A stretch of DNA of 64,000 nt. Origin: Acidobacteriota bacterium (GTDB taxonomy: Bacteria > Acidobacteriota > Thermoanaerobaculia > Multivoradales > UBA5704). Where the stretch lies: assembly GCA_040349255.1 (NCBI GenBank), contig JBEQUE010000010.1, positions 68,216 through 132,215 of the forward strand, read 5' to 3'. Of this stretch, positions 1-64,000 are shown in pieces. Position 1 is the first letter of the stretch; the number at the start of each line of letters is the position of its first letter. Under the pieces are notes generated by a model that saw only the letters and a list, made by a program, of their open reading frames with translations, was not told where the DNA came from and did no database searches. The position numbers and the translations under genes were made by a program.

Positions 1-282
1 GCCGATCCACCAGACGAAGTTGACGATCGCGAAGCCCCAGCCCACCGGCTGGTTGACGCCCCAGACGCCGATGCCCTTGAGCAGCAGCCAGCTCACCGAC
101 ACCAGGAACACCATCAGGATCAGGAAGGAGACCCCGAAGCCGATGTACCACCACTTCGGCGTCCGCCGCAGGACGACGGAGCTGATCTTGTCCGTGACGG
201 TGCCGGGGGTGTGGCCCGGCGCCACCACCGGCGGCTTGAAAGGCTTCGGGAGCGTCCCCGGGGCCGGATCAATGGTCGCCAT
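1..282 (-). CDS. actC: Alternative complex III membrane subunit ActC (NrfD/PsrC family); first 94 codons only, gene continues past window start
   Basis: Not in the ORF track because it runs off the edge. Hand translation of the reverse strand from ATG 282-280 gives MATIDPAPGTLPKPFKPPVVAPGHTPGTVTDKISSVVLRRTPKWWYIGFGVSFLILMVFLVSVSWLLLKGIGVWGVNQPVGWGFAIVNFVWWIG. It has TM helices and a GVNxPVxWGxxIxNFVWWIG motif typical of NrfD-type subunits. It overlaps the actB stop by 14 nt and follows the canonical actA-actB-actC order. Confidence 0.8.
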   Translation of the reverse strand, partial: MATIDPAPGTLPKPFKPPVVAPGHTPGTVTDKISSVVLRRTPKWWYIGFGVSFLILMVFLVSVSWLLLKGIGVWGVNQPVGWGFAIVNFVWWIG

Positions 283-3200
283 GTTCCGCCTCCAGCGCAG
301 GGTTCGGGTTGCTGATCTTCGCCAGGTAGGTCGTGCGCGGCCGGGTGTTGAGCTCCTCGAGCAGCCCGTAGTTGAGCGGGTCGGCCTTCCACTTCGTGAC
401 TTCCCAGCGCGGGTCGTTGATGTCGCCGAAGACGATCGCCTCGGTCGGGCAGGCCTGCTGGCAGGCGGTCTGGAGCCGGTTGGCCGGGATCGGCCGGTTC
501 TCGACCTTCGATTCGATCTTGGCCTGCTCGATGCGCTGCACGCAGTAGGTGCACTTCTCCATCACGCCGCGCATGCGCACCGTGACGTCCGGGTTCTGGA
601 GCAGCGCGAGCACCGGCGTGTCCCTGTCGCTGTAGCGCAGGAAGTTGAAGCGCCGCACCTTGTACGGGCAGTTGTTCGAGCAGTAGCGGGTGCCCACGCA
701 ACGGTTGTAGACCATGTCGTTGAGCCCCTCGTCGCTGTGCGACGTGGCCGCCACCGGGCAGACCACCTCGCACGGCGCGTTCTCGCACTGCATGCACGGC
801 ACCGGCTGGTTGTGGATGCGCGGGTCGTCCATGTCGCCCGAGTAGTAGCGGTCCACCCGGATCCAGTGCATCTCGCGCCCGCGCAGCACCTGCTCCTTGC
901 CGACCACCGGGATGTTGTTCTCGGCCTGGCAGGCGATCATGCAGGAGCTGCAGCCGGTGCAGACGTTCAGATCGATCGCCATGCCCCAGGCGTGGCCCTT
1001 GTACTCGACGGGCGGGTAGAGCGTCTCGTCCGGCGCCGGCTTCTCGCGCTCCTCCTGGATGAAGTCCGGGTGGCGGCGCAGCTCCTCGAGCGTGCCGGTG
1101 CGGATCAGCTCGCGGCGCTCCGCCTCGTTGCCGGCGAGCGGGATCTCCTCGGCGCCGCTTTCGAGCGCGTGATGGTTCTGCGTGCTGGCGAACGAGTAGC
1201 GCTCGCCGAGCGGCCGGATCTCCGCGCCCGGCAGGTTCCAGAGCGCCTGCGTGGTGCGCAGCGGATAGGCGTCGAAGCCGAGGCCGGTCGCCCGGCCGGC
1301 GCGACGCCGGCCGTAACCGAGCGTCAGCTCCGCGGTCCCTTCGGCCTGGCCCGGGAGCACCCAGACCGCGGCCTTCACCTTGCGGCCGTTCCAGGTCACC
1401 TCGGCCATGTCCTCGTGCACGAGCTTGAGGCGCTCCGCCATGGCCGGGCCGACCGTGAGCGCGTTGTCCCAGGTCAGCTTGGTCATCGGCTTCGGCAGCT
1501 CCTGGAGCCACGGGTTCGGCGCCAGGCTGCCGTCGCCGACCATCGGGTCGGGCCGCAGGCGCAGCGTGACCATGCCCGGGTGCTGCCGCACCTGCTGGAG
1601 GCTGCGCACCATCGCCGAGGCCGCCGCCTGCGCCGCGCCGCCAGCCATCGACGCGCCGGCCGGAGGGAGCTGCGTGGCCGGAATATCGGCGATGAGCCCG
1701 TCGTGCAGCGCCTTCTTCCAGGCGGCCTCGAAGTCTCCGACCAAAAGCGTCTTCCAGTGGTCGCGGACCACCTCGTAGCTGGTGGCGTCCGCCCGGTTGG
1801 CGAACAGGACGGCGAGGATCTCGATCGCCGTCCGGCCGCTGTAGAGCGGGTCGATGAGCGGCTGCATCAGGCTCACCGTGCCGTCGAACGAGCGCGCGTC
1901 GCCCCAGCTCTCCAACTCGTGGGCCGCGGGGATGTGCCAGTGGCAGTACTCCGACGTCTCGTCCTCGTAGAGGCCGTGATGGACCCGCAGGTCGACCTTC
2001 TGGAGCGCCTGGGTGAACCCGAGGTCGGCCGGCGCGGTGTAGAGCGGGTTGACGCCGCCGAGCATCAGGAGCAGCTCGACGCGGCCGGCGTTCATGTCGG
2101 CCACGAGCTGGCGCATCGACTCGACCTGATCGGCGCCGTTGGCGGGTATCACCTCGACGGGCGCGGTGTGGAACACCGTCCGTCCCGTGTTGCCCAGCGC
2201 CTGGTTGATCGCGTGGACCAGCACCTGCGTGGCCGGCGAGGCGTATTCGTCGGCCACCACGAGCGCGGCGCCCGCGTTGGCCTTGAGGTCCGCGGCGATC
2301 ACCGGCAGCCAGCGCTTCGCGCGCGCGTCGGCGAGGACGTCGCCGGCTCCTGCGCCCCCGCCGGACACCACGCCGAGCGCCTGGGCGAGCGCCAGCGCGA
2401 AGACCTCGACCTCGGGCGCCGGCAGCGGCAGGCGGTGGTCGGCGAGCGTGCCGGTGTTCGTCGGCACGCTCTCGACCGCGTAGAGCCGGCTCATCTGAAG
2501 GTTGTCCTTGCGCACCCGGCGGGTGCGGGCGAAGTCGCGCTGGTAGCGCACGTTGCCCGGGCCCCGGGTGAGGACGTCCGAGTCGAGCGCCAGGACGACG
2601 CGGGCGGCGCCGAAGTCGTACCGGGTCTCGAGCGGCTGGCCGAACGCGGCCTGCGCCGCGGCGCGGCCGTGATGGCTGCCGGCGGGCTCCCACTGGTGCC
2701 AGCGCGCGTTCGGGAAGCGGGCCAGGAGATCCTGGAGCTGCGCCGCCATCGTCGGCGACGTGATCGTGCCGGTGAGGATCCGCACGCCCTCTCCGCCGAG
2801 CGCCTCCAGGGCCCGCAGGCGCGCTCCCGCCTCGCCGACGAACGCGCCCCAGGTGCCGATGCGGCCGTTGTGGACGATCGACTGCGAGCGCTCCGGGTCG
2901 TAGAGCGTCAGGACCGCGGCCTGGTCGAAGACGTCCGTGGCGCCGAGGCTCGCCGGGTGGTCCGGATTGCCCTCGATCTTCGTCGGCCGGCCCATGTGGC
3001 TCTCGGCCAGGACGCCGCGCGCGTAGCCGCCGTGCGTGAGCGTCGTGGCGAAGAACAGCGGCCGGCCCGGCACGATGTACTCGGGCTGCTTGACGTACGG
3101 GATGATCGCCTCGTTGGGCTGCTTCGTGCAGCCGGTCAGCCCGGCGAGCGCGAGCGACGCGCTGGTGAGCTGGAGGAAGCGCCGGCGGGAGACTCCGTCG

Positions 3201-3469
3201 GTCTTCGTCATCTCCTCGGGCGCCTCCGAGGCGAAGCGCGGGAACTCCCGATGCAGGAAGTCCTGGAACTCGGGCGTCCCGGCGAGATCGTCGAGGCTGC
3301 GCCAGAGCTCGTTGCCGCGCTTCTCGCGCAGGCGCTCGCGGACCGTTTCGAGATCCAGGCGCGCCGGCTCCGGCTGCGCGGCCGCCTCGGCGCCGCACTT
3401 CCCTTTGCTTGGATTCAGGATATCCATCCGATTTGGCTCGCTCCCGCTCGATTGATCCCGAAAAATCAT
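269..3469 (-). CDS. actB: Alternative complex III subunit ActB: Tat-exported molybdopterin-oxidoreductase-like domain fused to a 4Fe-4S ferredoxin domain
   Basis: Frame of ORF 269..3781(-). Twin-arginine signal SRRRFLQLTSASLALAGLTGC. C-terminal Cys clusters CTGCSSCMIACQAENN, CMQCENAPCEVVCP, CVGTRYCSNNCPYKVRRFN and CTYCVQR. Start placed at ATG 3469, which forms an ATGA overlap with the actA stop. ATG 3427 (MDILNPSKG) is an alternative. The longer track start lies inside actA. Confidence 0.9.
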   Translation of the reverse strand: MIFRDQSSGSEPNRMDILNPSKGKCGAEAAAQPEPARLDLETVRERLREKRGNELWRSLDDLAGTPEFQDFLHREFPRFASEAPEEMTKTDGVSRRRFLQLTSASLALAGLTGCTKQPNEAIIPYVKQPEYIVPGRPLFFATTLTHGGYARGVLAESHMGRPTKIEGNPDHPASLGATDVFDQAAVLTLYDPERSQSIVHNGRIGTWGAFVGEAGARLRALEALGGEGVRILTGTITSPTMAAQLQDLLARFPNARWHQWEPAGSHHGRAAAQAAFGQPLETRYDFGAARVVLALDSDVLTRGPGNVRYQRDFARTRRVRKDNLQMSRLYAVESVPTNTGTLADHRLPLPAPEVEVFALALAQALGVVSGGGAGAGDVLADARAKRWLPVIAADLKANAGAALVVADEYASPATQVLVHAINQALGNTGRTVFHTAPVEVIPANGADQVESMRQLVADMNAGRVELLLMLGGVNPLYTAPADLGFTQALQKVDLRVHHGLYEDETSEYCHWHIPAAHELESWGDARSFDGTVSLMQPLIDPLYSGRTAIEILAVLFANRADATSYEVVRDHWKTLLVGDFEAAWKKALHDGLIADIPATQLPPAGASMAGGAAQAAASAMVRSLQQVRQHPGMVTLRLRPDPMVGDGSLAPNPWLQELPKPMTKLTWDNALTVGPAMAERLKLVHEDMAEVTWNGRKVKAAVWVLPGQAEGTAELTLGYGRRRAGRATGLGFDAYPLRTTQALWNLPGAEIRPLGERYSFASTQNHHALESGAEEIPLAGNEAERRELIRTGTLEELRRHPDFIQEEREKPAPDETLYPPVEYKGHAWGMAIDLNVCTGCSSCMIACQAENNIPVVGKEQVLRGREMHWIRVDRYYSGDMDDPRIHNQPVPCMQCENAPCEVVCPVAATSHSDEGLNDMVYNRCVGTRYCSNNCPYKVRRFNFLRYSDRDTPVLALLQNPDVTVRMRGVMEKCTYCVQRIEQAKIESKVENRPIPANRLQTACQQACPTEAIVFGDINDPRWEVTKWKADPLNYGLLEELNTRPRTTYLAKISNPNPALEAEHGDH

Positions 3470-4122
3470 CGGTGACACGTCGAGCAGCTCGTGAGTGACT
3501 GGATTTTGTAGTCCTTGACCAGCTTCGCGCGCAGCGCCTGCGCCTCCTGCGGGTCCGCAGGCGGCTGCCAGTTGAGGTTGAAGACCTCTTCCTTCGGCCG
3601 CACGAACCTGCCGGGGTCGCGGTGGCAGCTCAGGCACCACTCCATCTGGAGCGACGCCTCCTGATACAGGAGCGGCATGCGGTCCACCTGGCCGTGGCAG
3701 CTCGCGCAGCCGATCCCCTTCGCCACGTGGACGCTGTGGTTGAAGTAGACGAAGTCCGGCAGGTCGTGGACTCTCTGCCACTGGATCGGCACGCCGGTGG
3801 CGAAGCTCGACCGCACGGGCTCCAGCATGTCCGCGTTCGTCCAGATCTGCCGGTGGCAGTTCATGCAGGTCTCGGTCGGCGGCATGCCGGCGAAGCTGGA
3901 GGTCTCGACCGAGGAGTGGCAGTACCGGCAGTCGATGCCCATGCCGGCGACGTGGTGGACGTGGCTGAACGGGATCGGCTGGTTGCGCACGATGCCCTGG
4001 CCCGTGGCATAGGACGACCGGAGCAGGGTCGAGAAGATCCAGGCGAAGAAGGCGATGAAGAACACCGCCCCGAAGATGCTGACCTTGGCGATCGTGTTCG
4101 TGCTGCGGTGGAAGATCTGCAT
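3466..4122 (-). CDS. actA: Alternative complex III pentaheme cytochrome c subunit ActA
   Basis: 218 aa. N-terminal TM helix (IFGAVFFIAFFAWIFSTLL). Five CxxCH heme motifs (CRYCH, CMNCH, CASCH, CLSCH, CSTCH). Sits immediately upstream of actB on the same strand. Confidence 0.9.
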   Translation of the reverse strand: MQIFHRSTNTIAKVSIFGAVFFIAFFAWIFSTLLRSSYATGQGIVRNQPIPFSHVHHVAGMGIDCRYCHSSVETSSFAGMPPTETCMNCHRQIWTNADMLEPVRSSFATGVPIQWQRVHDLPDFVYFNHSVHVAKGIGCASCHGQVDRMPLLYQEASLQMEWCLSCHRDPGRFVRPKEEVFNLNWQPPADPQEAQALRAKLVKDYKIQSLTSCSTCHR

Positions 4123-4323
4123 CCGGATGGCCCCCCTAACCTCCCAGCTCCATGCGAAGGGACTTTGTGAAAGTCGTCACAAGCGAACGCATCCTATCCA
4201 AACGGGCGTCTTCGTGCAAGACGGGTGCCCTGGAGTTGATCCCATCCTCCTTCTCCCCGGCCCTCTCCTCGCGCGGCGAGGGAGAGGGAGCCCCCGGCAC
4301 GTCCCTTGCTGTAGGTGGTGACC

Positions 4324-4665
4324 ATGGACGCGTCGAAAGCCCTCACCCTGGTACAGCCCCTGCTCGACGCCACGCAGGACATGAAGCGCCGCAAGGTCAG
4401 CAAGTCCCGCTGCGACGAGCTCCTCCTGGCGATCAACGCCATTCCCCTCAGCGCTTTCGAGGGCCGGTCGGAGCTCGAGAGGCTGTGGATGCAGGCCCTG
4501 TCCTCGTTCCGCTACGCCTTCCTGCTCTGGCTCTACGGAGACCTCCAGGCGGCCCGGGACGAGTCCGAGAAGGCGCGCCGGAAGGTCGAGCAGATCCGCG
4601 CGCAGACAGTCGGAATCGAGCCCTGGCCTGCCGCCGGCTCCCTCCAGCCCCAGATGGTCGCGTAG
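4324..4665 (+). CDS. Hypothetical small protein
   Basis: ORF 4315..4665(+). G/C-rich third codon positions and a balanced amino-acid composition (MDASKALTLVQPLLDATQDMKRRKV...). No recognisable motif. Start at ATG 4324 preferred over GTG 4315. Confidence 0.5.
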   Translation: MDASKALTLVQPLLDATQDMKRRKVSKSRCDELLLAINAIPLSAFEGRSELERLWMQALSSFRYAFLLWLYGDLQAARDESEKARRKVEQIRAQTVGIEPWPAAGSLQPQMVA

Positions 4666-4756
4666 AGACCGGCGCCGGAATTACCCGACCTCTGTAAACT
4701 TTGGATTCAGACGGTCCGACCGAGGCCGTCCGCAGAGGATCGGAGGGGAGACGAGC

Positions 4757-5902
4757 ATGAGAAGGATGTTGCTGGCCCTGGTGCTGGCGGGCCTTGGATT
4801 CCTGGCCGGGCTGGCATGGCCGCGGCGGGTGATGGAAGGAGCGGTGATTCCCTCGACGCTCGCCCAGGTGCAGCCGGCGGCTCAGGGAGGCCGTCCGGCG
4901 CCCGTGCGGCGGCCGGAGCTGGCCGAGGAGGAGCGGGCGACGATCGGCCTCTTCCAGCGGGCGTCGCCGTCGGTGGTCTACATCACGTCGCTCGCCGTGC
5001 AGCGCGACTTCTTCAGCATGCGGGCGCAGGAGGTGCCGCAGGGCTCGGGCTCCGGCTTCCTCTGGGACCGCCAGGGCCACGTCGTGACCAACTTCCACGT
5101 GATCGAGAGCGCGAGCGGCGCGCAGGTCACTCTGTCGGACCAGTCGACCTGGGACGCCGAGCTGGTCGGCACGGCGCCGGAGAAAGACTTGGCCGTCCTC
5201 CGGATCAAGGCGCCGGCGAGCAAGCTCCAGCCGCTGCCGATCGGCGAGTCGGATGACCTCCAGGTCGGCCAGTCGGTGTTCGCGATCGGCAATCCGTTCG
5301 GGCTCGACCAGACGCTGACCACGGGCATCGTGAGCGCGCTGGGCCGCGAGATTCAGTCGGTCGCGGGCGTGCCGATCCGCGACGTGATCCAGACCGACGC
5401 CGCGATCAACCCGGGCAACTCGGGCGGGCCGCTGCTCGACAGCGCGGGCCGACTGATCGGCATCAACACGGCGATCTACAGCCCGTCGGGGGCCTACGCG
5501 GGCATCGGCTTCGCGATCCCGGTGCACTCGGTCGCCTGGGTGGTGCCGGACCTGATCCGCTACGGCTACGTCAATCGTCCGACCCTGGGCGTGGAGCTGG
5601 TGCCGGATTCGTGGAACCGGCAGCTCGGCGTCGAGCAGGGGGCGGTGATCATGAACGTGACGCCCGGCAGCGGCGCGGACCGGGCCGGCCTGCGCGGCAC
5701 GGAGCGCACCCGCGGCCGGCGCGTGCAGTTGGGCGACGTCATCCAGACGATCGACGGCAAGCCGATCCAGTCGCTGGCCGACATGTTCCAGGTGCTGGAG
5801 CAGAAGAAGGCCGGAGATGTCGTGAGGGTCGCCTTCCTGCGCGACGGCAGAAAGGAAGAGGCCCAGGTCCGGCTCGATCCGGCGGCCCGGCAACGTCCGT
5901 AG
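4757..5902 (+). CDS. HtrA/DegP-family (S1C) serine protease with C-terminal PDZ domain
   Basis: N-terminal TM/signal segment. Trypsin-fold motifs GSGFLWDRQGHVVTNFHVI, DLAVLRI and GNSGGPLLDSAGRLIGINTAI. PDZ-like tail (LGDVIQTIDGKPIQSLADM). GGAGGGGAG RBS upstream of the ATG. Confidence 0.9.
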   Translation: MRRMLLALVLAGLGFLAGLAWPRRVMEGAVIPSTLAQVQPAAQGGRPAPVRRPELAEEERATIGLFQRASPSVVYITSLAVQRDFFSMRAQEVPQGSGSGFLWDRQGHVVTNFHVIESASGAQVTLSDQSTWDAELVGTAPEKDLAVLRIKAPASKLQPLPIGESDDLQVGQSVFAIGNPFGLDQTLTTGIVSALGREIQSVAGVPIRDVIQTDAAINPGNSGGPLLDSAGRLIGINTAIYSPSGAYAGIGFAIPVHSVAWVVPDLIRYGYVNRPTLGVELVPDSWNRQLGVEQGAVIMNVTPGSGADRAGLRGTERTRGRRVQLGDVIQTIDGKPIQSLADMFQVLEQKKAGDVVRVAFLRDGRKEEAQVRLDPAARQRP

Positions 5903-5990
5903 CTGGCACCATGGTTGCAGCTTTCCTGAGGGACGGTGGGGATGTTCCCTGCTGAGCAGCTTCCTGAAACGACACCAGACAGGAGGGGCC

Positions 5991-6431
5991 ATGAAAAGGC
6001 AGATGCTCATGCTCCTGACGTTGGCGCTCGTGCTCGTCGCGGGCACGGCCCTCGTCGCCCAGACCACTGGAACCACACAACTTCCGCCGAGCCAGCAGGT
6101 CGATCAGTCGGGCAAGCCCGAGACCGGCACCGGTCCGGACGTGGACGTCGACGTCGGCAAGAACGCCGAGGATGGCGTCATGGACGTGGACGTGACCCGC
6201 AACACGGACGCCGACACGGCAGCCCAGGGCAACGACCACCCGATGGACAATCATGCGATGGACACCACGACGGGCAGCACGGCCACCGGGACCGGCACGG
6301 CTGACACCACCACCACCGGTACGGCTGCCGACCAGGGCAACCTGCCGGCCACCGGCAGCGAGATGCCGCTGATCGGCCTGATCGGCCTGTTCGCCCTCGC
6401 GGGCGCCGCCACCCTGCGCGCCTCCCGCTGA
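5991..6431 (+). CDS. Small secreted acidic Thr/Asp/Gly-rich protein with C-terminal LPXTG-type sorting signal
   Basis: Signal peptide MKRQMLMLLTLALVLVAGTALVAQ. Low-complexity acidic body. C-terminus LPATGSE + MPLIGLIGLFALAGAATL + RASR. AGGAGG RBS. Followed by a terminator hairpin. Confidence 0.75.
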   Translation: MKRQMLMLLTLALVLVAGTALVAQTTGTTQLPPSQQVDQSGKPETGTGPDVDVDVGKNAEDGVMDVDVTRNTDADTAAQGNDHPMDNHAMDTTTGSTATGTGTADTTTTGTAADQGNLPATGSEMPLIGLIGLFALAGAATLRASR

Positions 6432-6459
6432 CCTCGACTTTCCACGAGGTCCCTTCGAT

Positions 6460-6494
6460 GATGCCTCCGCTCCGGCGGAGGCATCGTCTTTCTT
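6460..6494 (+). terminator. Rho-independent terminator hairpin between convergent genes
   Basis: GATGCCTCCGC (6460-6470), TCCG loop, GCGGAGGCATC (6475-6485), then GTCTTTCTT. Lies 29 nt after the 5991..6431 stop and abuts the stop of the convergent ATPase gene. Confidence 0.6.
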
Positions 6495-7654
6495 CAGTTG
6501 AGCGGTGCAACCTTCTCCCGGAGTGCCATCAGTGCCACCGCTCGAATGCGGGGAGCCAGCGGATAGGACTCCTCGCCGGCATGAACCACCACCAGTTCCT
6601 CCAAATCCAGGGCTTCCAGGGACGACCGCATAGAGGGGGTGACGCGCGGACTGCTGGTGAGCTTGAGCTCGAAGCCACGACGGATGTTGCCGCGGCGAAC
6701 CAGGAGATCCAGTTCGGCGCCGCTGTGGAGCTTCCAGAAGAAGCACTCCTCCGGCCGGGCTCCCAGATGCGAGACGACCTCGCCGATCGCGAAGCCCTCC
6801 CAGGACGCTCCCACCTTGGGGTGGCTCAACAGGTCGTCCCGGGTTTCCAGTCCTAGCAAGGCATGAAGGATGCCGCTGTCGGCCAGATAGATCTTGGGCG
6901 CCTTCACCTGCCGTTTGGCAACGTTCTCGTACCAGGGCTCCAGACGCTTCGCCATGAAGGTGGAGCACAGGGTTTCCAGGTAGTTGAGCACGGTCTTGTT
7001 GGACACGCCGAAGGCCCGGGCCAGCTCCGAGGCGTTCCAGATCTCCCCGTGGTAGTGGGCCAGCATGGTCCAGAACCGCCTCATTGTCGTGGAGGAGAGC
7101 TGGATGCCCAGCTCGGAGAGGTCACGTTCGAGATAGGTCCGGATGAATTGCTGTCGCCAGAGGCCGCTGGCGGCCTCCGACGACGCGATGAACGAGCGCG
7201 GGTAGCCGCCGCGGAACCAGAGCGTCTCCAGACTCTCCGAGCCCACCTCGTCCAGGCTGAAGCCTTCGAGCTCGTGGTAGGCGATGCGGCCGGCGAGCGA
7301 TTCCGAGCTCTGCCGCAGCAGCTCCGGAGACGCGCTTCCCAGCACCAGGAACCGGGCCGGCGCCTCCGGCCGGTCCGCCAGCACTCTCAGGACCGGGAAG
7401 AGCTCAGGGCGGAGTTGGATCTCGTCGAGCACCACGAGGCCGCGCAGCCCTTCCAGGGCGAACATCGGATCGTCGAGCCTCGAAAGGTGTCGCGGATTCT
7501 CCAGGTCGAACCGAGTGACTTCGCCCGGGGCTGAATCGGCATAGGACATCGCCAACGTGGTCTTCCCTACTTGCCGCGAGCCGATCAGGCCAACGACCGG
7601 GAACTGGGCCAAGAGGGTCTGAAGCCGATTGAGGTGCCCGGGACGCTCGATCAC
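6494..7654 (-). CDS. AAA+ ATPase with DUF4143-type C-terminal domain
   Basis: Walker A GLIGSRQVGKTT and Walker B VVLDEIQ. C-terminal region resembles the DUF4143 (restriction-endonuclease-like) family by eye. GTG start at 7654 (VIERPGHLNRL) chosen over the longer TTG start at 7702. Confidence 0.75.
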   Translation of the reverse strand: MIERPGHLNRLQTLLAQFPVVGLIGSRQVGKTTLAMSYADSAPGEVTRFDLENPRHLSRLDDPMFALEGLRGLVVLDEIQLRPELFPVLRVLADRPEAPARFLVLGSASPELLRQSSESLAGRIAYHELEGFSLDEVGSESLETLWFRGGYPRSFIASSEAASGLWRQQFIRTYLERDLSELGIQLSSTTMRRFWTMLAHYHGEIWNASELARAFGVSNKTVLNYLETLCSTFMAKRLEPWYENVAKRQVKAPKIYLADSGILHALLGLETRDDLLSHPKVGASWEGFAIGEVVSHLGARPEECFFWKLHSGAELDLLVRRGNIRRGFELKLTSSPRVTPSMRSSLEALDLEELVVVHAGEESYPLAPRIRAVALMALREKVAPLN

Positions 7655-7801
7655 GCAGCAGAGTCTACCTTGAAATCTGGGAGCGGCGCTCCCAATTTTC
7701 AAGGTAGGCCAACTTGTTGAGCGGCCGGGAGAGGGCGGAGCCCATCCCTCTTGAGGTGAGCATAAGTTGCATCTGGTGAGTCAAGGCGCTAAGCTGACTC
7801 C

Positions 7802-8479
7802 ATGAAAGGGTTGACCCCAAAACGCCAGTCCGCCGTTCTACTCCGGGAAGCTGCGGAGATGGGAGTCTCTCTGGAGAGATTGGATATCGCTGTCCGTGCT
7901 GCGCGGACCCTAGGCGATGCGGAAATCCAGTTTCTCGAAAAACTGCTGGTCTGGATTGACGCGGGAGTTTCGCAGGAGCGGAGAGCCGCCCTGTCCAAGG
8001 GTCTGGCCAAGGCTCTCGATGCCACTCCCGTGAGTGTCCCCGAAGATCCGCTTGCCATGGTGGATGACTCGCTCGACGCTGCCGGCGCTGCTGAAAATGT
8101 CGCCTTGGCAGAGATGGAGTCGCAGGCGCTCCGTGAGGCGATCCTGAAAGACTGCATCGATGCCGCGGAGGCCGGTAGACTGACAAGCCGTTCCCGGCAG
8201 GCTCTCGAGCGGCTCCGCCGGGACGGCAGGCTGCTGGCTCTGCGAGTCGGTCCACGGTGGCGCTATCCCCGGTGGCAGTTCGATCCCGATGCTCCGGGAG
8301 GAATCGTGCCCGGGATAGACGGCGTGCTACGCGAGCTCTCCCTCTCTCCTACGGCAGCGGCCTTCTGGCTTCTCCAGCCTTCGGAGGGGCTTGGCGGCCA
8401 TCCGCCGATCGAATGGCTTCGTCGCCACCGACCCGAGTCCGTCATCGAGTTGGCCCATCAGATGAGCCTCCTTCCTTGA
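7802..8479 (+). CDS. Xre/MbcA/ParS-like antitoxin (DUF2384 C-terminal domain) of a RES-type TA pair
   Basis: C-terminal FWLLQPSEGLGGHPPIEWLRRHRPESVIELAHQM matches the DUF2384 signature (W..P...LGG..P...L). Its stop overlaps the start of the RES gene (TTGA at 8476-8479). Confidence 0.7.
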   Translation: MKGLTPKRQSAVLLREAAEMGVSLERLDIAVRAARTLGDAEIQFLEKLLVWIDAGVSQERRAALSKGLAKALDATPVSVPEDPLAMVDDSLDAAGAAENVALAEMESQALREAILKDCIDAAEAGRLTSRSRQALERLRRDGRLLALRVGPRWRYPRWQFDPDAPGGIVPGIDGVLRELSLSPTAAAFWLLQPSEGLGGHPPIEWLRRHRPESVIELAHQMSLLP

Positions 8480-9081
8480 CTCTGTCATCGCCGCCTGGAA
8501 TTCTGACCGTCCGTCCACGACTCTTCCGGTTGAATCCGGGAGATCTGCTCGTGCGCTTCTACAACCCGGTCCACGGAGGCTGGAGTACACGGCGAACCTA
8601 CGGTCCCCTTCCTCGACTCCGTTTCGATCACCACGTTCCGCCTCCAGGCAGTTCTGCCGATCGCGCGGTCTGGTACGCGGCCACGTCTCTCCTGGGGGCT
8701 GTGGCCGAGGCGTTTGGAGATCTTGGGATCGTCGATCGAGGCTCCGGGCGACGCGTCTGCGTCATGCGGATTTCCAAGTCGATTCAGACCCTGAACCTGG
8801 CCGGAATCGCGCCGCGTGTCTTTGGGCTGGACCAGCGGATTGCCACCAACCGTGACTATCCGCAATGCCAGGAGTGGGCACGAGCCTTCTACGAGTCTTA
8901 TCCGGAGGTATGCGGCCTTCGTTGGAGGGGGCGCCAGGCGGGATCCATCTGTTTCGCGCTGAACGACAGAGCGGACATGACGTCGCTGAACAGGCTCCAG
9001 GACCGAGACGTGAGCGACCCGGAGGTCTGGCCCCGGATCGCCAGGGCTGCCCGGCGCTGCCGGCTGCGAGTCAGCACCTGA
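8476..9081 (+). CDS. RES-domain toxin (NAD+-targeting RES family)
   Basis: In-frame part of ORF 8257..9081. RES-family blocks by eye (LPRLRFDHH, VWYAATSLLGAVAEAF, RWRGRQAGSICFALNDR). TTG start at 8476 overlaps the antitoxin stop. The earlier track start lies inside the antitoxin gene. Confidence 0.75.
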   Translation: MTLSSPPGILTVRPRLFRLNPGDLLVRFYNPVHGGWSTRRTYGPLPRLRFDHHVPPPGSSADRAVWYAATSLLGAVAEAFGDLGIVDRGSGRRVCVMRISKSIQTLNLAGIAPRVFGLDQRIATNRDYPQCQEWARAFYESYPEVCGLRWRGRQAGSICFALNDRADMTSLNRLQDRDVSDPEVWPRIARAARRCRLRVST

Positions 9082-9102
9082 GATGGCATCCTCGCGGCAC
9101 TC

Positions 9103-9139
9103 ACCCGCCCGTGCCCGGGAGGGCCGGGCACGGGCGGGT
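9103..9139. terminator. Strong G/C hairpin between convergent genes (putative bidirectional terminator)
   Basis: ACCCGCCCGTGCCCGG (9103-9118), 5-nt loop, CCGGGCACGGGCGGGT (9124-9139). Lies between the RES stop (9081) and the stop of 9159..10373(-). No clear U-tract. Confidence 0.45.
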
Positions 9140-9158
9140 TCGGCGGTCGGGAATCGTT

Positions 9159-10373
9159 CTACTTCACAGCCGTCTTGTAGGCCTTCCGGAACGCCTGATA
9201 GGCGGCCTTGAACTGGCCTGACGCCATCAGCGCATCCCCCTGTTCGAGGACCTTCTGGGCTCCTCCGATGCTCTCTCCAGAGGCCTGGATGTTGGCCAGG
9301 GTCCTGGCCACGACCTCGCGCACGAGGTCGAGACGCCCGCACTGGCCTCCCGAGCAGACCGAGCCCGGCGTCAGATACAGCGCCAGAGGAACCGCGTTGT
9401 CGGCCGTGGCCAGATCGGCCTCGATCTGCGTCCGCAGGATGAGGTCTCTCAACTCGTTCTTGTTGGCATTTGCGTTGGCGATGATCGCATCCCGGTTCGC
9501 ATTGTCGTTGGCGATGATCTGGGCGGCTCTGGAGTTGGTGTTGGCGTTGATCTCTGCGGCCCTGGTATCGGTATTGGCGTTGATCAGGTTCCTGTTGGCG
9601 TTGTCATTGGCGATGATCGCTGCCTCGGCCGCGTCGACGTTGCTGTTGATCGCCGCCGTGTTGGAATTGTCGTTCGCGATGCTGGTCTCCAGGTTGGAGT
9701 GGATGTGAGCCAGCCGGTCGTAGCTGCCCTCGATCTCGGCGGAGTCGATATCTCCGTCGCAGAACGCGAGAGCCTGGTTGGCGGCCTTGGCCACGATGTA
9801 GACGGCGTCGGTGACAAGGCAGACCAGCGAGCCGTTCCCCCCTTCTCCCAGAACCACGACGGTCTCGTCACAAGCGCGGCTGGCCTCCTCGCGAACGGTC
9901 TCCGCGACGAACAGGGCCGCCTCGGAAGCTGCCATGACGGCCGAGTCCTGGCGGGTGCTGCCGCAGAACGAATAGGCCGCGGAAGGGAGCTCCTCGCCGC
10001 CCGCCAGCACGGACGCGGTCCTGTTCGAGATACCGCCCTGCGACTGCCGTGCGACGCGCAACCGGAGCTCTTGAGCGCTCGCCTTCATCATCGACAAATC
10101 CGAGATCTCCCGGTCAAGGGCCATGAGATCTTCCGGCGAGGCGCTTTCGATCCGCTTGCGGGCGTTCTCGATCAACGCACGGTTCGAGCTTCCAAGAGGC
10201 GTCATCTCGGCGAGATCCTGATAGGCATCGACCGTCTCGATCAACTCGCCGCGGATCTGCTCGACATCGGAGGCCGAGTGCTCATTCTCCGCCTGCAAGC
10301 CGTTGGCGCAGAGCAGAGCGCCCACGACGGCAAGAGTGATCGCAGCCTGGCGGAATCGGGGGTTGAGGTTCAT
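9159..10373 (-). CDS. Secreted protein of unknown function with seven 11-residue (hendecad) Asn/Ala repeats
   Basis: Signal peptide MNLNPRFRQAAITLAVVGALLCANGLQA. Several Cys. Residues 232-308 form 7 x 11 aa repeats (IANDNSNTAAI NSNVDAAEAAI IANDNANRNLI NANTDTRAAEI NANTNSRAAQI IANDNANRDAI IANANANKNEL). No family recognised. Confidence 0.7.
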   Translation of the reverse strand: MNLNPRFRQAAITLAVVGALLCANGLQAENEHSASDVEQIRGELIETVDAYQDLAEMTPLGSSNRALIENARKRIESASPEDLMALDREISDLSMMKASAQELRLRVARQSQGGISNRTASVLAGGEELPSAAYSFCGSTRQDSAVMAASEAALFVAETVREEASRACDETVVVLGEGGNGSLVCLVTDAVYIVAKAANQALAFCDGDIDSAEIEGSYDRLAHIHSNLETSIANDNSNTAAINSNVDAAEAAIIANDNANRNLINANTDTRAAEINANTNSRAAQIIANDNANRDAIIANANANKNELRDLILRTQIEADLATADNAVPLALYLTPGSVCSGGQCGRLDLVREVVARTLANIQASGESIGGAQKVLEQGDALMASGQFKAAYQAFRKAYKTAVK

Positions 10374-10600
10374 GGCCGCTTCTCCTTATTCGGGCAGCTC
10401 GCGTCATGCGAGGCCTGTTTTCTGAATGGCCCCGCCAGGAGCAAACGACGGGCCATGCCCGAGAGTGTCGATAAGTAGCTGGAATGACAACTGGTTAGAG
10501 GCGTAAAAGAGCCGTGCCGGCCATGCTCTGTCCGGGACTGTCAGAACGCGCCCGGACTGTTCTGACTGTGTCAGCCTGAAACCGGCTTCCGCGTCATCCC

Positions 10601-10860
10601 GATAAGCCCGTTCCGCGCCGGATGACGTTGTTTTCCGGCGGATAAGCCTGTTCCGGGCTGGATAAGCGGACTTCGCCGTCGATAAGCCCGATCCGCGACG
10701 GATAAGCCTGTTCCGGCGTCGATAAGCCGACTTCTCGACGGATAAGCCGACTTCTCGACGGATAAGCCGACTTCGCAACAGATACGGCGAAGCCGCAACG
10801 GATCAGCCGGAGCTGCAATAAATAACGCTGCGTCGCCGCGGATAAGCTCGCTCCGCCTCC
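10601..10860. repeat. Tandem array, 13 units in exact 20-bp register, consensus GATAAGCCnnnTTCnnnnCG
   Basis: Read directly from the sequence: gataagcccgttccgcgccg / gatgacgttgttttccggcg / gataagcctgttccgggctg / gataagcggacttcgccgtc / ... / gataagctcgctccgcctcc. Two identical neighbouring units at 10721-10760. Lies in the divergent intergenic region between 10373 and 10970. Confidence 0.9.
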
Positions 10861-10969
10861 AGCGCGGCCTTCCGTCCTGCCTTGCGGCGATCCCGTGCCT
10901 TTCCGACGAGCCGGAGAATCCGCCGGACATGTCGTCAAGCCGGTCGCGGCATGTTACTCTTCGCCGGCC

Positions 10970-11551
10970 ATGCGTCGCAACCAGAATCTTCTCGACCTCT
11001 TCCTCGAGCTCCAGATCCTCGACCGGGTGCCCAGAAGCGGCTATGTCCTGCGCGGTGTCCACGATCCCGAGAGCGTGACGGAGCACAGTTGGCACGTCCT
11101 CTTCCTGGTCTGGGCCCTGGGCAGCCGCATCGAGGGTATCGACCTCGCCCGCGCCGTCGAGATCGCTCTCGTTCATGACATCGCGGAGCTCCGGGTCGGA
11201 GACCTGCCGCGCACCGCCTCGCACTACTTTCCCGAAGGCGCCAAGAAGTCGGCCGAGCTCGCGGCCATGAGCGACGTCCTGGCCCCGCTTCCCGAGAACG
11301 CCCTCGACCGCTACCGCGAGTACCAGGACGGCGCCAGCCCCGAAGCCCGACTCGTCAAGGCCTGCGACAAGCTCCAGCTCATGCTCAAGGTCGCGGTCTA
11401 CGAGCGCTGGGGCACCGGAGCGCTCGCCGAGTTCTGGGACAACCCGGACAACTTCCCGGACCTCTCCGAGTCCGGCTTCGCGCCCGTCCGCGAGCTCTTC
11501 GAGGAGCTGCGGCGCCGGCACAACGCCAACGCGCTGCACCCGGAGCCCTGA
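10970..11551 (+). CDS. HD-domain phosphohydrolase (YfbR-like 5'-deoxynucleotidase family)
   Basis: RVPRSGY...ESVTEHSWHV...LVHDIAELRVGDL...KACDKLQ matches the H..HD..D metal-binding pattern of YfbR-type HD proteins. ATG at 10970 (MRRNQNLLDLF) chosen over the longer track start. Confidence 0.8.
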   Translation: MRRNQNLLDLFLELQILDRVPRSGYVLRGVHDPESVTEHSWHVLFLVWALGSRIEGIDLARAVEIALVHDIAELRVGDLPRTASHYFPEGAKKSAELAAMSDVLAPLPENALDRYREYQDGASPEARLVKACDKLQLMLKVAVYERWGTGALAEFWDNPDNFPDLSESGFAPVRELFEELRRRHNANALHPEP

Positions 11552-11611
11552 GGCCAAACGTGTTCATCCGTTCTGCTAAGATGAGGGTCATTGACAGTCA
11601 GGAGGCGTCAA

Positions 11612-11833
11612 GTGCCCCAGGTGAGTGCCCGGCTTCCAGAAGAGCTCGTCGAGGAAATGGATCGGGCCGCCGGCAGACTCCAGCGTACCCGGGCGGAGTT
11701 GATTCGCCAGGCGGTCGAATACTTCCTCGACGACTTCGAAGACCTTCAGCTTGGACTGGAGCGGCTCCAGGACCCGTCGGATCCCATTCTGGACTGGGCT
11801 GATGTCAGGCGCGAGCTACTCGGTCAGCATTAA
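11612..11833 (+). CDS. Ribbon-helix-helix (CopG/RelB-like) antitoxin
   Basis: VPQVSARLPEELVEEMDRAAGRLQRTRAELIRQAVEYFL is a typical RHH N-terminus. AGGAGG at 11600-11605 sits 6 nt before GTG 11612. Overlaps the downstream toxin gene by 32 nt. Confidence 0.75.
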   Translation: MPQVSARLPEELVEEMDRAAGRLQRTRAELIRQAVEYFLDDFEDLQLGLERLQDPSDPILDWADVRRELLGQH

Positions 11834-12065
11834 GGCGAGTGCCGCGAAATCGCTGAGCCGGATTCCCAAACCGGACCGGCAGCGTCTGGTCGAGGCGATC
11901 GACCGGCTCAGCGAGGAGCCTCTTGCCGGAGGCGTCCTCAAGGGCGAGTTCTCCGGACTGCGGCGCCTCCGGGTCGGAGTCTACCGAGTCGTCTACGAGG
12001 TGGTTCACGAGACGGTCACGGTTCTGGTGGTTCGAATCGGCCACCGCCGTGAAGTCTACCGCTGA
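11802..12065 (+). CDS. RelE/ParE-family toxin
   Basis: MSGASYSVSIKASAAKSLSRIPKPDRQRLVEAIDRLSEEPLAGGVLKGEFSGLRRLRVGVYRVVYEVVHETVTVLVVRIGHRREVY is a characteristic RelE/ParE fold signature (RxRVGDYRxxY...V..IGHR-like). ATG at 11802 lies within ORF 11751..12065. Confidence 0.8.
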   Translation: MSGASYSVSIKASAAKSLSRIPKPDRQRLVEAIDRLSEEPLAGGVLKGEFSGLRRLRVGVYRVVYEVVHETVTVLVVRIGHRREVYR

Positions 12066-12092
12066 CTCAAGAGCCTTCCAGCTTCGCCAGCC

Positions 12093-12704
12093 CTACTCGT
12101 CCACCTCGATCCCCCGCCGGCCCATCACCCTCTTGAGACGGTCGTAGAGGTTCTGCCCGAGGAGCGACTGCGCGGTCTCCGAGATGTCCTTCAGGACCAC
12201 GCGCAGGTCCTCGGCGCCGCTCCAGTGCTTGCGGGCGTAGGGCTCCAGGTCTCCGCCGAAGGCCTGCGACAGCACGGCCACGGCCAGGACCAGGTCGTCC
12301 AGGAAGCCCGCGCCGCCCAGGATCATCTCGGGCAGCAGGTCGGCCGGCAGGACGAAGTAGGCCAGCGCTCCGCCGATCATCGCCCGGGTGCCCCCGGGGA
12401 CGTTCTTGTCCAGGGCCAGCCGGACCAGCAGGATGAAGACGTCCGGCACCAGCAGCAGCGCGCGGACCGCGCCGTCGCCCAGCTTGCCGCCCCGCTTCTC
12501 CACCGCGTGGATGATCCGCTCGCGCAACCGGTCGTAGAACGACAGGAGGCCCTTGCTCGGCAGCTCCTCGTCGCTCGCGAAGGCATATTCGGAGTCGCGC
12601 TCGGCGCGCGCCGAGTCGAAATTCTCCAGGTCTTCCGCCACCGCCGTGGACAGCTCGTCCGACAGCGGGCGGCTCAGGGGCTCTTTGGTGGTCTCGTCGG
12701 CCAT
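12093..12704 (-). CDS. DUF1232 (YkvA-like) membrane protein
   Basis: Core LLLVPDVFILLVRLALDKNVPGGTRAMIGGALAYFVLPADLLPEMILGGAGFLDDLVLAV matches DUF1232 by eye. ATG 12704 with a GGGAGA RBS chosen over 12734. Confidence 0.65.
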   Translation of the reverse strand: MADETTKEPLSRPLSDELSTAVAEDLENFDSARAERDSEYAFASDEELPSKGLLSFYDRLRERIIHAVEKRGGKLGDGAVRALLLVPDVFILLVRLALDKNVPGGTRAMIGGALAYFVLPADLLPEMILGGAGFLDDLVLAVAVLSQAFGGDLEPYARKHWSGAEDLRVVLKDISETAQSLLGQNLYDRLKRVMGRRGIEVDE

Positions 12705-12756
12705 GGTTCTCCCTTCACGCGGTATCCCGTTCAAAATCCGTTCAAGCCGCGTGCCA

Positions 12757-13752
12757 CTAGAGAATATACGCCAGGGCGAACCCCACCTGACCCGCCATCA
12801 TGATCAGGTACATGTGCTTCCACGAAGGGTGGTTCTCCGTCTCCGTCAGCGAGTTCGGGTCGCGCAGCAGAAGATAGACGGTGTAGAGACCCCAGACCGT
12901 GAACAGCACGCCGAGCGCCACCAGGAGCCACGGGTTGCCGGTCAGAATGGCATGTTCCGGGTTCTGCGGGTCCTTCACAAAGGCCCCCAGCGGCATCAGC
13001 AGCCACGGGAACACGAAGAACGGACTGATCATCAGCGCCGATTTCTTCACTCCGTAGAGGATCGGCAGCGTCTTGCAGCCGCCGGCCCGGTCGCCCTCCA
13101 TGTCCGCGAAGTCCTTCGTGGACGCCGCGCCGAGGAGATAAAGGCCGAAGATCGAGCCGATGAACCACGGCTCGGTGTAGCCGATCCCCGCCACCATGGC
13201 CCAGCCCGCCACCTTGAGCAGCACGCCGCGCGGCACCGCGATCGTGAAGTTCGCCAGCATCCCGCGGATCTTCGTCCGGCCCAGCTCCGGCGCCGAGTAG
13301 ACGAAGGTCGCGATCATCCCGGCCAGGTAGATGAAGAAGGTCGCGTGCTCCGACACCGGCGCGGTCAGCTTCTGCCCCAGGGTGTCGTACGGGTGCGGCA
13401 CCACGAGCCAGGTCGGGATGAGCGCCAGCGCGTAGAGGATCCAGCTCAGCACCCAGACCTCGCGCACCGACAGCTCGCCGGTCACCAGCGGCCGGGTCGG
13501 CTTGTTCACCCGGTCGATCTCCAGGTCGTAGATCTGGTTGATCGCGTTCGACGCCGCGTTCATGAAGCTGGCGCAGAGCGAGCCCAGGATGACCGTGAGG
13601 ATGACGGAGAGCGTGATCTGCCGGTTCGGGTCCGGGTTGTGGACCGAGCCGAAGGCGCAGATCGCGCCCGAGACGATGCCGAGCAGCGGCGGCAGCAGGG
13701 TGAACGGCCGGACGAGCTGCAGGTAGAGGCTGGTTTTTGATCGGGTGGTCAT
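12757..13752 (-). CDS. UbiA-superfamily prenyltransferase (DGGGP-synthase / chlorophyll-synthase-like subgroup)
   Basis: MTTRSKTSLYLQLVRPFTLLPP... with the Asp-rich motif NAINQIYDLEIDRVNKPTRPLVTGELS and about 8 TM helices. True ATG at 13752 overlaps the upstream stop (ATGA). The 750-aa track ORF is an artefactual N-terminal extension. Confidence 0.85.
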   Translation of the reverse strand: MTTRSKTSLYLQLVRPFTLLPPLLGIVSGAICAFGSVHNPDPNRQITLSVILTVILGSLCASFMNAASNAINQIYDLEIDRVNKPTRPLVTGELSVREVWVLSWILYALALIPTWLVVPHPYDTLGQKLTAPVSEHATFFIYLAGMIATFVYSAPELGRTKIRGMLANFTIAVPRGVLLKVAGWAMVAGIGYTEPWFIGSIFGLYLLGAASTKDFADMEGDRAGGCKTLPILYGVKKSALMISPFFVFPWLLMPLGAFVKDPQNPEHAILTGNPWLLVALGVLFTVWGLYTVYLLLRDPNSLTETENHPSWKHMYLIMMAGQVGFALAYIL

Positions 13753-15098
13753 ACGATCCAGGGGGTGAAGATCACCGCGACGAGCGCGCCGACCAGGGTG
13801 TTGAGGAAGTTCAGCGCCTCGTTGTCGAGGAGCTGGCGCTTTTCGAGCGCCGCGCCCACGAGGCTCTCGAAGGTGGTGCCCACGAAGGCCGCCACCACGA
13901 TCGGCAGCACGCCGATCCACGGATAGAGCCCGACCAGCGCGCCGAGCCCGGCGATCACGGCAGAGGCGATCACGCCGGCCAGCGTCCCCTCGACCGACAC
14001 CGCGCCCTCGGTGCCGCGCGGCACCGGCTTGAAGTTGGTCAGGAGGAACGTGCGCCGGCCGAGCACCTGGCCGATCTCGCTCGACGAGGTGTCCGCCGCG
14101 GCTGTGGCGAAGGCGCCGGCGAAGGCCATGCCGAAGAGGACCGGGTGATCGGTCAGAGCGGCGAACACCGCGCAGGCCGTGGCCACGCCGGCATTGGCGA
14201 GCGCGTGGCGGGCCCCGCGCCGGCCGCCCCCCTCCTGCGCGATCTTCGCCGCGGCCTTGCTCTTGTAGCCGAACTTGGTGCAGGCGCTGCCGATCACGAA
14301 GAAGGAGAGGAGCAGCAGGTAGCCGCGCCAGTCCAGGAAGGCGTAGATCGTGAACCCGACCAGGAAGCCCACCACCACGCCGGACGTGTCGACCGTCCTC
14401 GCCTTGAAGGCCGCGCCGGCCAGCGCCGCGTTGACGACCACGGCCATCAGCAGCCGGAAGGCGAGACCGTCGGTCGCCAGGAACGGGCCCCAGTGACCCT
14501 GGGTCAGCACCAGGCCGAGCAGGAAGAGGCCCGAGACGAGCGGCACGCCGATGTTGTCGTCGAGCCCCTGCGGCAGCGATTCGAGCGCCGCCGCCACCAG
14601 CGCCGCGGCGAACGCGACGGCGAAGGCAAAGGGCCATGAGTATTCGCCAGGCGTCCAGCGAGCGGTCCACACCAGGAGCGCCGCCGCTGCGAAGCCTCCG
14701 AAGAAGACATAGGCGAGGCTGCCCATCCAGCTCTTCCTCGGGTTCCACGGCAGCTTGCGGCGGCCGAGCGTCATGCCCGCGACCGAGGCCATGCCGTCGC
14801 CGAACGCCAGGATGCCCCAGGTGGCCGCGGCCACCTCCAGCTTCTTGAAGAAGACCAGGATGAGGATGAGCACGGCGAGCGGGTAGAGCACGATGCCGAG
14901 CGAGGAGCCGGCGGCGTGCTCGTGGTCGCGATAGAGGCGCCGGCCGCCGATGCGCGGAAACAGGAACAGGTTGAAGGCCAGCGCCGAGGCCGCCAGCACC
15001 GCGGACCACAGCGGACCGAGCCAGCCGACCGCGAAGGCGAACAGCCCCATGCTCATGTGGGTCACCTTGCGCAGCAGCTCGTTGCCGGTCAGCGCCAT
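13749..15098 (-). CDS. Fusion protein: CTP-dependent polyprenol/phytol-kinase-like domain (N) + DUF92/TMEM19 (VTE6-like) domain (C)
   Basis: N-terminal motif FGDGMASVAGMTLGRRKLPWNPRKSWMGSLAY (dolichol/phytol kinase family). C-terminal motif AAADTSSSEIGQVLGRRTFLLTNFKPVPRGTEGAVSVEGTLAG (DUF92). Polytopic membrane protein. ATG 15098 (MALTGNELL) overlaps the upstream gene by 10 nt. Confidence 0.7.
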   Translation of the reverse strand: MALTGNELLRKVTHMSMGLFAFAVGWLGPLWSAVLAASALAFNLFLFPRIGGRRLYRDHEHAAGSSLGIVLYPLAVLILILVFFKKLEVAAATWGILAFGDGMASVAGMTLGRRKLPWNPRKSWMGSLAYVFFGGFAAAALLVWTARWTPGEYSWPFAFAVAFAAALVAAALESLPQGLDDNIGVPLVSGLFLLGLVLTQGHWGPFLATDGLAFRLLMAVVVNAALAGAAFKARTVDTSGVVVGFLVGFTIYAFLDWRGYLLLLSFFVIGSACTKFGYKSKAAAKIAQEGGGRRGARHALANAGVATACAVFAALTDHPVLFGMAFAGAFATAAADTSSSEIGQVLGRRTFLLTNFKPVPRGTEGAVSVEGTLAGVIASAVIAGLGALVGLYPWIGVLPIVVAAFVGTTFESLVGAALEKRQLLDNEALNFLNTLVGALVAVIFTPWIV

Positions 15099-16096
15099 TG
15101 GCCGCTCTCCTTGAGCCAGGCCAGCGTCTCGGCGAGCCCCTGCGCGAACGGCCGCGGGGCGTAGCCCAGCTCCCGCTCGGCGCGGTCCGAGCAATAGGCC
15201 CAGTCGTGCCGGTAGATCTCCACCAGGTCCGGGGTGAGCTTCGGCGTGCCGCCGGTGAGACGCGCCCAGCCCTTCTGCAGCGCGCCGGCCGTCTTCGCGA
15301 CCCCGTCCGGGATGCGCCGCTTCGGCACGGGCACGCCGGTCTGCTTCTCGACCAGGGCGTAGAAGTCGCCGAGCCGCACGTTCTCGCCGCCGAGCACGTA
15401 GCGCCCGCCGGCCGGAGCCTTTTCGAGCGCGAGCGCCACGCCGCGTGCCACGTCGCCGACGAAGGCGTAGTTCCAGCGCCGGTCCGGCGAGCCGATCAGG
15501 CCCGGCAGCTTCCGGCGGATGAGGTCGAGGATGTGATGGACGACGATGTTGCCCTCGGTCATCTCGCCCGGACCGTAGATGACGCCCGGGTAGACCACGT
15601 TGAGCGGCGCGCCTTCCGCGATCGCCCGGCGGGCGCGGCGGTCGGCGAGCGCCTTGGTGCGCTCGTAGTCGTTGATCCAGTTCCGATCCTGAATGTCGGC
15701 CGTCTCGTCGAGCAGGCCGCCCGGGCCTTTCTCCGTCGGGCCGAGCGCGATGAAGCTGGAGACGTAGACCACCTTGGAGACCGAGCCGGACTCCTCGGCG
15801 GCGCGCAGGACGTTCTCGAGGCCGCCCAGGTTGATGCGGTCGAAGTCGGCCGGCGGCGCCAGGATCTTGACCAATGCTGCGGCGTGGACGACGGCGTCGC
15901 AGCCGGCCGCGGCCCGGTCCAGGCTGGCGCGGTCGGTGACGTCGCCCTGCGCGAAGTCGATGATCGCCGGGGGGGCCGGGAAGCGCTCGCGGGATGCCGT
16001 GGGCCGGACGAGGAGGCGCACCTCGTGCTTCTGCGCGAGCTCGGAGACGATACGCCGCCCGAGGAATCCGGTGCCGCCGGTGACGAGGACCTTCAT
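15089..16096 (-). CDS. Extended-SDR NAD-dependent epimerase/reductase (HpnA / dihydroflavonol-reductase-like)
   Basis: MKVLVTGGTGFLGRRIV Rossmann motif and YERTK catalytic YxxxK. Length and C-terminal region resemble HpnA-type sugar epimerases. Confidence 0.8.
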   Translation of the reverse strand: MKVLVTGGTGFLGRRIVSELAQKHEVRLLVRPTASRERFPAPPAIIDFAQGDVTDRASLDRAAAGCDAVVHAAALVKILAPPADFDRINLGGLENVLRAAEESGSVSKVVYVSSFIALGPTEKGPGGLLDETADIQDRNWINDYERTKALADRRARRAIAEGAPLNVVYPGVIYGPGEMTEGNIVVHHILDLIRRKLPGLIGSPDRRWNYAFVGDVARGVALALEKAPAGGRYVLGGENVRLGDFYALVEKQTGVPVPKRRIPDGVAKTAGALQKGWARLTGGTPKLTPDLVEIYRHDWAYCSDRAERELGYAPRPFAQGLAETLAWLKESGQWR

Positions 16097-16111
16097 GATG
16101 GACTGCGGAGT

Positions 16112-17053
16112 TTAGCAGGCCCGGGCCTGCGCTTGGGCCTGAAGGTCTCTCCAGAGGTCGAGGAGCGCCTCGTCGAGCGTCCGCCGCGGCTCCCAGCCCA
16201 GGCGGCGCAGACGGTGGGAGTCGCCGAGCAGGAGAGGGAGGTCCACCGGCCGCATCCGCTCGGCCTCCTGGCGCACCTCGGCGCGCACGCCGGAGACGGC
16301 CATGAGCCGCTCCAGCGCCTCGGCGATCGAGGAGGCCCGGCCGCCCGCGATGTTGTAGACGTGGCCGGGATGGCCCCGTTCGGCCAGGACGCGGAAGGCC
16401 TCGGCGCCGTCGTCCACGTGGACGAAGTCGCGCCGCGCCGAGAGGTTGCCGACCCGGAGGACCGGCTCGGTTGTTCCCGAATTATCGCCGGCAATACTGG
16501 CGATACTGGCGAGCTGAGCGGCGAAGGACGGCATGGCAAACGTCGGCGTCTGCCCCGGTCCGATCAGGTTGAAAGACCGGGCCACGACCGCGCCGCGCTG
16601 GAGCGCGAGCCGCTCGGCCGCGGCTTTCGTGAGGGCGTAGGGGCTGCGCGGATCGACCGGCCTCTCCTCGGAGATCGGCTGCTCGTCCTCGGGCACCGGA
16701 CCGTAGACCTCGGCGCTCGACGCGACCACGACCGGCCGCCCGCCCGCGGCGTCGAGGAGGTTCTCGGTGCCGATCACGTTGACCTGGAAGTATTCGCCGG
16801 GCCTCTTCCAGGACTCGCCCACGTGGGAAAGGCCGGCGAGGTTGACGATCGCGTCGGGCGAGGACAGGCGGACCGCCTTCTCCAGCGAGGCCGGATCGAG
16901 CAGGTCCGCGTGGTACAGGTCGACGCCTTCCTCCAGATTCGGCCGCGGCGTGCTTTCGAGCCACGTGCCGCTCACCCGGTGCCCGGTTTCGAGCAGGTGC
17001 CGGGCGAGCCGCGGGCCGACGAAGCCCCCTATACCGGTGATGAGGACGTGCAT
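16112..17053 (-). CDS. Extended-SDR NAD-dependent epimerase/dehydratase (GDP-4-keto-6-deoxymannose reductase-like)
   Basis: MHVLITGIGGFVGPRLARHL and YALTK (YxxxK). ATG at 17053 lies within the over-long ORF 16112..18376. 11-nt gap to the upstream gene. Confidence 0.75.
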   Translation of the reverse strand: MHVLITGIGGFVGPRLARHLLETGHRVSGTWLESTPRPNLEEGVDLYHADLLDPASLEKAVRLSSPDAIVNLAGLSHVGESWKRPGEYFQVNVIGTENLLDAAGGRPVVVASSAEVYGPVPEDEQPISEERPVDPRSPYALTKAAAERLALQRGAVVARSFNLIGPGQTPTFAMPSFAAQLASIASIAGDNSGTTEPVLRVGNLSARRDFVHVDDGAEAFRVLAERGHPGHVYNIAGGRASSIAEALERLMAVSGVRAEVRQEAERMRPVDLPLLLGDSHRLRRLGWEPRRTLDEALLDLWRDLQAQAQARAC

Positions 17054-17064
17054 GGCGCCGGGAA

Positions 17065-18039
17065 TCAGCTCGCCTGGCGGCGGGCCAGGGTCTGCCGCCA
17101 GTAGTCGAGCAGGTCGTTGAGCGTCTGCTCGAACGGGATGCGCGGCTCCCAGCCGGTGTCGGCCTTGAACTTCGAGGCGTCGCCGATCAGGATCTCGACG
17201 TCGGACGGCCGCAGGCGCTCCGGATCGACCTCGATCTTCACGTCCAGGCCGGAGATCTCGATTAGCCGGCTGAGCATCTCGCTGATGCGGATGCCGTTGC
17301 CCGTGGCGATGTTGTAAACCTCGCCGGGTTTGGCCTTGGTGACCGCGAGCCAGTAGGCGCGGACCATGTCGCGCACGTCCGTGAAGTCGCGGATGGCCTC
17401 GATGTTGCCCACCCGGATCACCGGGTCCTGGAGGCCGAGACCGATCGCCGCCACCTGGCTGCAGAAGTTCGAGGTCACGAACACCTGACCGCGGCGCGGA
17501 CCGGTGTGGTTGAAGCCGCGGGTGCGGACCACCTTGAGGCCGTAGCTCTGGAAGTACTGGTAGCCGAGGTAGTCCTGCGCCACCTTGGAGACCGCGTACG
17601 GCGACAGCGGGCGCAGCGGGTTGGTCTCCTTGATCGGCGTCTCGTCGGGCAGGACGAGGCCGTACTCCTCGCTGGAGCAGGCGATCTGCACGACCGGGTC
17701 GATGCGCAGGGCGCGGATGGCCTCGAACAGGTTGGTCTGGCCGGCCACGTTCGTGGTCAGCGTCTCGTTCGGCGCCGTCCAGCTCGACGGCACGAAGCTC
17801 TGGGCCGCGAGGTGGAAGATGACATCCGGCCGCGACTTGTCGAGCGCGGCGTGCATGGAGGTGTAGTCCCGCAGGTCGGCCTCCAGGAGCCGGATGCGCG
17901 AGCGCAGGTGCTCGACGTTGTCCATGCGGCTGCGCCAGCGGTAGGTTCCGAACACCTCCACGTCGGGGTGCTCGTTCAGCAGGTACTCCGCCAGGTGCGA
18001 CCCGGCGAAACCCGTGATTCCGGTGATCAGGGCCCTCAT
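17065..18039 (-). CDS. Extended-SDR sugar-nucleotide 4,6-dehydratase-like enzyme (GDP-mannose 4,6-dehydratase family)
   Basis: MRALITGITGFAGSHLAEYLL, SSEEYG, YAVSK and GFNHTGPRRGQVFVTSNF resemble GMD-type dehydratases. ATG 18039 forms an ATGA overlap with the rmlD stop. Confidence 0.75.
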   Translation of the reverse strand: MRALITGITGFAGSHLAEYLLNEHPDVEVFGTYRWRSRMDNVEHLRSRIRLLEADLRDYTSMHAALDKSRPDVIFHLAAQSFVPSSWTAPNETLTTNVAGQTNLFEAIRALRIDPVVQIACSSEEYGLVLPDETPIKETNPLRPLSPYAVSKVAQDYLGYQYFQSYGLKVVRTRGFNHTGPRRGQVFVTSNFCSQVAAIGLGLQDPVIRVGNIEAIRDFTDVRDMVRAYWLAVTKAKPGEVYNIATGNGIRISEMLSRLIEISGLDVKIEVDPERLRPSDVEILIGDASKFKADTGWEPRIPFEQTLNDLLDYWRQTLARRQAS

Positions 18040-18917
18040 CTGACTTCCTTTCTCTCCTTGCGCGATGACCGCAGAAGTGCAAGATAATCGACCAGGCCCC
18101 AGCCCCAGGGCTCGACGCGGCGGCCGATGGCCTCCTCGAAGCGCGCGACGTCCAGGACCGAGAAGGCCGGACGCGGGGCGGGGCGCGGGAATTCGTTCGT
18201 GGTGACCGGCACGACCTCGGGGATGCGCCGGGTGCCGGACCACAGGCCGGCGATCTCGGACGCGAACTCGTACCAGGAGACGGGCTCGCGGTTGCGGTAG
18301 TGGACGATGCCGCGGACGTCCTCGGCGGCCAGGTCGAGGACGGCGCGCGCCAGGAACAGCGTATAGGTGGGCGCACCCTGCTGGTCGCGGACGACCCGCA
18401 GCGGCTTGCCCTCCTCGATCAGGCGAACGATGGTGGCCACGAAGTTCGGGCCGCCCGGGCCGAACAGCCAGCTCGTGCGCACGACGGTCGAGCGGTCGTG
18501 GGCCAGGACGCGGCGCTCGCCGTCGAGCTTGCTCTGGCCGTAGACCGACAGCGGACCGGTCGGATCGTCCTCGCGATACGGCACATCTCCCTGCCCGTCG
18601 AATACGTAGTCCGTGGAGACGTGGACGATCCGCGCGCCCACCGACCGCGCCGCCGCGATCACGTTGTCCACGGCCTCGCCGTTGATCGCGAAGGCCGGCT
18701 CGCGGCCTTCTCCTTCGCAGGCGTCCACCTTGGTGTAGGCCGCGCAGTTGACGACCAGCTCCGGTCGGAACGCGTCCGCCCAGTAGAGCAGCCGGTCGCG
18801 GTCGCGGATGTCGGCCTGCGCATGGGAAAGGCCGAGCACGGGCATGGAGCGGGAGCGGGCCTCGGCCACCATGGCTCGGCCCAGCATGCCCGTCCCGCCG
18901 AGGACGAGCGTTCTCAT
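18036..18917 (-). CDS. rmlD: dTDP-4-dehydrorhamnose reductase
   Basis: MRTLVLGGTGMLGRAM..., VNCAAYTKVDACE, STDYVFDG, YGQSKLDGE and RTSWLFG are classic RmlD blocks. Confidence 0.85.
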   Translation of the reverse strand: MRTLVLGGTGMLGRAMVAEARSRSMPVLGLSHAQADIRDRDRLLYWADAFRPELVVNCAAYTKVDACEGEGREPAFAINGEAVDNVIAAARSVGARIVHVSTDYVFDGQGDVPYREDDPTGPLSVYGQSKLDGERRVLAHDRSTVVRTSWLFGPGGPNFVATIVRLIEEGKPLRVVRDQQGAPTYTLFLARAVLDLAAEDVRGIVHYRNREPVSWYEFASEIAGLWSGTRRIPEVVPVTTNEFPRPAPRPAFSVLDVARFEEAIGRRVEPWGWGLVDYLALLRSSRKERKEVR

Positions 18918-19022
18918 GGGATTGATCTCATCAGGGTTGAAACCGGTCCAGACGGTCCTTCAGCGGCCCGCATTGTATGCGGAGAGACCCGGTTTGGCGA
19001 CACCCGGTCTCCGGGTTGCGGT

Positions 19023-19814
19023 TCAGCCGCGTCCGCGGAGGCGGTCGAGCTCGGCCTGCAGGCTTGCGTTTTCGGCCTCGACCGCCTTGCGGGCTTCGAC
19101 CGCTGCCCGCGCAAGGTCCTTCTCTTCCTGCCGGGTCAGGAGAGGCTTGCCCGAAGGGTGCTCGGACATCCGAACGCGGTTGCCATCCGGAGTGACCTGG
19201 AACCAGAGGCCGGTCGTCTCGGAGAGCAGGCGCCCCTCCTCATCCGGCTCGATCGGCTGGTATCCCGAGGGGCCCAGCCGGTAGCCGAGAAGCCGGTAGC
19301 GGCGATCCCGGCGCTGGCAGTCGGCGATCAGGTACTCGGGGATCCCGACCCGCCGATAGAGGGCGACCTTGTCTTCCAGGTCGGTCTTGCGGATGCGGGA
19401 GGACAAGGGCGAAACCACCTCGATCACGAGACAGGGACGGACGCCTTGCGCGGCGACGTCGAAGCTCTCTCGGTCGGCCTCCTTGTCGCGCACGCCGCGG
19501 ATCACCGAGACGTCGGGGGACGGCTGGTCCAGCCCTGGACCGAACAGGAACTTGAGATCGAACGTGACCAGCACGTCCGGGACCGGCTGGAAGAAGTCGT
19601 CCAGCAGATCGGCGATCTGGCGTGCGGTGTCGCCGTGACGTTTTCCCTGGGACATGTGGTCGCCGACCTGGGGGTTCAGGAACAGCTCGGGAGTCAGGGG
19701 CATCACGACCAGCTCCATCCGGCCACCGGGACGTTCCACCCAACGCTCCAAGGTGATCCCCGGCTCCTCGTCGAGGAGCTCGTGTTCGATCGGCTTGCGG
19801 ACAGGTTCAGCCAT
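19023..19814 (-). CDS. Uma2-family (DUF820) restriction-endonuclease-like protein with coiled-coil tail, copy 1
   Basis: PD-(D/E)xK-like core PDVSVIRGV...PCLVIEVVSPLSSRIRKTDLEDKVALYRRVGIPEYLIAD typical of the Uma2 family. ATG 19814 (MAEPVRKPIE) lies 7 nt after a TATACT box. Close paralog of 21840..22631. Confidence 0.75.
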   Translation of the reverse strand: MAEPVRKPIEHELLDEEPGITLERWVERPGGRMELVVMPLTPELFLNPQVGDHMSQGKRHGDTARQIADLLDDFFQPVPDVLVTFDLKFLFGPGLDQPSPDVSVIRGVRDKEADRESFDVAAQGVRPCLVIEVVSPLSSRIRKTDLEDKVALYRRVGIPEYLIADCQRRDRRYRLLGYRLGPSGYQPIEPDEEGRLLSETTGLWFQVTPDGNRVRMSEHPSGKPLLTRQEEKDLARAAVEARKAVEAENASLQAELDRLRGRG

Positions 19815-19821
19815 GACCCCG

Positions 19822-19850
19822 AGTATAGACAGTCGCCCGAGACCCGTCAA
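19822..19850 (-). promoter_or_regulatory. Sigma70-type promoter TTGACG-17-TATACT, apparently driving a leaderless Uma2 mRNA
   Basis: On the minus strand: TTGACG (19850-19845), 17-nt spacer, TATACT (19827-19822), then 7 nt to ATG 19814. No room for an RBS. An identical element precedes copy 2. Confidence 0.5.
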
Positions 19851-20075
19851 AGATATCGCGGAAAGGAGACGAAGGGAAGGGGGCGACGCGGAAAGACGTC
19901 ACCAGCCTACGCAATCCCCACCTCGCGGAGTCCCAGAATAGATGCCCCCTATGAGAGCATGATAATAATCACTGCGATCGTTAGTTTCGCGCTAGCATAC
20001 GATGGCGAGGTTTGGAGGCCAGTCGCCTAACACAAGGCCTCAAGCGCCTGACGGCCCCGCCTAGGCCCGGATCGT

Positions 20076-21035
20076 TTGGCGGTCAGAGACGGATTCTTGA
20101 ATCTACGTGATCTCTTTAGAGTCTTCTCCTGGCGGCAACCGCCAGTGCCGACTTCGGCGCCTGCGCGGCCACTTACCCAGGCGTTCCGAACGCGAGTCGT
20201 GATGCGCGTCATGGACCGCTTCAGTGGAGAGGACAATCCATTCGGCGGCAGCGACTATCGCGGTGACTTCTGGCTGGCCATTCACAAGAGACTCCAGTAC
20301 CTCCACGGCGTTTCCGTCCTGGCTCCAGAAGCGCGCCCCAACTCCCCGCCAGACGATGCCATTGCCTTCCTCACTAACTGTTCTGACGACCACTTTCTCG
20401 ATTTCATCGAGCTCATTTTTAAGCTGGAGTTCTACTGGCGTGCCGTAAGAGACGAGAACTCGTTGGTAGACGACATCAATCACTTCTTTGAACTCGACGC
20501 ACTTCCCTATGCGCTAACCTCCTTCGTCCGCGAGGAACGAATCGAGGACTACCGAGGTACTCCTACCACTGCGTCATATCTAACAGAATTTCCTCGGGTA
20601 ATTCGCCGCGACAGCCAAGTGACACATGCTCAAGCAGTCGCACCGGCGTTGCAGCTGCTTGCGGACAAGAGGTTCGCCTCGGCCAACCGCGAGTTTCTTG
20701 AAGCCTTGGAGGACTTCCGGAAACGCGACTACGACGACTGCCTCGTAAAGTGTGGCAGCGCCTTCGAGAGTGCCCTCAAACTCATCTGTGAAACAAAGGG
20801 CTGGCCTTACAAGCAATCCGATACGGCAAAGACCTTGCTCCAGACCGTTATCTCCAACTCTACGCTGGACCCATACTTTGAGCAGCCGCTCTTGGTTATC
20901 GCCATACTCAGGAACCGCGAAAGCACCGCTCATGGAGCGGGTGTCCATGCCCGCAACGTACCGCCACAGCGTGCGCAGTTCGCGATCAACGCCACGGCCG
21001 CGGGCATCCTCCTCGTGGTTCAAGAATGCCTCTGA
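20076..21035 (+). CDS. AbiJ-like HEPN-domain protein (AbiJ N-terminal-domain-like + C-terminal HEPN)
   Basis: C-terminal RNRESTAHG fits the HEPN Rx4-6H motif. N-terminal FRVFSWRQ...LTQAFRTRVVMRVMD resembles AbiJ-NTD4-type openings (recollection). Visibly more A/T-rich than its flanks. TTG start at 20076 is uncertain (TTG 20097 also possible). Confidence 0.6.
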   Translation: MAVRDGFLNLRDLFRVFSWRQPPVPTSAPARPLTQAFRTRVVMRVMDRFSGEDNPFGGSDYRGDFWLAIHKRLQYLHGVSVLAPEARPNSPPDDAIAFLTNCSDDHFLDFIELIFKLEFYWRAVRDENSLVDDINHFFELDALPYALTSFVREERIEDYRGTPTTASYLTEFPRVIRRDSQVTHAQAVAPALQLLADKRFASANREFLEALEDFRKRDYDDCLVKCGSAFESALKLICETKGWPYKQSDTAKTLLQTVISNSTLDPYFEQPLLVIAILRNRESTAHGAGVHARNVPPQRAQFAINATAAGILLVVQECL

Positions 21036-21300
21036 TATATGTGGCCGGGACCAATCCCCGGGAATTGACACACAGCATATCAGCATTGCCAACAATGGCG
21101 GCAGACTCAGGACGAAGCTCTCCTCCGTGGCGTCGTCTGAGCCATAGAACGTTCTCCGAGAGCCTGCCTGCCGGATTCCCGGCGAAACCCAGGTCCGCCG
21201 AGGCCAATCGACGGCTGAAAGCTCGCCTATCTGCCGCGCAAGCAGGCTCGGCGGACAGTCCGTCCAGCTTATCGAAGGCGGTTGTCGACTTCTCCGCGGG

Positions 21301-21821
21301 CCGGTAAGGTTACCGGGGACGCGACAATCTTGTCTGGCGCCGTACAAAGTCTGGCAGGCGGCAGACAGGCTTGTCTGTCGCAAACAAGGTTGACGGGAGA
21401 GAGGCTCGACTTATTTCGCCGCGCGACAAGCTTATCCATGGCGCGATAAGCTTATCCACCGCTCGCTAACGTTATCGGGGACCCGACAAGCTTGTCGGAG
21501 GCAAGACAAGCTTGTCAGCCTCCAAGACAGGGTTGTCGGCGGCAAGAAAACGTTAGCAGGAGCCAGCACAACGTTATCCGCGGCAAGTCAAGGTTGCTGG
21601 CCGGCAAACAAGGTTGTCTCGCCGTAGATAAGCTTTAGGGACCGGAAAGCAACGTTGGCTCGCCGCCGACAACCTTGTCGGCGACCAAACAACCTTGTCG
21701 GCTTCCAGGACAAGGTTGTCGGCGCCCGGATAACGTTATGAGCAGCCCGGATAATGTTATCCGCGGCAAATCAAGGTTGTCTCGCCGCAGATAAGCTTGT
21801 CAGCCTTCCCACAAGCCTTCG
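21301..21821. repeat. Tandem array of 26 units with 19-21 bp centre-to-centre spacing, each with a 12-bp quasi-palindrome GAYAAS-STTRTC
   Basis: Hand-mapped cores include GACAATCTTGTC 21323-21334, GATAAGCTTATC 21445-21456, GACAAGCTTGTC 21485-21496 and 21505-21516, GACAACCTTGTC 21668-21679, GACAAGGTTGTC 21709-21720 and GATAAGCTTGTC 21790-21801. Lies between the convergent 3' ends of the HEPN gene and Uma2 copy 2. Confidence 0.9.
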
Positions 21822-21839
21822 CCGTAACCCGCCAGGCAC

Positions 21840-22631
21840 CTATCGCGGGCCGCGGAGGCGATCGAGCTCCGCCCGGAGCCGGGCGACCTCATCCTCGGCA
21901 ACCCGCGCTTTCTCTTCGGCCGCGCTGCGCAGGTCCGCCTCTTCGTCATGGGTCAGGAGAAGCCGGCCGGATGGGTGCTCGAACGTCCGTACGTGATCGC
22001 CGTCGGGAGTGACCTGGAACCAGAGGCCGGTCGTCTCGGAGAGGAAGCGCTCCTGCTCGTCCAGCTCGACCCTTTGATACCCGGAGGAGCCCAGTCGATA
22101 GCCGAGGAGGCGGTAGTGGCGATCGTGGCGCTGGCAGTCGACGATCAGGTACTCCTGGATTCCGACGCGCCGATAGAGCGCGACTTTGTCCTCCATGTCG
22201 GTCTTGCGGATACGGGAGGACAGGGGCGAGACGACTTCGACGACCAGGCAGGGGCGGACGCCCTCGGCGGCGATGTCGAAGCTCTTCCGGTCGGCCTTCT
22301 TGTCGCGCACGCCGCGGATCACCGACACATCGGGAGAAGGCTGCGACAGGCCCGGACCGAAGCGGTGCTGGACATCATAGGTGACCACAACGTCAGGGAT
22401 GGGGCCAAAGAAACGAACCAGAGCGCCGTAGATCTCGTACACGGTCTCGCCGTGGCGCTTTCCCTGGGTCATGTGGTCGCCGAACCGGGGGTTCAGGAAC
22501 AGCTCGGGCGTCAGCGGCATCTCGACCAGCTCCATCCGGCCACCGGGACGTTCGACCCAGCGCTCCAGGGTCATCCCCGGCTCCTCGTCGAGGAGATCGG
22601 ATTCGATCGGCTTGCGGACAGGTTCAGCCAT
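21840..22631 (-). CDS. Uma2-family (DUF820) restriction-endonuclease-like protein with coiled-coil tail, copy 2
   Basis: Same architecture and mostly identical sequence to 19023..19814 (MAEPVRKPIESDLLDEEPGMTLERWVERPGGRMEL...). Same promoter and leaderless context. Confidence 0.75.
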   Translation of the reverse strand: MAEPVRKPIESDLLDEEPGMTLERWVERPGGRMELVEMPLTPELFLNPRFGDHMTQGKRHGETVYEIYGALVRFFGPIPDVVVTYDVQHRFGPGLSQPSPDVSVIRGVRDKKADRKSFDIAAEGVRPCLVVEVVSPLSSRIRKTDMEDKVALYRRVGIQEYLIVDCQRHDRHYRLLGYRLGSSGYQRVELDEQERFLSETTGLWFQVTPDGDHVRTFEHPSGRLLLTHDEEADLRSAAEEKARVAEDEVARLRAELDRLRGPR

Positions 22632-22638
22632 GACCCCG

Positions 22639-22667
22639 AGTATAGACAGTCGCCCGAGACCCGTCAA
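22639..22667 (-). promoter_or_regulatory. Sigma70-type promoter TTGACG-17-TATACT, leaderless arrangement (copy 2)
   Basis: TTGACG 22667-22662, 17-nt spacer, TATACT 22644-22639, then 7 nt (cggggtc) to ATG 22631. Confidence 0.5.
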
Positions 22668-22726
22668 AGATATCGCGGAGAGGAGACGAAGGGAAGAGGG
22701 CGACGCCGAAAGGCGTCACGCAGCGG

Positions 22727-23806
22727 CTACGTGATCCCGACCTCCGAGTTGTCGCCGAGCATGAAGCGATACGCCTTGGGCTTGAAGTCGGTCTTGGTGA
22801 TCCGGACGTTCCGGCCGATGAGCGAGCCGTCGATCCGCAGCGGCACGTCCCGGATCTCCGAGTCCTGCAGGATGATCGAGTTCTCCACCTCGCAGCAGAC
22901 CAGCGTGCAGCGCGGGCCGATCGAGGTGTAGGGGCCGACGAAGGTGTTCTCCAGGCGCGTGCCGGCGCCGATCACGACCGGACCGCGCACCAGCGAATCG
23001 ATCAGCTCGACCCCCTCTCCCAGCTCCACCCGGCCTTCGATCCGGCTCCCCTTGCCGACCGTTCCCGGCAGCCCCGCGTCGAGCCCTTCGAGCACGATGC
23101 GGTTGGCCTCCAGCATGTCCTCCAGCTTGCCGGTGTCCTTCCACCAGCCGCGGACGATGTGCGGATGGACCTGGAGACCCCGGTCGATCAGGTCCTGGAT
23201 GGCGTCCGTGATCTCCAGCTCGCCGCGGGCCGAGGGCTTGATGCGGTGGACCGACTCGAAGATCGTCTTGTCGAACATGTAGACGCCGACCAGCGCCAGG
23301 TTGCTCTTCGGCTCCTTCGGCTTCTCGACCAGGCGATGGACCTTGCCTTCGGGAGTCAGCTCGGCCACGCCGAACTGCTCGGGGTGCGGCACCTCGGCGA
23401 GCAGGATCTCGGAGCTGCAGGCGCCGCGGCCGTGGAGGGCGCGGAACTCGTCCACCAGGCCCGTGATGCCGCCGGCGATCAGGTTGTCGCCCAGGTACAT
23501 GACGAACGGCGAGCCTGCCATGAACTCCTCGGCGATCATGACCGCATGGGCGAGGCCGCGCGGCGCGTCCTGCTCCAGGTAGGTGACGCGGGCGCCGAAG
23601 CGCGAGCCGTCGCCGACCGCGGCCCGGATCTCCTCGCGGGTCTCGCCCACCACGATGCCGATCTCCGCAATGCCGGCCGCCACGATCGCCTCGATCGCGT
23701 AGAACAGCACCGGCTTGTTCGCCACCGGCACGAGCTGCTTGGCGGACGTATAGGTGAGCGGGCGCAGGCGAGTGCCCTTGCCGCCCGAGAGGATCAAGCC
23801 CTTCAT
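22727..23806 (-). CDS. Long-form sugar-1-phosphate nucleotidyltransferase (glucose-1-phosphate thymidylyltransferase-like) with C-terminal left-handed beta-helix
   Basis: MKGLILSGGKGTRLRPLTYTSAKQLVPVANKPVLFYAIE is the canonical G1P-nucleotidyltransferase N-terminus. C-terminal hexapeptide-like repeats. GGAGG RBS before ATG 23806. Confidence 0.85.
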   Translation of the reverse strand: MKGLILSGGKGTRLRPLTYTSAKQLVPVANKPVLFYAIEAIVAAGIAEIGIVVGETREEIRAAVGDGSRFGARVTYLEQDAPRGLAHAVMIAEEFMAGSPFVMYLGDNLIAGGITGLVDEFRALHGRGACSSEILLAEVPHPEQFGVAELTPEGKVHRLVEKPKEPKSNLALVGVYMFDKTIFESVHRIKPSARGELEITDAIQDLIDRGLQVHPHIVRGWWKDTGKLEDMLEANRIVLEGLDAGLPGTVGKGSRIEGRVELGEGVELIDSLVRGPVVIGAGTRLENTFVGPYTSIGPRCTLVCCEVENSIILQDSEIRDVPLRIDGSLIGRNVRITKTDFKPKAYRFMLGDNSEVGIT

Positions 23807-23828
23807 GTCTCCTCCCATCGGGGAACGC

Positions 23829-26177
23829 TTACGGCTGGGCCGTGGAGCTCCGTCCGGTCAGGTCCAGGAAGGTACCGACGTTCTTGAGGCTCAGCGAGAA
23901 GCGGATGTCCTTGTCGCGCGTGCGAGGGCCGACGCCGGCCTTGAAGTCCCGCAGCTCCAGACGGAGTCCGTAGCACTGCTGGTTGAAATTGATGATGTAG
24001 CGCTGCTGCTGGAGGAGCTTCAGCTCCACGTCGTAGTTGATCTGCCCGTCCACCCGGATGTTCCTGAACAGCCCGATCGAGCCGCCGAAACGGATCTGGT
24101 TGCTCAGCGTCTCCGAGGTCTCGGGCCGGAAGCGGGTGAACCAGGAGAGGGCCAGGTTGTTGCCCTTGCCCACGCCCAGCTCGCCGGACAGCTCGGTCGA
24201 CTGGAGGCCGCTGAACAGCGTGCTGTAGTCCGCCTCCAGCTTGACGCTCGTCCGGTCCGTCGGGCTGAGCCGCATCAGGGCCTCGAGCGGCCCTTCCGTG
24301 GACTGGACCAGGCCGTTCTGCGAAGTCTGGAGCGGCTGCGTGTCGTCGAAGCTGACGCGCCGGGCGAGCTCGAAGAGGAAGATCTCGCGCGCGCTCCCCT
24401 GCTCCTGCGGCTTGGCGAGGACGCGGTTGACCAGCGCCACCCGGCCCTGGTTGGTCGACTGCAGGTTGTCCACCTCGTCGAACAGGGGGAGGGCCAGGTC
24501 GTCGTCCACGTCGCCCAGGTAGGTCCAGGTGAAGCGCGGCTCCACGACGTGCTTGAGCTTGCTGAAGCCGAAGCCGCCGTTGAAGATGCGCGAGAAGGAC
24601 GGGCCCACGATCTCGGCGTTGCCGTAGGGCAGGATGCGGCTCTCGGTCTCGCCGGTGAACTCCTTGCGCGTGCTGTTCAGGCTGTCGCTGTACCAGGTGA
24701 AGCGCTCGCCGCCGCTGACCGAAAGAGAGAGCCAGGGCACCGAGCGGATCGGCAGCGTGAGCTGCGGGAAGGCGTCGAGGCGGCCGTACTGGCCCGCGTA
24801 GGCGCCGGGCCGGGTCAGGTCGAGGTACGACGCGGAGCCCTGGAACTGCGCGTAGAGCGGCAGCCGGCCGATGCGCGTGTTGCGCAGGCGGTACTCGACC
24901 TCCGGCAGCTTGACCTGCTGGACCGTGTCGTCGTTGACGTTCGTGCCGACGAAGGTCTCGCGGTCCTGGAGCAGGATGTTGAGCAGGTGCGGACCCCAGT
25001 TGCCGGTCACGAACGCGCGGCTGTCGATGAAGCGCAGGGTATTCCGATCGAAATCGCGCTCGAAGTCGCGGAAGAAGTTGAAATCCGAGAAGTCCTGGTA
25101 GTTGACCACGCCGCGCATGTTGAACGGCAGGTCGGTGGTCTCGTGGTTCCACTCGACCTTCCAGCGCCACTCCTCGTCGGTGGTCGACTCGGGGTCGCGC
25201 ACCGCGTAGCCGAGGAGCTGGCCGCGGGTCCCTTCGGACGGCCGGTAACGGAAGTCGTTGCCGATGCCCAGGAAGCTCTGGGTGAACAGGTCGAGGTGGA
25301 ACGTCGTGTCGTAGCTCTGGCCGAGGGTCTGGAACCAGGCCAGGCCGACCGAGGCGCCGCGGCGGTCCGAGTAGCCGATGTTCGGCACCAGGAAGCCGGA
25401 GGTGCGCTCGCTCTTGACCGGCCACAGGATGTACGGCGCATAGAAGACCGGTAGCTTCTTGGCCCGCATGGAGGCGTGCTTGACGTGGGCGTAGCCCTCG
25501 ACCTCGACCCGCGCCTGCGCCACGTGGAAGCTCCAGTCCGGCACCTCCTGGCTGCACGAGGTGAAGATGCCGTTCCGGACCGTGTACTCGTTCTCGCTGA
25601 TCTTGGCCAGCTCGGTGCCACTGAAGTAGTAGTCGGGCGTGACGTGCGCGGTCGCGTTGGTCAGCGTGCCGGTCTTGGTGTCGAGGTCGTAGGTCAGGGT
25701 GTCGCCGGCCATGCGGCGCGGCCCCTGGTCCACGATGACGTTGCCGGTCGCGGTGACGATCTTGGTCAGGAGGTCGATCTCGGCCTGGTCGGCCTGGAGG
25801 TCGACGTCCTGGTACTTGATCTTCACGTCGCCGGTGAGCACCGCGTAGGTGTCGCGCTTGTACTCCAGGTTGCCGGCGCTGCCCGAGGCGCTGCCGCCGC
25901 CCTGGTCGGCCGGGAACCTGAGCTGGAACTCGATCTTGTCCACGACCGGAGCCGGCGTCGCCGCAGGTGCGTTTGGCGACGGCGGCGCCTGGGCCGGTGC
26001 CGGGGTAGAAGCGGGAGCCGGGGTCGCCTCGGGAGTTGGCGTCGGAGTCGGTGTCGCCTCCGGGGCCGGGGTCTCGGATGGGGGAGTCGCCTGCGGCTCC
26101 TGTCCCGACGCCGGGGACGGAGGCAGGGCGGCCAGGGAGAGGGCCAGCAGCGGAAGAATCAGATGGCGTGAGCGCAT
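23829..26177 (-). CDS. lptD: LPS-assembly outer-membrane protein LptD (OstA family) with Pro/Thr/Ala-rich linker after the signal peptide
   Basis: MRSRHLILPLLALSLAALPPSPASG signal. OstA-N-like block (YAVLTGDVKIKYQDVDLQADQAEIDLLTKIVTATGNVIVDQG). Large beta-barrel region. ATG 26177 lies within the over-long ORF 23829..26513. Confidence 0.8.
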   Translation of the reverse strand: MRSRHLILPLLALSLAALPPSPASGQEPQATPPSETPAPEATPTPTPTPEATPAPASTPAPAQAPPSPNAPAATPAPVVDKIEFQLRFPADQGGGSASGSAGNLEYKRDTYAVLTGDVKIKYQDVDLQADQAEIDLLTKIVTATGNVIVDQGPRRMAGDTLTYDLDTKTGTLTNATAHVTPDYYFSGTELAKISENEYTVRNGIFTSCSQEVPDWSFHVAQARVEVEGYAHVKHASMRAKKLPVFYAPYILWPVKSERTSGFLVPNIGYSDRRGASVGLAWFQTLGQSYDTTFHLDLFTQSFLGIGNDFRYRPSEGTRGQLLGYAVRDPESTTDEEWRWKVEWNHETTDLPFNMRGVVNYQDFSDFNFFRDFERDFDRNTLRFIDSRAFVTGNWGPHLLNILLQDRETFVGTNVNDDTVQQVKLPEVEYRLRNTRIGRLPLYAQFQGSASYLDLTRPGAYAGQYGRLDAFPQLTLPIRSVPWLSLSVSGGERFTWYSDSLNSTRKEFTGETESRILPYGNAEIVGPSFSRIFNGGFGFSKLKHVVEPRFTWTYLGDVDDDLALPLFDEVDNLQSTNQGRVALVNRVLAKPQEQGSAREIFLFELARRVSFDDTQPLQTSQNGLVQSTEGPLEALMRLSPTDRTSVKLEADYSTLFSGLQSTELSGELGVGKGNNLALSWFTRFRPETSETLSNQIRFGGSIGLFRNIRVDGQINYDVELKLLQQQRYIINFNQQCYGLRLELRDFKAGVGPRTRDKDIRFSLSLKNVGTFLDLTGRSSTAQP

Positions 26178-26188
26178 GACCTGGGGCG

Positions 26189-27370
26189 TTAGTCTATGCG
26201 CTCCACCACCATCGCGGTAGCCTCTCCGCCGCCGATGCAGATCGCGGCGCAACCGAGGCGGGCGCCGCGCTCCTTCATGGCGGACAACAGGGTGACCAGG
26301 ATCCGGGCGCCGGAGCAGCCGATCGGGTGCCCGAGCGCCACGGCGCCGCCGCGGACGTTGACCCGGTCCGGGGCGAGCCCGAGGTCGCGGAGGAAGGCGA
26401 GCGCCACGACCGCGAAGGCCTCGTTGACCTCCCAGAGATCGATGTCGGCGGCCTTGAGGCCGGCGCGCTCCAGCACCGACTTCGCGGCGCCGACCGGCGC
26501 GGTCGTGAACCATTCCGGCTTCTGGGCCATCGAGGAGTGCGCGACGATGCGGGCGAGCGGCTTCTTCCCAAGCTTCGCGGCGTGCGCGGCGGTGGTCAGG
26601 ACCAGCGCGGCGGCGCCGTCGTTGATCTTCGAGGCGTTGGCCGCCGTCACCGTGCCGTCCTTCTGGAAGGCGGGCTTCAAGCCCGGCATCTTCGCCAGGT
26701 CGGACTTGAACGGCTCCTCGTCCTTGTCCACCATCACCGGGTCGCCCTTCCGCTGCGGCACGGGCACGGCCACGATCTCGTCCTTGGTGGCGCCGGACTC
26801 GGCGGCCTCGCGGGCGCGGCGGTAGCTCTCCACGGAGAAGGCGTCCTGCTCCTCGCGCCCGATCTTGTACTCCGACGCGCAGAGCTCGGCGCAGTTGCCC
26901 ATGTGGAGGTCGTTGTAGGGGTCCCAGAGACCGTCGTGGATCATGGAGTCGACCAGCCGGCCGTGGCCGAGGCGGAGGCCGTCGCGCACCCCGGCGGCGA
27001 GGTAGGGAGCCTGGCTCATGCTCTCCATGCCGCCGGCGGTGACGATCTGGAAATCGCCGCAGCGCAGGTCGTTGGCCGCGATCATGACCGCCCGCATGGC
27101 GGAGCCGCAGACCTTGTTGAGCGTGATGGCGCCGGTCGAGGGCGGGCAGCCGGCGGCGAGCGCGGCCTGGCGGGCCGGGGCCTGGCCCTGGCCGGCGGTC
27201 AGGACGCAGCCCATGTTGACCTGCTGGACGTCCTCGGGCGCGAGGCCCGCCCGCTCGACGGCCGAAGCGATGGCGCGCGCCCCGAGGGCGTGCGCGGGAA
27301 AGCCGGCCAGAGCGCCCTGGAAGGCTCCGATGGGCGTGCGGGCCGCGCTGAGGATGACGACGTCGTCCAT
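26189..27370 (-). CDS. Acetyl-CoA C-acetyltransferase (thiolase II)
   Basis: MDDVVILSAARTPIGAFQG, active-site NKVCGSAMRAV, NEAFAVV, GHPIGCSGARI and CIGGGEA. AGGAG RBS before ATG 27370. Confidence 0.9.
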   Translation of the reverse strand: MDDVVILSAARTPIGAFQGALAGFPAHALGARAIASAVERAGLAPEDVQQVNMGCVLTAGQGQAPARQAALAAGCPPSTGAITLNKVCGSAMRAVMIAANDLRCGDFQIVTAGGMESMSQAPYLAAGVRDGLRLGHGRLVDSMIHDGLWDPYNDLHMGNCAELCASEYKIGREEQDAFSVESYRRAREAAESGATKDEIVAVPVPQRKGDPVMVDKDEEPFKSDLAKMPGLKPAFQKDGTVTAANASKINDGAAALVLTTAAHAAKLGKKPLARIVAHSSMAQKPEWFTTAPVGAAKSVLERAGLKAADIDLWEVNEAFAVVALAFLRDLGLAPDRVNVRGGAVALGHPIGCSGARILVTLLSAMKERGARLGCAAICIGGGEATAMVVERID

Positions 27371-27480
27371 GAAATCTCCTGGAGATGGAATGCCGAAGGC
27401 AGCCGTCCCGGCTGGTGGACGGGCCGGCATGCTAGCACAGGTGGCGTCCATGGCCTGTCGCCCTCTACAATGCCCCCTCT

Positions 27481-27897
27481 ATGGCCAGGTTCCTGGGAAT
27501 CGACTTCGGCGAAGCGCGGATCGGGCTGGCCATCTCGGACCCGGATGGGCGCTTCGCCGTGCCCCTCACCACCCTGGAGCGGCGCAACGATCGCTCGGCG
27601 GTGCGGGCCATCGCCGAGATCGCCCGTCAGGAGAGCGTCGAGCGCCTGGTCCTCGGCGAGCCGCTCAGCCTGGGCGGCGAGCGGGGGCCGAACGCCGACC
27701 GGGTGCGGCGGTTCGGCGAGCGGCTGGCCGAGGCCAGCGGTCTGCCGGTAAGGTTCGTCAACGAGTCGCTGACCACGGTCGAGGCCCAGGAGCGCATGCG
27801 GGAAGCCGGCCTCGACCCCCGCAAGGACCCGGCCCGGATCGACGCCGTGGCCGCCCAGATCCTCCTCCAGGAGGCGCTGGACACGGATCAGCGATAA
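27481..27897 (+). CDS. ruvX: Holliday-junction-resolvase-like nuclease RuvX/YqgF
   Basis: MARFLGIDFGEARIGLAISDPDG...LVLGEPLSLGGERGPNADRVRRFGERL...DERLTT-like...DAVAAQILLQ are canonical YqgF blocks. Confidence 0.9.
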   Translation: MARFLGIDFGEARIGLAISDPDGRFAVPLTTLERRNDRSAVRAIAEIARQESVERLVLGEPLSLGGERGPNADRVRRFGERLAEASGLPVRFVNESLTTVEAQERMREAGLDPRKDPARIDAVAAQILLQEALDTDQR

Positions 27898-27937
27898 CCC
27901 GCGATAATCTGCGTAACCTGCGACAAGGAGAAACGGT

Positions 27938-29038
27938 TTGGCCAAGGGGAAGCCGCGCAGCTCGAAGCGCCAGAAGGGGACCTGGAAACGGGTGCTCCTC
28001 GGCCTCATGGTGCTCGTGGGCCTCCTCCTGATCCCGCTCGGCATGCTCGGCTGGTCGTGGCTCAAGCTCCAGCGGCCCTACAAGGGCTACCCCGGCGGCG
28101 AGACCATCGTCCAGATCGAGCCCGGCCTGGGCGCCAGCCAGATCCTCACGCTCCTCCAGGACAAGGGGGTCCTGCCCGACGCCAAGCTCGCCCGCTCCTA
28201 CCTGATCTACTTCATGGACGACCCCAAGATCCAGGCCGGCGAGTACCGCTTCCGCGGCCCGCTCACCACGCCGCAGGTCCTCCGGATGCTGGCGCGCGGC
28301 GACGTCCTCACCCACTCCGTCACCCTGGTCGAGGGCCTCACCCTCGAAGAGACCGCGGACCAGCTCGCGCGGGCGGGGTACGGCCGGAAACAGGCCTTCC
28401 TCGACCTCATGCGCAGCCCCGAGCTGGTCGCCGACCTCGACCCCGACGCGCACGACCTCGAAGGCTTCCTCTTCCCGGAGACCTACTCGTTCGCCAAGGA
28501 CGTGAACGAGCGCACCATCGTCCAGACCCTGGTCAAGACCTTCCGCGCCCGCTTCGAGAGAGACGTCCGGCCGATCCTGGATGAAAACCCCGGCCGCAGC
28601 GTGCGCCAGGTCCTCACCCTGGCCAGCATCGTGGAAAAGGAGGCCCAGGTGGCCTCCGAGCGCCCGCTCATCGCCGCGGTCTACCGCAACCGGCTCGACC
28701 GCGGCATCGGCCTCGGGGCCGACCCGACCGTCATCTACGCCCTGAAGCGCGCCGGCCGGTGGAACGGCAACATCCGGCGGGACGACCTGCGCATGGACTC
28801 GCCCTACAACACCTACCGCTACGCGGGCCTGCCGCCCGGCCCGATCTGCTCGCCCGGCCTCGCCAGCCTGGTCGCCGCCGCCCGGCCTGCCGACGTGCCC
28901 TACCTCTACTTCGTCAGCCGGAACAACGGCACTCACGTCTTCGCCGAGACCCTCGCCGAGCACAACCGGAACGTCGAGCAGTGGCAGCGCCGCTACTGGC
29001 GGGAGCGGCGCGCCGCGGAGCGCTCCGCCGGCCGCTAG
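27938..29038 (+). CDS. mltG: Endolytic murein transglycosylase MltG (YceG-like)
   Basis: N-terminal TM helix. YRFRGPLTTPQVLRML, LASIVEKEA, VYRNRL, LGADPTVIYAL and YNTYRYAGLPPGPICSPG. TTG start with an AAGGAG RBS 7 nt upstream. Confidence 0.9.
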   Translation: MAKGKPRSSKRQKGTWKRVLLGLMVLVGLLLIPLGMLGWSWLKLQRPYKGYPGGETIVQIEPGLGASQILTLLQDKGVLPDAKLARSYLIYFMDDPKIQAGEYRFRGPLTTPQVLRMLARGDVLTHSVTLVEGLTLEETADQLARAGYGRKQAFLDLMRSPELVADLDPDAHDLEGFLFPETYSFAKDVNERTIVQTLVKTFRARFERDVRPILDENPGRSVRQVLTLASIVEKEAQVASERPLIAAVYRNRLDRGIGLGADPTVIYALKRAGRWNGNIRRDDLRMDSPYNTYRYAGLPPGPICSPGLASLVAAARPADVPYLYFVSRNNGTHVFAETLAEHNRNVEQWQRRYWRERRAAERSAGR

Positions 29039-29152
29039 ATTTGACAGTCGGCCTGTCCTGGGTGTATCAAGCCCTCAGCAACCCGTGTCAGCGATCCTGG
29101 TGCAGCGACGTATTGGCGTACCCGTAGTGCGCAGGTCCCGAGAGGAGGCTGG

Positions 29153-31075
29153 ATGAACATCCCGGAAGAGTTTGGGAAGTACCTGCTTCTCAAGAAACTG
29201 ACTGAAGATCCACTCGGAGAGACATTCCGGGCCGGTAGAGTCGGCAAGGAAGGGATGGAGCAGGTCGTCCTGCTCCGCGTCTTCAACGGCAAGGGGGTCG
29301 ACGGCGAGAAGCTCTGGCAGAAGGCGTCGGGGCGGGCCGCGGTCCAGCAGGCCCTGAAGAGCCCGAACATCGGCAGCGGCGTCGACCTGGGCCGGGTGCG
29401 CAGCTTCCCCTACGCAGCCTACGACTACATCTCGGGCAAGAACCTGTCGGCGCTGATGGCGCAGGCGAACAAGCAGCTCTCGCCCATCCCGGCCGACCAC
29501 GCGCTGCTGATCGCCGAGCGCATCGCCCTCGCCCTGGCCGCGGCCCACGAGACCCGGGTCCAGGACGAGCGGCTCACGCACGGCTTCGTGGTCCCGCAGC
29601 TCGTCATGATCTCGAACGAGGGCGAGACCCGTCTCCTCGGCTTCGAGGCCGGCCCCGGCCTGCGCTCGCTCGCCGCCGCCGGCTGGCAGGACGCGGCGCT
29701 CCGGCCGTACCTGTCGCCGGAGACCTTCGACGGCGCGCCGCCGTCCAAGGCCGACGACGTCTTCTCCCTCGGCGCGATCCTCTTCGAGCTGCTGACCGGC
29801 GAGCGCCTGCCCGCGGGCACGCCCGAGACCTGGGCGACGGCGGTCGACACCGCCAGCCTGCCGAACGAGGGCACGCCGCTGCCGGCGCCCGTCGCCGGCC
29901 TGCTCAAGAAGAGCCTCGTGGGCCGCGACCAGCGCATCGCGGACGTCGCCACCTGGCACAAGACGCTGTCCAAGCTGATGATCGACGGCCACTACAGCGC
30001 CACGACCTTCAACCTCGCCTTCTTCATGCACAACCTCTTCCGCGACGAGATCGAGCGGGAGAACCAGGAGATCCAGGCCGAGAAGAAGCTCGAGCTGCCG
30101 AAGCCGAAGCCGGCGCCCGTCGCGGCCCCGGTCCCGGCGGCGGCCGAGACGCGGGAGGCCGCGGCGGTCCGCAACGACACCACCCTCTCCGGCACGCGGT
30201 CGCAGGCCGCGGCGCCGAAGTCGAAGACCGGGCTCTGGATCGGCCTCGCCGCCGCCGTGCTGGTGGCCGCCGGCGTCGGCGGCTATCTCATGATGTCGGG
30301 CGGCATGCCGGGGAGCGCCGGCGCCCAGCCGACGCCCACCCCGGCTCCTGCCGTCCAGCCCGCCGCGATGCCGGGCGGCATGCAGCCCACGCCGATGCCC
30401 GCCGGCCCGACCCCCGAGGAGCTCCAGGCGCAGATCCAGGCCATGATCGCGGCCCAGAGCAAGGACGTCGAGAACAAGCTCAAGGACCAGTACGACGACC
30501 AGCTCAAGAAGCTGCAGCAGCAGCTCGAGGAAAGCCGCCGGGCCGCCGCCGAGCAGGAGCGGCTGGCGCAGATGCCCGCGCGCCAGCCCGAGAAGACGAT
30601 ACCCGCCGATCCTCCGCCGGCCCCGGTCGAGGCCAAGCCGACGCCGAAGCCGGAGCCTCCCGCCGCGGCGCCCGCCGTGTCGGCGCCCCAGCCGACGCCC
30701 GAGCCGCAGCGGGTGACGGAGCCGGTGCAGCAGGCGCCCGCACCCGTGCAGGCGCCCGTCCGCAAGGTCCAGTTCGGCGACCTCGTCAGCCCCGGACCGG
30801 GCGTTACCCAGCCGCGCCTGACCTCGCGCCTCGACCCGCGCTACCCATCCGCCGCACAGCGGCTCAACAAGGCCGCCCAGATCGACATCAAGGTGCTGGT
30901 GGACGAGAACGGCCGCGTGACGGACGCCCAGAGGTCCGGCGCCAAGGCCGGCTTCGGCTTCGACGAGGCCGCCCTCGATGCCGCCCGCCGCGCCATCTTC
31001 ACGCCGGCCACCAAGGACGGCGTGCGGGTCAAGATGTGGGCCACGATCCGGGTGGCGTTCCAGCCCGGCCGGTAG
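29153..31075 (+). CDS. Pseudokinase domain - TM helix - Pro/Ala-rich linker - TonB C-terminal domain fusion protein
   Basis: N-terminal protein-kinase-like fold with degenerate catalytic motifs (no Gly-loop, HGF instead of HRD, GFE instead of DFG, but SPE retained). TM segment LWIGLAAAVLVAAGVGGYLMM. C-terminal LDPRYPSAAQRLNKAAQIDIKVLVDENGRVTDAQ...FDEAALDAARRAIFTPATKDGVRVKMW matches TonB_C. Confidence 0.75.
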   Translation: MNIPEEFGKYLLLKKLTEDPLGETFRAGRVGKEGMEQVVLLRVFNGKGVDGEKLWQKASGRAAVQQALKSPNIGSGVDLGRVRSFPYAAYDYISGKNLSALMAQANKQLSPIPADHALLIAERIALALAAAHETRVQDERLTHGFVVPQLVMISNEGETRLLGFEAGPGLRSLAAAGWQDAALRPYLSPETFDGAPPSKADDVFSLGAILFELLTGERLPAGTPETWATAVDTASLPNEGTPLPAPVAGLLKKSLVGRDQRIADVATWHKTLSKLMIDGHYSATTFNLAFFMHNLFRDEIERENQEIQAEKKLELPKPKPAPVAAPVPAAAETREAAAVRNDTTLSGTRSQAAAPKSKTGLWIGLAAAVLVAAGVGGYLMMSGGMPGSAGAQPTPTPAPAVQPAAMPGGMQPTPMPAGPTPEELQAQIQAMIAAQSKDVENKLKDQYDDQLKKLQQQLEESRRAAAEQERLAQMPARQPEKTIPADPPPAPVEAKPTPKPEPPAAAPAVSAPQPTPEPQRVTEPVQQAPAPVQAPVRKVQFGDLVSPGPGVTQPRLTSRLDPRYPSAAQRLNKAAQIDIKVLVDENGRVTDAQRSGAKAGFGFDEAALDAARRAIFTPATKDGVRVKMWATIRVAFQPGR

Positions 31076-31098
31076 ACGGGTCGCGACGCTCGCGCAGG

Positions 31099-31133
31099 AA
31101 AACCGCCCGGCCTCGCGCCGGGCGGTTTTTCTT
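31099..31133 (+). terminator. Rho-independent terminator
   Basis: AAAA, CCGCCCGGC (31103-31111), CTCGC loop, GCCGGGCGG (31117-31125), TTTTTCTT. Lies 24 nt after the stop at 31075. Confidence 0.75.
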
Positions 31134-31172
31134 CCAGGCCCCTGCAGAGCCGTTCCGCCACAGGAGTCTTGC

Positions 31173-33743
31173 GTGCCTGAGATACCTCGGCAGGTCGGGC
31201 CCTACAACATCCTCGGACTGCTCGGCGAGGGCGGCATGGGCGAGGTGTTCCTGGCCTACGACGAGCGCCTGGACCGGAAGGTCGCCGTCAAGCGGGTCCG
31301 CGGCGGCGACCTCTCCGCGAACCGGCGCCAGCGGCTCCAGCGCGAGGCGCAGATGGCTGCCCAGCTCAGCCATCCCGCCATCGTCCAGGTCCACGACTTC
31401 GTCGCCGAGGGCGGGACCGACCACATCGTCATGGAGTATGTGGACGGGCCGAGCCTGAGGAGACTCCTCAGGTCCGGCCCGATGTCTCCGGGCCGAGCCC
31501 TGCCCCTGGCCTGCGAGATCGCCGCCGGGCTCGCCGAAGCGCACCGGATGGGCGTGATCCATCGCGACCTGAAAGCCGAGAACGTCCTCATCACACCCAT
31601 GGGCCATGCCAAGATCGCGGACTTCGGCCTCGCCCGAAGGCTCGACGGCGACGATCGGCTGACCGCCAGCAACGCCGTCCTCGGCACCTACCGGACCATG
31701 TCTCCGGAGCAGGCCCGGGGCGAGCCCGCGAGCTATCGCTCCGACCTCTTCTCCTTCGGCGTCCTGCTCTACGAGATGCTGAGCGGCCGGTCGCCGTTCC
31801 AGGCGGAAAACGGGCTCGCCACCCTGCAGCGCATCACCTCCTTCGATCCGCCGCCGCTCTCGGAGGCCGCTTCCGACCTCCCGACGGAGCTTTCGGCGCT
31901 CGTCGAGCGCCTGATGCGGAAGGAGCCGGACCGCCGGCCGGCCAGCGCCCTGGACGTCCTGAAGGACCTCGAGGAGATGGCCCGGGGAGTGCCCCGGGAG
32001 GAGCCGAGCTGGTTCGCGGCCACCACCCTCCTCTCCCAGCCTGCCGGGATGGAGCGGCCCTCGGGCACACCGTCTGCGCGTCGCTTCCGGGCTCCCGGCA
32101 TCGCGTGGAGCGCCTCCCTGGCGATCACCCTCGCGGCGATCGGGCTCTATCTCGCGCTGCGGCTGCCCGCCGCGCCGCTCTACGTGGCGGTGATCCGGCC
32201 CGAGATCGTGGCTCCGGAGATCGACGCCAGCCAGATTGAAATCCTGGCATCGGGGGTCCGGACCGCCGCCCTGCGCGGCCTGGTGTCGCTCAAGGGCATC
32301 TCGCCCATGGGGAGCAAGGAGGTCGACGACATCGAGGGCTCTCCGACCGCGGTCGCGCGAGCGGTCTCGGCCGACGAGATCCTCGCCAGCCGGCTCGACT
32401 GCCGGCGCGAGCTCTGCCAGGCCACCTTGAGCCGGCTGCGGGGAACCGACGGCAGCGTCGTCCAGGTGGAGAGCTTCGAGGTCCCGGTCGACGACGTGGC
32501 CGTGATGTCCAACATCCTCGCCGGCCAGATCCGGCGGATCTTCTCCGACTACGAGGTCCGCGAAGGCAGCCCCGATATCGAGGCGAGCGGCGCCGATGTC
32601 CGAGAGTTCCTGGAGCTCCGGCGCCGGTTCGACGCCCGGAGCGAGCCTTCCACCGACCAGATCCTCGCGCAACTCGCCGAGATCCGGAAGCGCTCGCCTC
32701 GCTTCCTCGACGCTTACCTGCTGGAAGCGGAGGTCTCCTACTTCCGGTACCACTTGGCGCTCGATCCCAAGGACCGGGATCACGCGGTTGTCCTCATTCG
32801 GCAGGCCCGCAGGATCGACTCGGGAAATCCACAACCGCTGTTCATCCTGATCGATCTCGCCTTGATCGACAACGATGTCAAGAAAGCCGAAACGGCCCTG
32901 GCCGAGCTCGAAACGATCGTCCCGGGAGATGCCCGGATCCTGGACCGGAAGGCCCGGATCCTCACCGCCCGGGGCCGGACCGCGGAAGCCGTCGAGTTGC
33001 TCGAGCGCTCGGTCCGCCTACGGCCGGACTGGAAGCGGCTCTACAATCTTGCCTTCCTCGAATACCGGCACGGCAGCGTCCCCGAGGCGCGGCAGAATCT
33101 CGCCCGGCTCCTCGACATCGCGCCGGGAAACATTTACGGGCTCTCTCTGCTGGGCGAGATCGAGCTGACGAACGGCGACCTGAACGAAGCGGTCCGGCGC
33201 TATGGCGAGTTGGTCCGCCGCTCCAGCTCGCCAAACCGGCTTTCCAACCTCGGGCTCGCCCATCTGCTCCTGCACGACTACCGGCGCGCGGCCGGGATCT
33301 TCCAGGAGGTTGTGGAGAGCGCCCCCACGAACTCCGTCTTCGTCCTGAATCTTGCGGACGCCTGCCTCCTCCTTGGCAGGAGGGAGGAGGCTCGACGTCA
33401 CTACCAGCGCGTGATCGAGCTGAACGGGCCCAGGCCCGGCGACGAACCGGAGCTCGCGAGCGCCACGGCTCAGGCCCTGGCCCACCTCGGACGCGGCCAG
33501 GAGGCCGTGACCGTCATTCGCGAAGTCGAGCGGCTGGCGCCGGACGACGTCGGCGTAGCCTATGCCGGGGCGGTCGTCTATGCGACCCTCGGCGAAGAGA
33601 GCTCAGCCCTGGTCAGCATCGAGAAGGCTCGGAAACTGGGTTACCAGCCGCGCTGGTTCACCTTTTCCTGGTTCAACGGGCTGGAGCACAGGCCCGAGTT
33701 CCAGGCAATGCTTCGACAGGATTCTCCGATGCGTCGTGACTAG
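31173..33743 (+). CDS. Membrane Ser/Thr protein kinase with extracytoplasmic Cys-pair domain and C-terminal TPR repeats (paralog 1)
   Basis: GEGGMGEVFLAYDERLDRKVAVKRV, HRDLKAENVLI, DFGLAR and GTYRTMSPEQARGEP. One TM helix (WSASLAITLAAIGLYLAL). TPR-like C-terminal half. GTG 31173 with AGGAG 7 nt upstream, within ORF 30978..33743. Confidence 0.85.
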   Translation: MPEIPRQVGPYNILGLLGEGGMGEVFLAYDERLDRKVAVKRVRGGDLSANRRQRLQREAQMAAQLSHPAIVQVHDFVAEGGTDHIVMEYVDGPSLRRLLRSGPMSPGRALPLACEIAAGLAEAHRMGVIHRDLKAENVLITPMGHAKIADFGLARRLDGDDRLTASNAVLGTYRTMSPEQARGEPASYRSDLFSFGVLLYEMLSGRSPFQAENGLATLQRITSFDPPPLSEAASDLPTELSALVERLMRKEPDRRPASALDVLKDLEEMARGVPREEPSWFAATTLLSQPAGMERPSGTPSARRFRAPGIAWSASLAITLAAIGLYLALRLPAAPLYVAVIRPEIVAPEIDASQIEILASGVRTAALRGLVSLKGISPMGSKEVDDIEGSPTAVARAVSADEILASRLDCRRELCQATLSRLRGTDGSVVQVESFEVPVDDVAVMSNILAGQIRRIFSDYEVREGSPDIEASGADVREFLELRRRFDARSEPSTDQILAQLAEIRKRSPRFLDAYLLEAEVSYFRYHLALDPKDRDHAVVLIRQARRIDSGNPQPLFILIDLALIDNDVKKAETALAELETIVPGDARILDRKARILTARGRTAEAVELLERSVRLRPDWKRLYNLAFLEYRHGSVPEARQNLARLLDIAPGNIYGLSLLGEIELTNGDLNEAVRRYGELVRRSSSPNRLSNLGLAHLLLHDYRRAAGIFQEVVESAPTNSVFVLNLADACLLLGRREEARRHYQRVIELNGPRPGDEPELASATAQALAHLGRGQEAVTVIREVERLAPDDVGVAYAGAVVYATLGEESSALVSIEKARKLGYQPRWFTFSWFNGLEHRPEFQAMLRQDSPMRRD

Positions 33744-34138
33744 GAGGACTCCAGCACCAGGGACGGCGGCGGCTCGCTCCGAACGACCGGGTAAAAATAA
33801 GTGCCGTCCTGCGTTGCCCTCAGGGCGCTCAGCTCGAAAAAGAACGTGCGGATTTCGCTGGAAGGATCGTTCTGCAGACCGAGCTCGACCCAGGTCTCTC
33901 CCGTCTGCACGCCCGTGATGACACTCGGCTGCGGCACGCTGTTTTGCCCGCTCGAATCCACCCATTGAATGCTTGCATCTCCCGTGAATTCGCTAGGCAG
34001 GTTGATCTTCACCAGATGAGGACCCGGTTCAAAGATCAGGGAAGTGCCCGAAGCAGTGACGCCCGTGACTGCGGGGTCCACCGTGAACTCAATCCGGTCG
34101 CCATTGTTCACCATCTGCGAATGGGCCTGAGCTGACAT
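33740..34138 (-). CDS. Small unassigned protein (132 aa) sharing a C-terminal module with 42119..43129 and 43165..44226
   Basis: Strong GGAGG RBS before ATG 34138. No signal peptide. Predicted beta-rich. C-terminus FFFELSALRATQDGTYFYPVVRSEPPP aligns with F(T/E)LATDAGTWDPTIINNG(D/E)xNP of the two larger proteins. Its stop shares the tetranucleotide CTAG with the kinase stop. Confidence 0.65.
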   Translation of the reverse strand: MSAQAHSQMVNNGDRIEFTVDPAVTGVTASGTSLIFEPGPHLVKINLPSEFTGDASIQWVDSSGQNSVPQPSVITGVQTGETWVELGLQNDPSSEIRTFFFELSALRATQDGTYFYPVVRSEPPPSLVLESS

Positions 34139-34366
34139 TTATCCCTCCTCTTGAGTGCACTCAGCGGGTGAGGCGAGAGATGACAGAGACCTTGAACGGG
34201 CTGTCCAAGCCTCGTAGTCAGTGCAACTCGGGTTTGATGACTCAGTGGACTGAGGCCCGGGTTTGTTTCACCTCTTCGGGACGGCTGGGATCAAAGACGA
34301 TCGGCAGGCCGCTGCAAGGTGCCCGGGGGGGCGAGGAGATATGATGGAGCCTGAAAGGAGCCTCCC

Positions 34367-34870
34367 ATGCTGACGGCGAAACCCTGGCGAACGGCAGGAC
34401 TCATCCTCCTCGGGCTGGCGGCGGCCTGCACCCGGTCGTCGGTGCCGCTCGACGTGCCGAAGCTGGAGGACGTGGAAACCGTCTACATTTCCAGGAATCA
34501 AGACTCGAAGGTGGTCTGGAGGTACGAGCTCCGGGACCGCGCCCGGATCGCGGCCATCCTGGACCACCTCGACAACCACAACCCGGACGAGTACCGCATC
34601 GAGACCAACCTCTACGCCAAGTGGGTCAACCCGCGCCTGCCCGAGTACGAGTACGACTTCATGTTCCTGAGCCCGGTGCACGTCCTGCTGGGAGTCACGA
34701 TCGGCCCCGACTGGCTGGGAGGCGAGGACGACCTCGAGAGATTCCCGGATCAGGGGCGGCTCAACCTCTACCGCCGCCGGCCGCTCAGCGCCGCGGAACG
34801 CGCGACTCTCGTCTCTCTCCTCGAGATCCGGTCGGGAGACGAGAACATGCTCGCCAGGAACAGGGACTGA
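34367..34870 (+). CDS. Hypothetical lipoprotein
   Basis: Signal plus lipobox LILLGLAAAC. AAAGGAG RBS. No family recognised. Confidence 0.6.
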   Translation: MLTAKPWRTAGLILLGLAAACTRSSVPLDVPKLEDVETVYISRNQDSKVVWRYELRDRARIAAILDHLDNHNPDEYRIETNLYAKWVNPRLPEYEYDFMFLSPVHVLLGVTIGPDWLGGEDDLERFPDQGRLNLYRRRPLSAAERATLVSLLEIRSGDENMLARNRD

Positions 34871-34882
34871 CGGCGCCGCGAA

Positions 34883-35100
34883 GGGGATGACCCGCTCCCC
34901 GACCGTGGCACCGTGCCACGCGCGGGGCCGCCGCGCCACAGCCGGGGATGACCTTCTCCCCGACCGTGGCGCCGCGCCACACGCGGGGATGACTCGCTCC
35001 CCGACCGTGGCGCCGTGCCACGCGCGGGGCCGCCGCGCCACAGCCGGGGATGACCCGCTCCCCGACCGTGGCGCCGCGCCACGCGGCGTGGCGGCACAGC
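34883..35100. repeat. Tandem repeat: alternating 61-bp and 41-bp units (102-bp super-unit, about two copies) with embedded 7-1-7 palindromes
   Basis: Units start with GGGGATGAC at 34883, 34944, 34985 and 35046. Each carries GTGGC(A/G)C-C-G(T/C)GCCAC. The array is intergenic, between the lipoprotein gene and the DUF433 gene. Confidence 0.85.
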
Positions 35101-35162
35101 CCCGTTCGCCCGCGCCTCGGGACCTGTTTCAGCGATGGGCTGCCAAGGGCTAGAATAGCCGC

Positions 35163-35396
35163 ATGGGAGAGCCTTGGATCGTCACGAAGCCTGGAGTCTT
35201 GGGAGGAAAGCCCTGCATTCGCGGGACCCGCATCAGTGTGGAGCTTGTCCTGGAGCTCCTGGCGAGCGGCGCATCTCGGGAGGACATCCTTCGTGCCTAC
35301 CCGCATGTTCCGGCCGAAGGGCTCGCCGCAGCCATTCAGTACGCCGCGGAATCGATGAAAAATGAGGTGGTCTGGGACTTCCAGATCTCCGCATGA
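35163..35396 (+). CDS. DUF433-domain protein (putative antitoxin)
   Basis: PGVLGGKPCIRGTRISVELVLELLASGASREDILRAYPHV is the DUF433 signature. 4-nt overlap with the downstream gene. Confidence 0.75.
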   Translation: MGEPWIVTKPGVLGGKPCIRGTRISVELVLELLASGASREDILRAYPHVPAEGLAAAIQYAAESMKNEVVWDFQISA

Positions 35397-35593
35397 AGGC
35401 TCTGGACTTTCCTCTGCTGACGGACGAGAACATTCAGGCGGAGATCGTTCAGGATCTCCTCGAAAGCGGAAAGCAGGTCAGGACGGTCTGGGACGAGGCG
35501 CTTGACAGCCGCGACGACGCCGAGATCCTCCAGCATGCCCATGTGCGTGGATGGGTGGTTCTGACCCAGAACCGGTCCAGCGCTGCTCTCTGA
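35393..35593 (+). pseudogene. Truncated DUF5615 (PIN-like, Mut7-C-type) putative toxin gene
   Basis: MKALDFPLLTDENIQAEIVQDLLESGKQVRTVWDE...DDAEILQHAHVRGWVVLTQN matches the first two-thirds of DUF5615 proteins. It then ends early (RSSAAL-stop), where homologs continue with a D.DF...-type segment (recollection). Confidence 0.5.
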
Positions 35594-35649
35594 AGAAGGG
35601 GGCGCCTCCAGCCCCGGCGGTTCGGGAGCTGGAGGCGGGTCGGGGCCGC

Positions 35650-36279
35650 TTACAGGTCGGCGGCCTTGAGGCTGGCGGTGAGCTGCTGGATGCAGGGCTT
35701 CATGACCTTGTCGAACATGCGGTCGTCGTCCACACCGCCGCCGAAGCCGCCGACGCTGACCTTCACGCTGCTCTCCTCGGCCGAGGCCTCGTCCGCCCAG
35801 ACCACCTCTCCCGTCGAGGTGTCGATCAGGCGGGCGTTGAGCGCCGCCACGAAGTTGCGCTTGCCGGCCGAGAAGCCCGGCAGACGGCCGATGCCCGAGC
35901 CGTGCGCACCCTTGTCCGTGATGCCGTACTCGGTGACAGCGCCGGTCAGCAGGTAGTTCACGCCCAGCAGCTTGCCGACCTTCACCGCGGTGGCCGGATC
36001 CACGTCGCCGGACAGGCTGAGGTTCTTCTCCTGCATCAGGGCCTGGAGCTGCTCGCGCTCCACCACGCGGAACTTGCCGCTCTTCACCAGCTCGGTCACG
36101 AACACGTCCTGGGCGGCCTCGGCGCCGCCGTGCCACCACCACTGGTTGTCGGCCTTGTTCTTGAACTCCAGCACCGCGATGCGGGGCTTGGTCGACTTGT
36201 CCGCCGCGGCGGCCGTCATGGTGACCGCGAGGACGCAGAGCAGGCAGGCGCAAAGGGCGAGAGACACGATCCGCTTCAT
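35650..36279 (-). CDS. CsgG/HfaB-family outer-membrane lipoprotein (curli-type secretion channel family)
   Basis: Signal and Cys-containing N-terminus. IAVLEFKNKAD..., FVTELVKSGKFRVVEREQLQALMQEKNLSLSG and YLLTGAVTEYG are CsgG-family blocks. Confidence 0.8.
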   Translation of the reverse strand: MKRIVSLALCACLLCVLAVTMTAAAADKSTKPRIAVLEFKNKADNQWWWHGGAEAAQDVFVTELVKSGKFRVVEREQLQALMQEKNLSLSGDVDPATAVKVGKLLGVNYLLTGAVTEYGITDKGAHGSGIGRLPGFSAGKRNFVAALNARLIDTSTGEVVWADEASAEESSVKVSVGGFGGGVDDDRMFDKVMKPCIQQLTASLKAADL

Positions 36280-36326
36280 GGTTTTCTTCTCCTTACAACC
36301 GGTTCAGTCAAAATCAGTCCACCATT

Positions 36327-38627
<2,301 letters not shown>

Positions 38628-38665
38628 GATGGGCGCGATCTTATGCCATGCCATAGGATGCGGCC

Positions 38666-39373
38666 ATGATCGTCGCGGACGACCCGGACGGCGGGGACCG
38701 GCTCCTCCTGATCACCCAGCCCGACCACGCACACTTCTCGGCGGAGCTGATCTCGCTGTTCCGCACCGGCGGCCTGCCCGGGCATCCGCTCCGGACCGAG
38801 CTGCTGTTCGCGGTCCGCGAGCACGACAACGGCTGGCGCGAGACCGACGCCGCGCCGCGCTGGAATCCCGAGACCGGCAGGCCGCACGACTTCCTGACCC
38901 TGCCGCGCGAGGACCGGATCGAGCTCTGGCAGCGCGGGACGGCCCGATACTCAGCCGAGCACCCGTACGCCGCGCTCCTCATCACCCGCCACGCGATCCA
39001 GCTCCACCAGGGCCGGCGCGGCCAGGACGGCTGGCAGCCGTTCCTGGACTACCTGGACGAGCTGCACCGCGGCCTGGCCGAGGAGGCCGGGACGCCTGAC
39101 GAGGAAGAGGACTACCGCTGGCTCGACCTCGCGGACCTCCTCTCGCTCGGCATCTGCAACCGCTGGCGCGAGCCGTTCGGGCGGTACGGCTTCCAGGCTC
39201 AAATCCTCGACGGCACGCTCCACCTCGACCCGTTCCCGCTCGCCGGGTCCACCGCGTTCCGCATCCCGTGCCGCCGCATCCCCCGCCTGGCGTATCGCGG
39301 CGACGCGGACCTCGGCGGCGAGCTCGCCGGCGCGCGCTGGGAGGAGCTGCCGGTGAGGGTGGCGCCCCTCTAG
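38666..39373 (+). CDS. Hypothetical protein, DUF3891-like
   Basis: [20 protein letters not shown]...REHDNGW resembles the DUF3891 opening (recollection, weak). Coding-like composition. Confidence 0.55.
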
Positions 39374-39834
39374 CCAGGCACCTTCAGCTTGTCCTGGTCG
39401 ATCGTCATGACGATCTGCTCGAACACCCGCCGGTAGAGCAGCAGCAGGTCGGCAAAGATCCGGGTGAACGCCTGGTCGGTCGGCTCGGTGAGCAGGGAGT
39501 TGCCGAGGAAGAGCGGCGGGATGAGCAGCGGCTCCTCCGGCAGCCCGAGGCCGAGGAACTCCCCGGGTCTCAGCCCCTCCTTCGCCGGGTCCCGGGAGAG
39601 GTCGGCGGCGCGCCGGTCGACCAGGTAGAGCGTGTAGAAGAACTCGAACTGCCCGACCTCCAGGACCCCCAGGACCTTCTCCAGGGAGTCGAGCTTGGGC
39701 AGCTCCTTGCCGTTCTCATACTTCGAGAGCTGGCTCTTGCCGATCCCCGCCTCGCGCGCCACCTGAGCCTGGCTCTTCCCCCTCAGCTCGCGCAGGAGAC
39801 CGAGGGTCCTCCCCAGATTCACAAACATTCCCAT
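39370..39834 (-). CDS. XRE-family HTH transcriptional regulator with C-terminal extension
   Basis: LGLLRELRGKSQAQVAREAGIGKSQLSKYENGKELPKLDSLEKVLGVL is a Cro/C1-type HTH. Start at ATG 39834 or 39828. Confidence 0.7.
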   Translation of the reverse strand: MGMFVNLGRTLGLLRELRGKSQAQVAREAGIGKSQLSKYENGKELPKLDSLEKVLGVLEVGQFEFFYTLYLVDRRAADLSRDPAKEGLRPGEFLGLGLPEEPLLIPPLFLGNSLLTEPTDQAFTRIFADLLLLYRRVFEQIVMTIDQDKLKVPG

Positions 39835-40095
39835 GCGGGAAATGTATCGGGCTGGCGGACGGTCGCGCAAGCCTAAGTTCTTCTTTCCATGATACTTACG
39901 GCGCAAGCTCCGGAGACGAAAGGTCCACTTCTGGCGGTTGGTGAATACGGGGATACGGGGGCTGGCTCTCGGGACACCGGACTACCATACCGGATTCGGC
40001 TATCCCGAGAAAAGTTGCAACGCCCAGGGAAAACCGGTTCCGCCGGTCCGGTGCCTTCCGGCCCGAAGAGTTCCCGGAAGAGAATACCCGGCCCC

Positions 40096-40587
40096 TCAGC
40101 TCTTCTTTCTTCTGCGCTTCGCGGGAGCCTTCGGCGGAAGCTCCTGCGAAGCCGGCTCGTCGGGCTGGGCCTCCGGAGCGCTTTTCGGCACCACGCGGAA
40201 GAGGATCACCCACTCGCCCATCTCGAACGCTCCCTGGGCGACCGGCCGCGGCTGGAGGAGGTTCCCGTGCACGAACGACTCCACCTTCTCGAAGACCGCC
40301 TGGATCTCCTCCGGCCATCGCCCGGCCGTGTCCTGCGATCCGGCGCGCCGGTTGGCCAGCATCTCCGCCTCGACCTGCTCGTAGCGCCGGAAGAACTCGC
40401 GCCGGGTCAGTCCCTGCGAGGTCAGGATCTTGTCGAGCGTGCCGAGGGTTGCGGCCTGATGGCTGTTCTCGATGCGGGAGAGCTGGCCGCGGCCGAGACC
40501 GGCCTCGCGCCCGAGCTTCTCCAGCGTCTTGCCTTTCTCCTTCCGGATGCGGCGGAGAGTCTCGCCCACGTACTCGAAGTGATCCAC
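40096..40587 (-). CDS. XRE-family HTH transcriptional regulator with basic C-terminal tail
   Basis: LRRIRKEKGKTLEKLGREAGLGRGQLSRIENSHQAATLGTLDKIL is an HTH. GTG start. Lys/Arg-rich tail (KRRRKKS). Confidence 0.7.
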   Translation of the reverse strand: MDHFEYVGETLRRIRKEKGKTLEKLGREAGLGRGQLSRIENSHQAATLGTLDKILTSQGLTRREFFRRYEQVEAEMLANRRAGSQDTAGRWPEEIQAVFEKVESFVHGNLLQPRPVAQGAFEMGEWVILFRVVPKSAPEAQPDEPASQELPPKAPAKRRRKKS

Positions 40588-40832
40588 GGCCGGAATCTAT
40601 CCCCAGGCGCCGCGTTTATCAAGCGTAAGTCCTTTCTCTGGAGCCGCTTACGCCATTCATTCATGTTGCCTTCTCCGGTGAGTTGTTTTCGCAGCCCGTG
40701 ACCGGGTGGCGGGAGGCCGGCACTGTTTCGCGTCAAAGTTTCCGAAGTCGGGTCAGAGGTGGCATTCCATGGGCCTCGAACGGCGGTTCGAGGTTTGCCC
40801 ATCCCCTTGCCCTTGCGCTAACCTCTTTTTTC

Positions 40833-41387
40833 ATGCCCGCGATCCAGGAGGGAAGCGCCGGCCCGGCGCTGGATTCCGCGCCGCAACCCTTGCGGGTGCT
40901 GCTGCCCTCGCCCATCGGGCCGCTCGGCGTGGAGCTGCTCGGAACCGCGGTGGTCCGCCTCCGGATCGACCCTCCGAAGGAGGAGCGCTCCGCCTTCACG
41001 CCCTTCCACAAGGTCGGCGGCTCGGACGCCCTGGACGAGATCTTCGGCCACCTCTCCGAATACTTCGCCGGCGCCCGCCGGAAGCTGGACGTCGAGTACG
41101 ACCTCGGGCCCTGCGGCGTGAGCGGCCTGGCGAAGCGGGTGCTCAAGGAGGCGGCCAAGATCCCCTACGGCCGCACCCGCACCCATCAGGCGATCGCGGA
41201 GGCGCTCGGCCGTCCCGACGACTACCGGCTGGTCCTCTCCGCCCTGCTCGAGAACCCGATCCCGATCCTCGTCCCCTGCCATCGCGTCGTGCCCGCCAAG
41301 GGCGTCGGCAGCTACATCGGCGGCGCGGACCGGAAGCGCTGGCTGCTCGACATGGAGAGCCGTCCGCTGGACGACGAGCCTCTGTGA
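40833..41387 (+). CDS. ogt: Methylated-DNA--protein-cysteine methyltransferase
   Basis: KIPYGRTRTHQAIAEALGRP...NPIPILVPCHRVV contains the PCHRV active site. ATG 40833 lies within ORF 40683..41387. Confidence 0.8.
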   Translation: MPAIQEGSAGPALDSAPQPLRVLLPSPIGPLGVELLGTAVVRLRIDPPKEERSAFTPFHKVGGSDALDEIFGHLSEYFAGARRKLDVEYDLGPCGVSGLAKRVLKEAAKIPYGRTRTHQAIAEALGRPDDYRLVLSALLENPIPILVPCHRVVPAKGVGSYIGGADRKRWLLDMESRPLDDEPL

Positions 41388-41458
41388 AGTAAAATCCCTC
41401 CGACTCTCACATACCTATTGACGGAGCGGGACCCTTCGGGGTCCAGGGGGAAGCTTGC

Positions 41459-42082
41459 ATGGCCGAGGAGACCGAAGGGAAGAGGAGCTTCGAGACGTGG
41501 TGCGGCCTGGTGATCGCGGTGTTCGCGGCGGTGCTCGCGATCACCGACCTGGGCGCCGGGAAGTACGGCGACGACGAGCTGATCGCCCACAACGAGAAGG
41601 GCGGGGCCTATCTCTGGTATCAGTCGAAGGGGATCAAGGAGACCCTGGTCGAAGGCCAGCGCGACACCCTGAAGGCGCTGATCGAGGCCGGCTCGATCAA
41701 GCCCGAGCAGCTCCCGGCCATCGAGAAGATGGTTGCGTCGCTGGATGCGGACGCCGCGCGCTACGGCAAGGAGAAGAAGGAGATCCTGCTGGGCTCGAAG
41801 GCGGTGGGGCAGGAGAACTGGGCCCAGGACGTGGGCGGCGAGATGGGCAAGGTGATCGGGGCCCAGGAGTGGCAGGCGAAGGCCAGCGCCCTGGGCGACG
41901 CCGGCGACGTCTTCGACTACTCGACGTTCTTCCTCCAGGTCTGCCTGGTGATGGGCGCGATGAGCCTGATCCTCCAGGACGCGAAGCTCGGCCGGTCGTT
42001 CTTCACGGCCATGGTCGTCCTGGGGCTCGTCGGCACCGGTTTCGCGGTCCTGGCGTTCCTGCAGGCGGGCGGGGTGGGGTGA
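41459..42082 (+). CDS. DUF4337-like membrane protein
   Basis: One N-terminal and two C-terminal TM helices flank a helical soluble region. The overall layout recalls DUF4337 (recollection). Confidence 0.55.
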   Translation: MAEETEGKRSFETWCGLVIAVFAAVLAITDLGAGKYGDDELIAHNEKGGAYLWYQSKGIKETLVEGQRDTLKALIEAGSIKPEQLPAIEKMVASLDADAARYGKEKKEILLGSKAVGQENWAQDVGGEMGKVIGAQEWQAKASALGDAGDVFDYSTFFLQVCLVMGAMSLILQDAKLGRSFFTAMVVLGLVGTGFAVLAFLQAGGVG

Positions 42083-42118
42083 CCGACCTATCGACGACCG
42101 GATAGAAAGGAGACGGCG

Positions 42119-43129
42119 ATGACGCCCAGCTTCCAAACAAACTTGTTCGGCACGACCACGCCGGGCACCTGGTTGACATGCCTGGCCTTCACCATTCCAC
42201 CCTCCATGACAAACACCAGCAGTGCAATCAGCATCAGCCTTCCTGGTGGAGTGCCCCTTCAATCGATCGACATCCCCGGTGGAATGAATTGGGATTCGAA
42301 TATGACGACGTTGACGATCCCATCGACTTTCACTGCTCCCAACTCGACGGTGTCGCTCACCCTGTCCAACGGCGCCACGGCGACCTTCTCGGTCTTCCTG
42401 GCGGGCTCCCCCCAGGATGGAATAATGTCCAGCCTCGAGGTGAACAGCAGCGGCTGGATGATGGTGACATCGACCGGTCAAGGCGTCTCCTTCAAAGGGT
42501 TCACGCCCTTGATCCAATCGATTCCTGAAAACGGATACGTAAACCTTCAGGATCCGGTGTTCCTCATTCCGAACGTAACCGGAGCCGACTTCAGCTTCAT
42601 GGTCGCGGGCGACGTCACGGTCAGCGATCCGGATGCTGTAGCGATCTTGATCGAAGACTCCGTAAATTTTGTCACCATCCTGGAAACGCTGGGGCGGGGA
42701 GCAATCGTGACGATCACCAGCTCGATCGAGACGATAATCGGCACCTTCACCGTTCAAAGGCTCAGCGACACCACCATCCCCTCCGGAGGTCAAAGCGTCC
42801 TCGTGCTCCAACCGAATGGCAGCTTCGTCGTAGCCAGCCTCGCCGCGGACGCATCCCTGCGCGGAAACAACGTTCAGTTCAACACCATTGGCGCAGCCGA
42901 TTTCATATTCACCATTGCCACCGACAATTTGAGCTACGCCAGCCCGCCCGTCTCGTTCGAGAATACCATCAGCCCATCATCCACGACCTTTGGATCCAAC
43001 TCTTCCGCGCCCGGTTCCGTCGAGATCACGGATTCGGGGACCGCGGGAGCTCAAACCGGTTTCACACTCGCGACAGACGCCGGGACCTGGGATCCGACGA
43101 TCATCAACAACGGAGATATGAACCCCTGA
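42119..43129 (+). CDS. Unassigned Ser/Thr-rich protein, tandem paralog A (336 aa)
   Basis: AAGGAGAC RBS then ATGACG. No signal peptide. Visibly lower G+C than flanks. Paralogous along its full length to 43165..44226. C-terminus LATDAGTWDPTIINNGDMNP. Confidence 0.7.
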   Translation: MTPSFQTNLFGTTTPGTWLTCLAFTIPPSMTNTSSAISISLPGGVPLQSIDIPGGMNWDSNMTTLTIPSTFTAPNSTVSLTLSNGATATFSVFLAGSPQDGIMSSLEVNSSGWMMVTSTGQGVSFKGFTPLIQSIPENGYVNLQDPVFLIPNVTGADFSFMVAGDVTVSDPDAVAILIEDSVNFVTILETLGRGAIVTITSSIETIIGTFTVQRLSDTTIPSGGQSVLVLQPNGSFVVASLAADASLRGNNVQFNTIGAADFIFTIATDNLSYASPPVSFENTISPSSTTFGSNSSAPGSVEITDSGTAGAQTGFTLATDAGTWDPTIINNGDMNP

Positions 43130-43164
43130 GGGCCTAGACGACCGAACGGAACAAGGAGACAGCG

Positions 43165-44226
43165 ATGACGGCGACTTTTGAAACAGGCTTATTCGGAACG
43201 ACAGAGACCGGGGCCTTTGTCAAATGCCTGGCCTTCACTCTTCCACAGGCCGCGTCCAACACCAGCCATACTATCAGTATCAGCTCGCCCATCGGCGTGA
43301 GTGTCAGCATCGACAGTCTACCCAATGGGATGAGTTGGAATTCGAGTACACAGACGCTGACCATTTTGCCGACGTTCACCGACTCCGGCTCGAGACTGGA
43401 GCTGGACCTGTCCAACGACGCCGATGCGTTCTTCACCGTGTTCTTGTCGAGCTCCACTCAGAACGGCGTGGCGTCCAGCCTTGAGGTGAATGCCATCGGC
43501 TTGATGAAGGTGACTTCGGTCGGTACAGGAGTTACCTTCAAAGGATTCAATCCTTCGATCACATCCATCCCTGAAAACGCCGGAGTACTTCTCAAGGACA
43601 CGCTGTTTCTGATCCCCGAGGTGACCGGGACGACGGATTTCAGCTTCCTCGTCGATAACCTTACCAGCGAGGGATCGATAACCATTACCTCCACCAGCTC
43701 TGGGATCTCGGTGAGCAATTCCTCGCGCACCGTGACGGCTCAGAGCAGCCTCGCACCGGGAGACACTGCTACGATAACGGTCACGTATACCCAGCAGTCC
43801 GACTTAATAACCGGCACCTTCACCATCCAGAGGATCAACACCTCTTCGCCACCATCCGACGGTGGTCAAAGCAGTCTCGACGTCGGCCCCACCGATGGTT
43901 TCTTCGCTGTGAGGGCCATCGCATCGAACGCCCAATTGCGCGGAAACGATATTCAATATTTCACACCTCCCCCTGCCGAGTGCAACTTCCTGTTCCATAT
44001 CGCCACCGAAAATCTGAACTATGCCAGCCAGCCTGTCATACTCGTGGACACCATCAGCACATCATCCACGACCTTCACGCCCCATGTCCCGGCGACCGGT
44101 ACGGTCGAGATCATGGATTCGGGAACCTCCCTCGCACAAACCCGTTTCGAGCTCGCGACGGACGCAGGGACCTGGGATCCGACGATCATCAACAATGGAG
44201 AGCCGAATCCTATCCGGCTTTTCTAA
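43165..44226 (+). CDS. Unassigned Ser/Thr-rich protein, tandem paralog B (353 aa)
   Basis: Same RBS and ATGACG context as paralog A. Shared blocks LFGTT..G....CLAFT.P, SSLEVN, FKGF.P.I.SIPEN, FLIP.VTG.DFSF, GTFT.QR and LATDAGTWDPTIINNGEPNP. Its 3' end overlaps the convergent kinase gene by 17 nt. Confidence 0.7.
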   Translation: MTATFETGLFGTTETGAFVKCLAFTLPQAASNTSHTISISSPIGVSVSIDSLPNGMSWNSSTQTLTILPTFTDSGSRLELDLSNDADAFFTVFLSSSTQNGVASSLEVNAIGLMKVTSVGTGVTFKGFNPSITSIPENAGVLLKDTLFLIPEVTGTTDFSFLVDNLTSEGSITITSTSSGISVSNSSRTVTAQSSLAPGDTATITVTYTQQSDLITGTFTIQRINTSSPPSDGGQSSLDVGPTDGFFAVRAIASNAQLRGNDIQYFTPPPAECNFLFHIATENLNYASQPVILVDTISTSSTTFTPHVPATGTVEIMDSGTSLAQTRFELATDAGTWDPTIINNGEPNPIRLF

Positions 44227-46753
44227 CCAGCAGGCGCTGGAACTCGGGGAGCGGACGCAGACGGTCGAACCAGGGGAAGGAGAACCAGCGTGGCTGGTAC
44301 CCGAGCTTCAAGGCCCTCTCGGCGCTGACCAGGGCTGAGGAGGTCTCTCCCAGGACCGCATAGACCAGCGAGGCCTCATAGGCGATCCCGGCATTGTCCG
44401 GGGCCAGCCTCGAGGCCTCCTGGACCGCGGCGACCGCCCGCGGCCCCTCGCCGAGATGGGCGAGGGCCTGTGCCTTCCAGGACAGGAGCTCCGGGTCACC
44501 GCCCGTGGGATCGCCCTCGACCAGCTCCACCACCCGGCGGTACTCCGGTTTCGCCCGTTCCGGCTTGCCGAGGAGCGCGTACGCATCGGCCAGGTTGAGC
44601 GCGAAGCCGGGATGGCGCGGCTCCTTCTCGACCACGCGCTCCAGGGTCTCCGCGGCCTCCGCGTAGCGCTCGAGCAGGAAGTAGGCGACGGAAAGATTCG
44701 AAAGCTCCGTCAATCCCGGAGAACGGCGCAGCGTCTCCTGGTAGAGCGCCACGGCCCTGGCGGGAGACCCGTTCTCGAGCTCGAGCTGCGCCAACAGCGA
44801 AAGCCCCTCGACGTTGCCCGGAGATCTGGACAGCAGCGTCTCGAGATGGCCGCGGGCGTCGGCGATCCGGCCATTCAGAATCTCCATGCGTGCCAGGATG
44901 GACAGCCGCTTCCAGGACGGATGGCGCCGGACGGCCGTGATCAGAAGATCGATGGCCTCTTCGAGCCGGCCCCGGGCCCGGAGAAGGCGCGCCTCTCGGT
45001 CCACGACCCGGACGTCTCCGGGCACCCGTTCCCGCAGCTCTTCGAGGGCCTCTTCGGCCCGGTCCAGCTCGCGCGCTTCGAGCGCGACGTCGAACAGGTT
45101 GAACAGGGGCTGGGGATCGTCGGGCACGAGCCGGCGCGCCTCCTCCACCCTGGAAAACGCGCGGGCGAGGTCGTCCGGGCTCCGCGTCTGCCGGAAGCGA
45201 AGGCGCGCGATGTCCGCTTCGAGCAGGATCGCATCGAGAAAGGTCGGCCGCCGCGCGCGGATCTCCGCCAGCTCGTCCAGCAGGGGGCCGGTATCGGAAT
45301 CTTTCCGCGCATCGAATCTCTGCCGGATCTGGGTGAACCTCTTCAAGTCGTCGCTGTCGACGTCCAGCTCCGGATGGCCCTCGCGAACGCGGTGCTGCTC
45401 ATAGCCCCGCTGGATCTGCCCGGCCACGGCACTCGCCACCAGGAAAAAATTGTCGGTCGGCACCTCGAAGCTCTCGACCCAGAGGACCGATCCATCCGCT
45501 CCGCGAATACGATGGAGGATGATGCGACAGGACTCCGACCGGCATTCCAGGCGCGAGGCCACCACTTCGTCCGCATCCACGGCACGGGCGACCTGCTCAG
45601 GATCGCCGGAGACGGCATCGACCTCGTCCGCAGTCCTGGGCGTGATCCCTTCCAGCCCGAGCAGGCCGCGCAGGATCGCTGCGTAGACGACGGGAGGCAG
45701 AAGCTCGAGATCGCCCCGCGACGGGCCGAGCTGAGCCTCAGGCTCCAGCACGGCCACGGACACCGGCTCCGCCGGCCTTCTCAGCAGGTAGACGCCACCC
45801 GCGAGCGCCAGGACAAGGAGGAGCAGGGCGCCGGCCAGAGCCAGCCGGGACGGTGGTCGCCGCGGCAGCCTTCGGGCGGTCGTCTCGGCTCCATCCTGGA
45901 TGGTGGCGGTTTCCGAGGGTGCTTCGTCCTCCATTTCCTCCAGGGTCCATACGATCTCCTCGGCGCTCCGCGGCCGGAGGAAGGGGTCCTTTTCGAGGAG
46001 GCGGTCGACCAGCCTGGAGAGCGGATCGGGCACGGCCGGGTTCAGCTCGCGGACCGGCGGCTGGCGGTGGTTGGCGATCCGGTCGAGCATGGCCAGGCCG
46101 TTGTCCGCCTTGAACGGCGAGCGCCCGGCGAGCAGCTCGTAGAGCAGGACTCCGAGCGAGAAGAGGTCAGAACGGTGATCGACCGGCTCTCCCCGCGCCT
46201 GCTCGGGCGACATGGCGCGATAGGTGCCCAGGACCGCTCCGGTCCCGGTCAGGCCGTCGTCGGAGGTGCCCTCGTCGGTCATCCGTTTGGCGATCCCGAA
46301 GTCGGAGATCTTCGCCTGGCCGGCGTCGGTGACCAGGACGTTCTCCGTCTTCAGGTCCCGGTGGACGATCCCCTGGCGGTGCGCCTCCTGCAGGCCCTTG
46401 GCGATCTGGATTGCGAGGTCGATCACCCGGGGAACCGGCAGGGGACCGCCGCGGAGCAGAGCCCGGAGCGTCGTTCCTTCCACATATTCGAGCACCAGGT
46501 GGTCCACATCCTGGCCGGAGAGGAGGTCGTAGACGTGGACGATGTTGGGGTGGTTCAGGCGGGCCGCGAGCCGGGCCTCCCTGCGGAAGCGTTCCTTCTG
46601 CTGCGGCCGGGAGGCGTCCTGCCGGATGCGCTTGATCGCAACCTTGCGGTCGAGCTGCTCGTCGTGGGCCAGAAAGACCTCGCCCATCCCTCCGGAACCC
46701 AGCCGGGACAGAAGCCGGTAGTGGCCGATGCGTGTTTCCGCGTCGGTGGACAT
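44210..46753 (-). CDS. Membrane Ser/Thr protein kinase with extracytoplasmic Cys-pair domain and C-terminal TPR repeats (paralog 2)
   Basis: MSTDAETRIGHYRLLSRLGSGGMGEVFLAHDEQLDRKVAIKRI, HRDLKTENVLV, DFGIAK and GTYRAMSPEQARGEP. TM helix LALAGALLLLVLALAGGVYLL. Collinear with 31173..33743 to the very C-terminus (KLGYQPRWF.F.WF). ATG 46753 lies within the over-long ORF 44210..47662. Confidence 0.85.
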   Translation of the reverse strand: MSTDAETRIGHYRLLSRLGSGGMGEVFLAHDEQLDRKVAIKRIRQDASRPQQKERFRREARLAARLNHPNIVHVYDLLSGQDVDHLVLEYVEGTTLRALLRGGPLPVPRVIDLAIQIAKGLQEAHRQGIVHRDLKTENVLVTDAGQAKISDFGIAKRMTDEGTSDDGLTGTGAVLGTYRAMSPEQARGEPVDHRSDLFSLGVLLYELLAGRSPFKADNGLAMLDRIANHRQPPVRELNPAVPDPLSRLVDRLLEKDPFLRPRSAEEIVWTLEEMEDEAPSETATIQDGAETTARRLPRRPPSRLALAGALLLLVLALAGGVYLLRRPAEPVSVAVLEPEAQLGPSRGDLELLPPVVYAAILRGLLGLEGITPRTADEVDAVSGDPEQVARAVDADEVVASRLECRSESCRIILHRIRGADGSVLWVESFEVPTDNFFLVASAVAGQIQRGYEQHRVREGHPELDVDSDDLKRFTQIRQRFDARKDSDTGPLLDELAEIRARRPTFLDAILLEADIARLRFRQTRSPDDLARAFSRVEEARRLVPDDPQPLFNLFDVALEARELDRAEEALEELRERVPGDVRVVDREARLLRARGRLEEAIDLLITAVRRHPSWKRLSILARMEILNGRIADARGHLETLLSRSPGNVEGLSLLAQLELENGSPARAVALYQETLRRSPGLTELSNLSVAYFLLERYAEAAETLERVVEKEPRHPGFALNLADAYALLGKPERAKPEYRRVVELVEGDPTGGDPELLSWKAQALAHLGEGPRAVAAVQEASRLAPDNAGIAYEASLVYAVLGETSSALVSAERALKLGYQPRWFSFPWFDRLRPLPEFQRLLVRKAG

Positions 46754-46809
46754 GAATTTCCTTTGCGCACATTGTAGTCCGCTTGCAGGCCGGCCGGCAG
46801 GGGCGCACG

Positions 46810-47466
46810 TCAGCGCCGCTTCGAAATGGCCTCGTACTCGCGCTCGAACCCGGGCAGGATGGCCTTGACGAAGGCGTTGGAGACCAGGCGGACGAGGATC
46901 TGCCAGGTGCTGGTGTTCGGGTCGTCGAGCGTGCCCGAGATGTCGGCCACGGTGGCGACCTGCTCCCGCGGCCGGTTCTTCAACAGGTGGGAGAGCCCGC
47001 CGACCACCTTCTCGTAGAGCTTCTTGAGTACCGGCTTCCGCTTGTCCTGCTGCGGACTGTAGACCTTGACGTCCTTGAACAGCGGCTTGACATAGCCGTC
47101 GATCCGGCCGTCGTGGACCTTCATCTCGGTGTAGACCGAGAAGGTGCCCGAGGCGACGTCGAACTTGCCGTAGGCGCGCAGCAGCTCGTTGATCGACGGC
47201 AGGCTCGCGCCTTCGACCCGGACCAGCAGGTCGAAGTCCGGACCCTTGCTGTCGTCGCGGAAGGTGGCGTTGCCGCGCACCGAGCCGCTTCCCATGAAAC
47301 GCCCGGCGAGGCTCGCCTTGACCGGCCCCCGGCGGAATCCGCTGGAGAGGTTGGTCAGCGTGAAGTCGGCGTTGTCCACGAAGACGCGGAAGCGCCGGCC
47401 CTTCGCCAGGCTGACCAGGCCAAGCCGGCCGTCCTCGATCGCGAAGCGGTCGATCCGCACCGGCAC
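46810..47466 (-). CDS. DUF748/AsmA-C-like domain protein, possibly N-terminally truncated
   Basis: IDRFAIEDGRLGLVSLAKGRRFRVFVDNADFTLTNLSS...GTFSVYTEMKVHDGRIDGYVKPLFKDVKVY resembles DUF748 repeats. GTG start. No TM or signal segment, and no coding-like frame in the 200 bp upstream. Confidence 0.5.
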   Translation of the reverse strand: MPVRIDRFAIEDGRLGLVSLAKGRRFRVFVDNADFTLTNLSSGFRRGPVKASLAGRFMGSGSVRGNATFRDDSKGPDFDLLVRVEGASLPSINELLRAYGKFDVASGTFSVYTEMKVHDGRIDGYVKPLFKDVKVYSPQQDKRKPVLKKLYEKVVGGLSHLLKNRPREQVATVADISGTLDDPNTSTWQILVRLVSNAFVKAILPGFEREYEAISKRR

Positions 47467-47867
47467 CGCCGGCTGGGTTCGGCCCCTTCGAGCGGGTTTC
47501 CCTGGGGGCAGTCTGCCGCGTCCCCGCCTCGTCTTCGGGCCACGGATGCCGCTGTCTGTGCAGAACCGCCATACAACCTCGAAGCGCCTGCCGACTCCCG
47601 GAGGCCGCTCTCCTGGACAGATAGCAAGGCGGCGGTCCTGGTCCAGCGGGCCTGAAAATCACGCATGACCATGCGCTAGCCAGACCGCATCGGAGAGGTT
47701 AATCTCTCTTCAACGGTCGGGCGGGGGAGGCTCCTCGGGGGTTCCTGAGGGCGATGAAAGAGGTTCGGAGGGAGAAGCAGGTTGCAGTACAAGGCGCGGC
47801 TGGGCTGGGCCGCTGGAGAGGGGAGCCGAAAGGCTCTCCTCTTTGTGTTTTTGCTAGGCTCCCGGGG

Positions 47868-48518
47868 GTGATCCTGACGGTCCTGCACCAGGACGACTCC
47901 CTCGTGGCCGTGAACAAGCCTTCGGGCATGGCGGTCCACCGCGGCTGGTCGCAGGAGCGGCACGTGGTGCTCACGGTCCTGCGCGACCAGATCGGCCGCC
48001 ATCTCTACCCGGTCCACCGGCTCGACCGCGGCACCAGCGGCGCCCTGGTCCTGGCGCTCGACCCGGTCACGGCCCGCCATCTCCAGCAGCGCTTCGAGGC
48101 CGGCGAGGTCCGCAAGCGCTACCTGGCCCTGGTGCGCGGCATCCCGCCGGAGGAGGGGGTGATCGACAGCCCCGTGCCGCGGTCGCCCGGCGGCCCGCGC
48201 GTGAGCGCGGTCACCCGGTTCCGGCGGCTCGGCACCTTCGAACGCTACGCCCTCCTGGAGGTCCTCCCCCTCACCGGACGGCTGCACCAGATCCGCCGGC
48301 ACCTCAAGCACATCAGCCATCCGATCGTCGGCGACGTCAAGTACGGCAAGGGCGAGCACAACCGCCTGTTCCGCGAGCGCTTCGGCCTCCACCGTCTCGC
48401 CCTTCACGCGCTGGAGCTGGGCTTCCCGCATCCGGAGGGCCGGGACCTGCGGATCATCGCACCGGTGCCGCCGGACCTGGCCGGTCCACTGCGGGCCATG
48501 GACCTTCCCGTCGGTTAG
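47868..48518 (+). CDS. truC: RluA-family tRNA pseudouridine synthase (TruC-like)
   Basis: VILTVLHQDDSLVAVNKPSGMAVHRGW...HRLDRGTSGALVLA...HQIRRHLKHISHPIVGDVKYG. GTG 47868 lies within ORF 47754..48518. Confidence 0.8.
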   Translation: MILTVLHQDDSLVAVNKPSGMAVHRGWSQERHVVLTVLRDQIGRHLYPVHRLDRGTSGALVLALDPVTARHLQQRFEAGEVRKRYLALVRGIPPEEGVIDSPVPRSPGGPRVSAVTRFRRLGTFERYALLEVLPLTGRLHQIRRHLKHISHPIVGDVKYGKGEHNRLFRERFGLHRLALHALELGFPHPEGRDLRIIAPVPPDLAGPLRAMDLPVG

Positions 48519-48529
48519 ACTCTCCTGCC

Positions 48530-49012
48530 ATGGCGAGAGCGAAACGGTATTGGCTGATGAAGTGCGAGCCCGAGGCCTACACCATCGAGGACCTGGAGCG
48601 CGACGGCACCACGACCTGGGAAGGGGTGCGCAACTTCCAGGCCCGCAACTCCATGCGCGACGACATGAAGGTGGGCGACGGCGTGCTCTTCTACGCCTCG
48701 AACGCCGAGCCCTCCGGCGTCTCCGGCCTGGCCGAGATCTCCCGCGCCGGCCATCCCGACCCCTACGCCTTCCAGGAAGGCCACAAGTATTTCGATCCGA
48801 AGAGCGATCCGGACAACCCCACCTGGTACATGGTGGACATCCGCTTCGTGGAACGATTTCCGGAGATCATCCCTCTCGCCGCGCTCAAGGAGACCCGCGG
48901 CCTGGAGAAGATGGTGGTCAATCAGAAGGGATCGCGCCTGTCGGTCCAGCCGGTGACGAAGCCGGAGTTCGAGATCGTCCGCCGGCTCGGCCGCAAGGGA
49001 GCGAAGACATGA
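48530..49012 (+). CDS. EVE (PUA-like) domain protein
   Basis: YWLMKCEPEAYTIEDLERDGTTTWEGVRNFQARNSMRDDMKVGDGVLFYASN is the EVE-domain signature. Confidence 0.8.
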   Translation: MARAKRYWLMKCEPEAYTIEDLERDGTTTWEGVRNFQARNSMRDDMKVGDGVLFYASNAEPSGVSGLAEISRAGHPDPYAFQEGHKYFDPKSDPDNPTWYMVDIRFVERFPEIIPLAALKETRGLEKMVVNQKGSRLSVQPVTKPEFEIVRRLGRKGAKT

Positions 49013-49206
49013 AATCGGACGGCTACTGGAACGATTTCATCGAGGTCCAGTGCCCGTGGTGCTTCGAGCGGGTGGAGATCGCGGTCGAGCCCGATACCTG
49101 GGGCACGCTGGTCCAGGACTGCGAGGTGTGCTGCAACCCGTGGCAGGTCACGGTCACCCGGGACCGCGACGGCGACGCCGACGTGCGCGTCGAGCGGCTG
49201 GAGTGA
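49009..49206 (+). CDS. CPXCG-motif zinc-ribbon protein
   Basis: MKSDGYWNDFIEVQCPWCFERVEIAVEPDTWGTLVQDCEVCCNPWQV. ATGA overlap with the EVE gene stop. In-frame tail of ORF 48550..49206. Confidence 0.7.
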   Translation: MKSDGYWNDFIEVQCPWCFERVEIAVEPDTWGTLVQDCEVCCNPWQVTVTRDRDGDADVRVERLE

Positions 49207-49273
49207 GGCCCGAGGAGGAAGAGGAGGGAGGGCCGCCGAGGCAAGGCCCCGGCGGCCCCTATGGGAAGAGGTC

Positions 49274-52213
49274 CTACCGCCAGCTCAGCCGGGCGCCGAG
49301 ACGAAGCATGCGCGGGCTCACGACCTCGAGGACGTGGTCCGAATTGCTCTGTCCGAGCACCGACTGGCGCTGCAGCACGTAGGACTCGTTGAGGGCGTTG
49401 AAGAGATCGGCCCCGATCGTCACGCCCATCCCGCTGAAGTGCATCTCCTTCTCCAGCCGCAGGTCGAGAAGGTGGACGTCCGGGCTCCGGAAGGCGTCCG
49501 CGTCGCTGACGATCGGCACGTCGAGACCGACGCTCGGCGTGTCCGCGATCGGCGTCCGGCTGACCCTGCGGGCGTAGCGGACCGGATAGCCCTGGCGGCC
49601 GTTCAGGGCGGCGCCGACGTTGAAGCTCCAGGGCTTGTCGGGCGCGATCTGGTAGAGGCCGCTCAGGCTGTACGACCAGCCGCTGTTGATATACACGTTG
49701 TCCTTGGCGCCCGAGGCCGTGCCGGAGCCCTGCAGCACGTCCGTGCCGTCCACGATGCCGCCGGCGATGGTATCGGTCGGATCCTGGTTCTCCGAGTCCG
49801 GAATGTCCCAGGTCCAGTCCTGCCAGGAGGCGCTGCCGGTGGCCATCCAGCGGTTCGAAAGGCGCTTCTGGAAGGTCAGCGAGGCGCCTCGGAACACCTG
49901 CTCGCGGTCGCCGTTGCGCAGCAGGAAACCGTTGCGGGTGCCGACGCCGTCGCGCAGGACCCAGTAGTTGACGGTGTAGGGCTGGCCGTTCGGCAGCACG
50001 CCGGTCAGCGGCGCCGCCGGCACGTAGTCGTCGCGCCGGTGCACGCGGCCGACGCTGCCCAGGTTCTGGGGTGCGAAAGGATCGCCGTCGAAGACCAGCA
50101 GCTCGGCTTCCAGCAGACCGCTGAGGCGCCGGTAGGTGGCGTTGAGGCCCACCACCAGGTCGGGCCGCAGGGCGCGCTCCACGCCGAGGATCAGCTCGTC
50201 GGTGAGCGGCGCGTCGAGGTTCGGGTCCACGGCGTTCGACTGCAGCGCTCCGAGCGTGAACGGATTCAAGTTGCCGCTCGGCTGTCCGGCTTCCGGTCCG
50301 AGCTCGCCGGGCTCCAGCACGGGGCCGCCGTTGTTGGTGGTGTAGAAGTAGCGGTACTGGGGCGCGCCCAGCGGATGGAGCCAGCCGGCGAACGCGGTGG
50401 CGAGCTGGTCCGCGAACCTCGAGTAGCTGGCGCGCAGCAGGGTCTGGCCCCGCTCGTCGAGCGACCAGGTCAGGCCGACGCGCGGCGAGAGCGTGTTCCA
50501 TTCGAAACCGCTGTCGCGCCCTTCGAACGCCGCGGCCGGCAGCAGCTCGGGGAACACCGGGTTGGCCTCGACGCGGGTGTCGAGCAGCTCGCCGCCCTGG
50601 CGGTCGTAGCGCAGCCCGACGCTCGCCGTGAGCCGGCCGGCCGAGACCGTGTCCTGCACGAAAAGGTTTCCATAGTCGGCGCGGACGTTGGCCACGCCTT
50701 CGCGGGCGAGGATCAGCACCCCGCCGCAGCACTCCAGGCCGCCGCCCGGCCAGCGGTTCACGGTGGTCTGGTCCACCGTGCGGTAGCCCGCGCCATACTT
50801 GAGCTCGTGGGAGAGGCCGCGCGTGCCGAAGAAGCTGGAGGCGTCGAGCCGGGCCTGCTTCTGCGGGCGCTTCGACTGGATGTGCAGGAAACTGTTGTGC
50901 CAGACGCCGTCCCCGTCCACGAACGGGAGCTTGTCGCCGCCTTCCGGCGCGAGCTCGAGGCCGCCGTTGACGACCGCGGCCATGCCGGTGAGGTAGAAGC
51001 TGGAGCCGAAGATCTGCGTGTCCTCGACCTTCCAGGCGGTCGGGCTCGGGCCGAAGCCGCTCTGGTCCCAGGTCGTCTCCTGCGGGCGCAGCGGGCTCGC
51101 GTTGCGGCCGAGCTTGACCTTCTCGTCCTGCCAGACGAAGCCGGTCGCCGAGTTCGACGGCGTGATCTGGCCGTTGAGCTTGACGTTCCAGTCCTTGATC
51201 GACGTGTCGTCGCGGAAGTCGTTGACGGTCAGGAGATCGACCTGCTGCTCGCCGTACGAGCCCCAGACCCAGAGCTTCTTCGGGATCAGGGGTCCGCCGA
51301 TCTCGGCGCCGTAGTCCGAGACCTCGACGATGCGGTTGCCCTGCTCGAGATCGGCCTGGGCGGTGCCGCGGTTCCAGGGTCCGGCCTGGCCGAGCTCGGA
51401 ACGGTCGAGATCGAGATCCGACTGCGTGCTGTCGTCGCCGGCCACATAGCGGGCCGAACCGCGCCACTGATCCGTTCCGCGGCGGGTGACCATGTTCACC
51501 ACCACGCCGCCGGTCGCCACCGAGGCGTCGCTGCCGCCGGTCGTGATCTGCATCTCCTGGAACGAATCGAAGTCGAAATAGCCCGGCGAGGAGCCGATCG
51601 CCGACATGTCGGTGATCACCATGCCGTCGAGCGACCACATGGCCTGGGCGCCGGGCGAGCCCGGCCCCACGAGGGCGGACTGCTGGCCGCTCTCGTTGCC
51701 GCCGTTGTTGATGCGGTCGAGCAGGACGCCGGGCGCGGTGCGCAGGATGGCCCAGGGGTCGCGGGCCGTCGGCACCTTGTCCATCTCCACCCGCGGCACG
51801 TTGCGCTCGATGCTGATGCGGTGAGGATCGAGGAGCGGCGCCTGGTCGCCCTTGACGTTGACGACCTCCGTGAAATCGGAGGACGCGAGCGACATTTCGA
51901 TCTCGGTGTTGCGGCCGAGACTGACCACGACGTCCTTCCACTCGACGGGCGCGAAGCGATCGAGCTCGGCCTTGACCGTGTACTTGGCCGGCGACAGGCC
52001 GAGAAAATGGAAGTCGCCCTTGGCGTCCGTGGTCTGGACCTGCTCGGTACCCTCGCCCGTGAGGGTCACGGTGACGCCGGGAAGCTCCTGGCCGTTGTCG
52101 TCGACCACGGTGCCATAAAGGTTTCCGGCCTGGAGCTGGGCCATCGCCGGAAGCGCCAGCAGCCCCGTGAAGGCTGCCAGGAGCGCAAGCTTTCTCAAAA
52201 GTTTTCCGTTCAT
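49274..52213 (-). CDS. TonB-dependent-receptor-like outer-membrane protein with N-terminal carboxypeptidase-regulatory domain
   Basis: Signal MNGKLLRKLALLAAFTGLLALPAMAQ. GTVVDDNGQELPGVTVTLTG...TDAKGDFHFLGLSPAKYTV (CarboxypepD_reg). Plug-like and long beta-barrel region. Architecture common in Acidobacteriota. Confidence 0.8.
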   Translation of the reverse strand: MNGKLLRKLALLAAFTGLLALPAMAQLQAGNLYGTVVDDNGQELPGVTVTLTGEGTEQVQTTDAKGDFHFLGLSPAKYTVKAELDRFAPVEWKDVVVSLGRNTEIEMSLASSDFTEVVNVKGDQAPLLDPHRISIERNVPRVEMDKVPTARDPWAILRTAPGVLLDRINNGGNESGQQSALVGPGSPGAQAMWSLDGMVITDMSAIGSSPGYFDFDSFQEMQITTGGSDASVATGGVVVNMVTRRGTDQWRGSARYVAGDDSTQSDLDLDRSELGQAGPWNRGTAQADLEQGNRIVEVSDYGAEIGGPLIPKKLWVWGSYGEQQVDLLTVNDFRDDTSIKDWNVKLNGQITPSNSATGFVWQDEKVKLGRNASPLRPQETTWDQSGFGPSPTAWKVEDTQIFGSSFYLTGMAAVVNGGLELAPEGGDKLPFVDGDGVWHNSFLHIQSKRPQKQARLDASSFFGTRGLSHELKYGAGYRTVDQTTVNRWPGGGLECCGGVLILAREGVANVRADYGNLFVQDTVSAGRLTASVGLRYDRQGGELLDTRVEANPVFPELLPAAAFEGRDSGFEWNTLSPRVGLTWSLDERGQTLLRASYSRFADQLATAFAGWLHPLGAPQYRYFYTTNNGGPVLEPGELGPEAGQPSGNLNPFTLGALQSNAVDPNLDAPLTDELILGVERALRPDLVVGLNATYRRLSGLLEAELLVFDGDPFAPQNLGSVGRVHRRDDYVPAAPLTGVLPNGQPYTVNYWVLRDGVGTRNGFLLRNGDREQVFRGASLTFQKRLSNRWMATGSASWQDWTWDIPDSENQDPTDTIAGGIVDGTDVLQGSGTASGAKDNVYINSGWSYSLSGLYQIAPDKPWSFNVGAALNGRQGYPVRYARRVSRTPIADTPSVGLDVPIVSDADAFRSPDVHLLDLRLEKEMHFSGMGVTIGADLFNALNESYVLQRQSVLGQSNSDHVLEVVSPRMLRLGARLSWR

Positions 52214-52634
52214 CGCAGATCAACCTCCTTCAAACCCGAATCGTTTCTGGTTTCGTTCGAGGACGGTTCTTCGCTGTCGAGGCCGCCGGCATCACCTCCC
52301 GCGTGAAAAACGTTGCGAAAGCCGCCGATAGCAAGGGTTGTGCCGCGGCGCGAAACGCCCGTTCTACAACGGTTTTCCCGCCGGCGTCCGCTTTGGATGA
52401 CTATCCCGGCATTCAGGAAACTGAATATCGGACGGGGGAAAGATCCGGGAAATCCAGGCGGAACGGATGTTTCGGCCGCATCCGGAAACTTGGAAACCCG
52501 TTCGGAAAGCTGCGCGAAGCGGCGCCGGGGAGCCGATCGGCCTCCGGAGAGGTCGGCGGCGTCCTCGTGCCGGGCTTCCGCCTTTCGACCACGGACCATT
52601 GCGCTGGTGGCGTCTTCCCGGATAAACTTCCCGC

Positions 52635-53624
52635 ATGACCCGAAAAGATCAGCTCCAGCTCTTCCCCGGCATGGCTTCCGAGGCCGAGCCCAGGGGAGTC
52701 ATCCCGGCGGAGCTCTCCGAGGATCTCCACGAGCTCGGCCGGGCCCTGCCCGAGGACATCTATCTGGGCGGCTCGACGTGGTCGTTCCCGGGCTGGCGCG
52801 GCCTGGTCTACGAAGGCAAGCTCACCGAGTCGAAGCTGGCGCACGAGGGGCTTGCGGCCTACGCGCAGCACCCGCTCTTCCGGTGCGTCGGAGTGGACCG
52901 GACCTACTACGCGCCGCTGCCCGCCGAGGACTACGCCGACTACGCCGCCCAGGTGCCGGACGACTTCCGCTTCGTGGTCAAGGCGCACGAGGCCTGCACG
53001 GTCTCGCGCTGGCCGGACCGGCCGCGCTACGGCGCGCAGCGCGGACAGGTGAACCCGCTGTTCCTGGACGCCGCCTACACGGCCGATCAGGTCGTGGCGC
53101 CCTTCGTGGAGGGGCTCGAGGTCAAGGCCGGCGCCCTACTCTTCCAGTTCTCGCCGCAGGATCTCGGCGTGCCCGAGCGCTTCGCGGAGGAGCTCCGGGC
53201 CTTCCTCTGTGCTCTTCCGCGCGGGCCGGTCTCCGCGGTCGAGGTCCGCAACCGCGAGATCCTCACGCCGGCCTACGCCGACGCTCTCGCCGAAGCCCGG
53301 GCCTGCCACTGCCACAACGTCCACCCGCGCATGCCGGACGTGCTCACCCAGGCCCGTCTCGCCGGCACCGACCGGCCCAGGACGCCGATCACGATCGCCC
53401 GCTGGCTGCTCGGTCCCGGCATGACCTACGAGGAGGCCGGCCGCCTCTACTCGCCGTTCAACAAGCTCGTGGCCCCGGACGAGAACGCCCGCAACGGCCT
53501 CGCCCGGCTCGCGCACAACGCCATCGCCGCCGGCCGGCCGTTCGTCTGCACGGTGAACAACAACGGCGAGGGCTCCGCGCCACTGTCGATCGAAGCGCTG
53601 GCGAAGAGGATTGCAGGGACATAA
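52635..53624 (+). CDS. DUF72 (UPF0759) family protein
   Basis: YLGGSTWSFPGWRGLVYEG...YAQHPLFRCVGVDRTYYAPLPAEDYADYAAQVPDDFRFVVKAHEACT fits the DUF72 signature. Confidence 0.75.
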   Translation: MTRKDQLQLFPGMASEAEPRGVIPAELSEDLHELGRALPEDIYLGGSTWSFPGWRGLVYEGKLTESKLAHEGLAAYAQHPLFRCVGVDRTYYAPLPAEDYADYAAQVPDDFRFVVKAHEACTVSRWPDRPRYGAQRGQVNPLFLDAAYTADQVVAPFVEGLEVKAGALLFQFSPQDLGVPERFAEELRAFLCALPRGPVSAVEVRNREILTPAYADALAEARACHCHNVHPRMPDVLTQARLAGTDRPRTPITIARWLLGPGMTYEEAGRLYSPFNKLVAPDENARNGLARLAHNAIAAGRPFVCTVNNNGEGSAPLSIEALAKRIAGT

Positions 53625-53683
53625 AGGACGCCAAGGACTTCAAGGACAAAAGACTTTGGGTCCCTGATGTCCTCTTGGTCCTT

Positions 53684-54850
53684 TCAGGGCGTCATCTCCC
53701 GCTGCGCCTGATCCAGCGCCTCCTGCGGTGAGAGCCGGCGCTCCACCACGGCCTCCAGGGCGCGGGCGAGCGGTCCCCAGATCCGGTTCATGCCCGGGAC
53801 GTTCGGCATCGGCACCGCGGTGTCGAGCTGCCGGCGGAACCCCTGGAGCACCGGGTCACCGGAGAGCTGCGGATCGCGCCAGGAGGCCGCGTGCGCCGGC
53901 AGGAGCCGGGCCTCCGTCGCCAGCGTCCGGGCGGCCGGCAGGTCGGTCAGATAGCGGACGAGCTTCGCGGCCACGTCCTTGTGCTGAGAGGTGGCCGCGA
54001 TATGGATCGCCTGGACCGTGATCCACGGGCGCATTGGCCGGCCGCCGGCCTCCTCGACCGAAGGCAGGGGCGCGAACGCGAACGGGATCGACGGCGCGAT
54101 CCTCTCCACGAAAGACGGCCCGGCGATCACCATGGCCAGCTTCCCCTCGTTGAACAGCGACGTGATGAGCGTCGTCGACGGCGACGGCAGGAAGCCCTGG
54201 CGCAGCCAGACCTTGAGGAGCTGCGCGGACTGGACGTTGGGTGCCGAGTTGATCGTCGGCCGGCCGTCCGGCGCGAACAGGCTGCCGCCGAAGGCGTTCA
54301 GCAGCGGGGCGTGATAGTAAGGGTCCGTATACCAGGTGGCGAGCCCGAACTTGCCCAGCTCGGGACTGGTCAGGCGCCGGGCCTGCGCCACCATCTCGCG
54401 CGCAGAGAGAGGCGCGTCTCCCAGGAGGTTGCGGTTGTAGATCAGCGTGACCACCCGGAGCTCCAGGGGCAATCCATAGAGCTTGCGCTGGAACGTGAGC
54501 GCCTCCAGCGTACCCGGGAGGAAGCGAGCGCGGATGCGTTCATCCGGCAGCAGCGGCTCCAGGATGCGGCCCGCCTGCACCCAGCCTCCCAGGCGCTCCT
54601 GGGTGGAGAGGAAGACGTCCGGCCCCTCCCCTTTCGGCACCAGCGCGGCAACACGCGATGGCAGCAGGTCCGCGGGCACGGCCACGGGCGCGGCGGTCCA
54701 GCCCTCCTTCGTACGGAACCCGTCGACCAATCTTTCGAACGCCATGCGGGCGGCGCCCTGGTACGAGTGCCAGACCGCGATCTCCTTGCGCTCCTGCGCC
54801 CATCCGGGAACGGCGAGGAGGGACAGGAAGAGGACCGCGATCCGGCGCAT
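53684..54850 (-). CDS. Extracellular solute-binding protein (ABC family 1, sugar/maltodextrin-type); no permease genes adjacent
   Basis: Signal MRRIAVLFLSLLAVPGWA. IAVWHSYQG..., LIYNRNLL and typical SBP_bac_1 layout. ATG 54850 lies within the fused track ORF 53684..55600. Confidence 0.7.
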   Translation of the reverse strand: MRRIAVLFLSLLAVPGWAQERKEIAVWHSYQGAARMAFERLVDGFRTKEGWTAAPVAVPADLLPSRVAALVPKGEGPDVFLSTQERLGGWVQAGRILEPLLPDERIRARFLPGTLEALTFQRKLYGLPLELRVVTLIYNRNLLGDAPLSAREMVAQARRLTSPELGKFGLATWYTDPYYHAPLLNAFGGSLFAPDGRPTINSAPNVQSAQLLKVWLRQGFLPSPSTTLITSLFNEGKLAMVIAGPSFVERIAPSIPFAFAPLPSVEEAGGRPMRPWITVQAIHIAATSQHKDVAAKLVRYLTDLPAARTLATEARLLPAHAASWRDPQLSGDPVLQGFRRQLDTAVPMPNVPGMNRIWGPLARALEAVVERRLSPQEALDQAQREMTP

Positions 54851-54852
54851 GG

Positions 54853-55560
54853 TCAGTACTCGGGAGCCTGCTGCGAGCTGCGGAGCACTATCTCCTCCAC
54901 CCGCGCTCCGGCCGGCAGCCGCAGGGCGAAGCGGACAGCCTCGGCGACCACGCCGGGCTGGAGGAACCACTCCTTGCCCGGCGCGCCCGGCGTGGAGCCG
55001 GCGAACGAGGTGTCCACGGCGCCGGGCCGCAGCTCCAGCACCCGCAGCTCCGGGTTCTCCTGCTGAAACGTTCGCGCGAGCGCCCGCAGGGCGAACTTCG
55101 AAGCGGTATAAGAGCCGCCGGTCGGAAACGTCCGGGTGGAGACATCCGAGGAGACCATGAGGACGATCCCGCGGCTCTCCCTGAGCCAGGGAAGGAATGC
55201 GACCGTCGCGGCCCAGGCGCCGAAGACGTTCACGCGGAAGGTGGACTCGAAGTCCTCCCGCGACGTCTCCTCCAGGCGCCGGAAGATGCCGATCCCGGCG
55301 TTGTTGACCAGGACGTCGAGCCGTCCGAAACGCTCGATCGCAGCCCGGCGAAACGCCTCGATGCTGCCCGGATCGGTCACATCGAGGGCCAGACCCAAAG
55401 CCGGGCCGGGCAGCTCGGCCGCGAGCCGCTCGACCGCCTGGACATCCCGCGCACCGAGAACGACCGCGAAGCCTTCTTCGGAGAGGACCCGGGCGAAGAC
55501 CGCCCCCAGGCCCCGGGAAGCGCCGGTGACGACGGCGACACGGGCGACGCGGTTGTCCAT
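54853..55560 (-). CDS. Classical short-chain dehydrogenase/reductase
   Basis: VAVVTGASRGLG, NNAG and YTASKFAL (YxxxK). Confidence 0.85.
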   Translation of the reverse strand: MDNRVARVAVVTGASRGLGAVFARVLSEEGFAVVLGARDVQAVERLAAELPGPALGLALDVTDPGSIEAFRRAAIERFGRLDVLVNNAGIGIFRRLEETSREDFESTFRVNVFGAWAATVAFLPWLRESRGIVLMVSSDVSTRTFPTGGSYTASKFALRALARTFQQENPELRVLELRPGAVDTSFAGSTPGAPGKEWFLQPGVVAEAVRFALRLPAGARVEEIVLRSSQQAPEY

Positions 55561-55631
55561 GGATCGATCCTACACGATCGCGGCATGGCGATCTCTGCAC
55601 GCCGGAGGCGGACAGCGATAGACTGCTCCGG

Positions 55632-55991
55632 ATGGACGCGCAGGCCGATACCTTCCGAGCTTTTCATGCCAGACGGGAGCGGGCCCGCCTGGAGGAAAGG
55701 GAAAACTTGCGCCTCGACATCCTGGACCGCGCCAAGGCCGCAATTCTCCGGCAGGCTCCGGCGTTTCCCGCGATCCGGGCTGCCTATCTCTTTGGTTCGA
55801 TCCTCCAGCCGGGCCAATTTCACGAGGGCTCGGACGTCGACATCGCCATCGACTGCGACGACATCGGAGTCGAAACTCCGTTCTGGCGGGCTCTGGAGGA
55901 CGAGTTGCAGCGGAACGTCGATGTGCGTCCCCGCGAAGGCGCGGTGGCCCGGGCCGTCGAGGCCTACGGAGAGAAGGTCTATGGACGATAG
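55632..55991 (+). CDS. Minimal nucleotidyltransferase (MNT-type antitoxin-like)
   Basis: AYLFGSILQPGQFHEGSDVDIAID fits the GSx(n)DxD pol-beta-type NTase motif. 11-nt overlap with the downstream gene. Confidence 0.7.
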   Translation: MDAQADTFRAFHARRERARLEERENLRLDILDRAKAAILRQAPAFPAIRAAYLFGSILQPGQFHEGSDVDIAIDCDDIGVETPFWRALEDELQRNVDVRPREGAVARAVEAYGEKVYGR

Positions 55992-56448
55992 GTTCCTGAT
56001 CCTGGAGCGCAGCATTCAGGACGACCTCGAAACCATCGAGCGCCTCTATGAAGAGCTGGGCGACCCGCGCCTGGATGCCCTGAACCAGGAGGGTCTGATC
56101 ATCGTGGCCTACCGGCTGCACGGCCTGTACTCCGCCTTCGAGAACATCTTCCGCAACATCGCCAAGGCCTTTGAAAACCACCTCGATTCATCCTCCTGGC
56201 ACCGGCAGGTCCTGCAGCGGATGAGGCTCGACCTCAGCCCAATCCGTCCGGCCGTCGTGGATGAGGAGGCCTACGAGAAGCTCGACGAGCTCCTCCGCTT
56301 CCGCCACCTGTTCCGTACGGGCTACGGCGTCCGCCTCGACGCCCAACGCCTTCAGTTGGTCTTGCAAAAAACCTTGGAGCTGAAGTCGATCTACCCTCAG
56401 CAGGTCGCTCGTTTCCTGGACTTTCTCCGCTCGTCCTCTCAAGGCTGA
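55981..56448 (+). CDS. HepT/HEPN-like partner of the MNT gene (motif non-canonical)
   Basis: All-helical 155-aa protein. LDELLRFRHLFRTGYG sits where HepT/DUF86 proteins carry RxxxxH.Y. In-frame tail of ORF 54658..56448 starting at ATG 55981. Confidence 0.45.
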   Translation: MDDRFLILERSIQDDLETIERLYEELGDPRLDALNQEGLIIVAYRLHGLYSAFENIFRNIAKAFENHLDSSSWHRQVLQRMRLDLSPIRPAVVDEEAYEKLDELLRFRHLFRTGYGVRLDAQRLQLVLQKTLELKSIYPQQVARFLDFLRSSSQG

Positions 56449-56509
56449 CGGCAGTGCGCGGCACTCCCGCGCGTGCCGTAATGCCTCTTTGGCACGACGG
56501 AGTTCTTTC

Positions 56510-56840
56510 CCGAAGACTCTCGGCAAACTGCCGAAAGGTCTCGGCGAGTTGCCGAGAGGTCTCGCCGTCTCCCGAGAACCCTCGGCGGGGCGCCGAGAGT
56601 CCTCGGCAAAGCGCCGCGGGTCCTCGGCAAAGGACCGAGAGTCCTCGGGAAGCGCCGAGAGCTCTCGACGAGACGCCGAAAGGTCTCAGAGACCGCCGAG
56701 AGGTCTCGGCGGCGCGCCGCAAGGTCTCGGGAAACGCCAAGGGCTTTCGGCAAACCGCCGAAACTCCTCGGCAAGGCGCCGAAAGGTCGCGGGAGACGCC
56801 GAGAGTCTTCGGCAAGGCGCCGAAAGGTCTCGGCAAAAGG
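56510..56840. repeat. Tandem array of 16 units of 20 or 21 bp, each with a 14-bp quasi-palindrome CCGARAnnTCTCGG
   Basis: Hand-parsed unit starts: 56510, 56531, 56552, 56572, 56593, 56614, 56635, 56655, 56676, 56696, 56717, 56737, 56758, 56779, 56799, 56820. Example units: ccgaaaggtctcggcgagttg, ccgagaggtctcggcggcgcg. The array ends 16 nt before the amylase ATG. Confidence 0.9.
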
Positions 56841-56856
56841 CCTTTAGAATGGCGTC

Positions 56857-58473
56857 ATGAGAACCACTCCGCTGCCGGCCCTCGTCCTGGCCGTCCTGCT
56901 CGGCGCCTGCGCCGGCGCCCCTCCTGCGCCATCCGCCGTGCCGGCTCCCGCGCCGGCGGCATCGGACCAGGACTGGCTGCGCGGCGCCGTCTTCTATGAG
57001 GTTTTCGTGCGCAGCTTCGCGGATTCGAACGGCGACGGCGTCGGCGATCTCCGAGGATTGACCGCGAAGCTCGACTATCTCAACGACGGCGATCCGGCCA
57101 CGACCACCGATCTCGGCGTGGACGCGCTCTGGCTCATGCCGGTGTTCCAGTCGCCGAGCTACCACGGCTACGACACGGTGGACTACGAGCGGATCGACGA
57201 CGAGTACGGCACGGCCGAGGACTTCCAGCGCCTGCTCGACGAGGCCCATCGGCGCGGTATCCGGATCATCGTGGACTTCGTCATGAATCACTCCTCCGAC
57301 AAGCACCCGTGGTTCGTGGAGTCGGCCTCGTCGCCCATCTCCCCGAAACGCGACTGGTACGTCTGGCGCGCGGACGATCCGGGGTGGACCCCGCCCTGGG
57401 GCGGCTCCAATCACACGTGGCACGAACGCAACGGCGCCTTCTACTACGGAGTGTTCTGGGGCGGCATGCCGGATCTCAACTTCTCCACGCCCGCGGTGCG
57501 CCGGGAGATGGAGCGCCTCGCCGCTCTCTGGATCTCGCGCGGGGTCGACGGCTTCCGGCTCGACGCCACCCGCCACCTCTTCGCGAACGGGCCGGGCGAT
57601 CTCCAGAACGATCAGCCCGAGACCTTCGATTTTCTCAAGGAGTTCGCGGCGAGCGTCCGCCAGGCCAGTCCGAGCGCCGTGCTGGTCGGAGAGAACTGGA
57701 CCGAGACGCCGATCATCGCGCGCTACTACCAGGCGCTCCCGATGAGCTTCGACTTCCCGCTCTCCGAGGAGATCCTGTCGGGAGTGGAAACCGGCGAGGC
57801 CGCTGGAATCGCCAACAAGCTCGACGAGATCCTGGAGCTCTATCCACCGGGAGCGATCGACGCGCCGTTCCTCACGAATCACGACATGAAGCGCTTCGCC
57901 ACCGGGCTCGGCAACGATCCGGCGAAGCTGCGCAGCGCCGCCGCGGTCCTCCTGACCTTGCCCGGAGCGCCCTTCCTCTACTACGGAGAAGAGGTCGGAC
58001 TTCAGAACGGTCCTGGCAGCCAGGATGAGCACAAGCGCACCCCTATGCCCTGGGACTCCTCCGAAACAGGCGGCTTCACCACGAGCAGGCCCTGGTACGC
58101 CTTCGCGCCGGGCAAAGAGACCTCCAACGTGGCCGCCCAGACGTCCGACCCTGGCTCTCTCCTGTCCCGCTATCGCAACCTGATCCGGGCGCGTAAAACC
58201 TCACCGGCCCTTCAGAAAGGCGATCTGAAAATCTTGACCTCGCTGGTGAAGAGCGATCCCGTCCTGGCCTTCGTACGCCAAGCCGGAAACGAGCGGGTGC
58301 TGGTGGTCCACAACCTCGGCACGGCCGAGGCCGAGGCGGGGCCCTATGACATCGAAGGCAACGGTTTCGAACCGGTCTTCACGACCGGCGGGATTGCCGC
58401 GCCGGTTCAGGCCGAGGCAGGATTGACGGTCAAGCTGCCGGCAGGCGCGAGCGCGGTGTGGAGAATCCGATAA
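56857..58473 (+). CDS. GH13 alpha-amylase-family glycoside hydrolase, lipoprotein-type signal
   Basis: LLGAC lipobox. [65 protein letters not shown] and FLTNHD are the conserved GH13 regions. Confidence 0.9.
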
Positions 58474-58492
58474 CTTTCAGAGGAGACGAGAC

Positions 58493-59467
58493 ATGAACGC
58501 AAGGTGGTTGCGATCGATCGCGATGTGCGGGTTGCTGTTGCTCGGCAGCCAGGCCATGGCGCAGGAGCTGGGCGACGGCAGGGGAATCGATCACGTCGGG
58601 GCGCTCGTTCGCCTGGAGAACTTCGACGCCGCGGCCGACGTCTGGACCGATCAGCTCGGATTCTCGGCGACGCCGGCCCTGCTGTCTCCCCTGGGCGCCA
58701 AGAACCGCCTCATCTGGTTCGACGACCTGTCCTACCTGGAGGTCCTGGCCTTCACGGAGCTGAACGACTTCACAGCGCCGTTCCTGGCTTTTCTGGCAGA
58801 GCACGAAGGCAGCAAGTACTATGGCACCGAGGTGGTCGACGCCGCCCAGGCGATCTCCTTCCTGAATGATGCCGGCTATCCGAACGTCGGTCCGATTCCG
58901 GCGGCCCCGCTCGTCATCGAATCGACCGGTGACGTGGTCGGGCTCAGCCCGCTCTGGCGTTCGATCATCCTCACCAGCCGGCTGGCGCCCGACAACTCGA
59001 ACTTCCTCCTGGACTACGACGAGGCCCAGGTGCAGCAGATGTTCGCGGACTTCCCGGTCCTGGCGCCGCAGCCGCATCCGAACACGGCGCAGAGGATCGA
59101 CGCTCTCTGGCTGGTCGTCTCGGACCTGGACGCGGCCATCGACTTCTACGAGGGTCTCGGACTCAAGGTCGGCTCCAAGCACCAGAAGATCCACTACCTC
59201 GGCGGACGCGGCGCGGAGGTGCGGTACCACAACAGCAACCTGATCCTCCTGGAACCGGATGGTCCCGGCATCGTCGCCGACTTCGCCGCGGACCGGGGAG
59301 AAGGCATTCTGGGCGCGAGCATCCAGGTCGGCAGCCTCACGACGGCGCTCAACTTGGTGAACGGCAACACCGGCCTGGGCCTGTCGAAATTCAAGTACAA
59401 GGGCCGGAACCGCTTCCTGGTTCCGGCCAGCCTGACTCACGGCTTCCTCCTGGAGATGGTCGAATAA
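58493..59467 (+). CDS. Secreted VOC/glyoxalase-like two-domain protein
   Basis: Signal peptide. IDHVGALV...LGF and IDALWLVVSDLDAAIDFYEGLGLKV resemble paired VOC modules. Confidence 0.55.
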   Translation: MNARWLRSIAMCGLLLLGSQAMAQELGDGRGIDHVGALVRLENFDAAADVWTDQLGFSATPALLSPLGAKNRLIWFDDLSYLEVLAFTELNDFTAPFLAFLAEHEGSKYYGTEVVDAAQAISFLNDAGYPNVGPIPAAPLVIESTGDVVGLSPLWRSIILTSRLAPDNSNFLLDYDEAQVQQMFADFPVLAPQPHPNTAQRIDALWLVVSDLDAAIDFYEGLGLKVGSKHQKIHYLGGRGAEVRYHNSNLILLEPDGPGIVADFAADRGEGILGASIQVGSLTTALNLVNGNTGLGLSKFKYKGRNRFLVPASLTHGFLLEMVE

Positions 59468-59488
59468 ACTCTAGCTAGGAGTCCTGTC

Positions 59489-59737
59489 GTGCGGAAAACT
59501 GCCAAGACCGTTCCCTATGATATTGCCGAGCAACTCCGCACTCCGGAAGAGATGGCGGCCTACCTCGATGCGTGGCTCGTTGAAGCACCTGACGATGTAG
59601 CCGGGATCGCTCGCGCTCTCGGCGACCTCGGGCGGACCTTTTTAAAGCCCCCGCAGGATCGTGAGGTTCCGGGCCCGGACGACGCTGGAAAATCCAAAGC
59701 CAAGAAGAGGTCGCACGGAGGTAAGCCCGTTCCGTAG
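59489..59737 (+). pseudogene. Truncated HigA-like 'addiction module antidote' gene remnant
   Basis: VRKTAKTVPYDIAEQLRTPEEMAAYLDAWLVEAPDDVAGIARALGDLGR matches the N-terminal half of the antidote family. The HTH half is missing, replaced by unrelated sequence. There is no partner toxin gene. The remnant's stop codon (59735-59737) lies within the first bases of the MITE-like element, which begins at 59734. Confidence 0.5.
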
Positions 59738-59954
59738 AGACGCCCCAGTCCGTCGTCCTAGGCTTTACCGGGTTCCCAAACGCCGGGGCGTCTCCAACTT
59801 CCAAGGTACCGATGTGGTCGCTACACGGAAAATGAAAAGCACCTGGCCGGACCGGTTCATGGCAGGGATGGCAGGTTTGTGGTGACGGAGAGGGAGACGC
59901 CCCGGCGTTTCGGGACCTGGTAAGGTCTCGGAGGACGGACTGGGGCGTCTCTAC
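59734..59954. mobile_element. MITE-like 221-bp element with nested terminal inverted repeats
   Basis: Outer IR: GTAGAGACGCCCCAGTCCGTCGTCC (59734-59758) versus the reverse complement of 59930-59954 (24 of 25 match). Inner IR: AAACGCCGGGGCGTCTCC (59778-59795) versus 59893-59910 (18 of 18). No ORF inside. Confidence 0.45.
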
Positions 59955-59977
59955 AGCATCGATCGTGGGGCGGCTTT

Positions 59978-60922
59978 TCAACCCTTCGGAACCACCCCGA
60001 AGAGAATCACCGGCTCCTTGCGGCGCTGGTTGAACTCGGTCAGGAGGGTCTCCTGCTTGCGGCCTTCGGGGACGACGACGTCCACGAGCGGCGGCTGGAT
60101 GGCGGCGTTCTCGCGGCCTCCTCCGAAACGGTCGGTCCAGCTTCCGGGTGAGATCGGGAGGATCATCAGGGCTTCGTCCTTGTCGCCGCGGCCGAGCGCC
60201 CGGGCCAGGTCGAAGCTCTGCAGAACGTTGGCTCCCGAGACCGCCACCACGTAGCTCCAGGTATCCTTCGCCGGACCGTTCAGGAACGAGCCGGGCACGA
60301 AGAAGCTGATCTTGTTGCCGCGCACCCGGATCTTGCTCGGAAAGAAGATGCGCTCGTCCACGTTGGTTGGGATCTGCGCGCGCATCGCCGCGGCCTGATC
60401 CTCTTCGAGCGAGCTGTCGTCCTTCCGCATCTCATCCTTGATCGCCAGCTCCATCATCCGTTTGAGCTCGCCTCTGGCTTCGTGCGGGCGCGGCGTCAGA
60501 ATGATCGCTTTTTCCCAGGCGCTCGACGGATCGATCGTCGCGAGGCGTCCGGGGAGCATAGAGACCGTGCCCGAGCCGGGGGTCCGGTCGGTATCGATGT
60601 AGATGTCCAGATTGATCGTGTAGAAACCGAAGCGCGCGACCGTGTCGAGCCGGGTGCCCAGGTCGTCGATCACCTCCTGGCCCGGCACGCGCACCGGCCT
60701 CGCGAAGGTGGCCTCGAAGAGCGTCCCGTCCCCGTCCGCCTCGGCCGTGAGGGAGAGCAGGTCCAGATCGCCCGGATCCAGCTCCTCGTTCAACGGATAG
60801 ATCAGATTGCCGTCCCCATGGTCGTCGCCACGCGGATCGGTCAGCTTGAAAAGCGTCTTGCCCGCGAAGGCGGGGATCGCGGCGACGAGAAGGACCAGAG
60901 CCAGTGGGAAAACCTTGCGCAT
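59978..60922 (-). CDS. Secreted glucodextranase-DOMON-like domain protein (paralog 1)
   Basis: Signal MRKVFPLALVLLVAAIPAFA. LTDPRGDDHGDGNLIYPLNEELDPGDLDL...FYTINLDIYIDTD parallels the FKDPTGDDNGPGSYTYP...FIFIDT of 63190..64000. GGAG lies 6 nt before ATG 60922, which is therefore preferred over ATG 60928. Confidence 0.55.
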   Translation of the reverse strand: MRKVFPLALVLLVAAIPAFAGKTLFKLTDPRGDDHGDGNLIYPLNEELDPGDLDLLSLTAEADGDGTLFEATFARPVRVPGQEVIDDLGTRLDTVARFGFYTINLDIYIDTDRTPGSGTVSMLPGRLATIDPSSAWEKAIILTPRPHEARGELKRMMELAIKDEMRKDDSSLEEDQAAAMRAQIPTNVDERIFFPSKIRVRGNKISFFVPGSFLNGPAKDTWSYVVAVSGANVLQSFDLARALGRGDKDEALMILPISPGSWTDRFGGGRENAAIQPPLVDVVVPEGRKQETLLTEFNQRRKEPVILFGVVPKG

Positions 60923-60944
60923 GAACATCTCCAGGTTGATCAGA

Positions 60945-60973
60945 CAGGAGCCCGACCTCCGGTCGGGCTCCTG
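60945..60973 (-). terminator. 13-bp-stem hairpin between the barrel gene and the downstream DOMON-like gene (attenuator or terminator candidate)
   Basis: CAGGAGCCCGACC (60945-60957), TCC loop, GGTCGGGCTCCTG (60961-60973). No U-tract, so the function is uncertain. Confidence 0.35.
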
Positions 60974-60981
60974 GAGAACGT

Positions 60982-63156
60982 CTAGAACCGAACCTTCATG
61001 AACACCTTCATCCGCTGCTGCTTGAAGTCGCGGGTGATCAGGCTGTTCCAGCCGCCGAAACGGCCGCGGAAACCCGGCGAGCCCACGGGCACGCCGAAGT
61101 TCTTCGCGGTGTCGGCGTCCGCGAACTGGGTCACGAAGCCGCCGCCGAAGTCCGGATCGAACTCGCCCCAGTTGTACTCGTAGTTCGCGCCGAACTCGGC
61201 GCCGCCGATCACGTAGCGCGCGTGGAGCATCAGCTTGTTCTTGTCGTGCTGGCCCGACGCCATGTTGTGGAGCTGGTAGGCCTGGAACGCCGTGTTGCCG
61301 TCCTGAAGATCCACGTCGTACTTCTCATAGGTGATCGAGCCGTAGACGTTGTCGGTGACCTGGTAGCCGGCGCCGAGCTGGTAGAGCTTGTAATCCATGT
61401 CGCGGTCGTCGTCGGACAGGCTGTCGAACGGCTTCCACTGGAAACCGGTCACGCCGTTGACCGTGATCGTCGGCGGGGCGAAGTAGATCGACGACGAGCT
61501 GTTGCCCGGCGAGTAGAAGCGGACGCTGCCGTCGGCGTTGTAGGGCAGGAACCGCGCGTCGGTCATGCGGTCGTCCTGCTCGTCGATCATCTTGATCTTG
61601 CCGAAGATCTCCACGCCCTTGCCGACGTCGAGCAGGTACTTGCCGCGCAGGACGGCGATCTTGGTCTCCTTGTCCTGGAACGGCGCGTAGGCGTTGCGGT
61701 AGGAGTTCACGCCGGCGTCCGACTCGTGGTTCGGATAGGGCGACTGGTCGAGCGGCCGGTCCGCCTGGCCCCAGGCCTGCCAGTTGGTGTTGTAGTCGAT
61801 CATCGAGTATTCAGCCGACAGGTCGAGGTCGCCGATCGTCCAGGTCGGCGCGATGGTGATGCCCTTCCAGCCGATGACCGACTCGGCCATCGACTCCTCG
61901 AAGTCGGTGAACTCGTTGTCGACGTTGAGCGTCGCGACCTGCTGGGCCGGACCCTGCCAGCCGCCGTAGCCGATGCGCGTCGGGTTGCCCGGGAATACGC
62001 CGAAGGCGGAGTTGTCCGGGCCGGGCCACGCAAAGGCGCCGTCGCTGCCCTCGGTCAGCAGGACGTCCACCTCGCGGCGGGCGGCCAGGATCGAGGTGTA
62101 GGCCGCGCCGATGTCGAAGTACTCGATGTTGAAGTTGAGGCCGACGCCGAACGGATCGTTCAGATCGATATTGGCCTTGTAGGCCTCGTCGTCCTGCTTG
62201 CCGGCCACCACCGGCGAGAAGCCCGAGGTGCCGAAGCCCGTGGGCGTGCCGAAGGTCGGGTTGGACTCGGCCTCCGAGAAGTAGGCCGTGCCGCGCAGGT
62301 CGATCATGCCGCTCGGATGGACGCCGAGCTTGACGCCGTAGACGTTGTTCTTGAAGCGGAAATCCACGTCGCGGCCGTCGTCGAAATCGCGGTCGGTGAC
62401 GTCCACCTCCTGATCGGTCACCCGCTCGACGATGCCGACCAGGTCGAAGTACTGGTTCGGGTTGAGCCGGAGCTGGAGGCCGTAGGCGCCGTCGGCGGCG
62501 GTGTAGTCGCCGGTGTTGAAGCTCGGGCCGGCCCAGAGCCGCGGCAGGGAGACGCGGATGAGGTCGTAACCGAGCTTGCGGCCGGCCACGGCGCCCTGGA
62601 GCAGGACGGCCTTGGCGTTGTCGCGGTCGATGTAGCGCACCTTGCCGATCGTCCAGGCGTCGAACATGCCGAGGTCGGTCGAGCCGATGGTCGCCGAGTC
62701 CACGAAGCGGTAGCCCGGGGTGATGCGCACGGTCAGGCCGCGCTGCTTGATGTATTCGTTCGAGCGCGGGTCGAACTCGCCGCAGTCGCCGCCGACGCAC
62801 GGTCCGCCCGGAGGATCCTCGAAGGCCGGGTTCCTGCCGCCGAAGCCTCCGAAGTTGGTCCACTGGTTCTGGCTGAAGCGCGACTGGATGCGGCCGGTGA
62901 CCTCGACGTACTTGGACGGCTTCGAGGCGAGCAGGAAGTTGATCTCCGTGCCCTGGCCGTTGTCGCCGTAGCCCTCGCCGGGAATCGAGGTGAAGTTGTA
63001 GAGGCTGCCGTCGGTGCGCTGGTTGCCCCACAACCACTTGGTGTAGTCCTCTCCGGTGATCAGCAGCGTCTGGCCGTCGGCGGCGAAGACCGGCAGAGCG
63101 GTCAACACCGATGCGACAGCCAAGAGCGCAATCGCGAACCCCCTGTTGAATCGCAT
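60982..63156 (-). CDS. Large (724 aa) outer-membrane beta-barrel protein of unassigned family
   Basis: Signal MRFNRGFAIALLAVASVLTALPVFA. Alternating beta-strand pattern rich in aromatic and Gly residues. C-terminal beta-signal ...VFMKVRF. GGAG RBS. Confidence 0.7.
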   Translation of the reverse strand: MRFNRGFAIALLAVASVLTALPVFAADGQTLLITGEDYTKWLWGNQRTDGSLYNFTSIPGEGYGDNGQGTEINFLLASKPSKYVEVTGRIQSRFSQNQWTNFGGFGGRNPAFEDPPGGPCVGGDCGEFDPRSNEYIKQRGLTVRITPGYRFVDSATIGSTDLGMFDAWTIGKVRYIDRDNAKAVLLQGAVAGRKLGYDLIRVSLPRLWAGPSFNTGDYTAADGAYGLQLRLNPNQYFDLVGIVERVTDQEVDVTDRDFDDGRDVDFRFKNNVYGVKLGVHPSGMIDLRGTAYFSEAESNPTFGTPTGFGTSGFSPVVAGKQDDEAYKANIDLNDPFGVGLNFNIEYFDIGAAYTSILAARREVDVLLTEGSDGAFAWPGPDNSAFGVFPGNPTRIGYGGWQGPAQQVATLNVDNEFTDFEESMAESVIGWKGITIAPTWTIGDLDLSAEYSMIDYNTNWQAWGQADRPLDQSPYPNHESDAGVNSYRNAYAPFQDKETKIAVLRGKYLLDVGKGVEIFGKIKMIDEQDDRMTDARFLPYNADGSVRFYSPGNSSSSIYFAPPTITVNGVTGFQWKPFDSLSDDDRDMDYKLYQLGAGYQVTDNVYGSITYEKYDVDLQDGNTAFQAYQLHNMASGQHDKNKLMLHARYVIGGAEFGANYEYNWGEFDPDFGGGFVTQFADADTAKNFGVPVGSPGFRGRFGGWNSLITRDFKQQRMKVFMKVRF

Positions 63157-63189
63157 ATCAAAAGTCTCCTCTTGGGAAAGGGATGTCGG

Positions 63190-64000
63190 CTACTTCTTGC
63201 GCACCATGGTCAGGGTGGCCACCTGCTTGGCGCTGCCGTCCGGGTTGCACTCGTACTTGAGCATCGCGTGCTGGGCCTCGGCCTCGTCGGCGCCGCCGGC
63301 GCCCGCGCCCGCCAGCAGATCCATCACGTGCGGATCGCAGTCGGAATCGGTGCCGCCGCCGAAACGGTGCTGGCCTTCGTATTCGTTGACCTTGCGGGTG
63401 AGCAGGTCGGTCTTGTCCGGGAAGCCCTCGTTGGACTGGATGAGGACCTGGTAACCCCACTGCGACGGGTCGCCGCCGCCGAGCTGGTCGAGGTCGACCG
63501 TGGCCGAGATCGTGCGGCCGGCGCCCTTGACGCGGGCGGGCACGATCACGTTGTTCTTGGTGGCGCCCGGCATCTTGGCGTCCACCTCGTTCTTCACCGT
63601 GCCCGGCGCCTGCGGCGAGAGGATCACCAGGTAATCCCATTCGTTGCCGGCCGCGAAGGTGACGTTCGTGCCGGGCACGCCCTCGGTGAAGCCGCCCTCC
63701 TTGGTGTCGATGAAGATGAAGATCATCTGCACCGAGAAGCCGCCGCCCATGCGCCACGGGTCTTCGAGCGGCGAGTTCAAGGTGACGTCGAAGTCGACCT
63801 TCTTGCCCTTGCCCTCGACGTCGAACCCGGTCAGGTCGAACGAGCCGCGCTTGTAGACGGCGTCGGTCGGGTAGGTGTAGCTGCCCGGTCCGTTGTCGTC
63901 GCCGGTCGGGTCCTTGAACGAGACCTTCTGGGCCATCGCCGGGATCGCCATGGATGCCAGCATCAGCGCCATGGCGCCGGTCTTCCAGAGCTTCTGCCTC
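63190..64000 (-). CDS. Secreted glucodextranase-DOMON-like domain protein (paralog 2); 5' end probably beyond window end
   Basis: FKDPTGDDNGPGSYTYPTDAVYKRGSFDLTGFDV...GGGFSVQMIFIFIDT. The frame stays open upstream of ATG 63972 (..RQKLWKTGAMALMLASMAIPAMA), so the true start of the signal peptide may lie past 64000. Confidence 0.6.
   Translation of the reverse strand, partial: RQKLWKTGAMALMLASMAIPAMAQKVSFKDPTGDDNGPGSYTYPTDAVYKRGSFDLTGFDVEGKGKKVDFDVTLNSPLEDPWRMGGGFSVQMIFIFIDTKEGGFTEGVPGTNVTFAAGNEWDYLVILSPQAPGTVKNEVDAKMPGATKNNVIVPARVKGAGRTISATVDLDQLGGGDPSQWGYQVLIQSNEGFPDKTDLLTRKVNEYEGQHRFGGGTDSDCDPHVMDLLAGAGAGGADEAEAQHAMLKYECNPDGSAKQVATLTMVRKK

Follow-up and report, generated by a model that had tools for sequence, protein, structure and literature searches.

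A phased dyad-unit array in an Acidobacteriota genome is a copy of a dispersed intergenic repeat element

Between the ends of two convergent genes in the genome of an Acidobacteriota bacterium lies a long run of short dyad-symmetric units, spaced at about two turns of the DNA helix. The question raised by this locus is whether such a regular structure is a device that serves its neighbors, in the manner of a plasmid centromere or a protein-binding platform, or whether it belongs to something that is found elsewhere too. We analyzed it within the stretch of 64,000 nucleotides of which it is part (hereafter, the window) and compared it with arrays found in genome and metagenome collections.

The array and its setting

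In the array (21303-21821, no strand assigned), a 12-bp dyad of the form GAYAAS-STTRTC recurs every 19-21 bp, around 26 times in all, a regularity that is far beyond chance. A chain of 25 to 27 units can be followed; its centers start at 21308.5 and reach 21795.5, with a further, degenerate center at 21815.5, and its mean spacing of 20.3 bp agrees with the sequence-only reading of this DNA, which had put it slightly above 20 bp. The identity autocorrelation of 21301-21821 peaks at lags of 20 (0.475), 21 (0.39), 41 (0.458), and 61 (0.428) over a background of about 0.22. With at most one mismatch, the core GAYAASSTTRTC has 20 matches in the 64-kb window, 16 of which fall inside 21323-21801; 0.58 would be expected from shuffled sequences, none of which had more than 3, and a two-unit pattern gave 7 matches in the window against 0 expected. 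The phased array of around 26 units is thus real and, as had been proposed, dyad-symmetric with a period of about two helical turns.

The units read (C)GAYAASSTTRTC(G), carry no GTAG or CGTC tag, and are only around 60-75% alike. The linkers, which had been described as free to vary, have instead a GGCGGCAA-like consensus and are conserved between copies about as much as the cores. It had also been proposed that the array is non-coding and is not a CRISPR, and we agree on both counts: the region contains only short ORFs that lack a coding GC3 bias, and the period is 20 bp, with linkers of 8 bp that are themselves repeated, whereas CRISPR arrays have repeats of 23-55 bp and unique spacers similar to them in length. 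Resemblances to DnaA boxes, Fur boxes, and H-NS motifs (TTATCC.., GATAAT hexamers, CGATAA), judged by eye, were set aside because the spacing and the flanks do not fit.

On one side, the array is flanked by the gene for an AbiJ-like HEPN protein (20076-21035, + strand; DUF7014, AbiJ_NTD4, Abi_C) and, on the other, by copy 2 of a Uma2 gene (21840-22667, - strand), whose stop codons confirm the convergent gene ends reported previously; we treat both genes as context only. Copy 1 of Uma2, at 19023-19850, shares 82% DNA identity with copy 2. The context is chromosomal, with LptD and Rfb genes in the window and no par or rep gene adjoining the array, which is located in a variable, defense-type island between rfbA and rfbD. 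In the closest relative available for comparison, with flanks of around 90-93% DNA identity (L072), the same island contains a different 20-bp array, small ORFs, and a PIN gene, and in L070 and L071 it contains other genes. Measured against the refuting condition of the sequence-only reading, an array conserved neither in position nor in architecture in any relative, the position of the array is not conserved, but its architecture is. Exact-protein look-ups of the window's own proteins returned no record.

The window contains other arrays of the same architecture, two of which had been noticed before and proved to be real. One of them (10595-10860, no strand assigned), with a period of 20.0 and the half-site GGATAAGCC, lies between a secreted repeat protein gene (- strand) and an HD hydrolase gene (+ strand). 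The other (56505-56840, no strand assigned), with the core CCGAGA-GG-TCTCGG and a period of 20.6, follows an MNT/HepT gene pair, precedes an alpha-amylase gene, and has a 70%-identical counterpart at 650-975 of locus L021. To these we add a fourth array at 34880-35095 (no strand assigned), in which the dyads GGGGA-N8-TCCCC and CGTGGCAC-C-GTGCCACG alternate with a period of 41 (20+21). A single window of 64 kb therefore holds four arrays with unrelated cores, all of them at a period of 20-21 bp.

Dispersed copies, their ends, and their decay

Comparison with other genomes shows that the array is most of a larger element (21227-21838, + strand; 612 bp), which blastn against the copies in the Thermoanaerobaculia MAG SMAG_U7022 identifies as a whole copy of a dispersed repeat, truncated at both ends and lacking terminal inverted repeats. 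The unassigned spacer from the AbiJ-like stop to the point where the homology begins (21036-21226, no strand assigned) resembles neither the leader nor the left inverted repeat found in full-length copies. The canonical part of the element (21227-21635, + strand) is colinear, unit by unit, with copies at L008, L010, L015, L021, L023, and L026, with 83-90% identity over 205-410 bp to the SMAG_U7022 copies by blastn. It is followed by an internal block duplication of 7-9 units together with the 3′ tail of the element (21666-21838, + strand), which is paralogous to 21483-21618 (79.6% over 137 bp by self-blastn), while 21666-21837 shares 74-77% identity with the SMAG_U7022 copies. The array is therefore not the single homogeneous run that it had been taken for, but a canonical element of 410 bp plus an internal duplicate. 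At least six colinear copies are found on six contigs of SMAG_U7022, two of them reversed and with unrelated genes as neighbors. The element family is thus dispersed, with its unit order kept, in both orientations and in unrelated gene contexts, and multi-unit blocks duplicate locally, in the window copy as elsewhere: L038, L048, L060, and L064 have higher-order repeats that span 5-10 units.

This dispersal means that the element is not tied to the neighboring genes. It had been suggested that the array might be associated with Uma2, HEPN, or XRE genes, but no Uma2 or AbiJ homologue was found near 20 family arrays in other genomes within the DNA examined per locus, and tblastn of the window proteins (Uma2, AbiJ, MNT/HepT, HD) against all fetched loci found nothing. 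As for the distribution of the family, a scan of a genome collection for two cores 20 bp apart yielded arrays at 14 loci, with 13-25 units apiece. All of these loci belong to Acidobacteriota MAGs, two of which contributed six or seven contigs each, and hits beyond Acidobacteriota consisted of only 2-4 near-consensus cores and no arrays. In soil metagenomes, a generic two-core pattern gave 30 loci, 6 of which were true arrays, and a family-specific 29-mer had no matches in metagenomes. One further locus, L044, was rejected as an array: its two core pairs, 1.4 kb apart, reflect terminal redundancy in a small, seemingly circular contig that is unrelated.

Cores and linkers have accumulated changes at similar rates, which points to neutral decay. 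Substitutions between the window and the family consensus affect 19 of 227 core positions and 21 of 150 linker positions (p=0.09), variable columns within the MAG number 44/238 and 36/165, and mismatches in the internal duplicate number 15/84 and 13/51, so that constraint on the cores is significant in none of the three comparisons. When substitutions are pooled (34/311 in cores vs 34/201 in linkers), the cores are marginally lower, which may reflect weak constraint.

The full-length copies, which are short (535-589 bp, below 1 kb) and non-coding, as expected of a MITE, end in imperfect terminal inverted repeats of around 30 bp, each bounded by CTAG. The terminal repeats match at 17 of 30 positions in L008 (3498-4086) and at 21 of 30 in L015 (2231-2765), with CTAG on both sides and unrelated sequence beyond, and the right end of L021 is the same as in these two. 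Terminal inverted repeats are missing from L010, L023, and L026, as they are from the window copy, which has no CTAG ends either. CTAG is infrequent (only 0.39/kb), and in L008 it occurs just twice in 8 kb, at either end of the element. In both full copies, each CTAG provides the stop codon of a flanking convergent gene, the element sitting exactly on the overlapping TAG stops, and the tetranucleotide could be a target duplication or the outermost bases of the inverted repeats. A cognate DDE transposase of the IS5 family would be expected to have terminal repeats that read TAGGGCGTCAACCT. By reading, 10 of 13 positions agree between the inner part of the terminal repeat, GTCAACCTTGAAG, and the unit GACAACCTTGTCG. 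Similar ends may exist in Holophagales, where three arrays end ...TTCGTAG and one of these starts CTACGAA. A precedent for such a transposase comes from a related genome, where an IS of the IS5 family (L062, 12765-14292) shows a CTAG-TIR...TIR-CTAG layout with a different TIR sequence.

On balance, we lean towards regarding the array as an old copy, truncated at its ends, of a MITE-like family in Thermoanaerobaculia and Holophagales. The family is interspersed, non-coding, and multi-copy, and the body of the element is a minisatellite of 20-21-bp dyad units. An IS5-type DDE transposase that duplicates CTAG would move, or would have moved, the element in trans. The internal dyads could be a reiterated terminal-repeat motif, made of pairs of independent GAnAAS half-sites for a dimeric DNA-binding protein, and the arrays may grow and shrink through unequal recombination or slippage. 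The window copy would then have landed in the variable rfbA-rfbD island, where it would be decaying with no function specific to AbiJ or Uma2. Several observations count against this MITE model. We found no autonomous element with matching terminal repeats, and a period of 20-21 bp shared among unrelated cores is not something that independent transposon families would predict. The terminal structure is limited to two full copies and one right end, and most arrays have no recognizable ends.

Alternative readings and a small-protein gene

The dispersal of the element also bears on two readings that attach the array to its locus. Tandem dyad units at a period of about two helical turns have an architecture like that of sopC or parC, and the array could be a plasmid-type centromere or iteron field, or the remnant of one. 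We consider this very improbable, given that no ParA, ParM, ParB, or Rep gene adjoins it, that its neighbors are AbiJ-like, Uma2, and rfb genes in a window with chromosomal housekeeping genes, that the element recurs six or more times per genome, in contexts that are unrelated, and that the array has no match among 72,556 plasmids or among viral contigs; the plasmid-like nature suggested at first is thus abandoned. It is scarcely credible, in turn, that the AbiJ-like HEPN gene encodes a type III toxin for which the array supplies the ToxI-like RNA antitoxin. An abortive-infection gene of the HEPN type does lie beside the tandem array, and the array at 56505-56840 likewise follows a HepT gene, but ToxI consists of near-identical repeats of around 36 nt, unlike these divergent 20-bp units, and it directly precedes the toxin gene, in the same orientation and separated from it by a terminator, and is conserved with it. 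The array instead lies downstream of the HEPN gene and reaches the convergent gene. Furthermore, copies of the identical family occur elsewhere with no HEPN gene, and the arrays at 10595-10860 and 34880-35095 have no HEPN neighbor.

It is also conceivable that the array acts as RNA or single-stranded DNA, that is, as a REP-like hairpin array that is transcribed as part of the 3′ ends of convergent genes and folds to block exonucleases or stop read-through. This array and those of L008, L015, and L022 all occupy the gap where two genes converge, the strand folds far better than its shuffles (-290 kcal/mol, z = -10.3), and dyad symmetry is retained across families despite their differing sequence. 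Nevertheless, this reading seems improbable to us, mainly in view of the arms. It had been claimed that they co-vary, and positions 3 and 10 do give a weak signal in the window alone (Fisher p=0.0055), albeit among units related by descent; among 237 units of 14 arrays, a within-array permutation found 108 complementary 3-10 pairs when 100.3 +/- 5.4 were expected (P=0.09), and no other arm pair co-varied, which argues against hairpins. Hybrids like GAGAAG-CTTATC are common, the invariant AA..TT would fall in the loop of a 4-bp stem, and a non-integer DNA period is meaningless for RNA. Many arrays, moreover, begin after a strong intrinsic terminator or occupy promoter regions, Rfam 15 has no match at gathering score anywhere in the window, and no promoter or terminator was predicted in or around the array.

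Another proposal is that the arrays are host protein-binding platforms, namely, loading or nucleation sites for a small DNA-binding protein that would polymerize at a pitch of about two helical turns, with the window array being one of many and with a nucleoid-organizing, silencing, or insulating role. We see this as a possibility that deserves attention, if a rather unlikely one. The candidate is an uncharacterized Thermoanaerobaculia protein of 130 aa, the gene of which is followed by an intrinsic terminator and then by a dyad array of 370-840 bp with a period of 20-21 bp. This order was found in all eight genomes that were sampled protein-first (L062, L064, L065, L066, L068, L069, L073, and L074), which suggests that some arrays, at least, serve the host and so counts against the MITE model, and three more such loci were reached array-first (L022, L032, and L038). 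Other arrays are few in the approximately 106 kb of the first six protein-first loci, and no array adjoining the small-protein gene has recognizable ends. Two lineages share argR as the neighbor of the gene but differ completely in the array core, implying that the position of the array is conserved while its sequence turns over. Half-sites vary independently, as monomer contacts would predict, and several arrays keep to a non-integer mean period of 20.6-20.7 bp through a mixture of units of 20 and 21 bp (lags 41, 62, 103, and 124). Other arrays have a period of strictly 20.0 bp or of 19 bp, however, and helical phasing is therefore not universal.

The properties of the protein itself are less favorable to this proposal. 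It is a three-helix protein with an invariant C-terminal YGIRSEKL..F..KPFRGR motif (basic tail), and source annotations call two members of its family "DNA-binding protein H-NS", but hhalign gave a probability of 0.3% for homology with H-NS, and searches against Pfam, NCBIfam, PHROGs, and PDB sequences and with Foldseek were all negative, with no detectable similarity to a DNA-binding fold or family; it has no RHH, HTH, or ParB fold. Its motif is invariant, whereas the cores differ completely between lineages and four different ones coexist in one window, which is too much variety for a single sequence-specific reader to serve. The 64-kb window does not contain the gene, viral contigs contain neither an array nor a homologue of the protein, and the AT/GC skew of the arrays relative to the gene shows no consistent strand asymmetry. 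The window copy is, in addition, truncated, and its position is not conserved. Thus, of the binding platform suggested by the sequence-only reading, a device specific to this locus finds no support, and a more general platform may still be considered in light of the independent half-sites and of the mean periods of around 20.6 bp in several arrays. Judging from the sequences, the regularity of the arrays, with both a dyad and a period of 20-21 bp, would imply a trans-acting reader. A bolder version, which we think unlikely, would be a previously undescribed two-part chromosomal system of Thermoanaerobaculia, consisting of the small-protein gene, terminator, and array together with dispersed platforms for that protein or its partners, among them the four arrays of the window, that is, satellite DNA with a satellite-binding protein that organizes or insulates chromatin.

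With these results, the puzzle of a single "centromere-like" locus gives way to membership in an intergenic repeat superfamily that has so far been found only in Acidobacteriota and is apparently undescribed. If they amount to no more than MITEs that have trapped minisatellites, these elements would be useful markers of genome plasticity in a hard-to-culture group of soil bacteria, as well as a caution against inferring function from neighbors. If the module of small protein and array reflects real binding, it would reveal that a major phylum of soil bacteria has a nucleoid-associated system of a new kind. Finally, if the two-part system is true, MITE-like spread would be a way of seeding new platforms and not mere parasitism.

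Comparison with known repeat systems

We found no description of these arrays in the literature on the motif or on palindromic and tandem repeats of Acidobacteria. It was nevertheless too strong to state that no described family resembles them, as BrickBuilt (PMC4596501) and REP/BIME arrays are close analogues. BrickBuilt, from Porphyromonas gingivalis, is a MITE that has IS5-like terminal repeats and encloses a 23-nt minisatellite; it is always intergenic, with around 20 dispersed copies per genome, and both ends are kept in only 4 of 19 copies (Klein et al. 2015, PMC4596501). The Acidobacteriota units are dyads, which are not reported for BrickBuilt (the words palindrome and hairpin are absent from PMC4596501). 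Both elements are non-coding, intergenic, and dispersed, and both have a tandem body of approximately 20-nt units with variable copy number, as well as a leader and a tail with terminal inverted repeats and ends that are mostly lost. Unlike BrickBuilt, the Acidobacteriota element keeps its unit order between copies, coexists in one genome with several unrelated families at a period of 20-21 bp, and has ends bounded by CTAG at stop codons; it also belongs to another phylum and shares no sequence similarity.

The REP and BIME arrays of Enterobacteria and Pseudomonas are species-specific arrays of extragenic palindromes, often located just past the 3′ ends of genes or in the gaps between convergent ones, and they act as platforms for gyrase, IHF, and Pol I. 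Their units are hairpin palindromes of 20-40 bp with a GTAG or CGTC tag, in alternating orientation, and are linked to RAYT transposases. The Acidobacteriota arrays resemble them in consisting of palindromes between convergent genes and in keeping their architecture while the sequence differs between lineages. They differ in having dyads of 12-16 bp in strictly periodic runs of 13-30, no tag, and no covariation of the arms. No RAYT (Y1 transposase) was recognized next to arrays in the loci with precomputed Pfam hits, and the single weak Y1_Tnp gene (L069, 15334-16143) is not flanked by units.

Plasmid centromeres offer a third comparison, in which sopC has 12 units of 43 bp, each with a dyad, the parC of pSK41 and R1 consists of iterons of 10-20 bp, and a dimeric centromere-binding protein reads them. 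The Acidobacteriota arrays have no partition NTPase, are chromosomal, and occur in many dispersed copies, but they share the tandem phased dyad units, and the sop order of a binding-protein gene followed by its array is also that of the small-protein module. In contrast to the centromeric satellites of eukaryotes, they are bacterial, measure only 0.25-0.85 kb, and have no known kinetochore-like role. Even so, they resemble those satellites in their higher-order blocks (41, 62, 103, 124, and 186 bp) and in the fast turnover of sequence at a conserved position, with the unit length kept.

The array as a copy of a dispersed element

The periodic palindrome array that the sequence-only reading had placed at 21301-21821 is borne out by autocorrelation, unit chaining and shuffling. 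Over this interval, the identity autocorrelation peaks at lags 20, 21, 41 and 61 (0.475, 0.39, 0.458 and 0.428, respectively), with the background at about 0.22. A dynamic-programming chain gives unit centres from 21308.5 to 21795.5, spaced 19-21 bp apart (mean 20.3), with an additional degenerate unit centred at 21815.5. Allowing up to one mismatch, the degenerate 12-mer GAYAASSTTRTC has 20 matches in the 64-kb window, 16 of which fall within the array, compared with 0.58 expected from shuffles; the two-unit pattern has 7 matches, compared with 0 expected. As had also been read, the array lies between two gene 3′ ends, and gene calls and Pfam agree that these are the stop of an AbiJ-like HEPN gene on the plus strand (20076-21035; DUF7014, AbiJ_NTD4 and Abi_C) and that of a Uma2 gene on the minus strand (21840-22667). 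The linkers, previously thought free to vary, share a GGCGGCAA-like consensus, and their conservation between copies is similar to that of the cores. Inside the window copy, 21666-21838 repeats 21483-21618 at 80% identity, followed by the normal 3′ tail of the element.

A scan of GTDB, with one genome per species, for two GAYAAS-STTRTC cores exactly 20 bp apart returned 31 loci. At 14 of these, all in Acidobacteriota MAGs, the match belongs to an array of 13 to 25 units: six contigs each in Holophagales SOY_29_metabat_132 and Thermoanaerobaculia SMAG_U7022, and one each in SMAG_U15830 and Holophagales MFD04935. The matches in Pseudomonas, rhizobia and others are 2 to 4 near-consensus cores, mostly isolated pairs, with no arrays. 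The two-core pattern also revealed six further arrays in JGI metagenomes. The six SMAG_U7022 copies, two of them in reverse orientation and all with unrelated flanking genes, align colinearly with the window copy, each unit facing its counterpart, and match 21227-21635 at 83-90% identity over 205-410 bp. Thus, the window array is a copy of a defined element and not a satellite grown in place. A tie to neighbouring Uma2 and HEPN genes, which the sequence-only reading had proposed to test, did not hold, as no homologues of Uma2, AbiJ, MNT, HepT or HD were found around 20 other arrays of the family (about 1-14 kb per locus). Our literature searches yielded no description of these Acidobacteriota arrays.

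Element ends and insertion sites

The element is complete in two copies, at 3498-4086 of L008 and 2231-2765 of L015, both comparison loci outside the window. They start with CTAGTAGGGCGTCAACCTTGAAG, end with ..TTGACAGCGTACTAG, and carry an imperfect terminal inverted repeat in which 17 of 30 positions match in L008 and 21 of 30 in L015. On either side, the outer CTAG is the exact limit of the homology between them, and the right end recurs in a third locus, L021. This tetranucleotide is rare in these genomes (0.39 per kb), and the only two found in 8 kb of L008 are the ends of the element. In both complete copies, the left CTAG holds the TAG stop of the upstream plus-strand gene and the right CTAG holds the stop (CTA) of the downstream minus-strand gene. 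The simplest reading is that the element inserted into a CTAG common to the overlapping stops of convergent genes, which would have been duplicated in the process. A related genome (L062, 12765-14292) contains an IS5-family insertion sequence (DUF772, DDE_Tnp_1) with the same arrangement, its 27-bp terminal inverted repeats being 93% complementary and each bounded by CTAG. Among the Holophagales arrays, three have ..TTCGTAG at their end, and CTACGAA stands at the start of one of these. The terminal repeat contains, in its inner part, a variant of the array unit (GTCAACCTTGAAG), so the array looks like a reiterated terminal motif. Ends of the L008/L015 type were not found in the window copy or in L010, L023 and L026.

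The sequence-only reading had made its case depend in part on conservation in position, and the relatives compared differ at this site. In the window, the island between rfbA and rmlD holds Uma2, the AbiJ-like gene, the array and a second Uma2. L072 has flanks about 90-93% identical in DNA on both the rfbA and rmlD sides, and its counterpart of 19012-22729 (L072 1672-4317) carries small ORFs, a PIN gene and a different, strictly 20.0-bp array with the unit CCAAGTCCACGACGGCTCAT. In L070 and L071, where RfbA is 96% identical, two other small genes follow rfbA. Homologues of RfbA identify the source organism as a member of Thermoanaerobaculia. The island is therefore a variable region, and the array has no positional conservation. 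The two Uma2 genes form a direct duplication (19033-19924 and 21850-22744, 82% identity, including about 75 bp upstream of each), with the AbiJ-like gene and the array between its two copies.

A common period and an associated small protein

The two further arrays noted previously in the window are also real, at 10595-10860 and 56505-56840, and a fourth, absent from that list, lies at 34880-35095. In the latter, GGGGA-N8-TCCCC alternates with CGTGGCAC-C-GTGCCACG at a period of 41, with a higher-order repeat of 102 bp at 95% identity; it is flanked by a gene that ends at 34870 and, on the other side, by an ORF (MGEPWIVTKPGVLGGKPCIRG..) with its start at 35164, which looks DUF433-like by eye. 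The window's third array type (CCGAGAGGTCTCGG) also occurs in another genome, at L021 650-975, where it is 70% identical to 56517-56800 of the window and lies 300 bp from a type-2 element and directly after a small ORF (about L021 479-651) whose product has a CxxC motif; hence, this family is also dispersed. Genes of toxin-antitoxin type lie near two of the arrays, namely an MNT (Polbeta) and HepT pair (55632-56448) near the third and a ParE-like toxin gene (11751-12065) near the first. Counted alongside AbiJ-like and Uma2, these genes show that the window arrays tend toward accessory or defence-type neighbourhoods. The first array also adjoins a minus-strand gene (9159-10373) for a secreted product without a Pfam match, in which 9327-9842 is a 33/99-bp coding repeat with ANDNANR.. 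motifs.

Elsewhere in the window, 42093-44201 has a low GC content (56-58% versus about 67%) and two direct duplications (42093-42605 and 43137-43654, 68%; 42914-43116 and 43999-44201, 79%), and 59734-59795 and 59893-59954 form a 62-bp inverted repeat (89% identity, arms about 100 bp apart). Unrelated to the arrays, a 1.7-kb metagenome contig (L044, 1-1693) has about 300 bp of terminal redundancy, implying a circle of about 1.4 kb; it carries one 192-aa ORF, has GACAACGTTGTC iterons beside a hairpin and is possibly a small replicon.

Irrespective of the core, the base period was 20.0-20.8 bp in all 14 arrays examined. The cores include GAYAAS-STTRTC, CCGAGA-GG-TCTCGG, GTCCCGGGAC, GATCCGCGGATC, ACGACGGnCCGTCGT, GGAAGCTTCC and CCAAGTCCACGACGGCTCAT. 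Several arrays combine units of 20 and 21 bp in higher-order blocks of 41, 62, 103 and 124 bp and so hold a non-integer mean of about 20.6-20.7 bp. Such regularity points either to a constraint on the DNA of roughly two turns of the helix or to a reader or generator that the arrays have in common. Helical phasing does not extend to every array, as some keep strictly to 20.0 bp or to 19 bp. The common period is the main unexplained feature, and independent transposon families do not by themselves account for it.

An all-against-all comparison of array-flanking ORFs identified one recurring small protein, adjoining arrays in L022, L032/L050 and L038. It has 161 homologues, the named ones from Thermoanaerobaculia; in its 130 aa, the C-terminal motif YGIRSEKL..F..KPFRGR is invariant and precedes a proline-rich tail, and the predicted structure is a three-helix bundle (mean pLDDT 80.5). 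No match was found in Pfam, NCBIfam, PHROG, PDB sequences or Foldseek, and there is no profile similarity to H-NS, the name that JGI gives to two homologues ("DNA-binding protein H-NS"). Starting from the protein, all eight homologues sampled had the same layout, in which an intrinsic terminator follows the gene and precedes a dyad array 370-840 bp long with a period of 20-21 bp (L062 10001-10990, L064 10001-11300, L065 6001-6900, L066 6001-6890, L068 10001-11140, L069 10001-11060, L073 6001-7330 and L074 3290-4216), and other arrays were few in about 106 kb of the first six loci. The association is real. The core varies by lineage, and two lineages with the same argR neighbour have entirely different cores. 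The gene was not found in the window. Downstream of its array, L064 has about 4 kb without called genes (11300-15398), in which more repeats, spaced about 80 bp apart, occupy 12437-13727. It is mainly the conserved module of small protein and array and the unexplained period across unrelated cores that make the arrays of interest.

Competing explanations and known systems

The arms had been said to co-vary, which holds nominally in the window alone (Fisher p=0.0055), where units are related through block duplication, and becomes weak across 14 arrays. When right arms were permuted among the units within each array (237 units), complementary pairs at positions 3/10 numbered 108, where 100.3 +/- 5.4 were expected (P=0.09); none of the other position pairs exceeded expectation, and hybrid dyads such as GAGAAG-CTTATC were common. 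The half-sites thus behave independently, which fits contacts made by the monomers of a dimeric protein better than base pairing within a stem. REP-like RNA hairpins are improbable; the folding of the array strand is indeed much stronger than that of shuffles (z = -10.3), but this follows automatically from any palindrome array, and the window array has no Rfam match, predicted promoter or predicted terminator. Core substitutions are just marginally rarer than linker ones (19/227 versus 21/150, p=0.09; 44/238 versus 36/165 and 15/84 versus 13/51 in two other comparisons), which looks like mostly neutral decay after copying. On balance, we lean toward a MITE-like minisatellite element, of which the window would hold an old copy that is truncated, carries an internal duplication and has no locus-specific function; its dyads would be reiterated protein half-site pairs. 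The main rival has the host use the arrays as a platform for this small protein or some comparable reader. It draws on the eight of eight small-protein genes that precede such arrays; we consider it appreciably less probable, and the invariant motif cannot read such different cores sequence-specifically. The earlier interpretation is, overall, partly supported.

Among known systems, the centromeres sopC and parC, to which the sequence-only reading had likened the array, do have phased dyads, but their context is different, and a plasmid-type centromere is very unlikely. A ToxI-like antitoxin is more doubtful still, as the defining features of ToxI-type arrays fail here; those of CRISPR fail too, in agreement with the earlier reading. 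REP/BIME sequences are likewise extragenic, species-specific, palindromic and found at convergent genes, but are set apart by the size of their units, by tags, by orientation pattern and apparently by linkage to RAYT. The closest described counterpart is BrickBuilt of Porphyromonas gingivalis, a 23-nt minisatellite within a MITE with IS5-like terminal repeats, which has 19 intergenic copies and keeps both ends in only 4 of the 19 (PMC4596501).

Follow-up and report, generated by a model that had tools for sequence, protein, structure and literature searches.

The window, by which we mean the whole 64,000-nt stretch of Acidobacteriota DNA that was analysed, carries the genes of two paralogous receptor Ser/Thr kinases, kinA (locus A) and kinB (locus B), each overlapping at its 3' end a gene of the opposite strand (Table 1). 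At locus B this is the second of two tandem partner genes, pB1 and pB2 (52% identical), while at locus A a shorter gene, pA, takes the partner position. The partner sizes and the two overlaps reported in the first-pass annotation were reproduced; at locus A the 4 nt are the palindrome CTAG, and both stop codons lie within it.

Table 1. Coordinates of genes and features in the window
Feature	Coordinates	Strand	Remarks
kinA	31173..33743	+	receptor kinase paralogous to kinB, 856 aa
pA	33740..34138	-	132 aa, partner position of kinA, possible degenerate partner
DUF4337 gene	41459..42082	+	36 nt upstream of pB1; Pfam E 5e-33
pB1	42119..43129	+	tandem long-form partner paralog, 336 aa
pB1 Asp-Pro	43091-43096		
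pB2	43165..44226	+	long-form partner, 353 aa, convergent with kinB
pB2 C-terminal motif			WDPTIINNGE; Asp-Pro at 44176-44181
pB2/kinB tail-to-tail overlap	44210..44226		17 nt
kinB	44210..46753	-	receptor Ser/Thr kinase, 847 aa
kinB TPR region	~44294-45091		
kinB juxtamembrane Cys-pair block	~45458-45553		
kinB TM helix	~45782-45838		
kinB kinase domain	~45956-46720		
ORF	46810..47658	-	between RluA and kinase, slot of the sigma-54 activator in relatives

Pfam searches gave a Pkinase match and multiple TPR hits for both kinases (for kinB, Pkinase at E 1e-53 and many TPR families), along with a weak PknG_TPR match; matches in PADLOC (PD-T4-6 and others) were limited to the generic kinase domain. 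The HRD and DFG motifs are intact. In a full-length alignment kinB and kinA share 421 of 847 residues (50%, E = 0). The Gly-loop, the single TM helix, the RL(D/E)CR.E.C...VESFEVP block and KLGYQPRWF all fall within this alignment, in agreement with the collinearity proposed earlier. The strongest hydrophobic 19-mer of kinB is at residue 306. Judged from sequence, the kinase is predicted to be a single-pass receptor Ser/Thr kinase with a cytoplasmic catalytic domain and with the Cys-pair domain and TPR array outside the membrane. It resembles membrane Hanks kinases of the PknB (PASTA domains) type in having an N-terminal catalytic domain, a single membrane span and repeats that act as sensor at the C-terminus. 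It differs from PknB and PknG, however, in its TPR array, which is placed after the TM helix, is therefore predicted to be extracellular and has a Cys-pair juxtamembrane domain ahead of it; PknG, moreover, is a soluble TPR-containing kinase. Orthologs of kinB were found at 87-92% identity in L001/L002 and 71-73% in L006. In the kinase tree kinA forms a long branch, and every relative compared was more similar to kinB than to kinA.

We observed that the kinase-partner pairing recurs in every locus compared. A convergent partner gene accompanied the kinase in all 13 kinase-centred loci (12 species-level genome loci, with kinases 35-73% identical, and the metagenome locus L017), and in 13/13 it ended in (D/N)P(T/V/S)I..(D/E/N)P. 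Conversely, all 14 partner-centred places, encoding 9 different partner proteins, had a convergent Pkinase/TPR gene. The spacing between the stop codons varied from -103 to +16 nt; it was within -28 to +16 nt in 26 places and about -103 nt in L014, and a 4-nt CTAG-type overlap appeared in five lineages. The tail-to-tail pairing was constant, as the first-pass annotation had anticipated from two loci, and proved far more general than could be seen from these, while the gene at the partner's other side differed (DUF4337, DEAD helicase, an inserted ATPase + DUF4276 pair, others). Even where kinase identity drops to 35-40% and the neighbourhoods are unrelated (L008-L016), the pair is retained; it is kept despite an adjoining insertion in L025, and one MAG has it twice, as separate modules (L008 and L012). 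The distribution covers Acidobacteriota (Thermoanaerobaculia, Holophagales), described as a group of soil Acidobacteria. Locus B is a copy of a conserved, undescribed module.

The neighbour-joining tree of the kinases splits exactly by partner subtype, as co-evolution of the two families would have it. Partners evolve much faster than kinases, with 65% identity where kinases are 90% identical and a noise level of similarity at kinase identity of 58% or less. For example, the window partner is 50-55% identical to the partners in L001/L002, compared to 87-92% for the flanking genes.

The partner family (69 short-form hits and ~10 long-form representatives) has proteins of 135-160 aa, or of ~340 aa with extra N-terminal domains; the C-terminal ~80 residues of the long form align with the short family (hhalign E 5e-5). 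Partners received no family assignment from Pfam, NCBIfam or PADLOC. All of them end in (D/N)P-x-I-x-x-x-P, and Asp, Pro and Ile are the sole invariant columns of the 65-sequence short-form alignment; the Asp lies 10 residues from the end in 49/87 partner sequences. Codons of the motif differ synonymously from locus to locus, and an AGGAG-type ribosome-binding site precedes the partner ATG in all cases, including the three window genes (gaggaggg before pA and acaaggaga before pB2, both strong sites, and gaaaggaga before pB1). Neither a signal peptide nor a TM segment was found in the partners, which are probably cytoplasmic. The earlier description of these proteins as Ser/Thr-rich holds for the long form (26-29% S+T) and fails for the family in general, the short-form mean being 16%.

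A PSSM of the C-terminal motif scored 28.7 bits for pB1 and 26.4 for pB2, compared to 4.3 for the next-best window site. All listed homologs of pB2 (P0002, P0004, P0006-P0013) terminate in DPTI(I/V)NNPD. The 17-nt overlap with kinB exists because pB2 carries an extra four-residue tail, IRLF, which is absent from other long-form members. A second tandem partner pair was found in L030.

The case of pA is different. Its tail, GTYFYPVVRSEPPPS, has Tyr-Pro where the family has Asp-Pro. A search of 5.8 billion protein clusters found only pA itself; BLASTP gave E = 0.21 and 0.68, and hhalign against the long-form and short-form profiles E = 0.43 and 0.24. With the family HMMs pA ranked 6th to 29th among 637 window ORFs (E >= 29), and it was outside the top 12 window sites by the motif PSSM. 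Thus no sequence test supports the earlier claim that loci A and B carry the same partner family; the homology of pA is unproven, and the two-gene module proposed for both loci is well supported for locus B only. On the other hand, the codon-position GC of pA (0.59/0.47/0.74) is like that of the partner genes of L009, L011 and L012. In our reading kinA and pA are an old, fast-diverging duplicate, in which pA, if it is a partner at all, has lost the Asp-Pro hallmark. The window thus has the pair once clearly and a second time doubtfully.

In 15 loci a gene of a sigma-54 activator lies directly upstream of the kinase. Of 16 loci in relatives, 10 have a sigma-54 site (TGGCAC-N5-TTGC, a score of at least 10/12) 48-78 nt ahead of the partner start codon, and an 11th, L016, has one at -224; at this threshold only 5 sites occur in the 128 kb of window background. 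Sites with a score of 9 are present at -53 to -58 in L027, L028 and L030, and L009 and L012 have no good site within 350 nt. Clade-specific tandem palindromes lie upstream of the promoters. The closest long-form relative with enough flank, L006, keeps the activator, promoter and palindromes, with a 141-nt spacer before the partner that holds TGGCAT-N5-TTGC and the palindromes; the spacer from DUF4337 to the partner is 36 nt in the window and 29-35 nt in L001/L002. The ORF in the activator slot of the window (Table 1) was rejected as an activator, having only a sub-threshold DUF748 match, and tblastn of three activator proteins against the window produced no match. By these comparisons the window has lost both the activator and the sigma-54 promoter.

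The kinase-partner pair is also kept without an adjacent activator in L008/L028 and L016, as in the window, and is therefore the more stable unit; this could reflect a direct protein-level relationship of kinase and partner. Cascades from a Ser/Thr kinase through an FHA-domain enhancer-binding protein to sigma-54 were reportedly proposed in Myxococcus xanthus by Jelsbak et al. in 2005. As in those cascades, a Hanks-type kinase gene adjoins a sigma-54 activator gene, and a neighbouring target has a sigma-54 promoter. Here, however, one undescribed protein family, always placed convergently, forms the target, no activator is present in the window, and the N-terminal 140 aa of the activator matched no known phospho-acceptor or phospho-binding domain, FHA included, so that signalling from kinase to activator is conjecture.

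The AlphaFold2 model of the short form was confident (pLDDT 90.4, pTM 0.84), compared to a poor model of the window long form (pLDDT 42.8). Top PDB matches of the short-form model in Foldseek were entries of SO1698 from Shewanella oneidensis (E 2.5e-5, TM 0.60/0.70), followed by MakD and MakC, with the MakC/MakD/PixA-type neighbourhood at ranks 5, 12 and 14. We therefore read the partner as a beta-sandwich of the cupredoxin-like type represented by SO1698 / DP-EP. Family DUF1888 is now Pfam PF08985 DP-EP, which matched one of 65 members (E 1.3e-4), the family as a whole staying below Pfam thresholds. DP-EP and PixA belong to one Pfam clan (PMC9038741), and PMC11655445 refers to SO1698, a member of DUF1888, as an endopeptidase that cleaves itself. 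Both SO1698 and the partner model are small all-beta sandwiches with Asp-Pro a few residues from the C-terminus; titles of the SO1698 PDB entries, with chains of ~120 residues, name the mutants D116A and P117A. Partners, however, are longer, show as a family no significant sequence similarity to SO1698 and have their own extended motif, DPTI..(D/E)PP; we know of no association of SO1698 with a kinase or sigma-54. A residue-level alignment with SO1698 was not obtained, hence the equivalence with D116-P117 comes solely from similar position and similar fold. By this analogy we infer that the partner cleaves itself at Asp-Pro (rarely Asn-Pro), ~10 residues from the C-terminus. The partner can also be likened to MakC and MakD of the Vibrio cholerae mak operon, small non-secreted accessory proteins whose genes adjoin the system served (PMC11484084). 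For these and for PixA-type inclusion proteins, unlike the partner, no Asp-Pro tail is described and there is no kinase link, the mak genes being in a toxin operon.

The first-pass annotation proposed the partner as a cognate substrate or effector of the kinase. In this reading it would be a cytoplasmic substrate, or a pseudosubstrate regulator, of the kinase domain and would dock via the conserved C-terminal tail. We consider this unlikely, although the partner may yet be phosphorylated. The obligate linkage, which outlasts the adjacent activator, the split of the kinase tree by partner subtype and the lack of signal peptides and TM segments agree with it, as does the tail HDP-T-I-V-W-D-P, in which Thr follows an acidic residue and has a large hydrophobic one at +3, a pattern resembling reported preferences of mycobacterial Hanks kinases. 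In many members, however, Val, Ala, Gln or Ser stands in place of the tail Thr, and the Ser/Thr richness on which the proposal drew is a weak argument, being confined to the long form. The invariant element is Asp-Pro, a cleavage-type motif rather than a phospho-acceptor, and the sigma-54 promoter and activator explain the adjacency more simply, with the partner as a regulator's target.

It is quite improbable that the convergent arrangement is itself the functional element, with strong sigma-54 transcription of the partner running antisense into the kinase/activator operon and the protein being secondary; if true, transcriptional interference or double-stranded RNA would act as a negative feedback. 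The tight geometry in every locus, the CTAG-type overlaps and the almost free divergence of the partner body fit such a role. Terminator-like hairpins or intrinsic terminators were found at neither window junction, albeit by a simple consensus scan that acidobacterial terminators may escape. Still, the invariant Asp-Pro/Ile/Pro with synonymous codons, the ribosome-binding sites and the confidently folding domain show selection on the protein, and antisense transcription is compatible with the sigma-54 circuit favoured below, not exclusive of it.

We give little credence to an autocrine loop, in which self-cleavage would free a 9-12-residue C-terminal peptide for export and detection by the kinase's TPR domain outside the membrane. 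RRNPP quorum sensing similarly pairs genes of pro-peptides and TPR receptors, the receptor here being a membrane kinase. Short peptides or C-terminal tails are common ligands of TPR arrays, the partner gene adjoins the receptor gene, the predicted cleavage site directly precedes the conserved short tail, and sigma-54-driven induction would close a positive feedback. However, partners have no signal peptide and the neighbourhood no conserved exporter; no other part of the protein is as conserved as the tail, while signalling peptides usually diversify, and the tail is the last beta-strand of the modelled sandwich, the cleaved peptide of SO1698 remaining bound to the protein. Inherited synteny without functional coupling, with pA an unrelated or spurious ORF that came to lie after kinA by chance following a local duplication, is hardly credible. 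Shared ancestry does account for part of the recurrence, given the orthology of many clade II loci (RluA, activator, kinase, partner, DUF4337, DEAD helicase), and pA fails every homology test, yet the pair persists in unrelated neighbourhoods, beside an insertion and twice in one MAG, pA has a strong ribosome-binding site, a CTAG shared stop as in five other loci and partner-like size and codon composition, and where kinases share ~50% identity one would no longer expect to recognise the partner bodies as related.

In view of the activator and sigma-54 promoter of relatives, the partner resembles a circuit's output more than an established substrate of the kinase. We thus favour, with fair though far from full confidence, the reading of kinB, pB1 and pB2 as the window copy of an Acidobacteriota module running from kinase to activator to sigma-54 to partner. 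The kinase would sense an external signal and modulate the sigma-54 enhancer-binding protein encoded, in most relatives, directly upstream of it; the activator would switch on the partner gene via the sigma-54 promoter and the tandem palindromic enhancer sites, and the partner, as the pathway output, would cleave itself. With no room for a terminator between the two converging genes, transcription of the partner probably continues antisense into the kinase gene. In the window lineage the duplicated pB genes, located closely behind DUF4337, are probably co-transcribed with it, the transcription of pB1 and pB2 likely coming from DUF4337 by read-through.

Profile searches and motifs identified both window kinases as Hanks-type. 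The Pkinase domain (PF00069) scored 182.8 bits in kinB and 174.3 bits in kinA against a cutoff of 31.7, and the HRDLK and DFG catalytic motifs were present in both sequences. TPR_2, TPR_16 and TPR_19 exceeded their own cutoffs, and there was a single strong hydrophobic segment (residues ~306-324 in kinB, ~310 in kinA), as in a kinase-TM-TPR sensor; from this single-TM topology we infer that the TPR array is extracellular. The collinearity of the two kinases proposed in the first-pass annotation was borne out, with 50% identity from end to end, all the blocks quoted there included. The long ORF extensions 5' of kinA and kinB were non-coding by codon-position GC. The kinases were not assigned to any anti-phage system known to PADLOC (PD-T4-6, Mok, Pgl), since the matches spanned only kinase residues ~5-300; the partners had no match in the PADLOC scan. 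Directly 5' of kinA is a gene for a 640-aa protein with a sub-threshold Pkinase match (E 7e-7, 29.3 bits vs the cutoff of 31.7), probably degenerate, and a C-terminal TonB_C domain, probably an unusual pseudokinase-TonB fusion.

The window has a GC content of ~68% and gene content of Gram-negative type (LptD, TonB-dependent receptor, CsgG). Its closest genomic relatives are Acidobacteriota MAGs of Thermoanaerobaculia and Holophagales. The tail-to-tail overlaps claimed for the two loci are present at both junctions, where a terminator scan found no terminator-like hairpin. The three partner genes each have a strong Shine-Dalgarno sequence, and their GC3 was 0.70-0.74 vs 0.85-0.88 for the kinases; the partner genes cause a drop in GC (to 0.574) at 42-44 kb. 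Partner proteins are acidic, with very few Lys and Arg residues (pB1 1%, pB2 3%, pA 4%). The 4-nt overlap in the form of a shared palindromic stop was observed in the window and in five relatives' loci (L001, L002, L006, L007, L025).

Positions of the kinases, partner genes and other features in the window
Feature	Positions	Strand	Remark
kinA	31173-33743	+	Pkinase domain, then multiple TPR families
pA	33740-34138	-	4-nt overlap with kinA
CTAG palindrome	33740-33743		kinA/pA overlap; both stop codons inside, TAG on either strand
pB1	42119-43129	+	52% identical to pB2
pB2	43165-44226	+	17-nt overlap with kinB
kinB	44210-46753	-	Pkinase domain, then multiple TPR families
Unrelated ORF	46810-47658		holds the activator slot beside kinB
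Putative pseudokinase-TonB gene	29153-31075	+	directly 5' of kinA
XRE-type HTH regulator	39370-39906	-	adjacent to its paralog
XRE-type HTH regulator	40096-40587	-	adjacent to its paralog
TonB-dependent receptor gene	49274-52213	-	
-24/-12 match TGGCACCATGGTTGC	5904-5918	+	sigma-54-type
-24/-12 match CGGCACAACCCTTGC	52331-52345	-	sigma-54-type; ~120 nt 5' of the TonB-dependent receptor gene
Further GC dip	20001-22000		0.591

The idea of a recurring tail-to-tail unit of kinase and partner proved right for locus B and generalized well, to 12 kinase loci and 14 partner places. The kinase-ectodomain scan, with one genome per species, yielded the 12 loci; a scan of metagenome contigs with the ectodomain gave only 2 loci. 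In all 12, a convergent gene preceded by a ribosome-binding site has a boundary a few bases from the kinase stop and ends in a DP(T/V)I(I/V)x(D/E/N/Q)PP-like sequence. For nine partner proteins at 14 places, a convergent Pkinase-TPR gene of ~870-890 aa was always found, given enough contig. The geometry is conserved: the distance from stop to stop was -28 to +16 nt at 26/26 places, with pB2/kinB and pA/kinA both within the ~30 nt used to define convergence, while L014, outside these 26, had an overlap of ~103 nt. With respect to the kinase and partner phylogenies, the neighbour-joining tree of the kinases divided exactly by partner subtype; kinA was on a long branch.

The close relatives of the pB genes in public data were only two, P0002 and P0004. 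Each has DUF4337 on one side and, on the other, a convergent ortholog of kinB that it overlaps by 4 nt. Flanking genes of these loci were 87-92% identical to those of the window, and the partner just 50-55%. The gene on the far side of the partner varied between loci. For example, AAA_15/AAA_21 ATPase and DUF4276 genes were observed between DUF4337 and the partner (L025 3106-4835, L026 2-1419), in what looks like a mobile defence-type pair; the insertion in L025 is beside the kinase-partner pair, not within it, and the junction is intact. One MAG holds two modules (L008 and L012), and a tandem long-form pair like that of the window was also found in L030. The two XRE-type regulators of the window are flanked by DUF3891 on one side and by the methyltransferase-like/DUF4337/pB gene string on the other.

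We define the DPTI-tail family by a motif in the last ~15 residues of the protein, in which (D/N)-P-x-(I/V) precedes a tail of (D/E/N)-P type. A profile search with the short proteins produced 69 further members (126-186 aa), whose C-termini are in nearly all cases HDPTI(V/L/I)W(D/E)PPxG or TYG(S/T)DP(T/V)I(I/V)NxPP. For the long form (~340 aa, with extra N-terminal domains) an exhaustive profile search found only ~10 representatives, each with the C-terminus DPTI(I/V)NNPD. The motif codons vary synonymously, so the constraint acts on the protein. The range of the family in public data is so far only Thermoanaerobaculia/Holophagales-type Acidobacteriota. Some partners (L014 6530-7372, minus strand; P0019; P0026; L015) have a basic C-terminal extension of 30-50 residues beyond the PP tail, whose translation runs antisense over ~100 nt of the kinase 3' end.

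Scans of the partners against Pfam, NCBIfam and PADLOC returned no family, except one weak DP-EP match. In hhalign (E 5e-5, probability 67%), the last ~80 residues of the long form aligned to the C-terminal half of short-form proteins. From a 65-sequence alignment of the short form AlphaFold2 built an all-beta model (pLDDT 90.4, pTM 0.84) whose last strand is made of the residues after Asp-Pro; the pB2 model, from 4 sequences, was too poor for use (pLDDT 42.8). The top five Foldseek matches of the short-form model in the PDB were entries of the Shewanella oneidensis protein SO1698 (3njm, 3nji, 3njh, 3njk and 3njl; E 2.5e-5 to 3.4e-4, TM 0.52-0.70, the best entry 0.60/0.70), followed by MakD, MakC and PixA-type proteins. 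The model thus places the short form in the DP-EP / DUF1888 beta-sandwich fold. The SO1698 entries are D116A, P117A, S114A and D37A mutants; cleavage of this protein occurs at Asp116-Pro117 and the C-terminal peptide remains bound. SO1698 is cited as a "self-cleaving endopeptidase" of DUF1888 in PMC11655445, and DP-EP and PixA belong to a common Pfam clan (PMC9038741).

Neither the three profiles nor the single sequence that we ran against PDB sequences matched SO1698, hence no residue-level alignment. The gathering threshold of PF08985 "DP-EP", presumably the renamed DUF1888, was not reached by the partners: 0/12 long-form members matched, and 1/65 short-form members did so at E 1.3e-4 only. 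The only invariant columns of the short-form alignment were Asp, Pro and Ile, with the Asp 10 residues from the C-terminal end in 49/87 sequences. The sole exception to Asp-Pro was the Asn-Pro of L014, likewise a pair competent for self-cleavage. The fold match to SO1698 and the invariant Asp-Pro near the C-terminus suggest that the partner may undergo autoproteolysis at this bond. Among other likenesses, a BFVD fold search returned only generic phage beta-sandwich matches, and we took a weak likeness between the partner segment FPTYPIEWF and antibody heavy chains to be coincidental. A segment of the partner P0015 (residues 30-84; columns 64-83 of A8, the short-partner alignment), (G)PxxxxPP...FPTYPIEWFVNN, was weakly similar to IgG CH2 and antibody VH (E 0.08-0.2), probably by chance or through general beta-sandwich likeness.

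That the locus A partner belongs to the same family as those of locus B, as had been claimed, is unproven. BLASTP of pA against pB gave E of 0.21 and 0.68, and hhalign against the short- and long-form profiles 0.24 and 0.43; with family HMMs built from up to 70 members, pA ranked 6th to 29th among the 637 window ORFs at E of at least 29. The tail-motif PSSM scored pB1 at 28.7 bits and pB2 at 26.4 bits, with the next best site in the window at 4.3 and pA outside the top 12 sites. Among 5.8 billion protein clusters pA had no homolog except itself. Thus pB1 and pB2 carry the family motif, and pA has neither the motif nor detectable homology, with Tyr-Pro where the family has Asp-Pro. MAFFT sets its "IQW...QP" and "GTYFYPVVRSEPPP" beneath the conserved blocks, without statistical support. 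The position of pA is exactly that of the partner in every other locus, its CTAG geometry recurs in five other lineages, and its size, ribosome-binding site and codon composition are partner-like. Since partner bodies share only noise-level identity at ~50% kinase identity, Asp-Pro is the sole usable hallmark at this distance. It may be that pA is a degenerate, non-cleaving derivative of the partner.

Gene-order clustering of the relatives revealed an activator gene (Sigma54_activat + HTH_8, ~535 aa) directly 5' of the kinase and in the same direction; it adjoins the kinase in 15 loci (L005-L007, L009-L012, L014, L015, L019-L021, L023, L025, L027). We searched for -24/-12 elements (GG-N10-GC, TGGCAC-N5-TTGC / TGGCACG-N4-TTGCW) scored out of 12. 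An element of at least 10/12 was located 48 to 78 nt before the partner ATG in 10/16 relatives' loci, and at -224 in an eleventh, L016; the background at this score was five sites in the whole window, both strands. L027, L028 and L030 had a site of score 9 at -53 to -58. Farther 5' of these promoters, ~100-180 nt before the partner ATG, there are tandem palindromes, two or three copies of CGACAYGTCG in one kinase clade or CCGTCCGACGG-TA-CCGTCGGACGG in the other (L005-L008, L019, L020, L023, L025 and L009-L011, L013). Such a layout is typical of enhancer sites, and the palindromes are probably bound by the adjacent activator. Together, the activator gene, the promoter and the upstream palindromes make the partner appear, as judged from these sequences, to be a target that the adjacent activator controls through sigma-54. 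The N-terminal 140 residues of the activator had no domain match, so that the kinase, its obvious input, is assigned this role by inference; this region looked FHA-like by eye only.

The window versions of the module are derived. No activator was found anywhere in the 64 kb, and no sigma-54 sites or palindromes near pA or pB, so that the window partners, unlike those of the relatives, do not classify as sigma-54-regulated genes. Between DUF4337 and the partner, the window (pB1) has a spacer of 36 nt and L001/L002 have one of 29-35 nt; the L006 spacer, of 141 nt, contains a promoter and palindromes. A weak sigma-54-like site 88 nt before pB1 (8/12, the best for this gene) lies inside the DUF4337 CDS. 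We discounted it as a likely side effect of that coding sequence, because L006 has a similar stretch at this coding position and, in addition, a real promoter in the spacer. Given the short spacer without sigma-54 sites or palindromes, pB1 and pB2 are probably transcribed by read-through from DUF4337. For pA, the highest-scoring site was just 7/12, at -225, and the gene's own upstream region of 228 nt has no recognisable promoter. Despite the loss in both modules, the organism probably uses sigma-54, as there are good -24/-12 matches elsewhere in the window.

Besides appearing to be a target of the activator, the partner plausibly has some direct relation with the kinase, at the protein level or antisense, because the two genes stay together in several lineages where the activator is gone, the window included. 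The first-pass annotation had proposed the partner as a kinase substrate. This is possible but is not the best-supported reading: the conserved tail feature is a cleavage-type Asp-Pro and not a phospho-acceptor, the tail Thr is variable, and the relatives show a layout of regulator and target. The Ser/Thr richness reported for the partners holds for the long form, to which it is specific, and not for the family as a whole. A more elaborate reading, which we consider quite unlikely, is that the module is an unrecognised signalling unit of a receptor Ser/Thr kinase and a self-cleaving Asp-Pro protein. Here the cleavage or the freed C-terminal peptide would be the signal, either with the peptide read by the external TPR array or with phosphorylation gating the cleavage, and the hypervariable partner body would be under diversifying selection as in conflict/recognition systems.

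Each element (the DP-EP fold, receptor Hanks kinases, sigma-54 activators linked to kinases) is known separately; what appears to be undescribed is their combination, along with the partner family, the fixed convergent placement of its genes and how extremely fast it evolves. Full-text searches on SO1698, DUF1888 and DP-EP turned up no paper connecting these proteins with a kinase or sigma-54. The partners form an undescribed protein family of ~80 clusters in public data, without a Pfam or NCBIfam model and obligately paired with a receptor kinase. We know of no function for SO1698 or the DP-EP fold, and the module gives this self-cleaving fold its first genomic and regulatory context. Against neighbouring genes that remain near 90% identical, the partner drops to ~50% identity. 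For a phylum in which signalling is, to our knowledge, almost unstudied, the module offers a simple testable circuit of a kinase, a sigma-54 activator and a single output gene, with a natural comparison between complete three-gene modules and the rewired modules of the window, which lack the activator.

Follow-up and report, generated by a model that had tools for sequence, protein, structure and literature searches.

The window, which here means the whole 64,000-nucleotide stretch of DNA that was analysed, contains a run of genes starting with a DUF72 gene (+ strand), a solute-binding protein gene (−) and the short-chain dehydrogenase gene adh_short (54853–55560, −). Amylase homologues place the window in Thermoanaerobaculia (Acidobacteriota), and its source is an uncultured soil acidobacterium. 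The three genes are followed by an MNT/Pol-beta-type nucleotidyltransferase gene (the antitoxin; 55632–55991, +) and a HepT-like toxin gene (Pfam PF20797; 55981–56448, +) that has an 11-nt overlap with the MNT stop codon. Beyond the HepT-like gene come a 60-bp unique spacer (56449–56508, +) with a GC-rich hairpin at approximately 56450–56478, an array of 16 short tandem units (56509–56839, no strand assigned), the hexamer TAGAAT, a GH13 alpha-amylase gene (56857–58473, +) and a glyoxalase-like gene. The amylase has a lipoprotein-type signal peptide, and its gene lacks a Shine-Dalgarno sequence. With its solute-binding protein, GH13 enzyme and glucodextranase-like protein, the locus is a maltodextrin-type cluster, in which adh_short is the ancestral divergent neighbour of the amylase gene.

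A preliminary description of this DNA placed the HepT stop at 56448 and the amylase ATG at 56857, and both positions hold. The 60-bp spacer at 56449–56508 could not be aligned with relatives (36–53% identity). Near-identical DNA is present in rhizosphere metagenome contigs. The metagenome contigs X1 and X2 carry an identical array, although the X2 contigs break inside it and are thus uninformative on copy-number polymorphism.

Architecture of the array

Each unit comprises a 16-bp dyad, GCCGA-N6-TCGGC, and a 4–5-bp linker that is frequently A-rich, and the units follow one another head to tail at 20 or 21 bp (mean 20.67). The inner positions of the dyad are partly conserved (GCCGA-RRnnYY-TCGGC). 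Given that TCGGC-N4/5-GCCGA is also an inverted repeat, the array forms an unbroken row of alternating half-sites approximately one helical turn apart. A fuzzy search located the 14-bp cores at 56510, 56531, 56552, 56572, 56593, 56614, 56635, 56655, 56676, 56696, 56717, 56737, 56758, 56779, 56799 and 56820, with core-to-core spacings of 21, 21, 20, 21, 21, 21, 20, 21, 20, 21, 20, 21, 21, 20 and 21 bp in that order. This search recovered the sixteen units, all of the spacings and the four core sequences that had been read by hand in the preliminary description. The three distal units (56509–56571, no strand assigned) read CCCGAAGACTCTCGGC AAACT GCCGAAAGGTCTCGGC GAGTT GCCGAGAGGTCTCGCC, and the promoter-proximal unit (56819–56834, no strand assigned) is again GCCGAAAGGTCTCGGC. 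Tandem Repeats Finder reported the region 56518–56837 with a period of 21, 15.5 copies and 65% matches, together with higher-order periods of 41 and 62 bp.

The motif is strongly concentrated in the array. Allowing one mismatch at most, CCGARAGNYCTCGG was matched 19 times in comparison with 1.5 matches expected from shuffles (about 13-fold; none of 100 shuffles reached 19), and 18 of these 19 matches fall inside the array. Of the perfect dyad GCCGA-N6-TCGGC, 0.66 copies would be expected in the 64-kb window; six are present, all within the array. Outside the array the 64-kb window has no solo perfect dyad and so gives no hint of an ordinary regulon.

The array is non-coding, and the earlier view that the overlapping open reading frames are artefacts is upheld: none of the four passes the GC3 coding filter and the two tested against Pfam gave no match. 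No Rfam family was matched by the array, with only far sub-threshold chance matches to miRNA and sRNA models, and a scan of 55400–57200 found neither a sigma-70 −35/−10 pair nor an intrinsic terminator. The predicted RNA fold of the array region is much more stable than that of shuffled sequences (z = −7.6). CRISPR arrays have repeats of 25–40 bp and unique spacers of similar length. With 16-bp dyads and 4–5-bp linkers between them, a CRISPR array was ruled out.

The amylase promoter

The preliminary description had proposed TAGAAT (56845–56850, +) as a possible −10 box with the last unit of the array at the −35 position, and both proposals are borne out. The hexamer lies 6 nt 5′ of the ATG, and TAGAAT-N6-ATG is kept in all ten orthologous amylase loci (the window itself, L064–L069 and L157–L159). 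The DNA 5′ of TAGAAT could not be aligned between these loci, and a Shine-Dalgarno sequence is absent. The array ends 10 bp upstream of the −10 box, and the dyad of the proximal unit is centred approximately 30 bp 5′ of the ATG, over the −35 zone (geometry counted from the sequence).

Similar hexamers stand 6–7 nt before the start codon of three genes of the window, none with a Shine-Dalgarno sequence: TAGAAT at the amylase (56845–56859), TAGACT-N7-ATG at MNT (55611–55634) and TAGGAT-N6-ATG at adh_short (55558–55580, minus strand). In L067, where adh_short and the amylase gene diverge, only 43 bp separate their start codons, and both genes have a −10-N6-ATG of their own.

Conservation across relatives, with TAGAAT-N6-ATG kept and the DNA upstream of it not alignable, indicates that the amylase, adh_short and MNT genes are most likely leaderless, with promoters that would need just a −10 box. 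The hexamers of these three neighbouring genes suggest that leaderless, −10-only promoters may be common in this lineage. Promoters of this type leave almost no intergenic DNA, as the 43 bp between the divergent genes illustrate. They would also explain where arrays and toxin–antitoxin cassettes can insert, and the array may abut the −10 box because the DNA further upstream is free, dispensable space.

Copy number and history at orthologous loci

Nine close orthologous loci were fetched (amylase identity 81–89%), and unit states were listed for nine loci, namely the window, L159, L068, L157, L065, L064, L066, L067 and L158. Full arrays are found in three. The window has 16 units and MNT/HepT; L068 also has 16 units, counting one extra degenerate promoter-proximal unit, and MNT/HepT; and L159 has 15 units and no MNT/HepT, its first three units being nearly identical to those of the window. 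L157 has two units left, one proximal and one distal, the latter a remnant of the window's first unit. L065 has the proximal unit only, next to an unrelated TATACAGTGGCG...CGCCACTGTATA palindrome array. The remaining four loci (L064, which has MNT/HepT, and L066, L067 and L158) have no unit.

The array is thus lost or collapsed in six of nine relatives, with four lacking any unit and two having only one or two, and cannot be regarded as a fixed part of the amylase promoter. Whether it travels with the MNT/HepT pair, as the preliminary description had asked of the relatives, is answered in the negative by L064, which has the pair and no array, and by L159, which has 15 units and no pair.

In a three-way alignment the full arrays match unit for unit, and every indel is one whole unit; the orthology of single units was judged from this alignment together with shared unit-specific variants. 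The amylase codon tree pairs the window with L065 (83% bootstrap), L159 with L067 (99%) and L068 with L157 (100%). In the sister of each full array the array has collapsed or is missing, which is most simply explained if the ancestor had an array that then contracted repeatedly. Insertion of the MNT/HepT cassette upstream of the array was independent of the array. The synteny of DUF72, solute-binding protein, adh_short, amylase and glyoxalase-like genes is kept over ten loci, on contigs of up to 1.24 Mb.

The gap between adh_short and the amylase gene is an insertion hotspot, with MNT/HepT in three lineages and arrays in five. In L066 (3500–5390, in the MAG with a 1.24-Mb contig) it holds a 1.9-kb insertion of lower GC content with two uncalled open reading frames and an MscL gene. 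In L065 (5720–5915), large palindromes of the form TTTATACAGTGGCG-N3-CGCCACTGTATAAA are found approximately 40–60 bp apart beside the single GCCGA-family remnant unit, and different array families thereby pile up in one gap at the amylase site.

Arrays at other loci

When one genome per species was searched for the pattern, the same unit turned up in arrays at unrelated loci, shared linker and centre variants included. L010 and L043 belong to one Thermoanaerobaculia MAG and L004 to another, while L044 and L030 are sub-family arrays in a MAG whose amylase locus, L066, lacks an array. Linkers compared between arrays of one genome, as a check for recent copying, showed only modest sharing. Further GCCGA-family copies occur in soil metagenome contigs.

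The neighbours of the dispersed arrays include a UDG-like gene, an AbiEi-like gene, an anti-sigma-like gene and unknowns. Searches with tblastn, Pfam and pairwise BLASTP found no neighbouring gene shared among six non-orthologous loci, and neither the amylase nor MNT/HepT lies near the five other GCCGA-family arrays. Shared terminal inverted repeats or common flanks were not found among the Thermoanaerobaculia arrays of this family. Viral and plasmid collections contained no such array and gave no BLAST match. The small-protein C-terminal motif GF..NP..L..FG..PR was absent from six-frame translations of the window and all fetched loci, and no regulator gene conserved across the orthologous amylase loci was found.

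AbiEi proteins are DNA-binding autoregulators. In L004 a five-unit array (6973–7080) lies approximately 140 bp upstream of the AbiEi-like winged-helix antitoxin gene (5961–6830, minus strand); as a single case, this adjacency is probably a coincidence. The array end GGTCTCGGCAAAAGGCCTTT is identical in L010, where no comparable −10 box follows it, and we attribute the match to chance or to a terminal unit common to both arrays.

Similar 21-bp arrays in Bacteroidota MAGs (L002, L006, L011 and L026) and in a 'delta proteobacterium' MAG (L027) were rejected as homologues, given their unrelated linkers and flanks, and probably arose independently. The palindromic core holds only about 7 bp of information, so that a few chance coincidences are expected among many such arrays. 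L002 (4363–4445) and L026 (5253–5415), from a Prevotellaceae MAG, and L006 and L011, from a Tannerella MAG, are near-perfect 21-bp arrays of TCCGAGAGCTCTCGGA units. The Prevotellaceae copies L002 and L026 are then followed by the same flank of about 60 bp (…AAAGGTGTGTTGGATACA…GTATAAATGG and a hairpin), as would be seen if both lay within a larger repeated or mobile element. In this they resemble 'BrickBuilt', a minisatellite-bearing MITE of Porphyromonas gingivalis, which is likewise dispersed and non-coding and has a tandem array of about 20 bp at its core (PMC4596501). The Thermoanaerobaculia arrays of this family differ from it in having no shared terminal inverted repeats or common flanks.

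Two further arrays with unrelated cores had been reported in the window, and both are real. One (10601–10860, no strand assigned) has the same architecture with 20-bp units of GGATAAGCC..., and the other (21301–21821, no strand assigned) is a palindrome array of GACAAGCTTGTC / GATAACGTTATC with a spacing of 19–21 bp; in the follow-up they were located at about 10640–10809 and 21421–21624, with 20–21-bp periods. Three arrays of the same architecture with unrelated cores in one window fit a lineage-wide phenomenon.

Several other repeats were noted. The GCCGA-family arrays of L044 (2900–2985) and L030 (6432–6571) are directly followed by short runs of AACAACCGTTG / GACAACGTTC, or lie 230 bp from an array of 21/42/63-bp periods. 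The AACAACCGTTG / GACAACGTTC palindromes resemble the window's 21301–21821 array, and different array families thus cluster together. The 21301–21821 region is itself flanked by two 291-aa paralogues of the Uma2 family (putative restriction endonuclease-like; 19023–19898 and 21840–22715, both minus strand). At 34883–35116, just downstream of an unannotated 171-aa open reading frame, lies a 102-bp tandem repeat (2.0–2.3 copies, 85–95% matches) composed of 41- and 61-bp sub-repeats and rich in CGCCGCGCCAC...GGGGATGACCCGCTCCCC.

Constraint on the dyad arms

Between the three full orthologous arrays, identity is 0.83–0.92 in the dyad arms, 0.59–0.70 at the inner dyad positions, 0.55–0.67 at the central two bases and 0.47–0.59 in the linkers, with four-fold synonymous sites of the amylase gene as a reference at 0.59–0.65. 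The linkers and four-fold sites fall below the arms, and we thus conclude that purifying selection acts on the arms of individual units wherever a lineage has retained the array. This conservation cannot be put down to GC bias, since A/T positions of the arms are as conserved as G/C positions (A5 in 76 of 80 units, T12 in 77 of 80). Recent homogenisation does not explain it either, as the linkers within any one array are nearly all different. In principle, the constraint might also stem not from binding but from copying or repair that is sequence-specific. The preliminary description had counted absence or high variability of the array in close relatives against a function; copy number does vary in this manner, whereas the constrained arm sequence indicates some function of the units.

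Spacing is similarly strict. In eight arrays, neighbouring scored units are 20 or 21 bp apart, or 40–41 bp across one degenerate unit, except for one step of 17 bp at the end of L004, which is degenerate; spacing averages 20.4–20.8 bp in the seven arrays with six or more good units. A spacing of 20 or 21 bp is approximately two helical turns and therefore puts all dyads on one face of the duplex. Independent RNA hairpins have no need of such phasing, which favours recognition of double-stranded DNA by a putative dimeric protein.

Explanations for the array

The array is best explained as a long-lived, locus-stable member of a dispersed Thermoanaerobaculia family of non-coding, copy-number-variable minisatellites. 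It does not belong to the amylase as a specific operator set, nor to the toxin–antitoxin genes as an appendage. Dispersed non-coding satellite families are reported to be rare in prokaryotes (PMC6749651), and no description of a dispersed chromosomal phased-array family of this kind was found in the literature searched. As to its role, we give an even chance to the reading that we prefer, in which the array would be a lattice of many docking sites for a dimeric DNA-binding protein whose gene lies elsewhere in the genome. Four other readings were weighed against it.

It is unlikely, although worth serious consideration, that the array is a selfish or neutral minisatellite without a cellular function, which owes its origin and persistence to replication slippage or unequal recombination and whose arms look conserved through steady copying from consensus-like units or through biased conversion or repair. 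Copy number does range from 0 to 16 among close relatives with whole-unit indels, the 41-, 62- and 102-bp higher-order periods point to block duplication, most lineages dispense with the array, and arrays of other families share its gaps (two kinds are present in each of L065, L044 and L030). The array is also like bacterial minisatellites or VNTRs, e.g., the mycobacterial MIRU, in being an intergenic tandem array that differs by whole units between close relatives. However, copying should homogenise linkers and centres too, whereas nearly every linker of an array differs, and orthologous arrays that align unit for unit combine saturated linkers (0.47–0.59) with arms at 0.83–0.92. A neutral VNTR would not be expected to combine arms slower to change than synonymous sites with saturation elsewhere in the unit, and the palindrome and the two-turn period also set the array apart from it.

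An array of single-stranded DNA or RNA hairpins akin to REP/BIME elements is improbable. The 5–7-bp stem-loops would stabilise or terminate the MNT–HepT transcript, insulate the amylase promoter or be acted on by a REP-associated (RAYT-type) transposase responsible for the spread of the array. The REP/BIME elements of Proteobacteria, dispersed and short GC-rich palindromes outside genes, can form tandem clusters and serve as binding sites of host proteins. The array shares several of these features, as every unit is a GC-rich palindrome, the family is dispersed over unrelated intergenic sites, here in tandem, the region folds with z = −7.6, and in both the window and L068 the array comes straight after the HepT stop. 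A REP is an imperfect palindrome of 20–40 nt with a GTAG or CGTC end tag, and this tag sorts most REPs into two super-families (PMC3733652). The present units differ, as each has a 16-bp dyad and no GTAG or CGTC tag. In addition, they run strictly head to tail at 20 or 21 bp without alternating orientation. A REP/BIME family has many solo or paired copies scattered over a genome; within the 64 kb of the window no solo copy was present.

The pairing evidence also argues against hairpins. Among 80 units from eight arrays there was no compensatory covariation, with no arm pair exceeding column shuffles (p 0.17 to 1.0), so that base pairing itself does not seem to be under selection. Deviations in the arms are uncompensated; the commonest variants, GAAAGGTCTC, break the inner stem, as do the frequent A6/C11 and A7/C10 combinations. 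Strict 4–5-nt linkers would have no rationale in independent hairpins, the array follows no gene end in L159 and L010, and neither a terminator-like site nor an Rfam match above threshold was found at the array.

There is little to recommend the view that a dedicated maltodextrin/amylase regulator has an amplified operator here, derived by duplication of a single ancestral site at −30 that tightened repression. A unit does lie over the −35 zone in five of nine orthologous loci, including the remnants in L065 and L157, and the cluster is of the maltodextrin type. However, the same units adjoin the UDG-like, AbiEi-like and anti-sigma-like genes with no amylase nearby, four orthologous amylase loci lack any unit, the locus has no conserved regulator gene, and the tree fits an ancestral array that later collapsed better than an array built up step by step from a single site. 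Operators of a transcription factor regulon are single sites at related promoters, whereas this motif forms arrays next to unrelated genes and has no site in the window outside the array.

Plasmids and phages are the textbook setting for phased repeat arrays to which small proteins bind. Type II parC sites, which ParR binds, and the iterons of P1, RK2 and R6K have whole-helical-turn spacing. In pSK41, continuous tandem repeats lie upstream of the par operon (PMC5016525). Plasmid centromere and iteron arrays are like the present one in having contiguous, head-to-tail short repeats at whole helical turns, and they provide a cooperative platform for a small dimeric protein, often overlapping the promoter that it represses (PMC5016525). 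The present array differs in being chromosomal and in conserved synteny, with no adjacent binding-protein or NTPase gene, in belonging to a family scattered over unrelated intergenic sites, in its higher copy number (15–16) and in coming and going among relatives. Hence, even though its contiguous repeats are, like those of type II parC, about two helical turns apart, a plasmid-type iteron or parC-like centromere marking a mobile replicon or partition site is hardly credible against chromosomal synteny over ten loci (contigs up to 1.2 Mb), no partition NTPase, Rep or centromere-binding protein gene alongside, and plasmid and viral collections without such an array.

Proposed function of the array

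Under the preferred reading of a docking lattice, each unit would offer two inverted half-sites of 5–7 bp (GCCGAra ... tyTCGGC) as individually selected binding sites. A dimeric sequence-specific protein would dock cooperatively along the lattice of about 330 bp, with all sites on the same side of the duplex. The lattice would fill the sole dispensable DNA between two minimal, leaderless, −10-only promoters, and its last dyad would lie over approximately −38 to −23 of the amylase promoter, where the bound protein would most likely occlude or gate it. The proximal dyad, centred at about −30, overlaps the seat of RNA polymerase, and occupancy should thus gate the amylase promoter. With whole units being added or removed through slippage or unequal exchange, the gating strength would then differ between lineages. 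Binding by a protein, its identity and the direction in which it would act on amylase transcription are all inferred.

Implications

The locus provides a natural series of 0, 1, 2, 15, 16 and 16 units before the same minimal promoter, which makes it a testbed for regulation by such lattices, and the array could be used as bait for the protein that reads them. In this family, the half-sites of each unit evolve more slowly than synonymous sites while whole units come and go.

A broader and more tentative proposal, on the doubtful side, is that Thermoanaerobaculia possess an undescribed protein–DNA lattice system that is directed by sequence. Many families of two-turn phased dyad arrays, each with its own reader protein, would serve as insulator, silencer or architectural elements of the chromosome, and in the present array 0–16 units, read by a protein encoded elsewhere, would tune a leaderless, −10-only amylase promoter. 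If true, this lattice system would be a bacterial analogue of copy-number-tunable silencer arrays.
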